A stretch of DNA of 47,794 nt from a virus (lineage: Duplodnaviria; Caudoviricetes). Positions 1 through 47,794 of the stretch are shown piece after piece (the first letter of the stretch is position 1; every line of letters starts with the position of its first letter). The translations under genes were made by a program, and so were the position numbers. Where the stretch lies: positions 1-47,794 of the IMG/VR virus record IMGVR_UViG_3300037851_000408. The stretch is one strand, 5' to 3'. Under the pieces are notes generated by a model, which saw only the letters and a list, made by a program, of their open reading frames with translations, was not told the DNA's origin and did no database searches.

Positions 1-127
1 GCGGCATCGAAGTACGCCAACCTACGCGAATGGGACAAAGCCCCAACGGATGAAACGGTCAATATGTTGATCAATCTCGCCAAAGTGTGCGTAATTTGGG
101 GAGGGAACCATTTCCGTCTGCCAGAAA
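1..127. repeat. 127-bp exact copy of 46854-46980 at the window start
   Basis: GCGGCATCGAAG...CTGCCAGAAA is identical at both places, then the copies diverge (TAC vs GCC). 127 is a common de Bruijn k-mer length. Confidence 0.95.
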
Positions 128-481
128 TACAAAACGGTGCTGACGTGGCACAAGAGCAACGGAACGGGAATGGGCTACTGGCTGAGAGGATACACGGAAC
201 ACCTGCTCATCGGCATACGTGGAAACGTGCCCGCTTTCCGAAACCAACACCCGAACATAATCTACGCTGAGAGAGGTAGGCACAGTGCCAAACCAGATGC
301 GAGCTACGCCCTGATAGAAACTCTCAGCCAAGAACCACGGCTCGAACTTTTCGCCAGACGCAAGCGACCCGGCTGGCATACGTGGGGGAATGAAGTCTCC
401 AACGACGTAGTAGTGCAGAACGGTCGAACTGAGCCACCGCCTGAGAACGAGGCTGGCTCGGAGAAAGGACAATCGAAATGA
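128..481 (+). CDS. MT-A70-family adenine methyltransferase, C-terminal part (5' end missing)
   Basis: YKTVLTWHK..GMGYWLRGYTEHLLIG.RG...HSAKPD...RLELFAR...GWHTWGNE motifs; the N-terminal DPPW motif is absent. Confidence 0.85.
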   Translation, partial: YKTVLTWHKSNGTGMGYWLRGYTEHLLIGIRGNVPAFRNQHPNIIYAERGRHSAKPDASYALIETLSQEPRLELFARRKRPGWHTWGNEVSNDVVVQNGRTEPPPENEAGSEKGQSK

Positions 482-537
482 CCACGGAAGTCAAAGAGCA
501 TGACGGGCAGGCGGTTGGCTCAAGTGAGTTGTTAGCC
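415..537 (-). mobile_element. attC-like recombination site (123 bp)
   Basis: Minus strand reads GGCTAAC-AACTC-ACTTGAGC-CAACCGCCTG...CAGGCGGTG-GCTCAGT-TCGACC-GTTCTGC, i.e. R''/5 bp/8-bp L''...7-bp L'/6 bp/R', with two unpaired extra bases on one arm. Confidence 0.7.
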
Positions 538-846
538 GCTGGCTGGCGTGAATACCCGAACAAATTCAAGAAGTGGGCGCGATGCTTCTACAAGCAGCAC
601 GACACACCAACACGCTGCGCCTGCAACGACGACAAAGCGGGAATCCAAATAGAAATCGCGGTGAGCGATACCGGCGATATGGAAATGGAAGTGAGCGGCC
701 AACTGAAAGACGGCACTTGGATGCACCTGCACAACTACAGCCTACCGCCAACGACAGCGGGAGTGCTCGCGCTGATACCGCGAATGCTCGCAACATGGGA
801 ATCGGCTAACATCAGCAATAACACAAAGTCCGATGAATCGCAGTAA
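478..846 (+). CDS. hypothetical protein (putative cassette gene)
   Basis: 122-aa ORF, AAAGGA RBS, ATGA overlap with the MT-A70 stop. Confidence 0.75.
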   Translation: MTTEVKEHDGQAVGSSELLAAGWREYPNKFKKWARCFYKQHDTPTRCACNDDKAGIQIEIAVSDTGDMEMEVSGQLKDGTWMHLHNYSLPPTTAGVLALIPRMLATWESANISNNTKSDESQ

Positions 847-899
847 TATGGGTATGATTGAGGCATGAAGCAACGCGGTCTGACAAATGTTCTTTAATA

Positions 900-1260
900 T
901 CCGGCAGCGCGGCGACAGCATCATTGGGGATACCCGGTGGTGGGCGATGTGGCCGCTGTCGGCACTAATTTAACCGGCAAACATAAGCATGTAAAACGCT
1001 CATGCGGGGCTGATAGCCTCACTACCGGCGGACGCCTAAAGCGCGTCGCGGTCAAAACGCAAGGTGGGAATGGAACCGTTAAGTCTGACAGACAACCCAC
1101 GAAGCGATGACGTGAGAGACGGGGTAGCGACCGTCATGTTTTCCGGTCCGATTACGGACTAGTTTTGACCCCGTGCCTGTGCTGGCCAAGCGCGAGTGAG
1201 CAACGGTATGCGTGATTCGCCCGGTAACTCTCCGGGAACTCGCGGCGGGGTCAATCAATA
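900..1260 (+). ncRNA. candidate structured non-coding RNA or leader
   Basis: Intergenic stretch tiled with stems, e.g. 913-919/955-961, 987-991/1001-1005, 1064-1068/1096-1100, 1118-1122/1131-1135, 1146-1159, 1165-1173/1246-1254, 1191-1197/1238-1244. Confidence 0.5.
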
Positions 1261-1284
1261 CAACCAACAACAACAGGAGGCAAA

Positions 1285-1527
1285 ATGAGCTACGAAAACA
1301 CACGATGTCCATGTGGGGATTGCAAGCCGACAGACACGATGCTCTGTGGTGATTGTGAAACTCACCTGAAAGACCACAAATCCATGCAGGCCTTCCGCGA
1401 CGGGAGCGCACCTGTGGAGTATCGCCGCCATGCGGCCATAACTCTATTGAGTCTCGCTCGTGGTCGGAAGCGACGACAGCACTTTGTCCGAAACATACAA
1501 ACAAACCAACAACAGGAGGAAACATGA
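1285..1527 (+). CDS. small Zn-finger-like hypothetical protein
   Basis: CPCG..CxxC motifs, strong CAGGAGG RBS. Confidence 0.75.
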   Translation: MSYENTRCPCGDCKPTDTMLCGDCETHLKDHKSMQAFRDGSAPVEYRRHAAITLLSLARGRKRRQHFVRNIQTNQQQEET

Positions 1528-1829
1528 GCAAGTTCAACACACTCACCACCAAGATCCACATCTACTCCGACGCCGACCACCCGATATTCGGTGAAAACAT
1601 CACGGAGGTCAGTATAGAGGACGAGGCAGCCGGTCCGTTTATCGTGCTGGAGCAGGCAGGTGATGAGGACAGAGGCAAACTCAAGTTCGACCTAGAGGAA
1701 CTTGAGCTTGTGCTGAATGTTGCACGGTACTTGGTAAAGTCGGCGGAACGGGAGATCAGTAAGTATGACGAACGCTCGTCACCAACGTCGGTTGACGTTA
1801 CTTCTTCAACCGATACACCGGCACCTTGA
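1524..1829 (+). CDS. phage hypothetical protein
   Basis: CAGGAGG RBS, ATGA overlap, IEDEAAGPFI motif. Confidence 0.75.
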   Translation: MSKFNTLTTKIHIYSDADHPIFGENITEVSIEDEAAGPFIVLEQAGDEDRGKLKFDLEELELVLNVARYLVKSAEREISKYDERSSPTSVDVTSSTDTPAP

Positions 1830-1919
1830 ACCAGACATCTTCTGTTTCTCGCCAGTCTGTGACCATTGTCGGAGTAATTTTGGCCCAGTAAATGACCGTG
1901 ATGACCAGACTGCTCAATC

Positions 1920-2381
1920 CTACGTGGCGGCAGTCGGATTTGGCTTTGTGCTCTTTTCGGGTGTTTCTGCGGTGGACATTGTGCCGCGCACCCAAGCCTC
2001 ACACGCATTGCCCAACGCTACCGCCGCGTCATCCTTGTTTGCATAACCTTCCGACGACCGGAAAATCACGTTGCCGTTGATCGAAGCGATCTTGTACCGC
2101 CATCCGCCTCGCCCTTTGTAGTACGTGATGACATGCGTTTTTTTGGACATATCATTGTCCTCCGTGTTGTGACAAACGGGTTCACGCCGTGGCTGCATCA
2201 TCGGATGCAATGCCACGGGCGTGAACCCTTTTGGTTTGTTGTTAGACGCGAGCAATTTCTTGAGCGTGTCGCGTTCGGTTTCAAGTTCCTTGTATCGGAA
2301 CCATCTGGAAGCGACCAAGTGGACGACCGCGATCACCACGGCAACCGTTATCATCCCCATAAACAATCGCTCAAAGTCCAT
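1920..2381 (-). CDS. membrane-anchored protein with C-terminal YegP/DUF1508 domain (internal start at 2150)
   Basis: YKGRGGWRYKIASINGNVIFRSSEGYANKDDA matches the DUF1508 pattern; N-terminal hydrophobic helix. Confidence 0.7.
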   Translation of the reverse strand: MDFERLFMGMITVAVVIAVVHLVASRWFRYKELETERDTLKKLLASNNKPKGFTPVALHPMMQPRREPVCHNTEDNDMSKKTHVITYYKGRGGWRYKIASINGNVIFRSSEGYANKDDAAVALGNACEAWVRGTMSTAETPEKSTKPNPTAAT

Positions 2382-2385
2382 GTGC

Positions 2386-2943
2386 TCACCATTTGATCGA
2401 CAATGCCGCTCCGAGCCATAACTTCGCTTCGTCTGCCTTTGTGCCGACTCCCACGTGCCAACTGACGCTTTCGAGGTTGCCCGGCAGTTTGCTCAATAAC
2501 CCGGTCTCGTTTTTCAAGTCGGCGACCTTGTCTGGAATCTTGGCCAATGTCCCCGCCACTCCCAAGCCAACCAAATGAACATCGGTGGTGATGCCGTACA
2601 GATAACACAACCCCGGTTTCACTGTCGTCTTGGTGTTGAGCGGCAACTTCAACTCGAATGTCTTGATGTTGCCCTGTACGCCCACGGTCGCCGTACCCTC
2701 CCAATCGTCAATCGAATTGGCCACGAAAGCGTACCCGCCAACGATTTGCGTCTGGTCACCAATCGCCTGAATCCAGCTTTTCGCCGCCTCTGCCGCTGGC
2801 GGTAGTGCAGACGGGTCTGACTTGACCACTATCGGGGTTGCCTCGGCTGGCGCGGCTGCCGTGGTTGTCGTATTGGTGTCCGCGAACGCCTTCTGGAACG
2901 CCAGCGTCGCAACCATGAGAAACACTGCCATGAGCTTTTTCAT
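2386..2943 (-). CDS. secreted, probable small outer-membrane beta-barrel protein
   Basis: Signal peptide MKKLMAVFLMVATLAFQKAFA, amphipathic beta strands, terminal LSIKW; AAGGAGG RBS. Confidence 0.6.
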   Translation of the reverse strand: MKKLMAVFLMVATLAFQKAFADTNTTTTAAAPAEATPIVVKSDPSALPPAAEAAKSWIQAIGDQTQIVGGYAFVANSIDDWEGTATVGVQGNIKTFELKLPLNTKTTVKPGLCYLYGITTDVHLVGLGVAGTLAKIPDKVADLKNETGLLSKLPGNLESVSWHVGVGTKADEAKLWLGAALSIKW

Positions 2944-2944
2944 C

Positions 2945-3550
2945 TCATTCCTCCTTGTTGGGTTGTTTGTTTTTTCGTGCCTCTTTCGCCGCACGATGAC
3001 CATCCCTCCAATCCCTCCAGTCATCCGGCAAACTGTAATTCCCGAACACGTACCGCTTGAGGCCGTACACCAGCAACGGCACGACCACGCCTGCCAATCC
3101 AGCCAACACGTAACTGACTTGTCGAAAGATGTCGTGCAGAATTGGTGCGTTGACCTTCTGGTGTTTCCGAAACTCGTCTGTTGCTTCCTTCATGCTCACC
3201 GCTAGGTCGCGGTAGCTGTCCGCCAACGCGGTCATCGCCACTACCAACGGCTTGATGTCTGGCTGAACCTCGTTGACCGTCTTGGTCATGGAATCGAGCA
3301 GCGCGGTGGTGTGTCGCAAGGCGATTTCGGCTTCTGTCGAGGCGCGGTCCAGCTTGGCCAATGAATTAGTGCCAGCCACCGAAAGTTCGGCAATCCGGTC
3401 GCTGGCCGCAACAAGGCTCTGTCGTTCCCGGCGGAGAAACCCGCAGGAAACAACCAGCACGGCCACGACCAGAGAGACCGCAGCGACGGTCAGAAGGCGT
3501 TGAACAGCACCTTGAGACCGATCAGGGTAACGATTACGGCTGTCCAGCAT
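2945..3550 (-). CDS. coiled-coil membrane protein, possible spanin
   Basis: N-terminal hydrophobic stretch ending LVVSC, helical middle, C-terminal TM segment. Confidence 0.5.
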   Translation of the reverse strand: MLDSRNRYPDRSQGAVQRLLTVAAVSLVVAVLVVSCGFLRRERQSLVAASDRIAELSVAGTNSLAKLDRASTEAEIALRHTTALLDSMTKTVNEVQPDIKPLVVAMTALADSYRDLAVSMKEATDEFRKHQKVNAPILHDIFRQVSYVLAGLAGVVVPLLVYGLKRYVFGNYSLPDDWRDWRDGHRAAKEARKNKQPNKEE

Positions 3551-3828
3551 ACAATTCCCACCAAAAACCGGTTGAGTCTGTACCGTGCAATTTCGACTTC
3601 CTTGAGTCTGTTCACGTCATGCTCCACGACACCAAGCCGATGCGCGACGCCGCTTTCGGGTTTGCCGTTTCCAAACACGGTGTAACGCAGCTTGGACATC
3701 ATATCTCGTATTTCAGCCACATCTTCGAGAAGTTTTGCTTCGGTTTCGGGTGTCATGGTTTTATAGTCTGGTAATGGGACGCTGGCGGCTTGTTGATGCG
3801 AGTTTGCGCGGAAGGGATGCCGCGTCAT
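3490..3828 (-). CDS. holin/XhlA-like protein (coiled coil plus C-terminal TM)
   Basis: VFGNGKPESG motif, coiled coil, one C-terminal TM, position after tail genes. Confidence 0.5.
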   Translation of the reverse strand: MTRHPFRANSHQQAASVPLPDYKTMTPETEAKLLEDVAEIRDMMSKLRYTVFGNGKPESGVAHRLGVVEHDVNRLKEVEIARYRLNRFLVGIVCWTAVIVTLIGLKVLFNAF

Positions 3829-4029
3829 TTAGGCGGGGCCGCCAGCGTCCTCTGTTTGTTGGTGTCGTTCGAGTCGTTCAGCCTTGTGTTTCAAGTCGGC
3901 AAACATGGCATAGATTTCGCGTAATTCCGAATGAATAGGCGAATGGATTTCGTGGTAAGCCTCGCACGCCTTGAACAAGGCGCGGTCCGCTTCCGCCAAC
4001 CAGAGCAATCTATCCTCGACGCCGTTCAT
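3829..4029 (-). CDS. small helical hypothetical protein
   Basis: ATG at 4029 overlaps the subtilase stop. Confidence 0.55.
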   Translation of the reverse strand: MNGVEDRLLWLAEADRALFKACEAYHEIHSPIHSELREIYAMFADLKHKAERLERHQQTEDAGGPA

Positions 4030-6311
4030 TTCTTTCCCTTTCCCGGATGATTGCAATCTTGAGGGCAGTGACGATGGTTTTCCCCGTCCTGACAAATGCC
4101 GTCCCCGCATCGCGGCGGCGGAGGCGGGCAGATGCCGCAATCTTGCGGGCACGTCGAGCAAGTCTCGTCCCCGTTGCACACCCCATCACCGCACACGGGC
4201 GGAGGCGGCGGACAAATGCCGCAGTCATCAGGACACGACGCGCACGTTTCATCGGGGTCGCACAGTCCATCGCCGCACCTATCGGGCGGAGGTTCGACCG
4301 GCGGGATCACCGAGATCAAAAAACTGTCGTATGCGTATCCGCGTGGACTTCCGTTGTCGTAACAGTACGCGCTCACAACATACACGCCCGGCTTGGTGTA
4401 GGTGTGGGTCAACGGATTGGTGGACGTGAACCCGCTGCCGTCGCCGTGGTTCAGCCAGACCGCTTGCAACGTCCCGCCGTCCGGGTCGGACGCAGATACC
4501 GCAATCGTCACCGTAAGCGGGGCGATGCCGTCGAACGACTTGGAGGCGAACGAAATCACAGGCGGCTGGTTGGTTGTGCCCGGTGGGATGCCAACCGCCG
4601 TGGCTTGCACGGTGTTCAGAGCGGCGTCCGCGACTGTAACAGTCAGTCGCACGGAGTAATTCGTTGGCCAGATGCCGGATTGATAATCCGGCAGACAACA
4701 CGCGAACCCGCTGGACGTGGCGAACGCCCACCTTGTCAGGTCGTTTTCGGGGTCGGACACCGAAACCGTCATCTTCATTGTTGCCGAGTTGGTCGGATAC
4801 GAGAAAGCTGCCGATACGGTGGGCGCGGCGTTGGCGACGGTAGGATGCGCGAAGGCCGTCAGCGGTATCTCCGCCATTGTGCTGCCGCCGTGCCCATCCG
4901 CCACGGATGCGGTGCCGATAAGGTGGACGTTCCGCACCGATGGCTTGGTGATGTGACCGCCGTTGTCCGGTGTCGAGGCGAGCAAAAACATGGTGTCGAT
5001 CAGCTTGACGGCCACTGACCCTATGCCGGTGTAAATCGAGTCCCCATCGGGGTCATCGAAGAAATCAGTGGAAAACTCGTACCTGTCCCCGCTGACAATG
5101 ACGATGGGCGACGGCGTCGATGCCTGTTCTGGAGGCCGGTTGGCTGGTGTTCCGTTGTAGGGATTGGCCGACAGTCGGCGCAGGTTCAGCCGCCCTTGCG
5201 TGGTTGAGTTTTGCATCTTGCCGTCCGGGTCATCCAATATGTCGAGCGAGTCGGGATGCAATAACACGTCGCGCACCTGCTTGGGTGTCAGGTCTGGCCG
5301 TTGCGCGAGCAACAGCGCGGCGGCACCGGCCACGTGCGGACAAGCCATCGAGGTTCCGCTTTTGCTTTCGTACCCGTCGCCGGGCACGGTGGATACGATG
5401 CTGGAGCCGGGTGCGGCAAGGTCGGTTGAAGCCACTCCGTAGTTGGAGAACCCACTGGCCGACTCAACCGACCCGCCCCACTCCGTTGCCTGCACGGTCA
5501 CAATCCCCTCGTCGGCATACGCCCCCGGATAATGCGGCTTGCTGTCGTTGTTGGCATTGGCGTTCCCGGCGGCGACGACATGAATGATGCCAGCCGATGT
5601 TGCGGCAGCGAAAGCGTCCCGCAACGCTTGCAAGTATCCGCCGCCGCCCCATGAATTACTTGTGACCCTGATGTTGTGCCCGGCTTGTTTGAGGGCAATC
5701 AGTTTGTCCAACAGCAAGGCCGCATCCGATGACGCGCCGCTCCCGCCTGCGCCCAAAAACTTACAGGCAATCATTTTCACCCGCCAATTCACGCCGACGA
5801 CGCCCACCGCGTTGTTGCCGACTGCCCCGATGGTGCCAGCGCAATGCGTCCCGTGGCTGTTGTCGTCCATGCCTCCCACGGTCAACACCCCGCCCATCGC
5901 CGTGTAACCGTGCTCGCCGTCTGGCCCGGTCCAGATATTCGCCGCGAGGTCGGGATGGTTCCAGTCGATGCCGGTGTCGATGACGGCCACAATAATGTCG
6001 TGTGACCCCGTGGACTGGTCCCAAGCCGATGCCGCCTCGATGCGGGACATTCCCCACAACTGGCTCAACATCGGGTCATTGGGCGTCGCCGCGATGGACA
6101 CCTGTTGGTCGCGCTCGACAATCTCGCCGCCCTCGATGTCTCCCTCCGCGTCCGCCTCGACGATCATCCAATGTTTGACGTGCTTCAACTTCTGGACGAC
6201 GCGGCACTTACCCCGCAGGTCGCCCTTGGATTTCACCAGAAACAAATCAGCGTTGGCCGTTGACCCGAACATCAACGCCGCCACACAGAACAATGTCGTC
6301 AGTCGTTTCAC
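4026..6311 (-). CDS. secreted S8 subtilisin-like serine protease with PKD/Ig-like domains and three C-terminal CGDGxC repeats
   Basis: Catalytic motifs VAVIDTG, HGTHCAG, AAGN, GTSMACPHVAG; signal peptide after GTG at 6311; HTYTKPGVYVV PKD motif. Confidence 0.93.
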   Translation of the reverse strand: MKRLTTLFCVAALMFGSTANADLFLVKSKGDLRGKCRVVQKLKHVKHWMIVEADAEGDIEGGEIVERDQQVSIAATPNDPMLSQLWGMSRIEAASAWDQSTGSHDIIVAVIDTGIDWNHPDLAANIWTGPDGEHGYTAMGGVLTVGGMDDNSHGTHCAGTIGAVGNNAVGVVGVNWRVKMIACKFLGAGGSGASSDAALLLDKLIALKQAGHNIRVTSNSWGGGGYLQALRDAFAAATSAGIIHVVAAGNANANNDSKPHYPGAYADEGIVTVQATEWGGSVESASGFSNYGVASTDLAAPGSSIVSTVPGDGYESKSGTSMACPHVAGAAALLLAQRPDLTPKQVRDVLLHPDSLDILDDPDGKMQNSTTQGRLNLRRLSANPYNGTPANRPPEQASTPSPIVIVSGDRYEFSTDFFDDPDGDSIYTGIGSVAVKLIDTMFLLASTPDNGGHITKPSVRNVHLIGTASVADGHGGSTMAEIPLTAFAHPTVANAAPTVSAAFSYPTNSATMKMTVSVSDPENDLTRWAFATSSGFACCLPDYQSGIWPTNYSVRLTVTVADAALNTVQATAVGIPPGTTNQPPVISFASKSFDGIAPLTVTIAVSASDPDGGTLQAVWLNHGDGSGFTSTNPLTHTYTKPGVYVVSAYCYDNGSPRGYAYDSFLISVIPPVEPPPDRCGDGLCDPDETCASCPDDCGICPPPPPVCGDGVCNGDETCSTCPQDCGICPPPPPRCGDGICQDGENHRHCPQDCNHPGKGKK

Positions 6312-6348
6312 GTCCCACCCCCTGTATTTGATGTTTCTATGCGTTACC

Positions 6349-6807
6349 TCATGGCGTGTAGGGCAAATCCGCCTGTCGCGCCAGTTCAGCCATCGCTCCA
6401 ATGAACACCTGTCCAAACGTAGAGTCCGTCCCAGCGAGCGCGAAACAGTTGGCAACGCGATGAACCGAATGATCGGCGAATATCACGGTCGCAACTACTG
6501 CCTGTTGCGGGTTGGGTGCTGATACGGTGATAACCGCTGGGTCGTCCTGTCGGTTCGCCTGTCGTTTGACCTCCGACACCAGCGCGGTCAGCATCGCATC
6601 AAATGGCGCGTCATCGGCGCGTTTGGCGGTGATATTGCTTGACCCGACGCTCTTGCCGCCGGTGGCGAGCAGGTAGGTGCCGTCATACGGCAGAAACCGA
6701 GCGGAATACACTCCCGGCCTGCCGTTGGCGGGCATCACGATTTGCAATGACGTAATCCACATGCCGCCGAACGTGGACGGTGTGATAGGTGTGGGATTGA
6801 GTATCAT
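6349..6807 (-). CDS. hypothetical protein (tail region)
   Basis: AAGGA RBS, co-oriented 152-aa ORF. Confidence 0.7.
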   Translation of the reverse strand: MILNPTPITPSTFGGMWITSLQIVMPANGRPGVYSARFLPYDGTYLLATGGKSVGSSNITAKRADDAPFDAMLTALVSEVKRQANRQDDPAVITVSAPNPQQAVVATVIFADHSVHRVANCFALAGTDSTFGQVFIGAMAELARQADLPYTP

Positions 6808-6822
6808 TTGATGTTCCTTGGG

Positions 6823-8043
6823 TTACATAAGTCCAGTGCCGAGCACGTCCTCTTTTATGTTGACGGTGCCGACTTCGAGCCGTTTCGTGTCAATCGCATC
6901 CGAGTTTTTGATTGGATTGCCGCTTGTCAAAATGTTGCCGTCAAGATAGATGGATTTGGCTGTCAGACTTGAGTCGCCGTAAGATAAGTAGTTTAGTTCG
7001 AGCGGTGCTTCTAGTATGATGGTGATCTTGCCGCCGACAGTAACGGTTGAAGAACCGCAGAAGCCTGACGACGCCTCAAAATGCACGGTCAAGTCTCCGC
7101 CCACATCCACAATGCTATCTGAAATACAGGAAGATAGTTGGTAACAAAAAGCATCGACATTACCGCCAACGGTAAGCGTCCCATTTATGCACAAGCCGGT
7201 AGATGCCACGCTTGTCGAAGTATAATCACCGCCGATTACCGCCGTCGCACCATCGAAGTTTCCGTACCCACCAATGCGAACAGAGCCGGTTACAGTAATG
7301 GTGCCGCCGTTCCCAAATGGGAAATACACGTTCGCCTGTGTTGAATCTATACTGTCAGCGGTCAGCGTGGCATTATTGAACACCACGATGCCGCGACAAA
7401 CGATGTTTCCGCACGTCAGGTTGGCTGTGGCATAGGTTGAGTCAACAGTTATGTAATCCATCACCATGTCATTCACGCCAGAAATGACGTGGTACACGTT
7501 GATGGTGTCGTTGGCTTGGCGGATGCCGCCGTCCACAACAGCGGATGCAATCGCCTCCGACACCACGATGTCGGTGTGATCGGTGTCGAACGTAGCCGAG
7601 ACAACCGTGTAACATCGGTCGTTGCCCGTCGAGCCGACTACGCCAATGTACCCGGCGATGTCATCGTGATCGCCAGCAACGGTGAACGTCTTGGTGCCGG
7701 TGTTGACGCCGGTGATGGCAAACTCGGTCTGGTCAACCAAATACGTCTGATACATTGAGCCGTTGATTGCGCTGCTGGGGATTGATTCCGCAACCTCAAT
7801 GATGGTGTGTCCATCGTCATACACCACCGACACAATCGTATAGACTCCATCGTTTCCTGTTGAGCCGGTAACGGCGAGTTTATTCCCGGCTCCAAAATAA
7901 AATGAGGAATTGCCTTCACATAAAAAGGTTTTGTTTATTTGGTTCAAGTCAGAGATGGCTACATAATCAAATGGGGTTATATCGGACAGCACACCCAACT
8001 CAAACCCGTTCGTGGAGTTTTTTGCGGTGTAAAGCCACAACAT
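6823..8043 (-). CDS. putative tail fiber/adhesin
   Basis: Two V.GSTGND..YT.VS repeats, then a Gly/Ser/Thr/Val-rich beta-solenoid-like region. Confidence 0.65.
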   Translation of the reverse strand: MLWLYTAKNSTNGFELGVLSDITPFDYVAISDLNQINKTFLCEGNSSFYFGAGNKLAVTGSTGNDGVYTIVSVVYDDGHTIIEVAESIPSSAINGSMYQTYLVDQTEFAITGVNTGTKTFTVAGDHDDIAGYIGVVGSTGNDRCYTVVSATFDTDHTDIVVSEAIASAVVDGGIRQANDTINVYHVISGVNDMVMDYITVDSTYATANLTCGNIVCRGIVVFNNATLTADSIDSTQANVYFPFGNGGTITVTGSVRIGGYGNFDGATAVIGGDYTSTSVASTGLCINGTLTVGGNVDAFCYQLSSCISDSIVDVGGDLTVHFEASSGFCGSSTVTVGGKITIILEAPLELNYLSYGDSSLTAKSIYLDGNILTSGNPIKNSDAIDTKRLEVGTVNIKEDVLGTGLM

Positions 8044-8044
8044 A

Positions 8045-8524
8045 TCAGTATCCTCCCACCAGCGACACCAACCACCACGCCGAGCCGTTGTACCGAAGCA
8101 TCAACGCATAAGTTAGTCCGCTGGTCAGTGTCTTGGGAAACGATACCGCCGAGTCGGACGGCAGCACGATGGCCGGGTCAACATCCAGCGAGCGGTTCGC
8201 GCCCGATGCCGTCAACCACAGTTCGAGCCGTGCGCCCTCAACCGGGTTGGTCGGTTCGTCGATGGTCATTGCGCCCGTCAACGCGGCCTTCTGTAATTTG
8301 CCGTTGGCGTAGTTGAACGCCGTCAACCCGCTGACGTTGCCAGCGTTGTACGGGGTCAACGACGCGGCGAACACCGGGTCTGATTCCGTCTCGATGTAGG
8401 AGCCAAGATCAGACACCTGACTCTCGGTGATACTGATGCCGGTTGACTTGTCCCAAGCGGTGAACACCGGGTCCGATTCCGGTCCGCCGCCGCCGCCGCT
8501 TGGGGGATTGTAATATCCGCTCAT
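8045..8524 (-). CDS. tail-fiber-associated protein
   Basis: ESDPVF repeats, C-terminal beta domain ending YNGSAWWL. Confidence 0.65.
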   Translation of the reverse strand: MSGYYNPPSGGGGGPESDPVFTAWDKSTGISITESQVSDLGSYIETESDPVFAASLTPYNAGNVSGLTAFNYANGKLQKAALTGAMTIDEPTNPVEGARLELWLTASGANRSLDVDPAIVLPSDSAVSFPKTLTSGLTYALMLRYNGSAWWLVSLVGGY

Positions 8525-8527
8525 TGA

Positions 8528-8830
8528 TTACCTCCAGTATTCAATGTACCTGATTGCGCCAGTCGAACCGTTGCTGGAACGGAAATGCCATTCGCCGTTG
8601 TCGAGGAACGAATCAAGAATGACTCCCGCCCCTGCCGTGATGGGAAGCCCATCACCGCCAGCCACACTGGCGGATGTTGGACCACGGTAGATGGTTTGAG
8701 CGCCCGTGTTGAAAATCTCAATGGCAACCCGAAGGCCGGTTGTGCGTGCGGGGATGCCCACGGTAGATGACCCGCTGACGTTGGTAACGACCGTCGCGGA
8801 ACCGTATGTGCGATTTCGAGCGTATTGCAT
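8528..8830 (-). CDS. small beta-rich virion-type protein
   Basis: AGGAGG RBS; IEIFNTGAQTIY.G pattern. Confidence 0.65.
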   Translation of the reverse strand: MQYARNRTYGSATVVTNVSGSSTVGIPARTTGLRVAIEIFNTGAQTIYRGPTSASVAGGDGLPITAGAGVILDSFLDNGEWHFRSSNGSTGAIRYIEYWR

Positions 8831-8833
8831 TGG

Positions 8834-9019
8834 TCATACCTCCTTCTTCTTCGTTGACCGTTGACGCAACCTGACAGCGTCCAAGTTGTTTGTCAAGTTT
8901 TCGATCTCAAGAAAATGCGTCCCGCCTTCGCTGGACACGGACACCTTCGCCTTGTCGGAGAACTGTCGGAGAACGCCGATGAGTTCTCCGACAGTCTCGA
9001 CTGTGATGGACGCTTTCAT
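8834..9019 (-). CDS. hypothetical protein
   Basis: ATGA-coupled ORF beginning MKASITVETVGELI. Confidence 0.6.
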   Translation of the reverse strand: MKASITVETVGELIGVLRQFSDKAKVSVSSEGGTHFLEIENLTNNLDAVRLRQRSTKKKEV

Positions 9020-9696
9020 CGCGTCCACCCCCGCCCGGCACGGCGGCTGGGGTGTTTGCAACCCCACTTCGGAAGATTTTCCTCGTAGGCCGTCAGGTTC
9101 CGCACAAACCAACCCTCATGCGCCGCGCTCACCCGGCACCCGCACATGCCGCAGAAGGGCACCCCACTGCGCGGGTCAACCTTGAGCATGTCGCATTTGA
9201 GACACGTTTGTTCGCGCTCCACCTTGATTTCATCGGCTACCTTGGGCGCGGTCAGCATGGCTTCTAGAAACGACGCCACTTGAGCCGCAGTCACGGCGGG
9301 CGGCGGCATCAGTAGAGGTACGCCGTTCGGTGGTACACCAAGCTCTTGCGCCAGTCGTATCAGTTCGTTGCGTGACGACACGGCTGCCTGCATGGATGTC
9401 GTCACCAGTTTCACCGCTTCGTCCAGTCGTCCTTTGTCCGTATGATTGAGACTCCCGACGATGTCGATGACCGATTGGGTCGTCTCCGCCAACGGCCCCG
9501 GACGTTGTTGCTTTGGCACCGCCGGTGTCGGCGGGTCATTCACAACCGACGCTTCCTCTAGGTCTTTGATGCGTTGGCGGATTCGTTCCACCACCAACGC
9601 ACGTTTGCTTTCATCTTCGATTTCAACAAGGTGCTGCCGCGCTTGCGCCAGCATTTTGTCCCGCACACTTTCAGGCAGTTGCATTTTTGCGCTCAT
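9016..9696 (-). CDS. protein with C-terminal CxxC/CxxCGC metal-binding domain
   Basis: CLKC...CGMCGC...CKHP. Confidence 0.7.
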   Translation of the reverse strand: MSAKMQLPESVRDKMLAQARQHLVEIEDESKRALVVERIRQRIKDLEEASVVNDPPTPAVPKQQRPGPLAETTQSVIDIVGSLNHTDKGRLDEAVKLVTTSMQAAVSSRNELIRLAQELGVPPNGVPLLMPPPAVTAAQVASFLEAMLTAPKVADEIKVEREQTCLKCDMLKVDPRSGVPFCGMCGCRVSAAHEGWFVRNLTAYEENLPKWGCKHPSRRAGRGWTR

Positions 9697-9708
9697 AATT
9701 TTCTCCGT

Positions 9709-11469
9709 TCAACAGGTGCCGCAAGGTTCGATGGTCAGTTTCATCACCGCCCAATCGGGAGACGGGACGGCATTGGGGAAACTGCCATAACACGGGTCCG
9801 AGCACTCGAACCCGATGGATGGCAAACAAAACGAGGTGTTGCATGAAGTCCACGGGTTGTAAAGCAATGATTGCTCGCAGTATCCCATGTAAGGGGTGCC
9901 ATTTTTGGTGCATAGCGAATACGAGTCGGCGCAAGTATGACAACAGCCGTCAGGATGGTCTTGCCCGTAACACGTCAAACCCCAAATCACGCCAAGATCG
10001 TCGATCAACGCGGCACGCGAGTTCCAAACCGCGCTTGGCGATCCGGGCGGCACGACATTCATGTTGTTGCCGAACAGAAACCAATGCAGGTACACGTTGA
10101 CGCCCACGTTGTAATCGAGGCACGGCCCAAATATGTTCGTGGTCAAACAGTCTCCCAATTCGTTCGCAACGCCCAGCACCACCGTGGCCACCGGCACGTC
10201 GCTCTTGTAATGGCAGACGCCGCCATAACTGTATGCTTGGAACTGGTCATCGCATTCGCTCGCGTCGCTCAAGTATTGGTTGCAGATGTTGAGGTCGCCG
10301 TAAGACGGGTCTCCGCTGGCAAACACATCGTAAGTCTGGAAACACAACGACACCTCATCTTCTTCGGCCACTAACCATGTCCATTCCTTGATGGATAAGT
10401 TGTATTCGTTGCACGATGAACAATTTACCATGCAAGGTTGCTCTCCGTAGATCATCATTTGTTCCGAGTACAACCTGACCGGGAACCGCGAGCAATCGTT
10501 GGGGATGGGGTCGCAACAGTAATTTACGCAGTGGCCGATAAAGTCGAACGTCGCCTTGAAGCTCGACGGCTCGGCAATTCCTTGCCCAACGCACAACGGA
10601 CACTGATACGGGCCTCCGCCGTAAGCGCACGGAATTGTGGGCAACCCCGTGCAAGCGTCGGGATAAATCCAGACATCGTATGGCGGCGTTCCCATTAGCC
10701 ACACCGCCGCATCATCGAAGTCGAACGACACTCCACAGCCGGTTGGCCCGAAACAGTTGTACCCAGACAATGAACTACCGAAAAAATACTTGTCAATCGT
10801 GAGAAACCAAGCCCATCCACTGTAATACTCTAGTGTGTAGGTGAATCCTCCCCATGTTGCGCGGTAGCGCAACATCATCCCGTCGCAATAGTCCAACGGC
10901 AACACATAAGTCCCGTCCATGCAGGCCGAATATCCCGATACGACCACCGTGTACTCTGACGGCGCGGCATCGCCGCCGCATGGACTGCCGCTACATAACG
11001 TGCTGCCGCTTGGTGTGGCGGTCGCATACATGAAAGGGACAGCAACACCGCAACCGAGGGGGTCGAAATTGGAGTCGTAGTACGTGCTGAAACAACTGGG
11101 GTCGATTTCCAAATGCCACTCATTGCACGTGTTGATGCCGTAATTGCATAAACCGGGTCCCTTGCTCACCGTGATTCCATTCGGGCCTCTCCATCTCACA
11201 CCGTAACCATCGCACACGCTGAACGTCAATTCGTATGTCCCGGCTAAGTCGCCTCCGGTCACGACGACCTCCATGCCTGCCGGTGTGCAATCCATGCAGA
11301 AGGCGCATGGCTCGCTGATAAGGTCGATGCGCTCGCAACAGTTGTCGGGAGGCGGAATGTCGCAATCGAGTCCGCCGCCGCAACAACAATCCGAATCAGC
11401 CTCTCTGGATACCTGTCCGTTCTTGATGACGATTTGGTTCGACTGCAACGATAGCTTGTCGTCAGGCAC
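9709..11469 (-). CDS. cysteine-rich tail-region protein
   Basis: About 49 Cys in 586 aa by manual count, N-terminal CCCG, no signal peptide. Confidence 0.75.
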   Translation of the reverse strand: MPDDKLSLQSNQIVIKNGQVSREADSDCCCGGGLDCDIPPPDNCCERIDLISEPCAFCMDCTPAGMEVVVTGGDLAGTYELTFSVCDGYGVRWRGPNGITVSKGPGLCNYGINTCNEWHLEIDPSCFSTYYDSNFDPLGCGVAVPFMYATATPSGSTLCSGSPCGGDAAPSEYTVVVSGYSACMDGTYVLPLDYCDGMMLRYRATWGGFTYTLEYYSGWAWFLTIDKYFFGSSLSGYNCFGPTGCGVSFDFDDAAVWLMGTPPYDVWIYPDACTGLPTIPCAYGGGPYQCPLCVGQGIAEPSSFKATFDFIGHCVNYCCDPIPNDCSRFPVRLYSEQMMIYGEQPCMVNCSSCNEYNLSIKEWTWLVAEEDEVSLCFQTYDVFASGDPSYGDLNICNQYLSDASECDDQFQAYSYGGVCHYKSDVPVATVVLGVANELGDCLTTNIFGPCLDYNVGVNVYLHWFLFGNNMNVVPPGSPSAVWNSRAALIDDLGVIWGLTCYGQDHPDGCCHTCADSYSLCTKNGTPYMGYCEQSLLYNPWTSCNTSFCLPSIGFECSDPCYGSFPNAVPSPDWAVMKLTIEPCGTC

Positions 11470-11854
11470 AGGCGTATTCCTCCGGCAATTCGTTGTAGAG
11501 AACCTTCCACTGGTCGTCGCTCAAGCTGACCAATAGAACAACGGTGCCATTTTCAATGGGCTGGTACTTGATGTTGTCCGATCTATGGAGAAAAACGTCC
11601 AGCGAATTGATTGGCGTGCCGTCATCGAGCAAAACATCGTACAACCATGTGGACGGCGGACCGGAGCTTCCAGAAGAAGCCGTTACCGTTGCCTGTATCA
11701 TCGACACATAACTGACGGTTGTTTCAGTGTTTCCACCGTTAGACCTCGGCGCAAGCGGTTCGTAGGTGTAAATGCGCGGCTTGGTTCTGGCCTCGATGCG
11801 GCGTATATCGCCGACCAGTTCGGCTATTCGTTTGAGTATGGCATCGCCGTTCAT
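11462..11854 (-). CDS. tail tip-associated hypothetical protein
   Basis: Coupled ORF downstream of the hub-like gene. Confidence 0.65.
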   Translation of the reverse strand: MNGDAILKRIAELVGDIRRIEARTKPRIYTYEPLAPRSNGGNTETTVSYVSMIQATVTASSGSSGPPSTWLYDVLLDDGTPINSLDVFLHRSDNIKYQPIENGTVVLLVSLSDDQWKVLYNELPEEYACA

Positions 11855-13758
11855 GACGGGTATCGGAACCTCCGTGTGTCCACAAACCGTTGGGCGAGTT
11901 CCAATGCGTCCGCGCCAATGTGATTGGTCGCCACAAACCCAAGCTCTTGCGTCCGACCGTCAAAGCTGATGCCGACAACAAACTCGTTGCCGGTCAGCCC
12001 CCAATCCGCATCGGATGACTCGATTTTGTCCCCCACATCGAATGATCGCAGGCTGGGGAACGCTCCCTCCACGTTCACGTTCGGTTCGCCAAGTTCATTC
12101 TCGATGCTGTTGGCCAATTCCTCAAGGGGACTCACGCCGTCCACAACCACCCCGGCATACAAGATCACAGTCGGTCGAAACGATGGGCCATCGTCATCAA
12201 GGGTGCCGTAAAAATCCTTGATGTAAGTCCGTTCCCAATCAATTCCTTCGACGCCCAACTCGTTCAGGTCGATGGCTTCATTGTAATGGTATTCCTGATA
12301 GTTGGCACCGGCGTCGGCAATCCATGACAAACAAACCGGCACCGGTATCTCCACGTCCTCGCGGGTCTTGTGAACAAAATCGTTTCGCAACACCGCCACG
12401 CGCCTGTACGATGACGGGAGCGTGCCCCTTGCGGTCGTGGCTGTTGCATACTTTCGGATTTCGGTTTCAATCACCATTGTGGTTTTGGGCGGATGTCCCT
12501 TCGATATTCCAGCTTGGTTAAACTTCTCCGGTTCGACGCTTTCCACAATCTCCCCACGGTCAGCATCGAGCGCCGCCCCGATGGTAAAATGCTGGGCGAT
12601 CATTTCCATGACCGACAACCCGCCCAACCCACATTCGTTTTCCGGGTCAAGATATTGGCCTTCCTTGTCGCGTTTGGTCAACAGTTCCCCAGCAATGGGC
12701 TTGGCCTCGTCCTTTCGCCGGATGTTCTTTCCGCAGTCGTGGTTCTCGTAGATGTCTTTGCGTAGGGCGTGTCGGTACACCGGTTGTTTGGCGTAATTGT
12801 ACCAAGAAATTGCAAAGCCGCTTCCACCCGATGCCGGGGTCGCTTCTGGATTGGGCTGGACCTGTACGCCGCTCACGGCTTCATACCATTCGGTGTTGTC
12901 CACCATGATTTCACGTTGCTGTTTGTTGCCCACGATGTCCACGTGGGTCACGGTGTTCTCGACGCTGCGGTTCACATCGAAGTAACTGGGTTGGTCAAGG
13001 GTGTAATCCGTAGCATTGATGACCGTGGAGGACGGCGGCAAGGTCAGGGTGCGGGTGGAACGCGGCGAACCGCGATAAAAAACGTGGGCGACACTGGCCC
13101 CGTCCACGTACAACCCCGCTCGCGTCTTGGCAAACAGCGCGTCGATGGCGTTGGGCACGGGCATCCCGAACAGGTTGATCTCGCCCAGCTTCGCTTCAAA
13201 CCCGGCGGCTGACGGTATGGTTGGCACGGTGATGTCGTCCACGTACTCCTGCCACAGCCATTCGATTGCCGTCTTGACCGTCCAGTATTCGCCTTCGATG
13301 GCGTCACAATCCGGTTCCTCGCCGGTATCGGCCTTGTTGTAAATGAAGTCCAAAACACCCACTTGCTTGTTGGGTTTGTTGTACTTGTTGAACACGATGT
13401 CCGCGCCCAGCACCTTGATACCGTTCCCGTCCAAGTGCCGTTGACCCACCCAAGTCTTTGAAAGCATGGCGCGTTTGTCTTTTATGGTCAACACGCAGGA
13501 AAGAGATTTTCGACCGGCAGTGTTGCGGATTGACCAGACATGACCGGTGATGTAGGCCGTCCCATTCAGTTTGACCACCGCTTCCTTTTCCTCGTAATCG
13601 GATACGTCGATGTCACGCGGGTCTTGGGTGTGAAGCAAAACACGCGCCACCGATGGTTCGCCCGCACGCAGGGTGCTTTCCATCGAGAGAAGAATGGCAT
13701 CAACCGGCGTGCCGTCGATCTCGACGGTGACTGTTGTTGGTGAAAATGCGGCAGGCAT
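11851..13758 (-). CDS. putative tail tip/baseplate hub protein
   Basis: Second gene after the tape measure, beta-rich; start set at MPAAF just after the upstream stop. Confidence 0.6.
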   Translation of the reverse strand: MPAAFSPTTVTVEIDGTPVDAILLSMESTLRAGEPSVARVLLHTQDPRDIDVSDYEEKEAVVKLNGTAYITGHVWSIRNTAGRKSLSCVLTIKDKRAMLSKTWVGQRHLDGNGIKVLGADIVFNKYNKPNKQVGVLDFIYNKADTGEEPDCDAIEGEYWTVKTAIEWLWQEYVDDITVPTIPSAAGFEAKLGEINLFGMPVPNAIDALFAKTRAGLYVDGASVAHVFYRGSPRSTRTLTLPPSSTVINATDYTLDQPSYFDVNRSVENTVTHVDIVGNKQQREIMVDNTEWYEAVSGVQVQPNPEATPASGGSGFAISWYNYAKQPVYRHALRKDIYENHDCGKNIRRKDEAKPIAGELLTKRDKEGQYLDPENECGLGGLSVMEMIAQHFTIGAALDADRGEIVESVEPEKFNQAGISKGHPPKTTMVIETEIRKYATATTARGTLPSSYRRVAVLRNDFVHKTREDVEIPVPVCLSWIADAGANYQEYHYNEAIDLNELGVEGIDWERTYIKDFYGTLDDDGPSFRPTVILYAGVVVDGVSPLEELANSIENELGEPNVNVEGAFPSLRSFDVGDKIESSDADWGLTGNEFVVGISFDGRTQELGFVATNHIGADALELAQRFVDTRRFRYPS

Positions 13759-13759
13759 T

Positions 13760-14095
13760 TCAAGACCCCGTACCTTGTTGTCTCCATGTGATTCGGTAGA
13801 AGATGCGGTTGGCCACGCGCCCCACGTCCGACCATATTTCCGCATTGACCTTCCAACAGTTTCCAAACGATCCGAGCAGGACAGCGTTGACCGAGGTCGT
13901 CACGGTGGGGTCGCCCTTGTTGGCGCGGATGGTTGATACCATGTCTGTCGTCGCAACGCCCTCTTGGATGATGTCCGGCAGTGTCAGGTTGTAGAGTTTG
14001 TTCACAGAACCGGTGACACCGGGGATGTCGTGGGAAATCACGTTCCCATCGGAATCCTGCAAACGATAATGAGCAGTCAAGATTGGCATGGTCAA
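13760..14095 (-). CDS. distal tail-like protein
   Basis: Immediately follows the tape measure. Confidence 0.55.
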   Translation of the reverse strand: MTMPILTAHYRLQDSDGNVISHDIPGVTGSVNKLYNLTLPDIIQEGVATTDMVSTIRANKGDPTVTTSVNAVLLGSFGNCWKVNAEIWSDVGRVANRIFYRITWRQQGTGS

Positions 14096-17000
14096 CCCAT
14101 CCCATAGTTGGTTTCGTAATTGTATCCGATCATTTCGTCACCAGCGCCGATTGGTGGGATAACGCCGCCGCCTACTCCTCCACCACCACCTGCACCAGCG
14201 CCCCCACCCCCACCACCGCCGCCCCTGTTTTGGAGTGCGCCAGCAGCGGCAATCAACGCTTGTGCCGCCGCATCCAATTTTCCTGCGGAGCCGTCCAACA
14301 AACCGCTGGACGCAATCAAAGATGTTCCTGCGTCCCACAACTCGTCGCTTGTATCGGACAGGTCACTCGCCGATTTGGAAAGTTTTTTGTCAACATCGTT
14401 TTGGGTGATGAGAACTTCGGGGTTCTCTGCGGGATCAACGGATGCCAAATCGTCCGGCTTGCTTGGTTTTCTGGATTGTTCGTCGCGTTCTTTTTGTTTC
14501 CGTACAAGTTCATTGTACAGCAATTCTCGTTGAAGCGCACTCGGACCCTGCTTGTCGTAAATCCCGCGATCTCCAGTTGACTTATCGGAAAACCCCAACC
14601 GACCAGACGAAACCAATTTGGCCTCATGTTCCTCGCTGGCCTTCTCGACGGCTTTCCTGTCATCACCGCGTTTGAAATCGCGTATATCCTGCCGAGCCTG
14701 ACGGCGTTGGCGCGACCGGTCCCGCGAATCCTCCCTGCCGCTTTCGAGAAATTGTTTGTCTTTTAATGCCTCGACACGCTCCTTCTCCACATCCAACTTG
14801 TCAGCTTCTTCCCCTATACGGACATTCAAATCATCGCGTCTTTCGCCCAAGTTGCGTACCGCGTCTAAATTGCCAGCCTTTCGTTCCCTTTCGATTTGCT
14901 TTTCGACATCATCACGTTCTTTGACGAATGAATTGAAAACCGTCTTTTGCAACTGAAGTCTTTCGTTGGCCGCGAACGACAAACGGCCACGGGTTTGCTC
15001 ATTGGTCAGACCAATTCCACTGGTTGCCCTGATTTGGGATACTTCGACATTGCTCTGTAATTGGGAAACATCTGTCCTGCGTTTCCGTTCTGTATTGCGC
15101 TGTTCATCCTGAATCCTGATGGCCGCCTGACGCTCGTTCTCCTGACGACGAAGCAGTTGCTTGCGTTTTTCAATGAGGGTTTCCTCGGATTTATATTGAT
15201 TCTCGGCCAGTTGATTGAGGGCCTGTTTTTCTTGGTCTCCAATGTTGTTGTTCAGATTGTTTTCGGCTTTTTTGATGTTCGTTCGCTGACGCAACAATTT
15301 CAAACTTTCGTCGAGCAATCCGATTTGGATTTCTAGTTGTCGGTTGTCATCACTGAAATCGAGGTCGATGGCCGATTCGGTTGCCTGCAACCGGATTTGC
15401 TCCGATTTCAGCGGGGTGGTTTGAGTCAAGAAATCGCTTTCGGCATAGCCGGTCAACCCACGGAGTCTGCTGAAATCCTCTTGGCGCTGACGAATCTCCT
15501 TGTTGTTATCTTTCAGGTCTTTAACGTACTTGGCATTGGAATCGGACAGAGATTTTAACTGTTTCTCGCCCTGTTCAACGTCTCTTTCGTTGGATTCCTT
15601 GTTGAGTTTCAACTGCCGTTTGCGCTCGAAGAAATCTTTGTTTTGCGCCTCAAACTCTACTTCGTCAATTTCGGTTTTTGGATTTTTGTATAAACGCACC
15701 TTGGCTTCCGCCACGGCCACCGCGCTGTCCGCCTCCGCAATCTGCTCCGGTGTAACGGCAGCCGCCCTTTCATCTTGTCGTTTCTTCAATTCGCGTTCGG
15801 CAAGCCTGATTCTTTCCTGCGGATATGCCTCCCTGCGTTGCTGCAAAACATCTTCCACGTTTTCAAGCTCTCTGTCGATTCCGGCACCATTCTGGCGCAA
15901 GAAATCCAATCCCTGTTTGAACCGGTCAATTTCCTGTTGGCTCTGCTTATCAATGAGTCTCTCTTGGGCCTCGGTGACGCCCTTGAAACTGGTCGCGGTC
16001 GCCGCCTCTGCTTGAATGTCTCCGATGTCGGCTGCCTGCTGGCGCTGCAATAATGATGCGTCAAACCCCTGTTGTTCTTGTCGCAACCTTGCGCTGTCAT
16101 CATAAATCTTCAAGATTCTGCGGTTGCTAAAAGTTCGCGCATTGCCCAATTTGAACTCGGCATTAACATCTTCAATCGTATCTTGAAGCGACAACAGGTT
16201 TTGTTTCGCCAGTGCCTCTTGTTCTTTTAACAGTTCTATCAACCTGTCTTTTGATGATTGCAGCAAGGCTTTATCAATGCCCTCGGATGCCAAGGCGGTT
16301 CCACCCGGAAAAAAGCTGGCGGTCCCGATTGAGCCAGCAACGGCTCCTTGTATCACATTGCGTGTTGCCCTACTCAACGCATCCGGCAACGACAACTGCG
16401 TAATAGGCTTGCCTGCATTGTCGATTTCGGCTTTCAGTTCCGCTATCTGATCGCTCAATGCCTTGGATGGCACCGAGGTTCTTGTAAAGAACGCCGATAA
16501 TTCAGCCACGGATGACTCCAGTGGCGTGAATTGCGGTGCTTCTCGCGTGCCCAGTCCGACGCGGAACGCAGCCCTCGACGCCAACCTCTGCTGTTCTATC
16601 GGCGTCAGCCCCTCGATCTTCGGCACAGACGACTGTATCTGATTGGCCGCCTCTTGCAGCGACGTGCCGAGTTCGTTGGCCAGATTGACGGATGCACGCA
16701 ACGCCGTATTGAAACTGGCGGTGTCAGTGACCATGTTCTTGAGGATTTCACGCGAGCCAGCGAGCGCGTCATCCGGCTTGATTCCAAATGAGCGAAACAG
16801 GCTGGACTGACCCCTGAAAATGTTCGCAGCGGTCGATCCTTGCAGGCCAAGTTTGTTGGCCTCGAAATCAATCAAGCCGCTGCCCCTGTTAATGATTCCA
16901 TTTTCCGCCCTTTTCTCGGATGCAATAACCCCGGCTTGAAGCGCACCCAATATCCCAAACGTGGCCCCTGTCCCACCAAGCGCACCACCGAACAACTTCA

Positions 17001-20000
17001 TCATTAGATCGGGCGCAGCCGTTGCCCCAAGGCCAATGATCGACGACAACGGACCAAACAACGGAAGTTTTTCTCCCGACAGGTTGTTGGCAATCTGGTT
17101 GAACCCTCCAGACACGCCGAACAAAAGCCCAAACCTCTGACCCATGAGCAACTGGCGGTCGAAGTTTTGACGGGCGGATGCCTCGCGCCGTGCTTCGCGT
17201 AGTCTCGCTTCCGACCTGCGCGTATTTTCATCACCAAGTATCTCGGCTTTGGTTGGCTCCCTCGCGCCAAATCCTTGCCTTCCCTCTGCAACGTCCGTGT
17301 AAAACTGCGTCTTGCGCTCACGCACCCTTTCTCTCGCATCTTTTTCAATTTCCTGCTTGCGCCGTCGATGGAACCGTCGCAGTCCTTCCAGTTGTTTTTG
17401 GTACAAATCCTCGTCGGACGACAGGATGGCGTTACGCGCCGAATCGGATATTGGACGCTCGCCAACAACCTTGCGTTGTTCGTCAATACGGTTGAGAGCC
17501 GCTTCGCGCCTGCCATACGGCGTGCGCTTGAGCGTTCGTGCCAACCCCGCTTCTTCGTCCCGGAGTTCCTCGAATGATGCCGCAAGCCTCTGTTCGGGAT
17601 TGAACTCGAATTGTTTCCCCTTGAGTTGGGCAACCTGCTGACCCAGCTTGCGGATAGTGGCAATCAACGGGGCGCGATTTCGCAGGATGCCAACTTGTTC
17701 CGGGTCCAACTGTTCGCCCTCGGCCAGCGACGGCTGTCCAATAGACGTGCGGAGTTTGTTGATCTGGTCGCGCAAGATTTTCGACTTTGGTTTGTCGTTC
17801 TCGATTTTCGCCAGTTGTTCCGCCGCTGTTGGCTGTGCGGTTGCCGTGTTCGCCCGCTTTTCCTGTATGTAGCGGCGCTCCGCTTCACTGAACAACTCCG
17901 GCACGCCGGGCGTCACTCCCTTGATTTTGCCGCCTCCCTCGCGCAACTGGTTGAGATACCCCGAAACGAGTTGTTCCTCGTTGTCGGTGAACTTGCGGAC
18001 CGGCGGAGCAGCGGGAGTCGGCGTTCGCGCCTTGGCTTCTTCTTGATTCTTGATTTGCTCGGCCTGCGCCCGTTCTTCCGCTTCCTTGCGCTGGCGAGCA
18101 ACACCTTCTTGAATCTGATCGAGTTTGGTTTTCTGTTTTTCCGGTTGTGGCACCGGAACGGTTTTGGGCGGTATTCGACCGGTGTTTTCCGCCTCGATCA
18201 TTTGGGCAAGCTCGTCCGGTTTGCGTTCCAATCCGAGCAACTTACGCAATTCTTCGGGCGTCTTTTGGGATGCCGACGCCGGAACCGGTGGCAGTTTGGC
18301 TGGTTCCTGCAACCCAAGAAGTTGTCGCTGTTTTTTGCCCTTTTCCGAGATTGGCTTGCCTTGTTCCGAGATTGGCTTGCGCTGTTCCGGTTCTGGTTCT
18401 GGCTCCGGTGCCGCCGGTGGTGCCTTGGGTGGTTTCTTGGGCGGCACGACCGGTGGTTTCGCGGCCTTTTTAGGCTTTCTTTTTTTCTGTTCTTCGTCGA
18501 ACTCTTTTTTGTCGCGCTCGCCGAACACGTCCGTGGTGGGTTGGGCCTGTGTTGGAACCTCCAACTGGACAGGCTCGACTCCCACTTGCGGTTCTTCAAC
18601 GGTCGTCGTCTGTTGCGATTTGAGATATGCCCTTAATTGACGCGCCTCAACCAGCCTGCGTGCATTTTGTTTTTTGATGTAAGCCTTGTTCTTTCCCTTA
18701 CTCGGTCTCAATGGTTCCTCAAGGCGTTCGGCTGCTTTTTCCACATCCACGTTATTTTGGGAAAGATACGATGCGGTCGCCTCGCCGCGAGCAGCGCGAT
18801 ATACTTCCTTGCGTGCTTCTCTGGCTTTCTTGACCTCCTCGGCCATGCGACTCTCCTGTTCCGCTCGCAGTCGCGCCGCTTCTTGTTTTTTGGATGCCCT
18901 TTCCGTTTCGTCGTCAAGCCGCCGCTGTTGTTGTTCCTTAATTCCAGCGGTTCGTTGTTGCTCGGCTCGGATTTCGTTTTTTTCTTTCGTGCCGGACGCC
19001 CGTTTCATCGCCTCGTCCTGACGCCGGGCCACTTCCGCGAGAGATTCAAGATTGCGCTTCGCTTGGCTTGCGCCGCTTGGCAACTCTGTAACTTGTGAGG
19101 GTTGTTCATTAACAATAGAAAGCGGAGCCTGGGGCTTCAAACCGGCGACGGACGATTTGATTTGAGACAATTTTTGATATTCCTCAATCGCCCTGATTTC
19201 ACGCTGGTCGCGTTCGTAATGCTCCAATGAATATGACCGTTTTGGGTCTAGGAAATTAGGCGCTTTCGTTGAGCGCAACCCTTGCAGATGCGTCCCGACA
19301 TCGCGCCCTGCGCCCTCAAGTCTCTTAACGATTTCCCGTCCCTCGGAAATCAATCTTTCTTGTTCCGTTACAGGGCCGCCAACTTCTTCCAATTCTTTTT
19401 TGTGTAAGTCACGCAGTTGGATTGCCGTACTTAATGCCTTTTTGGGCATCCGAAGTTGGTATCCATGCCGTCCTTTTTGTTTTAATTCCTCAATGCGACG
19501 CCGTTTTTCAGCAACCTTGGCCTCGGCTTCAAGAAGCTGTCTCTGTTTGAAATCAACATCCCGTATGTCTCGCGTCTGAATATCAGCCTGCTGCAATTTT
19601 TCAAAGTGCAACTGTTTTTGTTGCGGCTGAATTGCCGCAGGCGTTAATTCAGGCTGGCGAGTAGGCGGCGATGGTGGTTTTACAGGCTCAAGTTGGCCTG
19701 AATGAAGTTTTGTTTGTTGTCCGGGCTTCCAATCGCTTTTGGATGGTGCTTTCGTAATTTCGATGTTGGCGTTCCCTTGTTCATCGACCTCCAAGACTCT
19801 TGCTTGATGGCTCCCGCTTCGTCCAAAATCCTTGCTGCGTATTTTGACTATGGAATCAGCAGTTAATGGGTCGCCCCCTCCCCACGGCGCTCTCAACGAT
19901 CTTGATTCGTCTTGATGAACGGGCTTCTTTTGCGGCTCCGGCTTTGGCGGAAGGCGCGTGGATTCCTGCTGTAAAACCCGACTCTCAACGCCCGTCTGTT

Positions 20001-21144
20001 GCGATTTGAGAAAGGCCCTCAAGTGACGCGCCTCAACCAGCCTGCGTGCATTTTGTCTGTTATTGTGATCTTCGCGTTCTCCCTCCAGAAGTTTAAGTGG
20101 TTTCTCAAGGCGTTCGGCTTCTTCCAATATGTCGATTCCTCCCCCGGAAAGGTGCCATGCAGCGTGCCTGCCGCGAGTAGCACGATATGCTTCCTTGCGT
20201 GCTTCTCTTGTTACCTTGATGTCCTCGGCACTTACTGATGCGGGGGCACGGCGTCGTTGGATTTCTTCGCGCTCGGCCTGCGCCAACGCGGTTGCGTCCA
20301 CATGCGTCTGCTGCGCCACCGGCAAGTCGGCTTGCGCTCGTTGCAACCGTTGTTGCTGCTGGGCGAGGCTCTGTTTGTTCCCCTGCTGTTCGTACAGCTT
20401 GATGAGCCGATTGCTGTCCTCGATTTCGCGCTGGAGTTCCTGAACACGTTGTCCCGATTGGACGGCAGTTTGTTGTCGTGGTGTCTGCGTCAACGAATGT
20501 TGAATGGCCTGTTGCGCTTGTTGGACATCCCGCGCCGCTTGCGCCTTCTTGAGTCGGGCTTCGTCAAGCTGCCCCTTGACGACATCGGCCTTTTGGATGA
20601 ACTGATTGACTTCTTCCGGCGGAGTGTGGGGCGCTTTTTGCGCCGCCTTGACGCTGCGATTGGCGCGTTTTTCAGCGCGTTCAAGGTTGGCAACTTCGGA
20701 CACAGCGCGTTGCAGTCGTTCCTTGGCCTGATTCAGTTTGGTCTCGGCGTCACCAATCGACTTCAATACTTGGTCAACATCCCGGCTGATGGACTGCTTG
20801 ATCGCGTTGACCCCGCCGCTTGTGCTGGTGCCGCCAAACAGGTTGACCGAAACCTGACGCGACTTGGCCGCACGGTCGATGGTTTGCTTGGCCTGCTCGA
20901 TTTGTACGGTGACAGCCTGCGTGCCCTTTTCGATTTGCTGTCTGGTCTTGCCTTCGTCGATGGTCACGGTCGGAGTCATGTCCAACCGCGCCCCGGACGC
21001 GCCGGTGTTCCCCGCCGCCCCGCCTCCACCGCCCGCAACTTGGCTCGTCAACGCCCGAACGTCAGCCAGTTGTTTCTGGACGGTTTCCGTCAGCCGTGTT
21101 CCTACGGTGAAATTGACCTTGATGTTCAGTGATGGGCTAGGCAT
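14092..21144 (-). CDS. tape measure-like protein (2350 aa)
   Basis: Longest ORF, follows tail chaperones, coiled-coil rich with a central Gly/hydrophobic segment. Confidence 0.8.
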   Translation of the reverse strand: MPSPSLNIKVNFTVGTRLTETVQKQLADVRALTSQVAGGGGGAAGNTGASGARLDMTPTVTIDEGKTRQQIEKGTQAVTVQIEQAKQTIDRAAKSRQVSVNLFGGTSTSGGVNAIKQSISRDVDQVLKSIGDAETKLNQAKERLQRAVSEVANLERAEKRANRSVKAAQKAPHTPPEEVNQFIQKADVVKGQLDEARLKKAQAARDVQQAQQAIQHSLTQTPRQQTAVQSGQRVQELQREIEDSNRLIKLYEQQGNKQSLAQQQQRLQRAQADLPVAQQTHVDATALAQAEREEIQRRRAPASVSAEDIKVTREARKEAYRATRGRHAAWHLSGGGIDILEEAERLEKPLKLLEGEREDHNNRQNARRLVEARHLRAFLKSQQTGVESRVLQQESTRLPPKPEPQKKPVHQDESRSLRAPWGGGDPLTADSIVKIRSKDFGRSGSHQARVLEVDEQGNANIEITKAPSKSDWKPGQQTKLHSGQLEPVKPPSPPTRQPELTPAAIQPQQKQLHFEKLQQADIQTRDIRDVDFKQRQLLEAEAKVAEKRRRIEELKQKGRHGYQLRMPKKALSTAIQLRDLHKKELEEVGGPVTEQERLISEGREIVKRLEGAGRDVGTHLQGLRSTKAPNFLDPKRSYSLEHYERDQREIRAIEEYQKLSQIKSSVAGLKPQAPLSIVNEQPSQVTELPSGASQAKRNLESLAEVARRQDEAMKRASGTKEKNEIRAEQQRTAGIKEQQQRRLDDETERASKKQEAARLRAEQESRMAEEVKKAREARKEVYRAARGEATASYLSQNNVDVEKAAERLEEPLRPSKGKNKAYIKKQNARRLVEARQLRAYLKSQQTTTVEEPQVGVEPVQLEVPTQAQPTTDVFGERDKKEFDEEQKKRKPKKAAKPPVVPPKKPPKAPPAAPEPEPEPEQRKPISEQGKPISEKGKKQRQLLGLQEPAKLPPVPASASQKTPEELRKLLGLERKPDELAQMIEAENTGRIPPKTVPVPQPEKQKTKLDQIQEGVARQRKEAEERAQAEQIKNQEEAKARTPTPAAPPVRKFTDNEEQLVSGYLNQLREGGGKIKGVTPGVPELFSEAERRYIQEKRANTATAQPTAAEQLAKIENDKPKSKILRDQINKLRTSIGQPSLAEGEQLDPEQVGILRNRAPLIATIRKLGQQVAQLKGKQFEFNPEQRLAASFEELRDEEAGLARTLKRTPYGRREAALNRIDEQRKVVGERPISDSARNAILSSDEDLYQKQLEGLRRFHRRRKQEIEKDARERVRERKTQFYTDVAEGRQGFGAREPTKAEILGDENTRRSEARLREARREASARQNFDRQLLMGQRFGLLFGVSGGFNQIANNLSGEKLPLFGPLSSIIGLGATAAPDLMMKLFGGALGGTGATFGILGALQAGVIASEKRAENGIINRGSGLIDFEANKLGLQGSTAANIFRGQSSLFRSFGIKPDDALAGSREILKNMVTDTASFNTALRASVNLANELGTSLQEAANQIQSSVPKIEGLTPIEQQRLASRAAFRVGLGTREAPQFTPLESSVAELSAFFTRTSVPSKALSDQIAELKAEIDNAGKPITQLSLPDALSRATRNVIQGAVAGSIGTASFFPGGTALASEGIDKALLQSSKDRLIELLKEQEALAKQNLLSLQDTIEDVNAEFKLGNARTFSNRRILKIYDDSARLRQEQQGFDASLLQRQQAADIGDIQAEAATATSFKGVTEAQERLIDKQSQQEIDRFKQGLDFLRQNGAGIDRELENVEDVLQQRREAYPQERIRLAERELKKRQDERAAAVTPEQIAEADSAVAVAEAKVRLYKNPKTEIDEVEFEAQNKDFFERKRQLKLNKESNERDVEQGEKQLKSLSDSNAKYVKDLKDNNKEIRQRQEDFSRLRGLTGYAESDFLTQTTPLKSEQIRLQATESAIDLDFSDDNRQLEIQIGLLDESLKLLRQRTNIKKAENNLNNNIGDQEKQALNQLAENQYKSEETLIEKRKQLLRRQENERQAAIRIQDEQRNTERKRRTDVSQLQSNVEVSQIRATSGIGLTNEQTRGRLSFAANERLQLQKTVFNSFVKERDDVEKQIERERKAGNLDAVRNLGERRDDLNVRIGEEADKLDVEKERVEALKDKQFLESGREDSRDRSRQRRQARQDIRDFKRGDDRKAVEKASEEHEAKLVSSGRLGFSDKSTGDRGIYDKQGPSALQRELLYNELVRKQKERDEQSRKPSKPDDLASVDPAENPEVLITQNDVDKKLSKSASDLSDTSDELWDAGTSLIASSGLLDGSAGKLDAAAQALIAAAGALQNRGGGGGGGGAGAGGGGGVGGGVIPPIGAGDEMIGYNYETNYGMG
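18607..18843. repeat. diverged ~237-bp repeat, copy 1 (copy 2 at 19993-20229)
   Basis: EARKE.YRA.RG...AERLE.PL...QNARRLVEAR.LRA.LKSQQT occurs twice. Confidence 0.9.
19993..20229. repeat. diverged ~237-bp repeat, copy 2
   Basis: Shared blocks such as TGACGCGCCTCAACCAGCCTGCGTGCATTTTGT. Confidence 0.9.
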
Positions 21145-21392
21145 TGGCGCGTCCTCAAGGCTACAAGTTTTTCGATGTCACACATCAATCCTTCGTGTTG
21201 TTGCACCAGTCCATCAAACGTCTTAAAACAAAAGAGCGCGGCGTCAGCGATGCCGACCTCCTTGAGTCGGTCGCCGACGATTCCGCGCTCTGCAAGTTTG
21301 AACAGGATCAGCTTCCGCTCGGAGTCATGGCGGCATTTAGCTCCGATTTCAATTGCTCTTGCGAGAGCAGCGTACTCATGTCCACATTTTTC
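21126..21392 (-). CDS. probable -1 frameshift extension of the tail assembly chaperone (T-like)
   Basis: Open -1 frame without its own RBS fills the gap up to the tape measure. Confidence 0.5.
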   Translation of the reverse strand, partial: EKCGHEYAALARAIEIGAKCRHDSERKLILFKLAERGIVGDRLKEVGIADAALFCFKTFDGLVQQHEGLMCDIEKLVALRTRQCLAHH

Positions 21393-21784
21393 ATCGCCCA
21401 GTACAGGACGCGAATCTCTGGTAGGCTGCATTGTCGGAGCATCCCTTCAATCTGTTCCTTGGTCTGCTTGTCGGACAGTTGCAAGATGGCCAATTCGCGG
21501 CGGAGCTTGTCCCGTTTGGCCGACAGCTTCGCCTTGACCGAGACCGCCTTTTCCACGTCATCCGGCTTGTAGGCAGGTGGAACCCACTCGGTCGGTTTGT
21601 TCTCGGCATCAGATTTCCAAAACCCGCGAATCAGTTTGTCTTGCGATTCAATCCAATCCCACAAGTCGTCCAACTCCGAGAGCTTGACGCGAACCTCGTC
21701 GTCGGATTCGTGCTGGCTGATGACGCGCACTTGCACTTCCGTGTTCCCGATTTTGACGGGAACATACCGATAATCACTGCCCAT
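21308..21784 (-). CDS. tail assembly chaperone (G-like)
   Basis: GGAGG RBS; lies between tail tube region and tape measure. Confidence 0.6.
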   Translation of the reverse strand: MGSDYRYVPVKIGNTEVQVRVISQHESDDEVRVKLSELDDLWDWIESQDKLIRGFWKSDAENKPTEWVPPAYKPDDVEKAVSVKAKLSAKRDKLRRELAILQLSDKQTKEQIEGMLRQCSLPEIRVLYWAMKNVDMSTLLSQEQLKSELNAAMTPSGS

Positions 21785-21795
21785 ATCTTCCTCCA

Positions 21796-22155
21796 TCAAT
21801 TTGAATAACACCTGATTTCAACAAGACAGGCGGCGGTGTTTGCACTCATGTGAAGCGTTGCTCCACCAGTCAAGCGCAACAAGGCCGGTTCCCCTGCTTT
21901 CATTTGACCCAAATATGCGCCTGACGCATGGGAATACTCAACATAATTTGTCGAATCAAGGTTTTTCATGATGATGAACCCCGGAGTTGCGACATCGTCG
22001 AAACTCACGGTTTCGTCACTGGTGCCGATAGACAGCACCTTGATGGAAAACGCATCGCCAGCCACGTCAACCTGCTTGGAGATTGTACGTTGGGCGTCCT
22101 GCGCCCCGCCCTTTGAGAACGAGGCGCTGGCCGAGACTGTCAGTTCATTGGCCAT
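21796..22155 (-). CDS. small virion structural protein
   Basis: Beta-rich MANELTV...IMKNLDSTNYVE. Confidence 0.65.
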   Translation of the reverse strand: MANELTVSASASFSKGGAQDAQRTISKQVDVAGDAFSIKVLSIGTSDETVSFDDVATPGFIIMKNLDSTNYVEYSHASGAYLGQMKAGEPALLRLTGGATLHMSANTAACLVEIRCYSN

Positions 22156-22157
22156 GA

Positions 22158-22556
22158 TTATGAGCCAGAAGCCGGAGTGTGCGCTCCGCCAACTCCAGAC
22201 ACCGTGAACAGTTCCACGTTGTCCCAGTCGGCTCCTCCCTTTTGCACCTGCCCGAACGAGCAATTCGAGACCTTGCGGTTCGAGTTGGCACCGATGGGCG
22301 CGATGATGCGGAAGTAGAAGTCGTCGTCGGTCTGGTTGGCCAACAGATCGGCTTGGTTGATGTCGCGGAACGTCACCACCACGTTGCACCGACGCAAGCC
22401 GGGCAGGTTGATGGTGTAATCCAAATCGTTGTCCGTTCCGTCCTGAAACTGGTTTTCAGTCGGATTCACGGCCACCGATTTGACCGAGGTCAATGGTGTC
22501 CCGGCGATTCCAAACTTCACGTTGTCCACATTGCGATATACATTTGCAGCAGGCAT
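22158..22556 (-). CDS. putative tail tube protein
   Basis: Strong AAGGAGG RBS, beta-rich, synteny. Confidence 0.55.
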   Translation of the reverse strand: MPAANVYRNVDNVKFGIAGTPLTSVKSVAVNPTENQFQDGTDNDLDYTINLPGLRRCNVVVTFRDINQADLLANQTDDDFYFRIIAPIGANSNRKVSNCSFGQVQKGGADWDNVELFTVSGVGGAHTPASGS

Positions 22557-22577
22557 GTCATTCCTCCTTGTTTGTTT

Positions 22578-23066
22578 TTACACGGTCACTTCAATAGAAG
22601 TCCCCGTGTCGATTGTTTTACCGTCAAAAAACGAAAGTTCCTTCTCGACCCACGCTGGCAGACCGGCTTCGATCTTCCTGATGGCTTCGGGCGTGATGCC
22701 GATAAATGGTCGCTCCTGCTGTTGGTAGCGGTGCTTGCGCGTGGACGCAATACCAACCAGCGCCGAGGTTGTCATTGGCGTGTCCCCGGACTGTTTTAAT
22801 TCCTGAATCATCAACCCGTACCGCAGGCGCGGCACTTCCGGCGACGATAGACCGAGTCGCTTTTTCTTCTCGATGGTGCTGTCTTTTAGCGGCTTCACCG
22901 GCAAGGTGAACAGTTCCGCCTCGGACGTGGCTTCCGATGATGGAAATTGTTGCTGCTTGGGGAAAATCATCGACGCCATTTCGTCGGCCACAACGCGGGT
23001 CGCGTTGGCCAGAATCTTCGGGCCTGCTTCCACGGCGAATAAAACGTCAGCCTCAAAAAGCGTCAT
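22578..23066 (-). CDS. virion morphogenesis/tail completion protein
   Basis: PLKDSTIEKK and RPFIGIT motifs typical of the Mu gpG/P2 S-like family. Confidence 0.65.
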   Translation of the reverse strand: MTLFEADVLFAVEAGPKILANATRVVADEMASMIFPKQQQFPSSEATSEAELFTLPVKPLKDSTIEKKKRLGLSSPEVPRLRYGLMIQELKQSGDTPMTTSALVGIASTRKHRYQQQERPFIGITPEAIRKIEAGLPAWVEKELSFFDGKTIDTGTSIEVTV

Positions 23067-23521
23067 GGCCGTTCCTCCGCGTAGAAACAACTGAATACAG
23101 CCATCACCGAACCAAACGGAATGGCCAGATTGGTTTCGGGCGATTGCGTTTTCAAGTATTTGATCGGCGAAACATCATCGTGCAGTTTTTGGTTTTCCAA
23201 TGCCAACTTGGCCTTGATGGCTGTCTCGATGGTTTCGGAATCCTTGACCCGTAACGCCTCCATTGTGATGTCGCCGTTCGCCGGTGCTTGGTCGCCATGA
23301 ATCAACACACCAAAAACGACCCCCGACAGCATGGCGTCGAAGTCCTGCGATGTCTGCCCTTCTTCCATCAGGATCACAAAGGCAGCCGGTCGCTCGATCA
23401 TGTCCAATGCTTGCGGAAGCATCCGACCGCGACCGACAAAGTGAAAATACGGCGAACTGTCATCGTCGTTGACAGCTTGCAGTGTTTCCACCACGGCATC
23501 CAATAGTTCGTTGATAATCAT
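23063..23521 (-). CDS. putative tail terminator/neck protein
   Basis: Synteny, size, RPAAFV motif. Confidence 0.5.
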   Translation of the reverse strand: MIINELLDAVVETLQAVNDDDSSPYFHFVGRGRMLPQALDMIERPAAFVILMEEGQTSQDFDAMLSGVVFGVLIHGDQAPANGDITMEALRVKDSETIETAIKAKLALENQKLHDDVSPIKYLKTQSPETNLAIPFGSVMAVFSCFYAEERP

Positions 23522-23811
23522 GAGCCTGTCGCGTAGGTGCTGTTGTCTGCGCCCAGCGGGTCAACCGATATGGCAATCGGTTGGTTGCCGCCAGACGGCA
23601 TTTGTTCCAGTTCTTCCTTGATGACCTTCAATCGACTGTCGATCTGCTCCAAGATTTGAGACCCGTAATGGCGGTCAGCCTCTTGTCCTGTGTCCACATA
23701 GCGGTACGCCTGTTTCGAGTTGGTCAGGTCCGCCTGAATCGAGCGGCGCTGTATTTCAAGCGCCGCTCGTTCCGATAGCAGTTCTGATTGGCGTTCCGCA
23801 ATGGCACTCAT
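23518..23811 (-). CDS. head-tail adaptor-like protein
   Basis: Coupled to the capsid stop; helix-hairpin-helix pattern as in gpW-like proteins. Confidence 0.5.
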   Translation of the reverse strand: MSAIAERQSELLSERAALEIQRRSIQADLTNSKQAYRYVDTGQEADRHYGSQILEQIDSRLKVIKEELEQMPSGGNQPIAISVDPLGADNSTYATGS

Positions 23812-26063
23812 CAGCTTGCGCCAGCCGTGTTCTTCTCGACGTATTTGTTGTCCAGAGCAACAATGAAGCTCCAGTATTCGCATTTCACCCCGGCCACTTG
23901 GTCGGTGATTGTCGCCTGCACTTCGGCTTGCGGAATCTGCACGACCTCAAACGGGATGAGTTGTTTTTCGATGTACTGTTTCTTCCAGCCGCGCTCGCTG
24001 CCCATGTACCATGTCGTTTCGCTGTACGAGTCGAGATACTTGCTGGACAAAACGATGGTGCCGTTCAGGCTGGAACGGAATCGTTGAATCTTCGCGCCGC
24101 TGTTCATGCGTTCCTCAATCTCGGTCAGGTTGACCAAGTGCGACGCCGTGAAGTTCAACGCCCACGGAACCACGATGATGAGCGGACGGGCGAGGTTGGC
24201 CGCCAAGAAGCGACCATTCTCATCGACTTGAGCGCCGAGTTCCAAGGCCGACGCTTCGAGGTTCGTCCAGTCTGCGAGCGGGTTGTTGTTGACCGTGTTG
24301 GCCGCCACGAAAATATCCGAGGCGACGCCGCTGGGGCGATAGCTCTGGACACCGCCAAACTCGAAGATGCCCTTGAGTCGGGTGACTTCGAGATCAATGG
24401 CTGCTTCCTCGCCAACCGAATTGGCGCGGCGCATCACTTGACCGGTGGCGTCCTGAATGATTTCCTCGCGGCTGACCGCCACGATGACCGCACGCTTGGC
24501 CGGGAACGTCGCCGGGTCGGTGACGTACTTCTCGGACATGGTCGCGTGGTTGGGCGTGCCCAATTCGGCGACGTTGCCCATCACGCCGGGAGCCGTCATG
24601 CCGCCGTAGGTCTCGGTCGGTTTTGCTGAACGGTACGGGCTGAACAACCGTGTGGAAATCATGCCCTCGCTGGTAATGTCGTAGGCTTCGATCATCACCC
24701 CCGACAGCAACGCGCCGTTGATGGTGGAGAAGGATGTGGTGTCCAGCGCGGCTTCCTTGACTTCGCGCTCCGAGCGGACCCGCCTGCCGGTGCAGACCTC
24801 GAACAAGTCTTTGAGGCTGTATCCGATGGCGTTTTCCATCACCATCTTGCGGAGTTGTCGGGTTTGCTGGTCGCGGAACCGGCTGTTTCCGATGCGCCCC
24901 AACGCGGACGCGGAAAACTTCTCCGACATCTGGATGTCGCGGGATGCGGCGGAACCAACGCCCGTGCTCATGCTTTCGATGACCGAGATCAGTCCGCGCT
25001 CGGTGACGCTCTCAATCGCGGATTCCATTGTGTCGAGCTTGACTCCAGTAGTGCGCCGTTGCTCGTCATTTTCATGCGTGCCACCGGCTCCCTCAACCAC
25101 TGGTTTATGAGCAGCCAACCAATCTTTGTGCTCGTCAATGAACGACTCGATTTTCCCTTCCTCGCAGGTTTCCAAGACCGTCCGCAAGCTGGACGGAATA
25201 TCATTCGCGTCGAGCTTCTTGGCGGCAATCTTTTCGGCCACAATGTTCTGCCGTTTCGCCTTGGCGGTCTGACTGGCCGATTCGGCGGCGGCTTTCAACT
25301 GTGGGTCGATCTGTGCAAGCAGTTGTTTGCCGTGTTCTTCCAACATGGCTTGGACTTCTTCTTTTGTCATGGCTGTTTCCTCCTTGGTTTCCTTGGTTAA
25401 ATCAGGCGGGGTATTGTCCTCGTTTGCTGATTCAAAAACATTCGTCGTCGAACCGCTGGCCTCAACGAAATCTATTGATGGGTTTCGTTTGACCTTGGAG
25501 ATGGAATCGAACACTTCGACTCCATTGGTGTTGTCGAAATAGGTGTGACACGCCGGAAGATAAACGGAAAACCCGAACTGGTCCGCCCCTTGTTCGATCA
25601 ATTCAATGACTTCATCCTTCTTGGTTGGCCTCACGTGAAGGTCGCCGCGCACCATCGGCGAGCCATTTTCGTTGACCACGCGCAGGTTTTTGAACTTGCC
25701 GTAGGAATCGCGGGGGGAACGAAACTTGGATGCGCCGGTTGTGGGGTCAACATCTGGATGAAAAGGGAAACACATCGAGTTGTTGCACGACTCGGCTATT
25801 TGCTTGTGGAATCCCTCGGCGTAGTGCCTGCCCTGATCGGAAACGTAATAATTGCCCTTGCGCGGAGGCCCGAAAATGGCCACGTCATGAACCACGCCCT
25901 TCTCCCGGTCAACACGGAACGCCGACAGCCTCGCCTGCTCGATGACAAACGTGGTAGCCCCGTCCTTCTTGGTCGGTTGGCTGTCTTTCTTCTGTTCTCC
26001 CGCGCCGTCATGGGACGCTTCTTCTAGGACTGGATTGGTTGTTGTGCGAGCGTGTTTAGGCAT
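23811..26063 (-). CDS. fused prohead protease-scaffold-major capsid protein
   Basis: N-terminal GRHY..HP..GFS..SIDFV protease-like region, charged linker, C-terminal Mu gpT-like capsid (VSREEIIQD, LIIVVP, TTWYMG). Confidence 0.8.
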   Translation of the reverse strand: MPKHARTTTNPVLEEASHDGAGEQKKDSQPTKKDGATTFVIEQARLSAFRVDREKGVVHDVAIFGPPRKGNYYVSDQGRHYAEGFHKQIAESCNNSMCFPFHPDVDPTTGASKFRSPRDSYGKFKNLRVVNENGSPMVRGDLHVRPTKKDEVIELIEQGADQFGFSVYLPACHTYFDNTNGVEVFDSISKVKRNPSIDFVEASGSTTNVFESANEDNTPPDLTKETKEETAMTKEEVQAMLEEHGKQLLAQIDPQLKAAAESASQTAKAKRQNIVAEKIAAKKLDANDIPSSLRTVLETCEEGKIESFIDEHKDWLAAHKPVVEGAGGTHENDEQRRTTGVKLDTMESAIESVTERGLISVIESMSTGVGSAASRDIQMSEKFSASALGRIGNSRFRDQQTRQLRKMVMENAIGYSLKDLFEVCTGRRVRSEREVKEAALDTTSFSTINGALLSGVMIEAYDITSEGMISTRLFSPYRSAKPTETYGGMTAPGVMGNVAELGTPNHATMSEKYVTDPATFPAKRAVIVAVSREEIIQDATGQVMRRANSVGEEAAIDLEVTRLKGIFEFGGVQSYRPSGVASDIFVAANTVNNNPLADWTNLEASALELGAQVDENGRFLAANLARPLIIVVPWALNFTASHLVNLTEIEERMNSGAKIQRFRSSLNGTIVLSSKYLDSYSETTWYMGSERGWKKQYIEKQLIPFEVVQIPQAEVQATITDQVAGVKCEYWSFIVALDNKYVEKNTAGAS

Positions 26064-26110
26064 GGCGACACTTCTGTTCACCAATCCCAATACCGGATTT
26101 CTTCAAGTTT

Positions 26111-26458
26111 TCACTTCACACGTACTTTGGCTGACTCGCGCATACGGAACAACCGAATCCAAACCGCGTTGGGCGTGATGCCAACAATGGCTGCTATCTC
26201 TTTGCCGCCAAGACGGTTGTGATAATGAAGTCGCAATATCCTCAAGTTGATTTCGTCGTTGCCAGCCGCCTCGAACATGGCATCAACAAACTCGGCAATT
26301 TGTTTTCTGGATGGCATGATGAAAACCTCACTGCTTTGGATTGGTTCTTGTTCGTGTTGTTGACGATACAGCGACCTCTGAAACTCGCTCGCCGCGCCTG
26401 CGTCGCTCACGACCGATGATGGACAACCGAGTGCGTGCTCATACACAACCCGCGACAT
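26111..26458 (-). CDS. sigma70 region 4-like HTH protein
   Basis: ILRLHY...GKEIAAIVGITPNAVWIRLFR. Confidence 0.75.
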   Translation of the reverse strand: MSRVVYEHALGCPSSVVSDAGAASEFQRSLYRQQHEQEPIQSSEVFIMPSRKQIAEFVDAMFEAAGNDEINLRILRLHYHNRLGGKEIAAIVGITPNAVWIRLFRMRESAKVRVK

Positions 26459-27266
26459 TGACAACCTCCTTGTAGTGTTCGGATAACGCTCCATTGGCGA
26501 AGAATGGTGCCCCGCCGTTGCAAATGCGCTTGATCGGGAATCGCCCGTTGAGCGACGGCGAGCACGTAATTTTCATGTAGTCGTTCAGCTTCTCCGGGTC
26601 TTTGGATTCCAGCGCATCACGGTAGGCGCTCAACCCATCGTGAACGAAAGTGAACGGCGTTTCCATTGCGAACAGGGCCGGTATCAATTTGTTGATGCAA
26701 AATCCCAACCGACAGTCTGAACCCCGGTATTGCAGCATCTCCATATCGTGACCGCCAACAGCGCGAATCGCCGCCAATGGAGCGCACCACAGGGCACCCC
26801 AAGTCAGTCCGAGGCTCGGCGGCAAGATGCTCAAACCCGGTTTGCACCATTTCGTTCGCTGATCGCGGACGGTGGTTCCTTCGCTGACATACACGATTTC
26901 ACCGTAGAGCAACAGATTGTCATGGTCGCAATGCCGCAGCCAGTCAAACCAGCCGTGGGCCATCACCCCGTCATCATCCATACTGATGAAATAATCGCCA
27001 CGCGCTTCTTTGAACATGATATTTTGCGCGAGGGCGCTGGTCCGCCTCATCAGGTTGCGCTGGCACTGAAACACGCGCACCGGACACGGCGGGGTCCGGT
27101 CATGGACAAGATCGCACGCCGCGTCGAGCGTGTCATCGTCGCTGCCGTCATCGACAACGATGATCTCGCAGTCATCGAGGTTTTGGTTGATGATGCTTTT
27201 CCATAGGCAAGCATGACGCCACGCGGGGGCGCGATTGTAGGTTGAGATTCCGATGGTGTATTTCAT
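26439..27266 (-). CDS. GT2 glycosyltransferase
   Basis: ISTYNR, EIIVVDDGSDD, SMDDD, VGGHD..YRGSD. Confidence 0.9.
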   Translation of the reverse strand: MKYTIGISTYNRAPAWRHACLWKSIINQNLDDCEIIVVDDGSDDDTLDAACDLVHDRTPPCPVRVFQCQRNLMRRTSALAQNIMFKEARGDYFISMDDDGVMAHGWFDWLRHCDHDNLLLYGEIVYVSEGTTVRDQRTKWCKPGLSILPPSLGLTWGALWCAPLAAIRAVGGHDMEMLQYRGSDCRLGFCINKLIPALFAMETPFTFVHDGLSAYRDALESKDPEKLNDYMKITCSPSLNGRFPIKRICNGGAPFFANGALSEHYKEVVNVAGCV

Positions 27267-27868
27267 GGTTTTTTGAAGGCGATTAAAGACCCCACGCGCC
27301 CTATCAGTTTCCACAGGTGACGGACGGCGGCTTCGTCGATGGCGGCTTTCATCTCTGGAAACTTCTTGTCGGGGTCGTCATAATCGTGGAAGGCAATGAT
27401 GCCGCCCGGCTTCACCAATGGAAGCCACTCCTCCAATTCTTGATACAGGTGTTTGCGCTTGTGATCGGTGTCGATGAACAGGAATCCCACCTGCCATTCG
27501 TGAAACAGAAGCCATCTTGGGGCTTTGCGCGAGTCGCCCGTCCACAGGTACGGCATCGGTTCCAGCTTCAAGCGATACCAAGCCTCCGTCACCTTGTCCG
27601 GTGTTGTTCCGTGCATTTCGGCGTACTTCCACCAGTCGATGCAGAGCACGGGGTTCCCAAGTTCGTTGGCGGCGCTGGCAATCACAAACCCGCTGCGGCC
27701 ACAGAACGTCCCAAGCTCCACGGCCCACGACATCGCATCCATCCCGCTTGCGAGTTGGTACAGATACGCCGTTTCTTCACTGCTGATCTGGCCGGTGGGG
27801 CGAACGTGGCCATCCGCCGTTTTCAGCCCGATTGTCTTTGCCGCCTTGAGAACGTGTTCTATTGACAT
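27263..27868 (-). CDS. class I SAM methyltransferase (Methyltransf_24-like)
   Basis: VELGTFCGRS, FLFIDTDH, VKPGGIIAFHDY. Confidence 0.9.
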   Translation of the reverse strand: MSIEHVLKAAKTIGLKTADGHVRPTGQISSEETAYLYQLASGMDAMSWAVELGTFCGRSGFVIASAANELGNPVLCIDWWKYAEMHGTTPDKVTEAWYRLKLEPMPYLWTGDSRKAPRWLLFHEWQVGFLFIDTDHKRKHLYQELEEWLPLVKPGGIIAFHDYDDPDKKFPEMKAAIDEAAVRHLWKLIGRVGSLIAFKKP

Positions 27869-28551
27869 TGGTGCATCCTCCACGGTGATAGAAGTTTGAC
27901 GATTTTGGTGTGCAGGGCGTCGTCACCAAACCCAAACTTCTTGTAAAGTTCCTCCGAGACCGCCTGTTGTTGCAACCAGCGCGTCTTGCGGCTGATGGCC
28001 ACGCACGGAATCGACTGCGTTTGGGTCAGCACGGCAAAGAACGGGTCAGCATAGTTGGGAACCGGAAAATCGCGCATCGAGCATTTGATGCGACCGGCGC
28101 GGACGGCAATGGAATTGGTGGCAAGCAAATGGCAACACACGTCCTGCGTCAGCGACTCTTGGAAATTGATCTTGCTTCTGTCTTTGTAATAGCTGGTCAC
28201 CGGTTCCTTGATCCACACACCGTGCAGCCCGACCACCGGCCTGCCTTTGTAGTGATCAAGCCGCTCGTTCATCCGCTCGGCGTAATCGGGCGGGTAGATG
28301 ATGTCGTCATCGCAGATGAAAATGGTGCCATGCACAATCTTGTCCAACCACCAGAACTTCCCGGCGTCGCCATGATTTTTCCCGTGAATGGCGTATGAAA
28401 CTTTCGGGTGATGGAGAAAGTCGGGCACTTCCGTGTATTCGTTGAGATACACGCGCACTTCGTCCATCTGCGGCAAGAGGCTTTTTACGGTAACTTCAAG
28501 TTGATCTCGCCGCTTGGGGTAAGTGGCCAAGCAGGCTGTATTGGTCGTCAT
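27859..28551 (-). CDS. GT-A fold glycosyltransferase
   Basis: ATYPKR, GDAGKF, CDDDIIYPPDY. Confidence 0.85.
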   Translation of the reverse strand: MTTNTACLATYPKRRDQLEVTVKSLLPQMDEVRVYLNEYTEVPDFLHHPKVSYAIHGKNHGDAGKFWWLDKIVHGTIFICDDDIIYPPDYAERMNERLDHYKGRPVVGLHGVWIKEPVTSYYKDRSKINFQESLTQDVCCHLLATNSIAVRAGRIKCSMRDFPVPNYADPFFAVLTQTQSIPCVAISRKTRWLQQQAVSEELYKKFGFGDDALHTKIVKLLSPWRMHQCQ

Positions 28552-29266
28552 AAAATCTCCAAGTTTTCATCGGTGGGCGGTGGTCGTGCATCACACTTTT
28601 CGTCTCGTCCTCCTTCGTGAATGAGACAAGTGGATAATAGGCGGTCTTGCGCGAGCGGCGCATCCCCATTGCAATCGCCTTGGCTACGCCGCTCGAAGCG
28701 TTTGGATTTTCCTTCCACCATCGTTCGTCCGGCTGTGGAACGCCGTTTGGAAGGATATGAAAAATCGAGGCGTCTGTCATGAACACGCACTCGACCCATT
28801 TGCAGCACATAAACTCGATGTTCTTCCAGACGGTCAACAGCGGCCTGCCGGTGTCGTACACGTTCTCGCGTCGCTCGTGCCTGCCGTCCAGCCGCAGCAT
28901 CATGATGCCACGCTGGCTGTCCTGAATGGCGTTCCAGTAATCCATCGTCACGCGAAAGAAATCTCGGCACAGGAAATTGTCGTCTTGAAGGAAATAATAG
29001 AAATCCGCCTGATGGGTTGCCAGCCGCTTGAGGGCGTCGTTGTACGTCTTGTAAAACCCGCGTTTGCCGCGACGTTTCGGGTAACGGACATACCAGACCG
29101 GTGCGCCTGCTGTTGCCGCGACCATCGGGGTTTCGTCCTCGCTGCAATCGTCAAATACATGAATGTCCATCGCGCACTCAACCGGCTTCATCTCGCACAC
29201 TTGGGCGAGCAGCCTCTTGAGAAGCGCGGCGCGGTTGCAGGTGGTGATGACAACGGAAAGTTTCAT
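28496..29266 (-). CDS. GT2 glycosyltransferase
   Basis: SVVITTCNR, VFDDCSED, FLQDD. Confidence 0.88.
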   Translation of the reverse strand: MKLSVVITTCNRAALLKRLLAQVCEMKPVECAMDIHVFDDCSEDETPMVAATAGAPVWYVRYPKRRGKRGFYKTYNDALKRLATHQADFYYFLQDDNFLCRDFFRVTMDYWNAIQDSQRGIMMLRLDGRHERRENVYDTGRPLLTVWKNIEFMCCKWVECVFMTDASIFHILPNGVPQPDERWWKENPNASSGVAKAIAMGMRRSRKTAYYPLVSFTKEDETKSVMHDHRPPMKTWRFYDDQYSLLGHLPQAARST

Positions 29267-30144
29267 TGGTAGCGAGGAATCAACATGCAAAGACAGTTGA
29301 GATGCGCCGGAAACGCAGCCAAGACCGGGTCGCCAACGGGATGAAATCCCGCAAGCAAATCGCACACGTCCTTTCGGGGATGACGCGGTGAAAGCACCCA
29401 TTCATATCCCAGCAATTTGTCCGTGGCCTCGGCGTAGTCGCGCAACCCCTTGTGAAACGCGCCGTTGGCCTCCGTGTCGGCAATAATGGCGGTCTTGGCG
29501 TAGGCCGAACCGCGACGAGTCAACTGGCCGCTGAACGTCTCTCGACCGGTGATGATGGCCTGCAAGGTGCGTTTGTAGTCGCCGATGCCCTCCCCCATCG
29601 CCGAGCGCACCCGCACCAGCGAGCGAATGTTGAAGTCGAGGTCGGACCCGACCTTGGCCAACTGCTCCGACATGGGAATCCTGATTGCGCCACTCAACAA
29701 AAAATCATTCAACCCGGTACGAGCCAGCAACTCGCGCTGGGACAACAGCAAAACATACCCGGTGCCCAACACGATCTTCAACTGTTCCTCCGCCTCGTCT
29801 TGGCCGAGGGCGATGGCGCGTTCGATGTTCTCGGTGATGATTGCCTCCACCCTGTTCATCTGGACGGCAATCATGTTGGCGAGCGCCGGTTCAATGTCGT
29901 TGGCGTCCACCACGCCGCTGTTGTTGTCGTGCATCAACAGGAACCCAATCACCTGCGCCGTGAACTGGTCAAAACTTTTTTGCAGTTGCCTCTCCACCTC
30001 CACCGCGTCACGGAACATCTCAAGCCGTATCGGCGTGAGTTTCTTGCCGCGCAACAGGTTTTCCAGTTTGCCGAACTGCGATACTTCGGCGATTTCAGCG
30101 CAGCCGCATTGATTGTGGTGCTTGTGGTTTGCCGTTGGTTCCAT
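29263..30144 (-). CDS. minor head/morphogenesis protein (Mu gpF/SPP1 gp7-like)
   Basis: IADTE...W...C.....PAHLNCLC C-terminal motif; follows portal. Confidence 0.85.
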   Translation of the reverse strand: MEPTANHKHHNQCGCAEIAEVSQFGKLENLLRGKKLTPIRLEMFRDAVEVERQLQKSFDQFTAQVIGFLLMHDNNSGVVDANDIEPALANMIAVQMNRVEAIITENIERAIALGQDEAEEQLKIVLGTGYVLLLSQRELLARTGLNDFLLSGAIRIPMSEQLAKVGSDLDFNIRSLVRVRSAMGEGIGDYKRTLQAIITGRETFSGQLTRRGSAYAKTAIIADTEANGAFHKGLRDYAEATDKLLGYEWVLSPRHPRKDVCDLLAGFHPVGDPVLAAFPAHLNCLCMLIPRYQ

Positions 30145-31669
30145 TCTGGTTTCCGTTTCGATTCGCCGCTTTCATCATGGCCATCATTTCCTGCTGGGCA
30201 CTTGCCTCGTCCTCCGCCTTGATCGTCTTTTCAACCTCGATTTGCTGGCGTTCCTCATCAGAGTTGTACCCCAGCCGAACCTGTGCCGTGCGATCACTGA
30301 CCCAACCGCGCTCGGCGTGTATCACCAGAGATTCGGTTGTTTCCTTGACGTTCTGTGGCATCAAGGATGGATACAAGGCCAGAAACTTCGTGTTGCGCTT
30401 GACCAACTCCCGGCTGCGGCTGATGACGCCGTTATTCACCTTCACGGTTTCCTTGTAGCTCATGGGGTCGAGCCGACCGGACCGAATGGCCGATTCCACC
30501 ACCCTTGTCCCCATGCGCTCGAACGTGCCCATGCCGAAAAATCTCTGGTATCCCTCGAAGGTGCGGATGCCGGGGTACGTTGTTTCCCTGATGCTGGCGT
30601 AATCGTTATTCGAGGCGTCCGTGGCCACGATGTATTCGGGAACACCCAGCGCCGTCCCGATGCACAACAGCACGCGCCGAATATCGGCGTCCCCGTCCTG
30701 CGCCTGCATGTTGGGCGTCTTGAACTCGCGCTTGCGACCGCCCCCCAAGACCTCGATGGAACCGATTTCGGGTGCCTTGATTTTGTCGCGGTCGGCCCCG
30801 GTGCCGCCCACTTTGTTCGCCTCAACCCACGCCTCCACCATGTCCGGTCCGCCCTCGACGTATTCCTCAATCGCGCACGAGCAACGTACCTGATGAAGTT
30901 TGCGCCGGGCTTGCAATATCATCTCCAACTCAATCAGGTATTTCATGGCCGCCATCAACAGCGGACGACCGCGTTTCATATCCGGTTGTCCCATCTTGGT
31001 GTGGATGACCTGATCTGCCGGTATCGGGGTCATTATGCCGTTGCGGTTGGCGTCATACCAGTAGCGCAACACGCGCATGGAGTCACCCGGAGCGGTTTCC
31101 ACGCCGAATGATTGGATGGCTGGTGAGCGGTATCCGGGAGATCGGACATATAACGGTGACATCTTGCGATAGGCCAACTGGCCGTTGGACGGATAAACGT
31201 ACTCGCGCTGGAAATCTTCCCCCATGATGAGCGATTGGCGCACGACATCGACGGCAAATATCTCGAACGGGTACGGGGCGCTGGCCTCCGGCCCGGCGAC
31301 GTTCTCGGCGAACTTGTCCCACACCTCCTGTGTGCGCGGGTCGTGGTCGAGCGACTTGAGTTGGAACTCGTCGCCGACGATGAACCGCACAAACACGTCA
31401 ATCCACCCGTGGGCCAGCGGGTGTTCGACATACAGTTTGTACATTCGTCGCTGCAATTCCTCCAACTGGCTCTCGTCGAGTCCGTCCGCACTGGTGTAAT
31501 TGACAAGGTCGAACAACGTCGAGTTGTCATCATACTTTAACAGGCCGCCGGATTCGCCCACGACAACGCTGTGTTGTTTTGCAATGTTTGACTTGAGCTT
31601 CCTCATCGCCGCGTTGAGTTCGTATTTGGCGGTCGCGTTTTCGTACATCGCTTTGAACAATCGTAACAT
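30095..31669 (-). CDS. portal protein (lambda-like)
   Basis: GVE, VIH....RGRPLL, GVPE...DASNNDYAS motifs; follows terminase. Confidence 0.88.
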   Translation of the reverse strand: MLRLFKAMYENATAKYELNAAMRKLKSNIAKQHSVVVGESGGLLKYDDNSTLFDLVNYTSADGLDESQLEELQRRMYKLYVEHPLAHGWIDVFVRFIVGDEFQLKSLDHDPRTQEVWDKFAENVAGPEASAPYPFEIFAVDVVRQSLIMGEDFQREYVYPSNGQLAYRKMSPLYVRSPGYRSPAIQSFGVETAPGDSMRVLRYWYDANRNGIMTPIPADQVIHTKMGQPDMKRGRPLLMAAMKYLIELEMILQARRKLHQVRCSCAIEEYVEGGPDMVEAWVEANKVGGTGADRDKIKAPEIGSIEVLGGGRKREFKTPNMQAQDGDADIRRVLLCIGTALGVPEYIVATDASNNDYASIRETTYPGIRTFEGYQRFFGMGTFERMGTRVVESAIRSGRLDPMSYKETVKVNNGVISRSRELVKRNTKFLALYPSLMPQNVKETTESLVIHAERGWVSDRTAQVRLGYNSDEERQQIEVEKTIKAEDEASAQQEMMAMMKAANRNGNQNGTNGKPQAPQSMRLR

Positions 31670-31717
31670 GATTTGCCTCCTTGACTGTATGTAAAGAAAC
31701 CGAAATCACCAACAAAG

Positions 31718-34153
31718 TCAACGTGCAAGCATCAGTGCCGAGCGCACCATGACCCTTTCCTGCATCGGAACGAGGATGTTGAACGCCCCGCTGGATGCGT
31801 CCACGATGTCGTCCTTCATGCGTGGCTGGCCGAACAATGTCAACTCGTCGAGAAACTTGGCGTTCCAACCGGCGGCCTTGATGGTGACAAGCCCGTTTTG
31901 TGCGGCGCTGGCCAGCGGTCTTGCCCGGAGCAGTTTGTTGGTGTTGGGGTAGGAAAACGTGTACCAGTGGCCGGACAAGAGACGCTTCAACCGTTCTTTT
32001 TCACCCAGTCCCGCCGCGCCTGGCTGTTGTTCGATGCCGACGCAGACACGGGGTCCATCGGAAATGGCAGTCTGCTTGATGATGCGGTCAACCTCCGGCG
32101 GCGTGGAACGGAAATGAACCAGATCGAGTATTTCAATGGTGCCCTTGTGTGTCTTGCCCATCAGGACACCAGCGGTGAAATCGGGATTGGTATTGTTCCG
32201 GGTTGGAAGTTTCCCGGCCATGTCCCAAAACCGCACCATCTTGACGTAGTTGCCATCCAGCGCCGACTCATCGGCGACGTTGAACCATTCCCGGTGGAAC
32301 ACGTCGCCGGACTTTCTGACATTCCAATCGCCGTTGAGCAGTTGGCGGCGCAGGTGCAGCGGCAGATGCGACAGGCTTCGCTTGTACGCCTCGCGGTCGA
32401 GAAACGGGTTGTCGTCCACCTTGGCCGGTATGAAAATCCTGTTCTCGGTCTGGTTTTCGATGAAGTAACTCTTGATGAACTCGTGGCTGATGCCGCCGGG
32501 GTTGGCGCTGGCCCTCATGCGGATGGGGACAGGGAACCCCTCCGGTCGGCGCAGGCGCGAGTGCATGTAGAGGTACATTTCTTCCGTGAAGTTTTCCAAC
32601 TGGTCGAAGAAAATGTATTGCCACTCGGTTCCGAGATACTTGTAGATGTCGCTCTCGTGCTCCATGTGGCCGAACTGGATGACCGCTCCTTCATTGGATT
32701 TGAAGTTGCGGTTGGCCTCGCTCCAAGACACCTGCTTTTTTCGCTCGAATGGTGCCAGCCACTCGCGCATCATCGGGATTAATCCGCCTTTCATGGTCAA
32801 CTCGCTCCATGTGCGGCGCAAGAGCAGGGCGGCGTACCCGTTGACATCGAAGTATTGCAGTGAGGCAATGGCCCCGCCTGCGGAATTGTGCGTCACGATG
32901 AAGTCGTCAGCCACAAACAATCCCGATGGGTGGTCAACCGTGATGCACTTTGTATGCTCACGACCGGCACGAGTGATGTTGGTGATGGTGCGCCAGCCAG
33001 TTTTTTGTTGTGGCGTGCAACGGTTTTTCTTCCGCGTCAGATGGAAAAGGCAATCGGTATCTTGTCCAGATACGTGTATGTTATAGGCGAGACGACATGA
33101 AACTTTTGTGCCGTTTTTGTCCCGGTACGAGGCTTCCTTTTCATAAATTGTCGCTTTGAACCCGATGCTTCTCAAGAGCCATTGGACATCCAATGCCAAC
33201 TGTTTTGACGTGCTGCAATAGGAAGCCTTGCCGTCTTTTTGAATGGTTCCATCTGTATCAAACAATCCCTGCAACAGGTTGATTCGGTCGGCCACCGGTG
33301 CCAGACGGTAAGGCTCTGGAATAAACTTGTTCCACGAACTTGCGTTTTTCAGCCCCATGTCATTCAGCAATCGCAACGTCCGATTGTCGTCGCGTAGTAC
33401 GTGAATATGATTCTTGCGCTGAACATCAATTCCAAGCAGACGGATTCGCTGATAGATTTCCTCGTCCACCGATGAGATTTCAATTTTGTAATCGGTAATG
33501 TGGCCATCCCCAATCACCACACCGAGCAGGTAGGGGTCAACCAATCGCTTGTGACCCCATCGGTTATCAATGACACGCGAAAACTCAAGCGGCTGTGATA
33601 GCGGCACCATCGGTCGATATTGTCGTTTGTTCTCTGATTGCTGTTCCATCCATCGCGCCAACCACCATGTCGGGACAACACGACCGGCAACCCCTCGTTT
33701 CGCAAGAGTCTTTTGTATTTTGCTGGCCATTTTCACCAGCCACAAATGATCGGCGTCCACCCTGATTTTTGCGCCATCGGAAAACTCAACGTCATATACA
33801 TCCTGCTCACCCCTGTCTGTGACCTGCATGATTTTAGTGAGCGACCCATCCGGCGCATAAACACGATGTCCAACCTCAAGGTCAAAAAACGACTGGGGGC
33901 CGTACTGCGTCATGACAATCCCATTTTTTGTCAACCCCTTCCCTCCGCCCGCCGCGCCTCCGAACAGACATTCTTCCCCCATGTACATCAGCAGGGCGTG
34001 TTGCTTCTCGTTGTGGCGACCTTCTTTGTCCGTGTACCACGCGGTATTGTAAATGGAACGTCGCGGCGTCACGTTTATCAGACCGGCCTTGATGGCCATA
34101 GCCAGCGGATTTGTTGCTTCGCGTCCCGGTTCGTGGTTATATTCTTCCGACAT
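31718..34153 (-). CDS. terL: terminase large subunit with intein (start 34153 or 34099)
   Basis: Walker A GGAAGGGK/S split by the intein, IFFDQ Walker B, SANPGG, RFWDMA, DDIVDA nuclease motifs. Confidence 0.93.
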   Translation of the reverse strand: MSEEYNHEPGREATNPLAMAIKAGLINVTPRRSIYNTAWYTDKEGRHNEKQHALLMYMGEECLFGGAAGGGKGLTKNGIVMTQYGPQSFFDLEVGHRVYAPDGSLTKIMQVTDRGEQDVYDVEFSDGAKIRVDADHLWLVKMASKIQKTLAKRGVAGRVVPTWWLARWMEQQSENKRQYRPMVPLSQPLEFSRVIDNRWGHKRLVDPYLLGVVIGDGHITDYKIEISSVDEEIYQRIRLLGIDVQRKNHIHVLRDDNRTLRLLNDMGLKNASSWNKFIPEPYRLAPVADRINLLQGLFDTDGTIQKDGKASYCSTSKQLALDVQWLLRSIGFKATIYEKEASYRDKNGTKVSCRLAYNIHVSGQDTDCLFHLTRKKNRCTPQQKTGWRTITNITRAGREHTKCITVDHPSGLFVADDFIVTHNSAGGAIASLQYFDVNGYAALLLRRTWSELTMKGGLIPMMREWLAPFERKKQVSWSEANRNFKSNEGAVIQFGHMEHESDIYKYLGTEWQYIFFDQLENFTEEMYLYMHSRLRRPEGFPVPIRMRASANPGGISHEFIKSYFIENQTENRIFIPAKVDDNPFLDREAYKRSLSHLPLHLRRQLLNGDWNVRKSGDVFHREWFNVADESALDGNYVKMVRFWDMAGKLPTRNNTNPDFTAGVLMGKTHKGTIEILDLVHFRSTPPEVDRIIKQTAISDGPRVCVGIEQQPGAAGLGEKERLKRLLSGHWYTFSYPNTNKLLRARPLASAAQNGLVTIKAAGWNAKFLDELTLFGQPRMKDDIVDASSGAFNILVPMQERVMVRSALMLAR
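32885..33937 (-). mobile_element. class 3-type intein with LAGLIDADG homing endonuclease (351 aa)
   Basis: Starts GLTKNG, block B DHLW, YLLGVVIGDG and LLQGLFDTDG, block F TKCITV, ends VTHN before Ser. Confidence 0.9.
34114..34143 (+). promoter_or_regulatory. putative sigma70 promoter for near-leaderless terS
   Basis: TTGCTT-N18-TATATT, ATG at 34152. Confidence 0.45.
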
Positions 34154-34658
34154 GCAAACACCAGATAACGCCGAACCGGCAAAAGTGCAAGGCGACAAAG
34201 CCAAAAAACCGCGCCGCAAGCATTGGCGCGGGAGACGGTACGAAGTGTTGAAGTACGTGGCTGAGGTGTACACCGTCAGCCGCGCCGCCATTCTGGCCGA
34301 AGTCCCGATTGACACGGTGAAATGGTGGATGAGGATTGACCCGTTGTTCAGGGAATCGGTCGAGGAAGCGCAGGCGACCGCCATCGACCGAATCGAGTCC
34401 CGACATTTTGAGGCCGCGTTCGGCAACGATACGGCCAGCCGGATCCACCTGCTCAAGAGCCACAAGGGTCACTTATACGCCGAACAAACAAGACCAGAGG
34501 CGACCGGCGGCGGTGCCAAGACGGTGAACATCCTGCAAATCAACACCGACCCGCAGTTGGTAGCCAGCGCCCTCAAGATTCTGTCGGGGACTGGTCTTGG
34601 ACAGCCTTGTATCGACGCTGCAAACACCCCGGCACCCGAAGCCTCCGACGAGGAATGA
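34152..34658 (+). CDS. terS: terminase small subunit-like HTH protein
   Basis: SRAA..AEV...TV.WW...DPLF..SVEEA...AID.IE...AA..ND....HLLK pattern; adjacent to terL. Confidence 0.75.
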   Translation: MQTPDNAEPAKVQGDKAKKPRRKHWRGRRYEVLKYVAEVYTVSRAAILAEVPIDTVKWWMRIDPLFRESVEEAQATAIDRIESRHFEAAFGNDTASRIHLLKSHKGHLYAEQTRPEATGGGAKTVNILQINTDPQLVASALKILSGTGLGQPCIDAANTPAPEASDEE

Positions 34659-35664
34659 GTTTCCCATCCTTGTCAAACTTGGGCTGGCGCATCTGCTTTT
34701 CCCGCATCCGCCAGTAGCGCAGGGATTCATACGGGCGGTGCTTGGATTTGCCCGGCGGGTCGTACTCCACCGTGATCCGCGTGTCCTGTTCCTTGTCGAA
34801 CGGCGTGCCGTCCGGCAGTATCCCCAGCGACCGCCACCGCTGCCAATCGGTCAAAATATCGCGGACATAGGTGTAGGTCAGCGGATTTTTTAGGGGACCG
34901 CGCCGGGTGTACCCCATGCCATTGAGCCTTTTGGCAATCTCTTGGGGGCTTATCCCGCCGCGCCAGCAGGAGATGGTCTCGGCAAGAAGTTCGATTTCCA
35001 CGGGGTTCTTCCGCAGTTTTTTCACCTCCACGACCTTGCCGTTCCTCGGATTGGTTCTCATCTCGCCGTCCGTGTAACACTCGTACCCGAACGGCGGCTT
35101 GCGCGTCCACGACTCGCCGCGCTCCAGTTTCTTGCCAAGCACAACCTTGGCAGCGTCACGTTTCATGGCTGATTCCATTTGGGCGAAGGCGGTAATGACG
35201 TGGAAGATCATCCGCCCAATGCTCGAACCGGTGTCGATCATCGAACCGCCCACGTCAAGCAGGTGGATGTTGACGTGCATACTGTCCAACCGGTGCATGG
35301 TGGACAGGGTATCCATCGCGTTGACAAACAGCCGGTCAAGGCTGACGGCAACAAGGTTCAGCACCTTGCCCTCGTGTGCCGCCAACATCAGTTTGCGACC
35401 CTCTTTCCTTGCGGCAATCACCTCGCTGCCGATGGTGGACGTCTCCTCGTAGATGGTCGTCAGGTTCAGGTTCTTGAGTTCACAGTAGGCACGGATGCGC
35501 TTTTTCTGTTCCTCGATGGGCACGTACACCTGCGGCACGTTCTTTTCCGCTTTGGAAACCCGAACATACCCCACCGCCTTGAGACGCGGGTCGAGGTCGG
35601 GTACCTCGAACAACTTGGGGTCGATGCCCGGCGGCAACCCGAAATCTTCATACTTTTCGTTCAT
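34573..35664 (-). CDS. serine recombinase (resolvase plus recombinase domain)
   Basis: GYVRVS catalytic Ser, SLDRL, FAQMES, KPPFGY, EIAKRLN. Confidence 0.92.
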   Translation of the reverse strand: MNEKYEDFGLPPGIDPKLFEVPDLDPRLKAVGYVRVSKAEKNVPQVYVPIEEQKKRIRAYCELKNLNLTTIYEETSTIGSEVIAARKEGRKLMLAAHEGKVLNLVAVSLDRLFVNAMDTLSTMHRLDSMHVNIHLLDVGGSMIDTGSSIGRMIFHVITAFAQMESAMKRDAAKVVLGKKLERGESWTRKPPFGYECYTDGEMRTNPRNGKVVEVKKLRKNPVEIELLAETISCWRGGISPQEIAKRLNGMGYTRRGPLKNPLTYTYVRDILTDWQRWRSLGILPDGTPFDKEQDTRITVEYDPPGKSKHRPYESLRYWRMREKQMRQPKFDKDGKLIPRRRLRVPGCLQRRYKAVQDQSPTES

Positions 35665-35743
35665 GACCGTCTATGTTCGCACAAAACAGTGACGGTCGCA
35701 ATTTTTGCTTGCACAACCGCTGTTATTGTCATACTTTTATTCC

Positions 35744-35959
35744 ATGACACACAAAAACATACAGTCCGTTGCGCGGCAGGCGGCGCTGGATATCTGCGAG
35801 GTCGTGGACCGGTCAAACGTGGAGTTGTCCATCTACGGGGCGCGAGCCTTCTACCCGGAAGGGTTCTGGCTGGTCATTGACGGTCAGCGATACCGTTTCC
35901 GAATGGGCGATTTCCAGATTGCAGTCCCATTGGCCACGGAGGCACCTCATGGGACGTAA
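35744..35959 (+). CDS. hypothetical protein
   Basis: ATG shortly after a CATACT -10-like box. Confidence 0.55.
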   Translation: MTHKNIQSVARQAALDICEVVDRSNVELSIYGARAFYPEGFWLVIDGQRYRFRMGDFQIAVPLATEAPHGT

Positions 35960-36113
35960 CCGATTGAGCGAACTGGGCTACGCCGCGCGCGTCACGGTCA
36001 CGCTCCCGCCAGAAGCCATCGACGCCCTGCACCGCATCAAAACCAAGAAAAAAATCAAGAGCATCAGCGGCACCGTCCTCTGGTTGATCCGCAAATACAG
36101 GAAATCACCATGA
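35949..36113 (+). CDS. ribbon-helix-helix DNA-binding protein
   Basis: GGAGG RBS; RVTVTLPPEAIDAL...SISGTVLWLI. Confidence 0.7.
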   Translation: MGRNRLSELGYAARVTVTLPPEAIDALHRIKTKKKIKSISGTVLWLIRKYRKSP

Positions 36114-36337
36114 ACCCAATAGACAAAAGCAAACAAATCCTCGAAAAATGGCAGCACGACAATTGTACGGTCGTCCACGTCACCATCAGCATCGGCTCCG
36201 CCTTGGACGGCGACCTCCTGTTCGATAAAACCAACGGCAGAATATGGGCCTTCTCTCCGGGATTCCCACAATCCGAACGCATCAAAAAAATCGAGGCCAT
36301 CGCACGCGACCTCTACCTCCAAATCAAACCGTCATAA
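36110..36337 (+). CDS. hypothetical protein
   Basis: AGGA RBS, ATGA overlap. Confidence 0.6.
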   Translation: MNPIDKSKQILEKWQHDNCTVVHVTISIGSALDGDLLFDKTNGRIWAFSPGFPQSERIKKIEAIARDLYLQIKPS

Positions 36338-36365
36338 CCCCATCAAAATATCATAAACTTTTCGT

Positions 36366-36394
36366 TTGACTCAATAACCAACATGGTGTACAAA
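36366..36394 (+). promoter_or_regulatory. putative sigma70 promoter
   Basis: TTGACT-N17-TACAAA. Confidence 0.55.
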
Positions 36395-36469
36395 TCAATC
36401 AACATGAAACCTCTTTCAGCCAGACAACAACAATTCCAGTCGGAAGCTGGAAAAGGTAGTTCATGTTAC

Positions 36470-36504
36470 ACCCCGCCCCCGAAAGAGGGCGGGGTCGTTT
36501 TTTT
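36470..36504 (+). terminator. intrinsic terminator
   Basis: ACCCCGCCC...GGGCGGGGT stem followed by T7. Confidence 0.8.
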
Positions 36505-37107
36505 CACAAGCCCAGCGGGAGCCATCATATCCACCCACGCCAAGCAGGAACAATCCCCTCGCTCGGCTTTAATCCCGCCCCGGTAACCGCCCCGTATCCG
36601 AATCATCTAGGTCGGCGCGGCCAAGGAGAGCGCAGGGAAATCGTCCAGCCCTGCTTCATTCACCACGACTCCACCCAGCCCCGGTTAGTAGGCTAGACTC
36701 GGATGTGTCACATCTCTGGTCGAGGGGTGGATGGCTGAACCTGTCAGCCAGCTTCGTACCACCACTTTAAGCGTCCTATTCATCCCTAGGACGCTTTGTA
36801 CCCTCACTTCCAAAACGCCTCCCCTCTCCTACACCACACCAGTTGTAAGTGGTAAAAATTGCCGAGTCATGGGGTGAAAAAATTGTGGGAGGGGTTTAAG
36901 CAATGACACCCCCCATACCCTCGAAAATCCAATCATGCAATGCAATCCGGTGATGGTTCATCATTTTGTACCATTGCGAAGCAATGCTGATTCAAAAAAA
37001 AATCAATTTATTACTCACGAAGTGAGCTGATTCCGGCGCAAAAACTGGTATCCTCTTGTGAATGATGCACTTGTGAAAGGTGGATTTTGGTTGTGGGGAA
37101 GGTGGGC

Positions 37108-37147
37108 AAAAAAAACCACCGGTCAACATTGTGCGTGTTGACCGGTG
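37108..37147 (-). terminator. intrinsic terminator
   Basis: 12-bp stem CACCGGTCAACA/TGTTGACCGGTG with A8 on its left. Confidence 0.8.
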
Positions 37148-37175
37148 TCTTGTGTGGGGGTTGCGTTAAGCTGGG

Positions 37176-37478
37176 TCAACATCCGCTCATGATGACCAGC
37201 GCGACGGATACGAGCACGGACACGATGACGACGATTGATGCGTCTGTGTCTGCCTTGACCCATCGCGCAAGGCGCTTGGGCCAAGTTCCAGCCTTGTCAT
37301 TCCACTGCCAAGACCATTCTTCCGTGTCATGGCCGGGTGGCGTCGCCAACCCGCGTTCTGCCATTTTAGCTTGGATAATCTCGATGCCTTGCAACGATAG
37401 TTCGGCCGTTGGCCAGCGCGTCGATGCGCGTCCCTGCCCGCGCAAGCCTACCGTGTTTGTTATACTCATGCTGTCCAT
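37176..37478 (-). CDS. small protein with C-terminal TM helix
   Basis: ORF lies between a promoter-like site and a terminator. Confidence 0.55.
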   Translation of the reverse strand: MDSMSITNTVGLRGQGRASTRWPTAELSLQGIEIIQAKMAERGLATPPGHDTEEWSWQWNDKAGTWPKRLARWVKADTDASIVVIVSVLVSVALVIMSGC

Positions 37479-37548
37479 CCCTTCTGTTTGGTGTTTTTGT
37501 TTGACTTTTCGGCGGGGTACACCCCCGCCGCATGTTTCAATCTTATAA

Positions 37549-37565
37549 CGCAACAACCGTGCCAG
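37549..37565 (-). promoter_or_regulatory. sigma54 -24/-12 promoter motif
   Basis: CTGGCACGGTTGTTGCG versus consensus YTGGCACGRNNNTTGCW. Confidence 0.6.
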
Positions 37566-37712
37566 CAAGCGCCAAGCCTCGACGTAACAGGATTGTAACA
37601 CGTTTTCTGTCAACTGTTTATGTTGCCATTTTGACCCGCCCACCCTTGCCCGCCCACCCTTGCTCTCCTCCCCCCTCCCCCCCCTTAAAGGAAAGACGCC
37701 GCTGGATGCCTA

Positions 37713-37754
37713 CAACGGCGTCCAACGGCGTCCAACGGCGTCCACCAACGGCGT
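37713..37754. repeat. 10-bp tandem repeat CAACGGCGTC x3 plus an offset fourth copy
   Basis: Directly visible. Confidence 0.9.
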
Positions 37755-37756
37755 TT

Positions 37757-38038
37757 CTACATGAACCAGCCGACACGTTTGGACCAGCAAACGGCGGCCC
37801 GTCGCACACGATCAACTTCTTGGAGTGCGTTGTCGTCAACACGGCACTGATCGGGGGTACCTGACCAATGGAAAGACGCTCCGAATCGGTCGGAGCGTTC
37901 GCCATCGTACCAGTGAACAACGCCGTAGTCATCGAACCAGACGCCGACCAACCTGTACGTCAACCCGCTATCAACGGCGGTGATTGTGCCCCTGCTGGCC
38001 TCACAGCGGACGTTGGGCTTAATGTTGGCAGCCTTCAT
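37757..38038 (-). CDS. hypothetical protein
   Basis: AAGGGG RBS, MKAANIK start. Confidence 0.55.
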   Translation of the reverse strand: MKAANIKPNVRCEASRGTITAVDSGLTYRLVGVWFDDYGVVHWYDGERSDRFGASFHWSGTPDQCRVDDNALQEVDRVRRAAVCWSKRVGWFM

Positions 38039-38246
38039 CGTTCTCACCCCCTTCCGTGTCACCGGTGGCCGCCGGTGCGTTCTTTTGGGCATCCTTGAGT
38101 TCGGCTCGGCAGTCGTCGCATCGGTCGTCGGGTTCAGGCGGTTCCACGAACCGCTGTTTGCCGCAGCCCGGACATTCATAAGGCTGGCAGCAATCCCCTT
38201 CTGTATCGTCCCATCGTTGTTTGCAATGAGGGCATCGTCCCATCAT
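38019..38246 (-). CDS. Zn-finger protein
   Basis: Three CxxC pairs. Confidence 0.6.
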   Translation of the reverse strand: MMGRCPHCKQRWDDTEGDCCQPYECPGCGKQRFVEPPEPDDRCDDCRAELKDAQKNAPAATGDTEGGENDEGCQH

Positions 38247-38247
38247 T

Positions 38248-38694
38248 TTAGACCCCCCCTTTCTTGGTGGACGTGGCGATGTTCAAGAGTTCGAGCGCGG
38301 ACTGGAAACAATCGAACTGGTCAAGCTCGCCGGTCATGGCCTCGCGGACCCAGTCATCGCCACCGGCGAACACGCACAAACTTCGGACGGCCTCGCGGAG
38401 CCGGGCGAGTTGTTTGAGCATCGACTCACGTTCAACCAACAGGTCATCAATGCGCCCGTTGGCCAGCGCGATGTACTGCTCCATGTCCCGAATCCGTTGT
38501 TGCAACAACGGGTGATCGTTCACGCACCGAACGGCGTGCTCGATATTGGCGTCACGCTCGCAGGGTGTGGTATTTGGTTCATCGCGGTCGGCGAGCAAGA
38601 GCCGGGCAGACCTTGTGTCCCACACACAACCATAGGCCACCGTCCACGGGGTCAAGCTGTGTTTTTTGTCCTGATGCTGATTCCGGTCGTTCAT
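38248..38694 (-). CDS. phage hypothetical protein
   Basis: GAGG RBS; H.LTPW..ANIEHAVRCVN motif plus coiled coil. Confidence 0.7.
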   Translation of the reverse strand: MNDRNQHQDKKHSLTPWTVAYGCVWDTRSARLLLADRDEPNTTPCERDANIEHAVRCVNDHPLLQQRIRDMEQYIALANGRIDDLLVERESMLKQLARLREAVRSLCVFAGGDDWVREAMTGELDQFDCFQSALELLNIATSTKKGGV

Positions 38695-38768
38695 GTTGTT
38701 CCTCTCTGTTGTTGGTAAGTTTCAATCGACAACCGCAATCTAACGCAACAAAAGGGAGGATGCAAGAT

Positions 38769-39002
38769 TTATTTTTTTGTTTCCACAAAAGCCATTGGGG
38801 GGCGGCCAATCCGGTCGCGGCGGTTCCAGCGTTTCGAGCCGCGTTTCTTGGCCATCAACTGCCGGTTGTGTTCCAAACACCGGGCACCGTACCGGCTGGT
38901 GCCAATGGATTTTTCTTGGCCGCAACGGACGCACAGGCCCTTGGCCTGCATCTTGGCCTGCCATCGGCTGATTGCGGCTCGTTGGCTGGATGCTGTTTTC
39001 AT
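38769..39002 (-). CDS. small basic Zn-finger protein
   Basis: GLCVRCG...CLEH. Confidence 0.55.
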   Translation of the reverse strand: MKTASSQRAAISRWQAKMQAKGLCVRCGQEKSIGTSRYGARCLEHNRQLMAKKRGSKRWNRRDRIGRPPMAFVETKK

Positions 39003-39160
39003 TACGCAACAACCTGCGTCAGCATCGGGACGCGGTCAAGATGAAAAAAACTTTCATTTTTTTGTTGCGTTATCGTATCGGCGGCGTATGCTGTGGAAGT
39101 CGAACGGCGTTGTTCTGGTGAACAGCGCGACAAAACAAACTCAACCAAAAGAGGGATACA

Positions 39161-40204
39161 ATGAACCTCATGGAAGCATCAGTACAGTGGGCCAAACGGC
39201 CTACCGACCAGCGTTTCGAGACGCTGGAAACCCTACAAATGGCGGTGGACAACCGCCGCAACCAGAGCCGGGCATTTGACGTGCCCAGCAACACCATCCG
39301 CGTCAAGGCAGATGACGGTCGCCTTGTCGTCAACGGTGCCACGCTACCCGCGCTGCCGACTCACTGGGGCTTTGGCCAGTTGTGCCAACGCGCCAAGGCA
39401 CCGGCGTCGTACCTGCGGACGTTGCCGGTCGAACAGGCGGCAAGCTGCCTGAACATCAGCCTTGACCAGCGCGACAGCGAGCCGGTCAAGATTCTGACGA
39501 GGTGCGATGCTGACGCCCCGCAGATGGCCGCCGTCACCAGCCAACGGTACGGCAGGATTTGGGACGCTGACGTTGTGGCATCCACCAAGCGGCTTGTCGA
39601 GCGCACCGGTGGGCGGTTCTTCAACCCGAAGGAATGGGGCGGCAAACCGTCCGGCTTGTATGCCAGCGATCATGACGTGTTTATTTTCATGATCGACGGC
39701 GGAAGCATCGTGGACGGGGGCGGCCCCCGCGACCAACTGAACCGTGGTTTCATGGTCTGGAATAGCGAAGTCGGGGCCAGCACGTTCGGCCTGATGACGT
39801 TCCTGTTCCGTGTCGTCTGCGGCAATCACATCATTTGGGGGGCCGAAGATGTCAACCGGTTGCTGATTCGCCACACAAGCGGGGCACCGAGTCGGTTCGA
39901 TGCCGAGGCCATGCCTGCCCTGCTGGACTACGTGAACGCCAGCGCCAGCGTGGCGGAAACCACAATCCGCAAGGCAAAAGACATCCTGTTGCCGGACGAT
40001 GAAACCGACCTGTTCAACAGGTTCGGGACTTTTACACGTCCCGAATTGAGGATGGCGATGGATTACGCGAGGCGCGAAGAAGGCGACTGCCGGACGCTCT
40101 GGCAGTTGGTCAACGGTCTGACGGCCAGCGCACGGGATTTGGAATACATCGACGCCCGTGTGGATTTGGAGCGCCGAGCCGGACGGTTGTTGGAAACGGT
40201 CTAA
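39161..40204 (+). CDS. DUF932/DUF945-like phage-plasmid protein
   Basis: YGRIWD, NSEVG, RVVCGNHII, RHTS motifs. Confidence 0.75.
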   Translation: MNLMEASVQWAKRPTDQRFETLETLQMAVDNRRNQSRAFDVPSNTIRVKADDGRLVVNGATLPALPTHWGFGQLCQRAKAPASYLRTLPVEQAASCLNISLDQRDSEPVKILTRCDADAPQMAAVTSQRYGRIWDADVVASTKRLVERTGGRFFNPKEWGGKPSGLYASDHDVFIFMIDGGSIVDGGGPRDQLNRGFMVWNSEVGASTFGLMTFLFRVVCGNHIIWGAEDVNRLLIRHTSGAPSRFDAEAMPALLDYVNASASVAETTIRKAKDILLPDDETDLFNRFGTFTRPELRMAMDYARREEGDCRTLWQLVNGLTASARDLEYIDARVDLERRAGRLLETV

Positions 40205-40212
40205 ACCACAAA

Positions 40213-40241
40213 GAGGGCGGCCCCATAGCGAGGGCCGCCCT
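40213..40241. terminator. GC-rich hairpin
   Basis: GAGGGCGGCCC/GGGCCGCCCTC; A-rich flanks, no plus-strand U tract. Confidence 0.55.
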
Positions 40242-40263
40242 CGAACACAACAAGAAAAACACC

Positions 40264-40614
40264 ATGAACCAGACAGAAAACAAAAACAAGACGGTCAACT
40301 GTCCCGTGCCCGGCTGCGCCGCAACCGGTCTCACGTCGCAGGGGATTGCGGTTCACTGCTACCGCACGCACAAGCGGCGATTGTCCGATGCCGAATGGAA
40401 CCAGCTTGGGTTCGCGCCCCGTTACATGAGGGGCGGCGGTCAAGAACAATCCTCATCAACGGCGTCTCCAGCCCCATCAACGGCGTCTGGAGCGGATCAA
40501 ACGGAACGCCATAAACGGCGCTCCAAACAAACCACGCTGCCCACGGTCAGTTTTTGCCCGTGTTGCGGCACCAACCTCAAGGCGGTTGCTATCGCCTTGA
40601 CCATGAAAGGATAG
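40264..40614 (+). CDS. C2H2/CxxC Zn-finger protein
   Basis: CPVPGC...H...H and FCPCCG. Confidence 0.7.
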   Translation: MNQTENKNKTVNCPVPGCAATGLTSQGIAVHCYRTHKRRLSDAEWNQLGFAPRYMRGGGQEQSSSTASPAPSTASGADQTERHKRRSKQTTLPTVSFCPCCGTNLKAVAIALTMKG

Positions 40615-40620
40615 ACATAC

Positions 40621-40914
40621 ATGAACACCTCAACCAAAACCCAACCGCGTCGCGTGAGGTTTTTGTCGAACGACCACGACTTCCGTTGCGCGTATCTGGC
40701 GTCGCTTGGTTTTAGCCGCGCCTACATCGCGGAAAAGACCGGGCTGACGAAGTGCCAAGTCGGATACCGCAACAACAGGGCGGGGATTAAGCTGACCGAT
40801 TACCGCAATGGAACGAGCCGGGTTGCGCGGATTGTCATGAGCGAGGCGGATCAAAAGATCGCCTCTTACCTGCGTGAAAAGCTGGCCAGCACAGAGGAAA
40901 GGGGGGACAAATGA
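40621..40914 (+). CDS. HTH DNA-binding protein
   Basis: LGFSRAYIAEKTGLTKCQVGYR. Confidence 0.7.
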   Translation: MNTSTKTQPRRVRFLSNDHDFRCAYLASLGFSRAYIAEKTGLTKCQVGYRNNRAGIKLTDYRNGTSRVARIVMSEADQKIASYLREKLASTEERGDK

Positions 40915-41105
40915 GCGCACTGAACGAGTCAGAAGTACGGCGGTTGGCTCTCGACCACGCAAACCGAAGGATGGAAGCCCTCGGCTTGACGAGAAGGTTT
41001 GATCGTGTCAGCAGTCAATTCCTCGACGCCGTCCGCAACGATGTCGAGGCCGCCATCTATAAGCGGTCAACAGCCTATTGGCAGAAGGGAGTCACGTTGA
41101 AGTAA
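40911..41105 (+). CDS. short histone-fold-like protein
   Basis: helix-RVS-long helix-KGVTL pattern. Confidence 0.55.
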   Translation: MSALNESEVRRLALDHANRRMEALGLTRRFDRVSSQFLDAVRNDVEAAIYKRSTAYWQKGVTLK

Positions 41106-41380
41106 TGAAACAGTACCAAGATATTCAAACCGAGGTCTGCTCCGAATTGGGCAACCTGTTTGGAGTGAAGATAGATCAGGCCATTGAAATCGAGGCCGAG
41201 GCCGCTCGCATCTGCTCGATGTTGTCGCGGGACGGCCCTGTATTGCACGGCACGGCGATGGTGCAGTCGGTGGCCATGTTGGCCATCGCATTGAGCCATC
41301 TCCGGTTCAAGGGTTTCGACATCAGTGTTGTCGAAACGACCAAACAAAATGCAGCACCATTCGTCAACGGTAACAACTAA
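41105..41380 (+). CDS. hypothetical protein
   Basis: TAATG coupling to the upstream gene. Confidence 0.55.
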   Translation: MKQYQDIQTEVCSELGNLFGVKIDQAIEIEAEAARICSMLSRDGPVLHGTAMVQSVAMLAIALSHLRFKGFDISVVETTKQNAAPFVNGNN

Positions 41381-41402
41381 CAACCTGAAAGGAATCCGCA
41401 TC

Positions 41403-42482
41403 ATGAGTACCGAAATGCAAGTAAGCAACCAACAGTTGCAGGCTACGCCTATGACGCCAAAAGACGTGTTGGCGCAGGTCAAGCTGGTCCAAGACGTGCT
41501 CAACTCGGTGATGACCGAGGGTGAGCATTACGGGAAGATTCCCGGCACCAACAAACCGACGCTGCTCAAGAGCGGCGCGGAAAAGTTGTGCATGACGTTC
41601 CGCATGTCGCCGAGCTTCGACATCCGCAAGACCGAATTGCCGAACGCGCACCGCGAATATGAAGTGCTTTGCAGGCTGGCCAGCATCGGCAGCGGCATCG
41701 CGCTGGGCGAGGGTGTCGGGTGTTGCTCCACGATGGAGAGCAAGTACCGGTACAGGAACGTCGCCGACTTCGAGTTGACCGGCGACCCCATCCCCAAGGA
41801 TGCCAAGGAACGCAAGACCGAGTACCGCAAGCAAGGGTTTGGCATGAAGAAGGTGGACGGCGTGTGGGAATGGGTCAAATACAAAGACACGGAAAAGTCG
41901 GAGAACCCCGACATCGCAGACGTGTACAACACGGTGTTGAAGATGGCCAAGAAACGCGCCTTGGTTGACGCCGTGCTGACGGCGACGGCGGCATCGGACC
42001 TGTTCACGCAGGACATCGAGGATATACGTGGCGCAATGGCTGACGCCGAGCGCGAGGAACGTAGCGACCGCGAACAGGAACGGGCCAATGACAAACCCAC
42101 CCGCGAGGCTCCTGCGGCAAAGGCACCGGCCAAGAAGGGGATGTCGTACTACAACTACGACTCCAAAAACCCCTACGTGTTGCCCTCCGAGCTTCACGAG
42201 GATGTCGTGGCCATCATGGCAAACCCGTGGCCGAGGGCCAAGAACCACGGGGTCACGTGGGAAACGCAAGAGGACAAAAGCCTCATCTCCGTCTGGTCGC
42301 ACTGCCATGACGTAATCGAGGAACTCAAAGACAACCCCAATGCAGATTTGGAGGTGTTGGACGAGGCCATCGGGGTGTTGAAGGGCGTGTCGAGCGTTCT
42401 GGTGAACAATGGACACCAACCGCACGCCTTGTTTGCCAGCGACGACCAAAACAACCAAAGGGAGGATAACGTCCCAATGTAA
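41403..42482 (+). CDS. putative single-strand annealing protein
   Basis: HYGKIPG..KPTLLKSGAEKL, NTVLKMAKKRA..DA, FTQD.ED; near an exonuclease. Confidence 0.7.
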   Translation: MSTEMQVSNQQLQATPMTPKDVLAQVKLVQDVLNSVMTEGEHYGKIPGTNKPTLLKSGAEKLCMTFRMSPSFDIRKTELPNAHREYEVLCRLASIGSGIALGEGVGCCSTMESKYRYRNVADFELTGDPIPKDAKERKTEYRKQGFGMKKVDGVWEWVKYKDTEKSENPDIADVYNTVLKMAKKRALVDAVLTATAASDLFTQDIEDIRGAMADAEREERSDREQERANDKPTREAPAAKAPAKKGMSYYNYDSKNPYVLPSELHEDVVAIMANPWPRAKNHGVTWETQEDKSLISVWSHCHDVIEELKDNPNADLEVLDEAIGVLKGVSSVLVNNGHQPHALFASDDQNNQREDNVPM

Positions 42483-42618
42483 CCGATTGGCGCGGCATGG
42501 GCGTGGTGGCCGGGGATGTCCCGGCACGGGCCTCATTGCGCTGTTGCTCTGGTGAGTAACAAGCGTTTCTCTCTAGCCTAGTGAATCACCATGACGCGCC
42601 TTTCTTTCAGGAAAAAAC

Positions 42619-42900
42619 ATGAATATACAACTCACACCCAGTTATGTCTTAACGACCGATCACCCGTGCAGTTCTTACGACATCCCGGTGCTGGTCAATC
42701 GCTCGACCGGCGACGCCTTCGGCCCCGGCCACATGATGCAAGCCTATCCTTCGTGGCCGTGGCAACCGGCGGCGCATGTCGTGATACGGATGCTGCATGG
42801 CTCTACCGACAAAGAAGCGTTGAAGGCCGCATCGCTCTATCTGGCGCAATGGCCTGACGGCCCACAACTCTCATCAACCAAGGAAGGAACGACACCATGA
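42619..42900 (+). CDS. hypothetical protein
   Basis: AGGA RBS; LTTDHPCSSYDIPVLV. Confidence 0.65.
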   Translation: MNIQLTPSYVLTTDHPCSSYDIPVLVNRSTGDAFGPGHMMQAYPSWPWQPAAHVVIRMLHGSTDKEALKAASLYLAQWPDGPQLSSTKEGTTP

Positions 42901-43715
42901 GAACCCAAGCGAGAATCATCGACGCCGACCGTCTCCACTGGTACACCAGTGTCGGCGAGCCAATGTTTGAAGTGCCGAAAGCAGACGGCAAGGGCATGAC
43001 GCCCACCACGCTTCGGCACGCACGGAAATTGAACCTGTTGCCATCGAGCACCAACATCCTCAAGGTTGTGCCCAAACCACAACTTGAAGCCTACAAGATG
43101 GAACAAGTGGCTCTGGCACTTTTGACCACGCCGCGCAAGGATGGCGAAACCGACGACGACTTCGTTCACCGCGTGCTGGTGGAAGAAGAACAACAGCGCG
43201 AAGAATCCGGGGCGGCGGCGGAGTACGGGTCATTCGGGCACGACTGCGTCGCCCACTACTTCAATGAGGCCGTGTTGCCCACCGACGACCGCATCCGCGC
43301 CGACTTGGAAGCCATGACGCAATGGCTGGCCTACCAACAAATCGCCTGCCTGCGTGTCGAGCAATCGCTGGTGGGCAACGGGTACGCCGGTACATGCGAC
43401 TTCATCGGCATCGACAACAAGGAAGGGCGGACTGTCGTCATCGACTGGAAATGGACATCGAGCGTCCCAAAGAAAACGCCTTGGGATGCACATCAGGCGC
43501 AAGCCTGTTCCTACGCGATGGCCCTGCCCAACTTCGACGAGCAAACGCGGGTGGTGGTTGGATACTTCGACCGCAACGCGCCCGGCTCGTTCACGCCGCT
43601 GGAGTTGGCGCAGGACGACATCTTCTACGGCTCACGGTTGTTCCACGCCGCAATGGGGCTGTGGATTGCCATGAACGATTACGACCCACGGAGGCCCGAC
43701 CATGTCTGCCCGTAA
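42897..43715 (+). CDS. PD-(D/E)xK exonuclease
   Basis: VE....GYAGTCD...IDWK...Q..SY. Confidence 0.85.
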   Translation: MRTQARIIDADRLHWYTSVGEPMFEVPKADGKGMTPTTLRHARKLNLLPSSTNILKVVPKPQLEAYKMEQVALALLTTPRKDGETDDDFVHRVLVEEEQQREESGAAAEYGSFGHDCVAHYFNEAVLPTDDRIRADLEAMTQWLAYQQIACLRVEQSLVGNGYAGTCDFIGIDNKEGRTVVIDWKWTSSVPKKTPWDAHQAQACSYAMALPNFDEQTRVVVGYFDRNAPGSFTPLELAQDDIFYGSRLFHAAMGLWIAMNDYDPRRPDHVCP

Positions 43716-43998
43716 AACAGGTTGGTGCGACTGCGGACGACGCGGGACATCGTCTGGAGGTGGAGGCTACCGTTGCCGCGTCTGCCGCGACCGCGAGAGG
43801 TTCATTCACAACACCGGCAAAACCAAGAGAAAAATGGCGCGGAGGGAACAGGAATTGAAACAACGACGCCAAGAGAGCGGAATCATCGGTCGGTTCGGGG
43901 TGGCCTTCAAACAGTTCTTCGCCAAGCGCGGCATGGCGGGGATGCCCGGCGGCTTCAACTACGGACGATACCGCAACAAAAACGCAAAAGCTGCTTGA
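43702..43998 (+). CDS. basic hypothetical protein
   Basis: GGAGG RBS, CDCG..CRVC. Confidence 0.6.
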   Translation: MSARKTGWCDCGRRGTSSGGGGYRCRVCRDRERFIHNTGKTKRKMARREQELKQRRQESGIIGRFGVAFKQFFAKRGMAGMPGGFNYGRYRNKNAKAA

Positions 43999-44023
43999 CC
44001 CGAAAGGCGTCATGTGGCATACA
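43995..44023 (+). promoter_or_regulatory. putative sigma70 promoter upstream of the replication gene
   Basis: TTGACC-N17-CATACA. Confidence 0.45.
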
Positions 44024-44159
44024 AGCATCATGTATCCGATAATCAACAATCTTTTCTCGCCCCCCGGCCAACAGGCAACCTCGAAGGGCAGGCTTCCCCA
44101 CCTGCGCCATCGACGGATACATCGGGTACGGCGAGACTTTTTTTCGCTGGAGGATGTCC

Positions 44160-45170
44160 ATGTACGCAAAGGTGTATGAACAAATCTTTGATTCCTCAAT
44201 AGCCGAAAACTGGCAAACCCGTCATGTATTCATCGACCTCATCATGCTGGCCAACGCCCACGGGGAAGTGGACATGACCCACGAAGCCATCGCACGCAGA
44301 ACCAACGTCCCCTTGGAGATTGTCAAGGCGGCCATCACCGAACTGGAACAGCCAGACCCCAAGTCCCGCAACCCAGCCGAGGAGGGGCGCAGAATCATCA
44401 GGCTGGACGACCATCGTGATTGGGGTTGGAGAATCGTCAATCACGGGTACTACCGGTCACTGCGTTCCGACGACGACCGGAGAACCGCTGCAAGATTGCG
44501 ACAACAGGAGCATCGCAAATCGTTGAAGATGAATAAGAAACAAGAAAAATGTGTGACAAGTGTGACAGAGAGTGACGATGCGTTACTCTCTGCATCTGTA
44601 TCTGTATCTTCTTCTGTAAACCGGAAGAAGGGGAGTCCAGAGGGGAAGAAACCGCACAATCGGGACGGGGAAATTGATGCCATCTTGTCATCGGGATGGT
44701 TTCGGGACGATGACTTCAAATGTGCTTGGGCTGATTGGATTGACTACCGCAACGAAATCAAACACCCGCTCACGCCGGTCTCAATGCTCCAACAGTTGAA
44801 AACCTTTCAATGCTGGGATGACAAGATAAAAGCCATCCAGAGCATACGACAAAGCATCATAAACGGCTGGAGAGGGCTGTTTGAAGTTCGGCAGGGGTCT
44901 CTGCCCATCCAGCCCGTCAAACGGGCACCGGAGGGGCAAGGCGGCGCAAATACGGGGCACGCTGGGCTTCGTCAGGCGTGGCAAATCCAAAAAGACTTGG
45001 AAGCCATCAAAGGCATGATGGCCAAAATCAATTCCACCTGCCCATTCGGCACGTCTGCCGAGGCCGAAGAAGCCCGCAAACGATGGCGCGCTTCCGCGAA
45101 TGGGTTGGAGTACCAAAAACTCAAGAACCGCTGTCAGGCGCTTGAGCAGGAACTACGGGGGGCACTATGA
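44160..45170 (+). CDS. phage replication initiator/replisome organizer
   Basis: N-terminal winged-helix-like region (IARR, W.IVNH..YR), GTGACA and TCTGTA repeats at ~44550-44620, C-terminal W..W..YR...SI.NGW.GLF. Confidence 0.8.
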   Translation: MYAKVYEQIFDSSIAENWQTRHVFIDLIMLANAHGEVDMTHEAIARRTNVPLEIVKAAITELEQPDPKSRNPAEEGRRIIRLDDHRDWGWRIVNHGYYRSLRSDDDRRTAARLRQQEHRKSLKMNKKQEKCVTSVTESDDALLSASVSVSSSVNRKKGSPEGKKPHNRDGEIDAILSSGWFRDDDFKCAWADWIDYRNEIKHPLTPVSMLQQLKTFQCWDDKIKAIQSIRQSIINGWRGLFEVRQGSLPIQPVKRAPEGQGGANTGHAGLRQAWQIQKDLEAIKGMMAKINSTCPFGTSAEAEEARKRWRASANGLEYQKLKNRCQALEQELRGAL

Positions 45171-45469
45171 CGACGCTGCCCAACGACACCAAAACCTGTC
45201 CGGCCTGCCAAGCCAAGGATACCATGATTCGCCTGCTGCCGGAGAACCGGCGGGGCTTCTACTGGTGTGAAAAGTGCGCCACGTTCTTGATTCAAGGCAC
45301 GGACAACGACTTGCGTACAATCATGGAGTCGGACAACCATCTGCTTTCCACCCGGTCGCTGGGGATGGCGATGATGATGGTGGTGACCGTGGCTTCCAAA
45401 CAGGTCGGCAGACGCGAGAACAGCGGCAGGGATTTGCCAACAAAGAAAGGACAAAACCGTGAAAGATAG
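45167..45469 (+). CDS. Zn-ribbon hypothetical protein
   Basis: CPAC..CEKC, ATGA overlap. Confidence 0.6.
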   Translation: MTTLPNDTKTCPACQAKDTMIRLLPENRRGFYWCEKCATFLIQGTDNDLRTIMESDNHLLSTRSLGMAMMMVVTVASKQVGRRENSGRDLPTKKGQNRER

Positions 45470-45866
45470 AAATAGCAGAAACGACAAATACGCCCCGTGC
45501 GTGATTAAGGCCATCGAAACCAAGTATGGCACGATGCTCTCGATGGGCATCAAGGTGGATGAGTTTATCACCTTTTTGGAGTCCAACACTAGCGACAAGG
45601 GATGGGTCAACATCACCATCAAGGAACGGCGTGATCCGAGCGACGTGTCCACACACTACGCGGAGCTTTTCGTCCCGCAAAAACGTGACGGCCAACCGAG
45701 GGGTGGCCGCCCCAAAGAGGAGGATGATGGGCAAGAACAGGATGCTCGACGCCGATTTGAACGCAGCCGAACCGATAGAGACCGGGAACATGATCGTTGG
45801 CCCAAGCACCGCAGCGAGGGCCGCCCGTCACGCGACTCCGACGACGACGATAACATTCCGTACTAA
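45459..45866 (+). CDS. SSB-like protein
   Basis: Short beta-rich core (KGWVNITI), acidic tail DDDDNIPY. Confidence 0.6.
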   Translation: MKDRNSRNDKYAPCVIKAIETKYGTMLSMGIKVDEFITFLESNTSDKGWVNITIKERRDPSDVSTHYAELFVPQKRDGQPRGGRPKEEDDGQEQDARRRFERSRTDRDREHDRWPKHRSEGRPSRDSDDDDNIPY

Positions 45867-45889
45867 CGGAAACACAACAGGAGCAAATC

Positions 45890-46213
45890 ATGACACAGCA
45901 ACAGTTCCAACTCGACGACAAACGCCCACAACCGGACGAGCGCCGGTTGTCTCACAGTAATGACGTTGCACCCGCCAAACAAGCGGGTGCATCACAGAAG
46001 GCCACACGCACCAAGTTGCAGCAAGAGGTATTGACCATACTCAACAGGTTCGGCCCGTTGACCGATGATAAGTTGTCTGAATACTTCACGGAATACGACA
46101 AGGGCACGGTCAGAAAACGCCGCTCCGAGTTGTTCCAGATGGGACTGGTGCAGGAAGCCGGTGTTGGCGTCAGTGACAGGGGCAAACCGATGACAAAGTG
46201 GGAAGCTATATGA
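45890..46213 (+). CDS. winged-helix protein
   Basis: GPLTDDKL...TVRKRRSELFQMGLV. Confidence 0.75.
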   Translation: MTQQQFQLDDKRPQPDERRLSHSNDVAPAKQAGASQKATRTKLQQEVLTILNRFGPLTDDKLSEYFTEYDKGTVRKRRSELFQMGLVQEAGVGVSDRGKPMTKWEAI

Positions 46214-46668
46214 CCCATGAGCAATACAACCAACTGCTCCTCGGAGCCAGCAAGTCAACGCGGAACCTTAATCTTCCGGCTGACGGTGCCGGGGAGGATG
46301 CCAAGCTGGAACGCCATCCTGTCAATGCAACACTGGGCAAGGTACAAGTTCAAGAACGAACTAGCGCGCGTTTTCTTGTGCGCCTTACTTCTACACGCAA
46401 ACGGCTCATCGACGAGGACAACCTCTGCGAGAAGTACCATGTCGATCTATGCCGATACGCTGGCGTCTTACCTGACGACGACCCAAGCCAAACGCGCATC
46501 GAAGTCCGCCAAGTCAAGGCGGAAAAAGGCCAAGACGAAACGGTCGAGATAGAGGTGTTTGCGATGGAAACCAACCAACCAATTCCCCGCCCCTCCCCCA
46601 ACCCATCCGTCGATGGGAGCCGCGAGTCGGCTGGGGGCAGGGACACGAACGAGGTTGTCGAGTTATGA
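46210..46668 (+). CDS. rusA: RusA-like Holliday junction resolvase, catalytic (C-terminal) portion
   Basis: RKRLIDEDNL....VD...AGVLPDD. Confidence 0.75.
   Translation: MTHEQYNQLLLGASKSTRNLNLPADGAGEDAKLERHPVNATLGKVQVQERTSARFLVRLTSTRKRLIDEDNLCEKYHVDLCRYAGVLPDDDPSQTRIEVRQVKAEKGQDETVEIEVFAMETNQPIPRPSPNPSVDGSRESAGGRDTNEVVEL
46217..46552 (+). CDS. nested +1-frame ORF carrying the RusA N-terminal motif
   Basis: LTVPGRMPSWN.....HWARYKFK resembles the PxxPSxN...HWxxRxKxK start of phage RusA proteins. Confidence 0.6.
   Translation: MSNTTNCSSEPASQRGTLIFRLTVPGRMPSWNAILSMQHWARYKFKNELARVFLCALLLHANGSSTRTTSARSTMSIYADTLASYLTTTQAKRASKSAKSRRKKAKTKRSR
46620..46643. repeat. 24-bp direct repeat, copy 1 (copy 2 at 47353-47376)
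   Basis: CCGCGAGTCGGCTGGGGGCRGGGA. Confidence 0.9.
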
Positions 46669-47330
46669 CAACAACAAAACTCGCGGTAAATCGACCAACT
46701 CGACTGGAATTATTTTCATCGTTTGGTTCGGCGTATTCAGCAGTGCTTTGGCTCGGTGACTGCCGCGACGTGCTGCCCGCCGTGGCGGCTGATGCGGTCA
46801 TAACAGACCCGCCCTACGGACTTGGCGACAGGATGAAAGGCGGAACATGGGGCGCGGCATCGAAGTACGCCAACCTACGCGAATGGGACAAAGCCCCAAC
46901 GGATGAAACGGTCAATATGTTGATCAATCTCGCCAAAGTGTGCGTAATTTGGGGAGGGAACCATTTCCGTCTGCCAGAAAGCCGGTGCTGGCTGGTTTGG
47001 GATAAACAAAATGCCGTACCAACGATGTCTGACGTGGAACTTGCGTGGACGAACATCGACAAGCCTGCCAAGCGGAAAAGCCTTCCTGTGGGCGTACACC
47101 AATACGGACATCCGACCGAGAAGCCGCTTGCGCTAATGGCGTGGACGCTAGAACAAGCCGGTGTGACCAAGGGCACAACGGTACTCGACCCGTACATGGG
47201 CACCGGAACCACTGGAGTCGCGGCGATACGGCGCGGCTGCAACTTCATTGGAATCGAGCGCGACCCTACGCACTACAAAACCGCCGTCGAACGGATTCGC
47301 AATGAACTCAACCAAGGCGTGCTGTTATGA
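46665..47330 (+). CDS. N4C/N6A DNA methyltransferase (beta class)
   Basis: TDPPYG, HPTEKP, VLDPYMGTGTT. Confidence 0.93.
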   Translation: MTTTKLAVNRPTRLELFSSFGSAYSAVLWLGDCRDVLPAVAADAVITDPPYGLGDRMKGGTWGAASKYANLREWDKAPTDETVNMLINLAKVCVIWGGNHFRLPESRCWLVWDKQNAVPTMSDVELAWTNIDKPAKRKSLPVGVHQYGHPTEKPLALMAWTLEQAGVTKGTTVLDPYMGTGTTGVAAIRRGCNFIGIERDPTHYKTAVERIRNELNQGVLL

Positions 47331-47352
47331 CGCGAAACACAGAACCAAACCA

Positions 47353-47376
47353 CCGCGAGTCGGCTGGGGGCGGGGA
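47353..47376. repeat. 24-bp direct repeat, copy 2
   Basis: One mismatch to 46620-46643. Confidence 0.9.
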
Positions 47377-47395
47377 GTGAACATGAAAGGAAACC

Positions 47396-47617
47396 ATGAA
47401 ACAAACCAAGACAGACGCTAGAGCGCAGAACGGGGCGAAAGATCGACGCAGCAAGATTGTTCGAGGAAGGCGCAAATGCTGGTATGACATCACCATTAGG
47501 GAATGTGTCATTTGTGGCACAGGCGACAAATGCAGGGAACGGAAGTATGGACGGAAACCGTCCGCACAGAAAAGATACCACTATGAACAATTCGCGTGTG
47601 ACAGTCACTTTGCCTAA
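47396..47617 (+). CDS. small basic Cys-containing protein
   Basis: AAAGGA RBS; ECVICG. Confidence 0.6.
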   Translation: MKQTKTDARAQNGAKDRRSKIVRGRRKCWYDITIRECVICGTGDKCRERKYGRKPSAQKRYHYEQFACDSHFA

Positions 47618-47792
47618 CGTGTTGGATTGTTCGGACTGCGTGACCGTACACGTCATTGACCATCCTCGCGGCTGCCTCATGCGCATCGGTCACGATGGCG
47701 GCGTGATTCACCTAGACTGGCATGAGGCGATTGCGCTCTACGAAAAACTACGTCAACACCTAGGCGAAATGCCGGTGACAATGAGCCTTTAA
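47583..47792 (+). CDS. hypothetical protein
   Basis: ORF runs to the window end. Confidence 0.45.
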   Translation: MNNSRVTVTLPNVLDCSDCVTVHVIDHPRGCLMRIGHDGGVIHLDWHEAIALYEKLRQHLGEMPVTMSL

Positions 47793-47794
47793 CA

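Follow-up and report, generated by a model that had tools for sequence, protein, structure and literature searches.

A probable back-to-front integron cassette closing a phage early operon

Background

The closest described systems are the CALINs of phage genomes, attC sites that occur without intI and often carry DNA methyltransferase cassettes; of six phage attC sites tested there, five underwent IntI1-mediated recombination with attI1 (Qi et al. 2023, PMC9892861). Classical integrons are known to show coupled translation at attI1 and to contain short ORFs within attC sites (PMC8876359). Phage attC clusters are already published; a reversed and coupled layout was not found in print, nor was any account of phage attC arrays that are at once reversed, coding and coupled, within a literature coverage from which subscription papers were mostly absent.

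Here we analyse a locus that resembles the phages of PMC9892861 in having an attC site without intI and a methyltransferase as neighbour. It differs from them in that the 123-bp site stands ahead of its gene and has both arms within coding sequence. In the main text and part of the supplement of that study, antisense genes and coupling are unmentioned; its Dryad or bioRxiv files might show the layout. We consider it probable that positions 421-809 are a back-to-front integron cassette standing at the end of the early operon, likely inserted by an integrase that the host supplies.

Results

Genomic setting

The window, by which we mean the whole stretch of DNA analysed, is the whole virus record of 47,794 bases, linear and about 65% complete; all coordinates below are read on its plus strand unless otherwise stated. 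Terminase, portal and capsid genes occupy the minus strand; the plus strand carries an early operon from about 39161. Bases 1-127 are an exact 127-base duplicate of 46854-46980, and this duplicate joins an N6_N4 methylase gene, from its middle, with the 3' half of an MT-A70 gene. It is probably an assembly overlap, with the finding reported here situated beyond it; a real deletion variant is a possible alternative origin. Because of the duplication, the MT-A70-family methyltransferase gene (128..481; PF05063, E 3e-16) is seen as its 3' half only, the 5' half being absent from the record. This gene is likely to be itself the preceding cassette, judging from its cassette forms in loci L022 and L101.

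Several other features of the record were observed. The terminase large subunit (31718-34465, minus strand) has central LAGLIDADG and Hom_end domains, likely an intein, and directly upstream of it lies a serine resolvase-type gene (PF00239, about 34573-35664, minus strand). A subtilase (Peptidase_S8) with PKD domains (4026-6455, minus strand) is found at the end of the structural operon. A G-rich stretch is repeated at 46620-46660 and 47350-47380, each time before a gene, and the first copy pairs into a hairpin with a C-rich tract upstream. The cassette gene is separated from the gene that follows by about 440 non-coding bases (847-1284) with several hairpins (fold z -1.6), possibly a structured RNA; this segment had no Rfam match and no similar DNA in annotated phages. 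A search of 300-1300 against Rfam gave no significant match, a tRNA search found none, and no promoter-like site was found on the plus strand of 1-2000.

An attC site at 415-537

The preliminary description reported a hairpin of attC geometry at 415-537, and its coordinates were verified. The top strand of the site is the minus strand of the window, and its recombining bottom strand is the coding (+) strand. Read along the latter, the site begins with the R' core GCAGAAC (415..421), which belongs to the upstream methylase cassette, has its predicted crossover at 420/421, and contributes its AAC as an Asn codon to the methylase gene. A 6-nt spacer (422-427) leads to the L' box ACTGAGC (428-434), which with the left stem arm spans 428..443; within it, CTGAGCCACCGCC reproduces exactly the arm seen in chromosomal attC sites of Limisphaerales. 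The stem is made by nine pairs between 435-443 and 508-517, with T516 left unpaired as the second extra base, and is followed by L'' GCTCAAGT (518-525), which has one extra A, a 5-nt spacer (526-530), and R'' GTTAGCC (531-537), which carries the GTT triplet. The right stem arm through R'' (508..537) is translated as codons 11 to 20 of the cassette gene. The full attC geometry is present: AAC/GTT cores, a 5-nt spacer beside R'' and one of 6 nt beside R' (5 to 8 nt being allowed for the latter), L boxes pairing at 7/7, and both extra bases. On the bottom strand the first extra base is A here, G in the aadA7 site and C in most host sites.

R'' had been said to pair imperfectly with the R' now beside it and perfectly with a core at the far end of the gene. 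We indeed found pairing with the adjacent R' at just 4/7, whereas GTTAGCCG (531-538) and CGGCTAAC (803-810) are perfect reverse complements, a match of 8 bp.

A geometry scan over both strands of the 47.8 kb recovered this single site; at neither of two stringencies did any of 30 order-3 Markov controls yield one. The preliminary description had called for an attC model search; our own covariance model, trained on 17 bacterial (host) attC sites only and giving rough E-values, scored 415-536 at 30.3 bits (E 5e-7), the sole significant match in the window and above background, the next best reaching 11.4 bits. In bulk folding energy the region does not exceed shuffled sequences (z -0.9 to -1.7), so the attC signal is one of geometry and not of stability. 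Under constraints of our own, an approximate pfold, the probability of the recombinogenic fold, was 0.14 for the site where it now stands; the predicted circle gave 0.26, compared with 0.36 to 0.50 for six host sites; with these same constraints the site lies above the 0.1 class which, like the definition of pfold, we took from the accessible part of PMC5371416. As far as sequence criteria go, 415-537 is confirmed as a real attC site.

Near the end of the contig, 47425-47465 and 47612-47635 both show an R'-like and an R''-like core at gene junctions, without paired L boxes. The second is loop-less and is given an E of 1 by the model. They are likely to be decayed attC sites of the same array.

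Limits of the cassette

The predicted gene cassette spans 421..809 (389 bp), and its own R' core, GGCTAAC (804..810), is complementary to R'' at 7/7, with a predicted crossover at 809/810. Two kinds of evidence, the breakpoints of homologues and the co-variation of core sites, agree with the limits first proposed for this unit, namely AA^C at 420/421 and at 809/810.

Breakpoints were found through a metagenome scan, in which 80 loci encode relatives of the cassette gene. Four homologous loci were counted, L016, L021 and L022 among them, whose agreement with the window extends as far as the AAC at 808-810 and breaks off immediately thereafter; the core corresponding to 808-810 also opens the following attC in L021 and L022. 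At the other limit, the end of the L022 methylase is homologous up to the AAC at 419-421, and a different attC comes next. Gene order differs correspondingly: methylase, X, Y, cassette gene and Z in L022, where X and Y are two other cassettes, methylase then cassette gene in the window. At the protein level, Asn111 is common to ten close proteins, which have ten different tails, three of these within one 90% cluster. Most homologues without any attC nevertheless end in Asn as well, and the boundary Asn is therefore partly the natural end of the protein.

As for the cores, 8 of 42 distinct homologues have complementary ones (6-7/7) at both gene ends, and the other 34 score 5/7 or less; the 42 are those with a locatable gene core out of 82 sequences, the rest being duplicates or partial. 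In the eight core-paired homologues, a GTT or ATT near the start is matched by an AAC near the end, with five heptamer pairs at varied positions.

Comparison of relatives for presence or absence of 421-809 had also been advocated. It yielded the breakpoints at AAC, but the exact empty-site allele was not found. Likewise, no relatives sharing the right flank were found, relatives of the next gene sitting in another context without sites, and 400-820 had no match among 50,697 annotated phages. When 420 was joined to 810 in silico, the methylase gained an in-frame stop, and the predicted circle was also closed in frame. Taken at the level of sequence, these data support 421-809 as a real gene cassette by origin.

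The cassette gene (478..846) encodes a small alpha/beta phage protein of 122 amino acids (predicted model pLDDT 88; 33 homologues including itself), whose residues beyond Asn111 are encoded by the neighbouring DNA. No Pfam, PHROG or PDB fold match was found for the protein, and its best Atlas hit (0.84) has no family; the predicted fold resembles only uncharacterised phage proteins.

A reversed layout with a predicted translational junction

In the typical layout, a top-strand gene is ended by its attC. This is absent here: the gene is on the bottom strand and starts inside the attC, so that the antisense orientation noted at first agrees with the comparative tests. The ribosome-binding site and start codon had been placed in the attC loop, overlapping the upstream stop, and are found there within 466..481: the motif AGGA (466-469) stands 8 nt ahead of the ATG (478-480), which overlaps the upstream TGA (479-481).

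Junctions of this type recur as arrays in other phages. An exact search of IMG/VR with the 19-base right arm gave 0 matches. With a looser pattern 14 loci were obtained, seven of which are phage arrays of the same type (L002, L005, L008, L010, L012, L014 and L015); L009 may be another, though the scan showed no site in it. L003, L004, L006, L007, L011 and L013 look like chance matches to the looser pattern and were rejected as phage arrays. In 53 loci, all 26 model matches are opposite in strand to the gene that orients the locus.

We then classified sites by the state of the upstream gene at the AAC. Among 64 phage sites, counted per site with gene families pooled, and in part chosen by patterns resembling 415-537, the upstream gene crosses the triplet in frame at 38 and in another frame at 2, ends on a TAA within the core at 9, and was not found at 15; in these counts, one frame is often closed by the TAA of the core. 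The same four categories hold 3, 6, 6 and 50 of 65 host sites on the same strand. Of the 38 in-frame phage cases, 36 have the stop inside the site and 23 a start there; start and stop are at most 8 nt apart in 15 cases and overlap exactly in 12. Predicted coupling across phage attC sites is common, yet it is no rule.

A bacterial attC family and a candidate host

A pattern scan across GTDB with the two arms, which served as our cross-phylum comparison, returned seven loci, all in Verrucomicrobia, two of them titled Limisphaerales and one subdivision 3. In six of the seven, attC sites accompany genes in the classical direction, several forming long arrays; no array was seen in L111, and that of L112 abuts a complete integron integrase gene (intI). 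TIGR02249 scored above cut-off in three of the five genomes behind these loci, and an integron integrase is present in 41 of 121 sampled Limisphaerales genomes. The exact arm pair occurs in 29 of 401 Limisphaerales genomes, and a reversed control pattern in 0. Compared with host attC sites, the window site is identical over 13 bases of the left arm and agrees at 24/31 at the right end.

Apart from one weak match (E 8e-4), the 401 Limisphaerales genomes yielded no copy of the cassette gene, and 28000-47794 had no close DNA match, spacer-like or prophage-like, to Limisphaerales genomes. Since neither is matched there, it is the attC sequence that points to the host, likely a Verrucomicrobium of the Limisphaerales.

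In a Verrucomicrobiae genome, L110, L114 and L116 are large chromosomal integron arrays with very uniform 99-bp attC sites, and a few of their cassettes appear to have bottom-strand genes, as in the phages.

Discussion

How the cassette may have been inserted and may move

The following course of events would account for a back-to-front cassette. The bottom strand of the attC, here the coding strand, would fold when single-stranded; the host IntI would cut AA^C of the R' on a cassette circle and join it to a core site of the phage. As the AAC is an Asn codon in its frame, the upstream gene would read on through it into the new attC and stop in the loop, on the ATG of the cassette, while the cassette gene would take its tail from whatever DNA comes next. 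We propose that insertion, excision and reordering would in this way keep the stop and the coupled start of every gene, such that only short unstructured tails change. Since a single intact site is left in this phage, the array may be largely spent.

Whether the cassette is still mobile depends on its right flank (811..846), which gives the in-frame stop and is neither an attC, having no model match, nor a recognisable host attI. Against a profile built from 15 host attI candidates chosen by eye, 811-822 scored -5.1, a value reached by 33% of background AAC sites; a host-type attI from 811 onward is not supported. The sole fitting base is the first after the core, A here and in 12 of the 15 host attI candidates, and in 0 of 63 host attC sites. 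The flank also resembles one arm of L022 at 9/11, with no second arm seen. It is possibly a secondary site with a GWT core, a diverged attI or a decayed attC. Because it is not an attC, excision of this cassette by attC x attC recombination is unavailable today, and the cassette may be integrated yet hard to excise. Six other phage array ends were scored with the attI profile: L129 (6.1) and L134 (2.7) are host-like, L131 also reached 2.7, and three are not. The host-attI-like ends were located at about 2990-3010 in L129 and about 7910-7930 in L134.

These observations bear on a first alternative, that a real attC and a former cassette have become a fixed relic, the hairpin surviving only as code for the ends of the two genes. 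A single insertion at a secondary site, or loss of the partner site, would have led to this state. In its favour, the record holds one intact site, the remnant at 47612-47635 is loop-less, the right flank is not attI-like, and most homologues have no attC. Insertion at a GWT site leaving a single attC, and attC loss by slippage, are moreover described by Loot et al. (10.1101/2022.09.11.507474). Against a relic, the site has retained 7/7 L-box pairs, both extra bases and a 7/7 core match across 270 bp, and its approximate pfold is 0.14 in place and 0.26 in the predicted circle. We regard a relic as rather unlikely; it would in any case touch present activity and leave the origin of the cassette unchanged.

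Which enzyme made the insertion is a separate matter. In agreement with the tyrosine integrase reported as lacking from the window, no PF00589 match was found in this 65%-complete record, which could hide an integrase in its missing part; nor does it contain a nearby intI gene or, at the array head, a recognisable attI, as a complete integron would. PF00589 was also absent from nine of ten other array-bearing phage records, including six of the seven that are at least 90% complete. Several array-bearing phages hold near-exact copies of host attC sites in the early operon. Since such phages mostly lack a tyrosine recombinase and carry these copies, host IntI is the likely enzyme. That the host provides the integrase is a plausible idea which now has firmer ground, given the arms shared with Limisphaerales chromosomal attC sites and the integrase present in 41 of 121 genomes of that order.

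It is very improbable, in our opinion, that the work was instead done by a recombinase of the phage, either of the tyrosine type and encoded in the missing third or the PF00239 serine resolvase. The incompleteness of the record, the presence of the PF00239 gene and the weak PF00589 match in one array-bearing phage, G411, could be cited in its favour. The near-complete phages without PF00589 speak against it, as do the arms, which are of the kind found in chromosomal sites linked to IntI. The substrates of serine resolvases are double-stranded sites, and not bulged hairpins.

Finally, homologous or slippage exchange between similar arms with no integrase, the attC look being inherited from captured host DNA, would profit from arms common to many phage and host sites and from the exonuclease and RusA-like protein encoded by the phage, but it predicts neither breakpoints exactly at AAC with unrelated sequence on one side nor cores that co-vary within each cassette, and we give it hardly any weight.

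Origin of the cassettes

Retaining a cassette inserted by a host integrase as the preferred reading, we may ask where such cassettes come from. One speculative answer, which we hold only tentatively and think less likely to be right than wrong, is that phages are a birthplace of integron cassettes, in that ordinary phage genes repeatedly gain a host-type attC at their start, and that host IntI shuffles the resulting self-coupling modules within the phage operon and exchanges both sites and cassettes with the chromosomal integron. Natural GTT and AAC codon sequences at the gene ends would then serve as core sites. In a tree built from 69 homologous cores, nine changes are required to place the 16 cassette-type rows, at least four of them forced by well-supported branches; this tree has 89 columns and an unsettled bootstrap, protein-only rows were labelled by N-terminal motif, and L016 was given no label although it has a degenerate arm. 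The two forms of the gene, cassette and non-cassette, are interleaved on it and the cores lie at differing positions, which suggests repeated gains of attC; repeated loss from one ancestral cassette is a possible alternative. Regarding trade with the chromosome, the phage site L136 and the L112 chromosomal site beside intI share the same ATG-bearing loop, about 7 of 111 bases differing by eye, and the host-attI-like ends of two phage arrays point the same way.

To our knowledge, how cassettes arise is an open question in the integron field. A gene that exists with and without an attC offers a direct handle on it.

Significance and comparison with known systems

The present locus is a modest, one-site example, but its breakpoints are clean, there is a candidate for the host integron, and the gene family occurs in both forms. 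If the proposal is true, phages would employ the host integron integrase as a gene-shuffling tool of their own, through recombination sites so shaped that operon translation survives a swap. Some of the mosaicism of phages would then have a precise mechanism, and hosts could be predicted from attC sequence. On the practical side, annotation tools assuming that an attC follows its gene will mis-assign reversed cassettes.

Among the phages of PMC9892861, TJE1 has its site in the classical direction. MW202573 (L168) shares the reversed layout: two weak reversed-strand model matches, at 2069-2132 (E 0.009) and 2619-2703 (E 0.03), are opposite to the annotated genes, a fact unremarked in the text of that study. 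A CALIN comprises at least two attC sites; with just one significant site the present record is formally a SALIN, the term for a single attC site lacking integrase; related phages bear long attC clusters. In the accessible part of 10.1101/2022.09.11.507474, SALIN/attG cases likewise present a lone cassette at neither attI nor attC, with a GWT core. Those SALINs, as presented there, are classical cassettes in bacterial chromosomes, whereas ours lies in a phage operon, reversed and in frame with the upstream gene.

The Limisphaerales chromosomal integrons (L110-L116 and L139-L167) are alike in the identical 13-base arm, the 24/31 right end and the box spacing, and some of these host sites share an ATG-containing loop with the phage sites. 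Their arrays differ in having intI, attI and mostly non-coding sites positioned after their gene. Lastly, the site resembles synthetic coding attC sites, going by the available part of PMC7439510, in that an attC doubles as protein-coding DNA; compared with the engineered sites presented there, it is natural and also bears a translation junction.

Follow-up and report, generated by a model that had tools for sequence, protein, structure and literature searches.

Prokaryotic genomes rarely contain long overlaps between genes of the same strand, and to our knowledge the overlapping gene pairs whose products interact encode two different proteins. In the two-component spanins (lambda Rz/Rz1), one gene is embedded in the +1 frame of another and the products form a complex; gene callers often overlook the embedded member of the pair (PMC6139136, PMC5295617). 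Eleven cases of viral overlapping genes with interacting products in the same pathway are cited in a review (PMC8227390). RusA of E. coli consists of a four-stranded sheet and two helices, with catalytic residues D70, D72, N73, K76 and D90/D91, an Arg-rich DNA-binding segment at residues 65-69 that includes R69, and DNA contacts at residues 13-16 (PMC1636454). A search confined to the open-access literature turned up no account of RusA being split or overprinted. We describe here a phage locus in which two conserved overlapping frames, judged from their sequences, quite probably encode a two-chain RusA-like resolvase, the product of frame B completing the fold of the product of frame A. The gene layout may be unprecedented.

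The window, i.e., the whole stretch of 47,794 nt that was analysed (IMG/VR record IMGVR_UViG_3300037851_000408, Caudoviricetes), is an entire linear virus record with an estimated completeness of 65% and contains terminase, portal and integrase-like genes. The locus is part of a rightward replication/recombination module, with an exonuclease gene and a replication-initiator-like gene as 5' neighbours and a DNA methyltransferase gene as 3' neighbour. No second RusA-like gene and no RuvC gene was found in this 65%-complete record. The features of the locus are as follows.

46210..46668, plus strand: ORF A, 152 amino acids, putative catalytic C-terminal part of a RusA-like resolvase
ORF A residues 1-53: poorly conserved leader that overlies ORF B
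ORF A residues 54-117: core, strand-helix-strand-strand
ORF A residues 118-152: private tail
46217..46552, plus strand: ORF B, 111 amino acids, frame A+1, entirely within A; putative N-terminal element of RusA type, with likely strand 1, the PSWN turn, HW and helix 1, followed by a further predicted helix and a basic tail
46210..46219, plus strand: tandem starts ATGACCCATG, the ATGs of A and B 7 nt apart
46271..46405, plus strand: conserved core of B, 45 codons, in which P, S, W, N, W, R, K, F and L are conserved at 90% or above
46307, plus strand: W of PSWN in B, 104 nt upstream of D68 of A
46369..46398, plus strand: segment under constraint from both frames, where the first beta strand of A coincides with the hydrophobic face of B helix 1 (F53, L54, L57)
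46373-46387, plus strand: F53/L54/L57 of B, inside the bases of the first strand of A
46396..46479, plus strand: active-site motif of A (R63, R65, D68, D70, N71, K75, D79, R82, D90)
46457..46552, plus strand: second helix and Lys/Arg-rich tail of B, with T81 and L82 held by synonymous constraint in A; missing from some distant relatives

An earlier note on this DNA had reported the two ATGs 7 nt apart, with A starting at 46210 and B at 46217 and open for 111 codons, and had placed a frame-B helix and a frame-A strand on the same nucleotides. The ORF coordinates were confirmed, and F53, L54 and L57 of B (46373-46387) do fall within the A strand (46369-46398). The third frame is interrupted by stops throughout. 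The upstream gene (45890-46213) is in the same frame as B; its TGA overlaps the ATG of A, and the ATG of B lies 4 nt past its stop. A sequencing error behind the split was ruled out by the same layout in every anchored relative and by a contig at word depth 205 that spans 45800-46637 letter-identical and with no gaps, although its run may itself be the source of the window.

Several other features of the record were observed. A 19-nt exact direct repeat is present at 46620-46638 and 47353-47371, on both sides of the methyltransferase gene; the first copy (46620-46638) is the break point of an assembly contig from run X1 and is crossed by the private C-terminal tail of ORF A. The terminase large subunit (31718-34465, minus strand) is unusually long at 915 amino acids, and two parts of it match separately (about 130-550 and 528-900). 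Two glycosyltransferase-like genes (26439-27314 and 28496-29401, minus strand) are located inside the head gene block, and an ORF of 2350 codons occupies 14092-21144 (minus strand).

Frame A carries the motif R63-x-R65-x-x-D68-x-D70-N71 followed by K75, D79 and D90. Among 77 A cores, D68, D70, K75 and D90 were invariant, N71 was conserved in more than 90%, and R63 and R65 in at least 90%. The two residues immediately preceding D68 are hydrophobic, with no positional counterpart of RusA R69, and the Lys is one residue further from the Asn than in E. coli RusA. The window's A matched the RusA-like family phrog_34 (E 5.8e-4), and A cores matched phrog_1682 weakly, at profile positions 89-142. Pfam PF05866 gave no match for the window's A or the 77 close A cores; a weak Pfam RusA match appeared in 4 of 25 distant A cores (best E 0.0033). 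The A and B profiles found no RusA match among PDB sequences. Aligned to seven one-frame actinophage RusA-like proteins, the A profile covered residues 53-122 (prob 94.4, E 8.5e-8).

The A core was modelled with a pLDDT of 89 as three strands and a helix. In a full-library search with VIA-align the best match of the A model was 1q8r_A residues 51-118 (Z 4.9, rmsd 2.8, 66 residues aligned), a modest match with tautomerase folds within 1 Z, and the Foldseek comparison with RusA was likewise modest (prob 0.95, TM 0.66 by query, E 0.15-0.25). In the ESM Atlas, A hit unnamed viral clusters, and short clusters of 71-82 amino acids resembled the A core. The equivalent of RusA residues 1-50 is missing from A, both in the model and in the profile alignment. 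The earlier assignment of frame A to the catalytic half of RusA is upheld by the motif residues, the phrog_34 match and a model that aligns to RusA residues 51-118 only. In most relatives the stop codon lies 153-165 nt past D68, against 255 nt in the window's A; the last ~34 residues of the window's A are a private extension, which corrects the earlier note.

Frame B has a segment that resembles a strand, together with PSWN, HW and one long helix. The B core aligned weakly to residues 5-38 of the same seven one-frame actinophage proteins (prob 49.3, E 1.7e-4), which had been fetched with frame-A sequences as the sole bait and six of which are annotated as RusA-like. In a column-shuffle control the match scored 24.6 versus 16.8 for the best of 100 shuffles, and 0 of 100 reached the score. 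The family matched by most B cores was again phrog_1682 (7 of 77, best E 0.028, profile positions 29-70). The window's own B gave no Pfam or PHROG match, and the B profile did not match eight RusA proteins from the phylum Verrucomicrobiota, mostly of the E. coli type (prob 0.4). Modelled alone, B contained one short and two long helices but no strand; a fold search with this model returned generic helical hairpins only and no RusA match, and the ESM Atlas gave nothing above 0.85 for the B core. The claim that frame B holds the missing N-terminal element of RusA is partly borne out: the motifs are present, and RusA-like residues 5-38 are matched above 100 of 100 shuffles, but the match is weak and the lone model is strandless. 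The tail of B is rich in Lys and Arg (median net charge +10) and is missing in some distant relatives, so only the part of B from strand 1 to helix 1 looks essential.

In the main live rival, which we regard as unlikely, B has a role of its own as a regulator, an inhibitor or a protein that binds DNA, and may be what is left of a RusA N-terminus; A then acts alone or as a homo-oligomer. B's RusA similarity is indeed weak, and more than half of B (the second helix and the basic tail) is without a RusA counterpart. The confident in silico folding of the A core alone and the 71-82-residue ESM Atlas clusters that are like it point the same way. However, when both frames are compared with two independent RusA-like profiles, B falls exactly on the stretch missing from A, in order and with no overlap, and distant relatives cut B down to just this RusA-like part. 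No anchored locus was seen with A but without B. RusA itself has four strands and two helices and touches DNA through residues 13-16 (PMC1636454), which also argues for B as a part of the A fold.

To gather relatives, A alone and, separately, B alone were used as the query. In the first set, 255 of 278 rows were anchored automatically; in all 255, B was in frame +1 and the W of PSWN was exactly 104 nt before the first catalytic Asp of A. Sixteen further rows of DEDG type had PLWN at the same 104-nt offset. Divergent seeds yielded 128 additional loci, 122 of them anchored and all in frame +1, with an offset of 104 nt in 118, 149 nt in two, 107 nt in one and 116 nt in one. The rows contain repeats of the same contig, and representatives with less than 85% nucleotide identity numbered 77 + 25. 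The first set had 78 such representatives (median core identity 0.62), reduced to 77 once L038, in which both frames diverge past the motif, was removed; five contig-end rows and L053/L109 were also left out before counting, as were L322/L323 and L418-L421 of the second set. L024 has a one-codon insertion and was left out of the downstream columns.

The earlier note had held that overprinting would be contradicted by homologues with both motifs in one frame or by stops in frame B of relatives together with activity of A alone. B was unbroken through the helix in all 77 + 25 representatives. Both halves were complete in one frame in 0 of 185 B-like proteins screened, with the best 150 of 298 B-like cluster representatives covered, and no complete one-frame form occurred among 149 proteins from the A-like and B-like searches. 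The same overlapped layout, with an offset of 101 nt, was present in vir555 (GenBank BK063671.1, Caudoviricetes sp.; L436:318-665 and 364-651), a record with a listed archaeal host (Methanomicrobiales) and annotation of frame B only; its A matched phrog_34 at E 1.2e-8. We concluded that the dual-coding locus is real and widespread. The enzyme is likely made as two separate chains, because ~100 distinct relatives keep both frames open and each frame matches a different part of RusA.

In the stop test, the protein of one frame was held fixed and synonymous codons were resampled from flanking genes in the 77 representatives. With A fixed, B had 1 stop versus 134.9 expected over -42..+126 and was open in 76 of 77 representatives versus 11.5 expected; the sole B stop was that of L234, at +55. 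With B fixed, A had 0 stops versus 110.1 expected over -150..-42 and was open in 77 of 77 (16.9 expected). The third frame contained 426 stops. The codons of A are those synonyms that yield F53 of B in 73 of 73 cases (31.4 expected), L54 in 67 of 68 (15.4), L57 in 77 of 77 (24.4), T81 in 67 of 74 (44.6) and L82 in 62 of 67 (12.3). Residue 55 of B is S, C, F, Y or L, yet the first base of its codon is T in 77 of 77, and the strand residue of A thereby stays hydrophobic. Since codon limits act from both frames, the same bases serve the helix of B and the first strand of A. The earlier note had asked whether both frames stay open with suppressed synonymous variation, and both tests on the 77 representatives gave this result. 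The representatives are related (median core identity 0.62), so that the counts are not independent events and are inflated by relatedness; the direction of selection on both frames is clear despite this.

These data largely refute the reading, which we hold to be very improbable, that frame B is a shadow of the conservation of A or that the split is an assembly error or a pseudogene. Synonymous sites and stop avoidance reveal selection on B, and the most conserved residues of B sit where A varies, although the middle of B (STKTT) partly follows from the DEDN codons of A. The layout is identical in ~100 representatives drawn from numerous assemblies, with genome records of isolates among them, against one of 77 representatives (L234) with the stop at +55. 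The protein databases also seem to speak for a shadow: gene callers mostly report A (1079 A-like clusters) and seldom B (29 B-like clusters; a separate search gave 298 B-core-like representatives). However, embedded genes are known to be missed by gene callers (PMC6139136).

The earlier note had left two options, two overprinted polypeptides that assemble in trans into one nuclease fold, or an unusual recoding event. In the latter case the ribosome would begin a single chain in B and pass into A, either through a -1 frameshift or by hopping back and reading the shared segment twice, and we consider this improbable. The constant 104-nt offset and the constant frame relation would fit a programmed event. 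However, a plain shift cannot hold both F53/L54/L57 of B and the A strand, though both are selected; A, which has a start of its own, is kept open well upstream of any join, and B is kept open well downstream. The earlier estimate that a simple -1 shift would drop roughly 15-20 residues was about right, the product being 9-18 residues short: from the N of PxxN to the first catalytic Asp there are 43-52 amino acids in nine one-frame relatives versus 33.7 codons here. The CGTTTTC near 46370 that had been named as a slip site is not conserved among relatives, and other heptamers were rejected, an XXXYYYZ position between the motifs being common to at most 6 of 77. A search for pseudoknot-free RNA structure with 38 and 76 representatives found none that is conserved (mean z -0.49 to +0.37 in 10 intervals, consensus fold empty).

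A spacing of 149 nt in two relatives (L331/L334) would permit a full-length product from one shift, and 7 of 185 B-like database proteins continue in frame into A-like sequence, as recoding would have it. These seven chimeras (P0198, P0204, P0230, P0261, P0271, P0172 and P0241) lack strand 2 or DxDN. Because their joins are at differing places, strand 2 never occurs together with an intact DxDN, and every one of them forms a cluster by itself, we read them as errors or broken copies. The option of two overprinted polypeptides is favoured by the own starts, the two frames kept open, the double constraint on the shared bases and the lack of a conserved shift site or RNA structure; assembly of A with B would complete it.

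Of the 77 representatives, 74 have an own ATG ahead of the first element of B (33-35 expected) and 69 have an own ATG for A (47.8 expected). The ATG of B was 4-34 nt downstream of an A start in 56 of 70 loci. Shine-Dalgarno-like words were uncommon (13 of 70 loci for the A start, 9 of 70 for the B start); in vir555, GAGGAGG is found directly ahead of the ATG of B, within A. The start codon of A is followed by the base A in 56 of 70 loci and is therefore overlapped by a TGA in frame B. A single mRNA would yield both A and B, with ribosomes initiating at two neighbouring start codons. Initiation would often be coupled to termination of the upstream gene, which is a plausible route. An FPNA/LPNA motif recurs in the A leader of many relatives (e.g., L020, L034, L182) at the ATG in frame B; it may reflect the start of B and not a protein motif.

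Variant loci were also found. In short forms of B, the stop is 2 nt before the D codon of A (L313, L335), at +13 (L311) or at +25 (L417), and little is retained beyond the strand, turn and helix. The 7-nt distance between the two ATGs recurs in L335, where B has 70 amino acids, and in L417. L331 and L334 (about 1000-1350) have 15 extra codons between the B helix and the A strand, giving the 149-nt offset, near the one-frame spacing. Both frames are open in these two loci, with no ATG for B and a GTG available, and in L331 the B-derived codon limit on the A strand is gone (ATC at -27). They possibly represent an intermediate or a later insertion. L322 and L323 (about 1000-1310) keep the two-frame layout; A of L322 reads DPRANL, with the second catalytic Asp lost, and is possibly inactive, and L323 has the same A segment.

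A tree of 60 A cores (70 columns, L317 left out) gave no direction of change, with L331 placed among the 104-nt forms on unstarred branches. The one-frame Bcep22 and Mx8 proteins clustered with L417 on long branches. The layout likely originated by a frame-changing deletion in the linker between helix 1 and strand 2 of a one-frame gene, which a second start would have rescued. Six relatives were in prokaryote genomes. The hosts of the branch that contains the window's locus are likely Verrucomicrobiota, because four of the six are in records titled Verrucomicrobia, two of these being Verrucomicrobium isolates.

In the mechanism that we propose, strand 1, helix 1 and the turn that contacts DNA would come from chain B, while the remaining three strands, helix 2 and the catalytic acidic residues would belong to chain A. 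A and B would co-fold into one RusA protomer, and a pair of such protomers (A2B2) would act in phage replication/recombination by binding and cleaving Holliday junctions or other branched DNA. The basic tail of B may be an accessory DNA-binding element in the branch of the window's locus. One small enzyme domain is probably made as two complementary chains from overprinted genes, with the B helix and the A strand on the same bases, kept across a large environmental virus family (more than 1000 A clusters) and hidden because gene callers see one frame. If true, a domain whose two pieces share their bases would be a natural instance of gene fission combined with overprinting. The locus would offer a small and cheap system for studying split-fold assembly, how one sequence meets two structural demands, and how a 1:1 ratio is set by two closely spaced starts that lack a clear Shine-Dalgarno signal. 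The layout would also account for a large set of seemingly truncated RusA proteins in the databases, and apparent fragments may have a hidden partner frame.

Compared with known systems, the locus resembles Rz/Rz1 in that one ORF, with a start codon of its own, is embedded in another on the same strand; both frames are selected here, and A and B would bind each other. Rz and Rz1, however, are two distinct membrane proteins for which descent from separate genes has been proposed, in contrast to complementary pieces of one domain. The viral overlaps, as far as PMC8227390 describes them, pair an old gene with a de novo overprinted protein and are not two halves of one ancestral fold. The nearest one-frame proteins found were actinophage RusA-like proteins (Gordonia phage Denise gp65 and Ruthy gp70, Mycobacterium phage Bromden gp78 and Microbacterium phage Footloose gp53; phrog_34 and phrog_1682), for which the RusA-like name is an annotation. 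Residues 53-122 of these proteins align with A, and residues 5-38, where the P..N..HW pattern is shared, align with B, but the proteins are encoded by a single ORF, with 47-52 amino acids from the N to the first Asp versus 33.7 codons over two frames. The closest described enzyme is E. coli RusA (DLP12 prophage; PDB 1Q8R, 2H8C, 2H8E; PF05866). Enzymes of the RusA family are dimers that cleave four-way junctions symmetrically and depend on Mg. RusA is a single chain of 120 amino acids, whereas the equivalent of its residues 1-50 is apparently in another frame at this locus; B does not match E. coli-type profiles, and the counterparts of Arg69 and Lys76 are offset in A. Since the two parts are not on a single chain, the locus is classed as a split variant and not as a canonical RusA member. 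In its favour as a RusA relative, the A model overlays residues 51-118, and the DxDN, the Lys and the Asp further on are conserved, as are R63 and R65 ahead of the first Asp, with D68, D70, N71, K75 and D90 of A corresponding to D70, D72, N73, K76 and D90/D91 of RusA, and the locus is situated in a phage replication/recombination module beside a replication-initiator-like gene and an exonuclease gene. The locus likely works like RusA.
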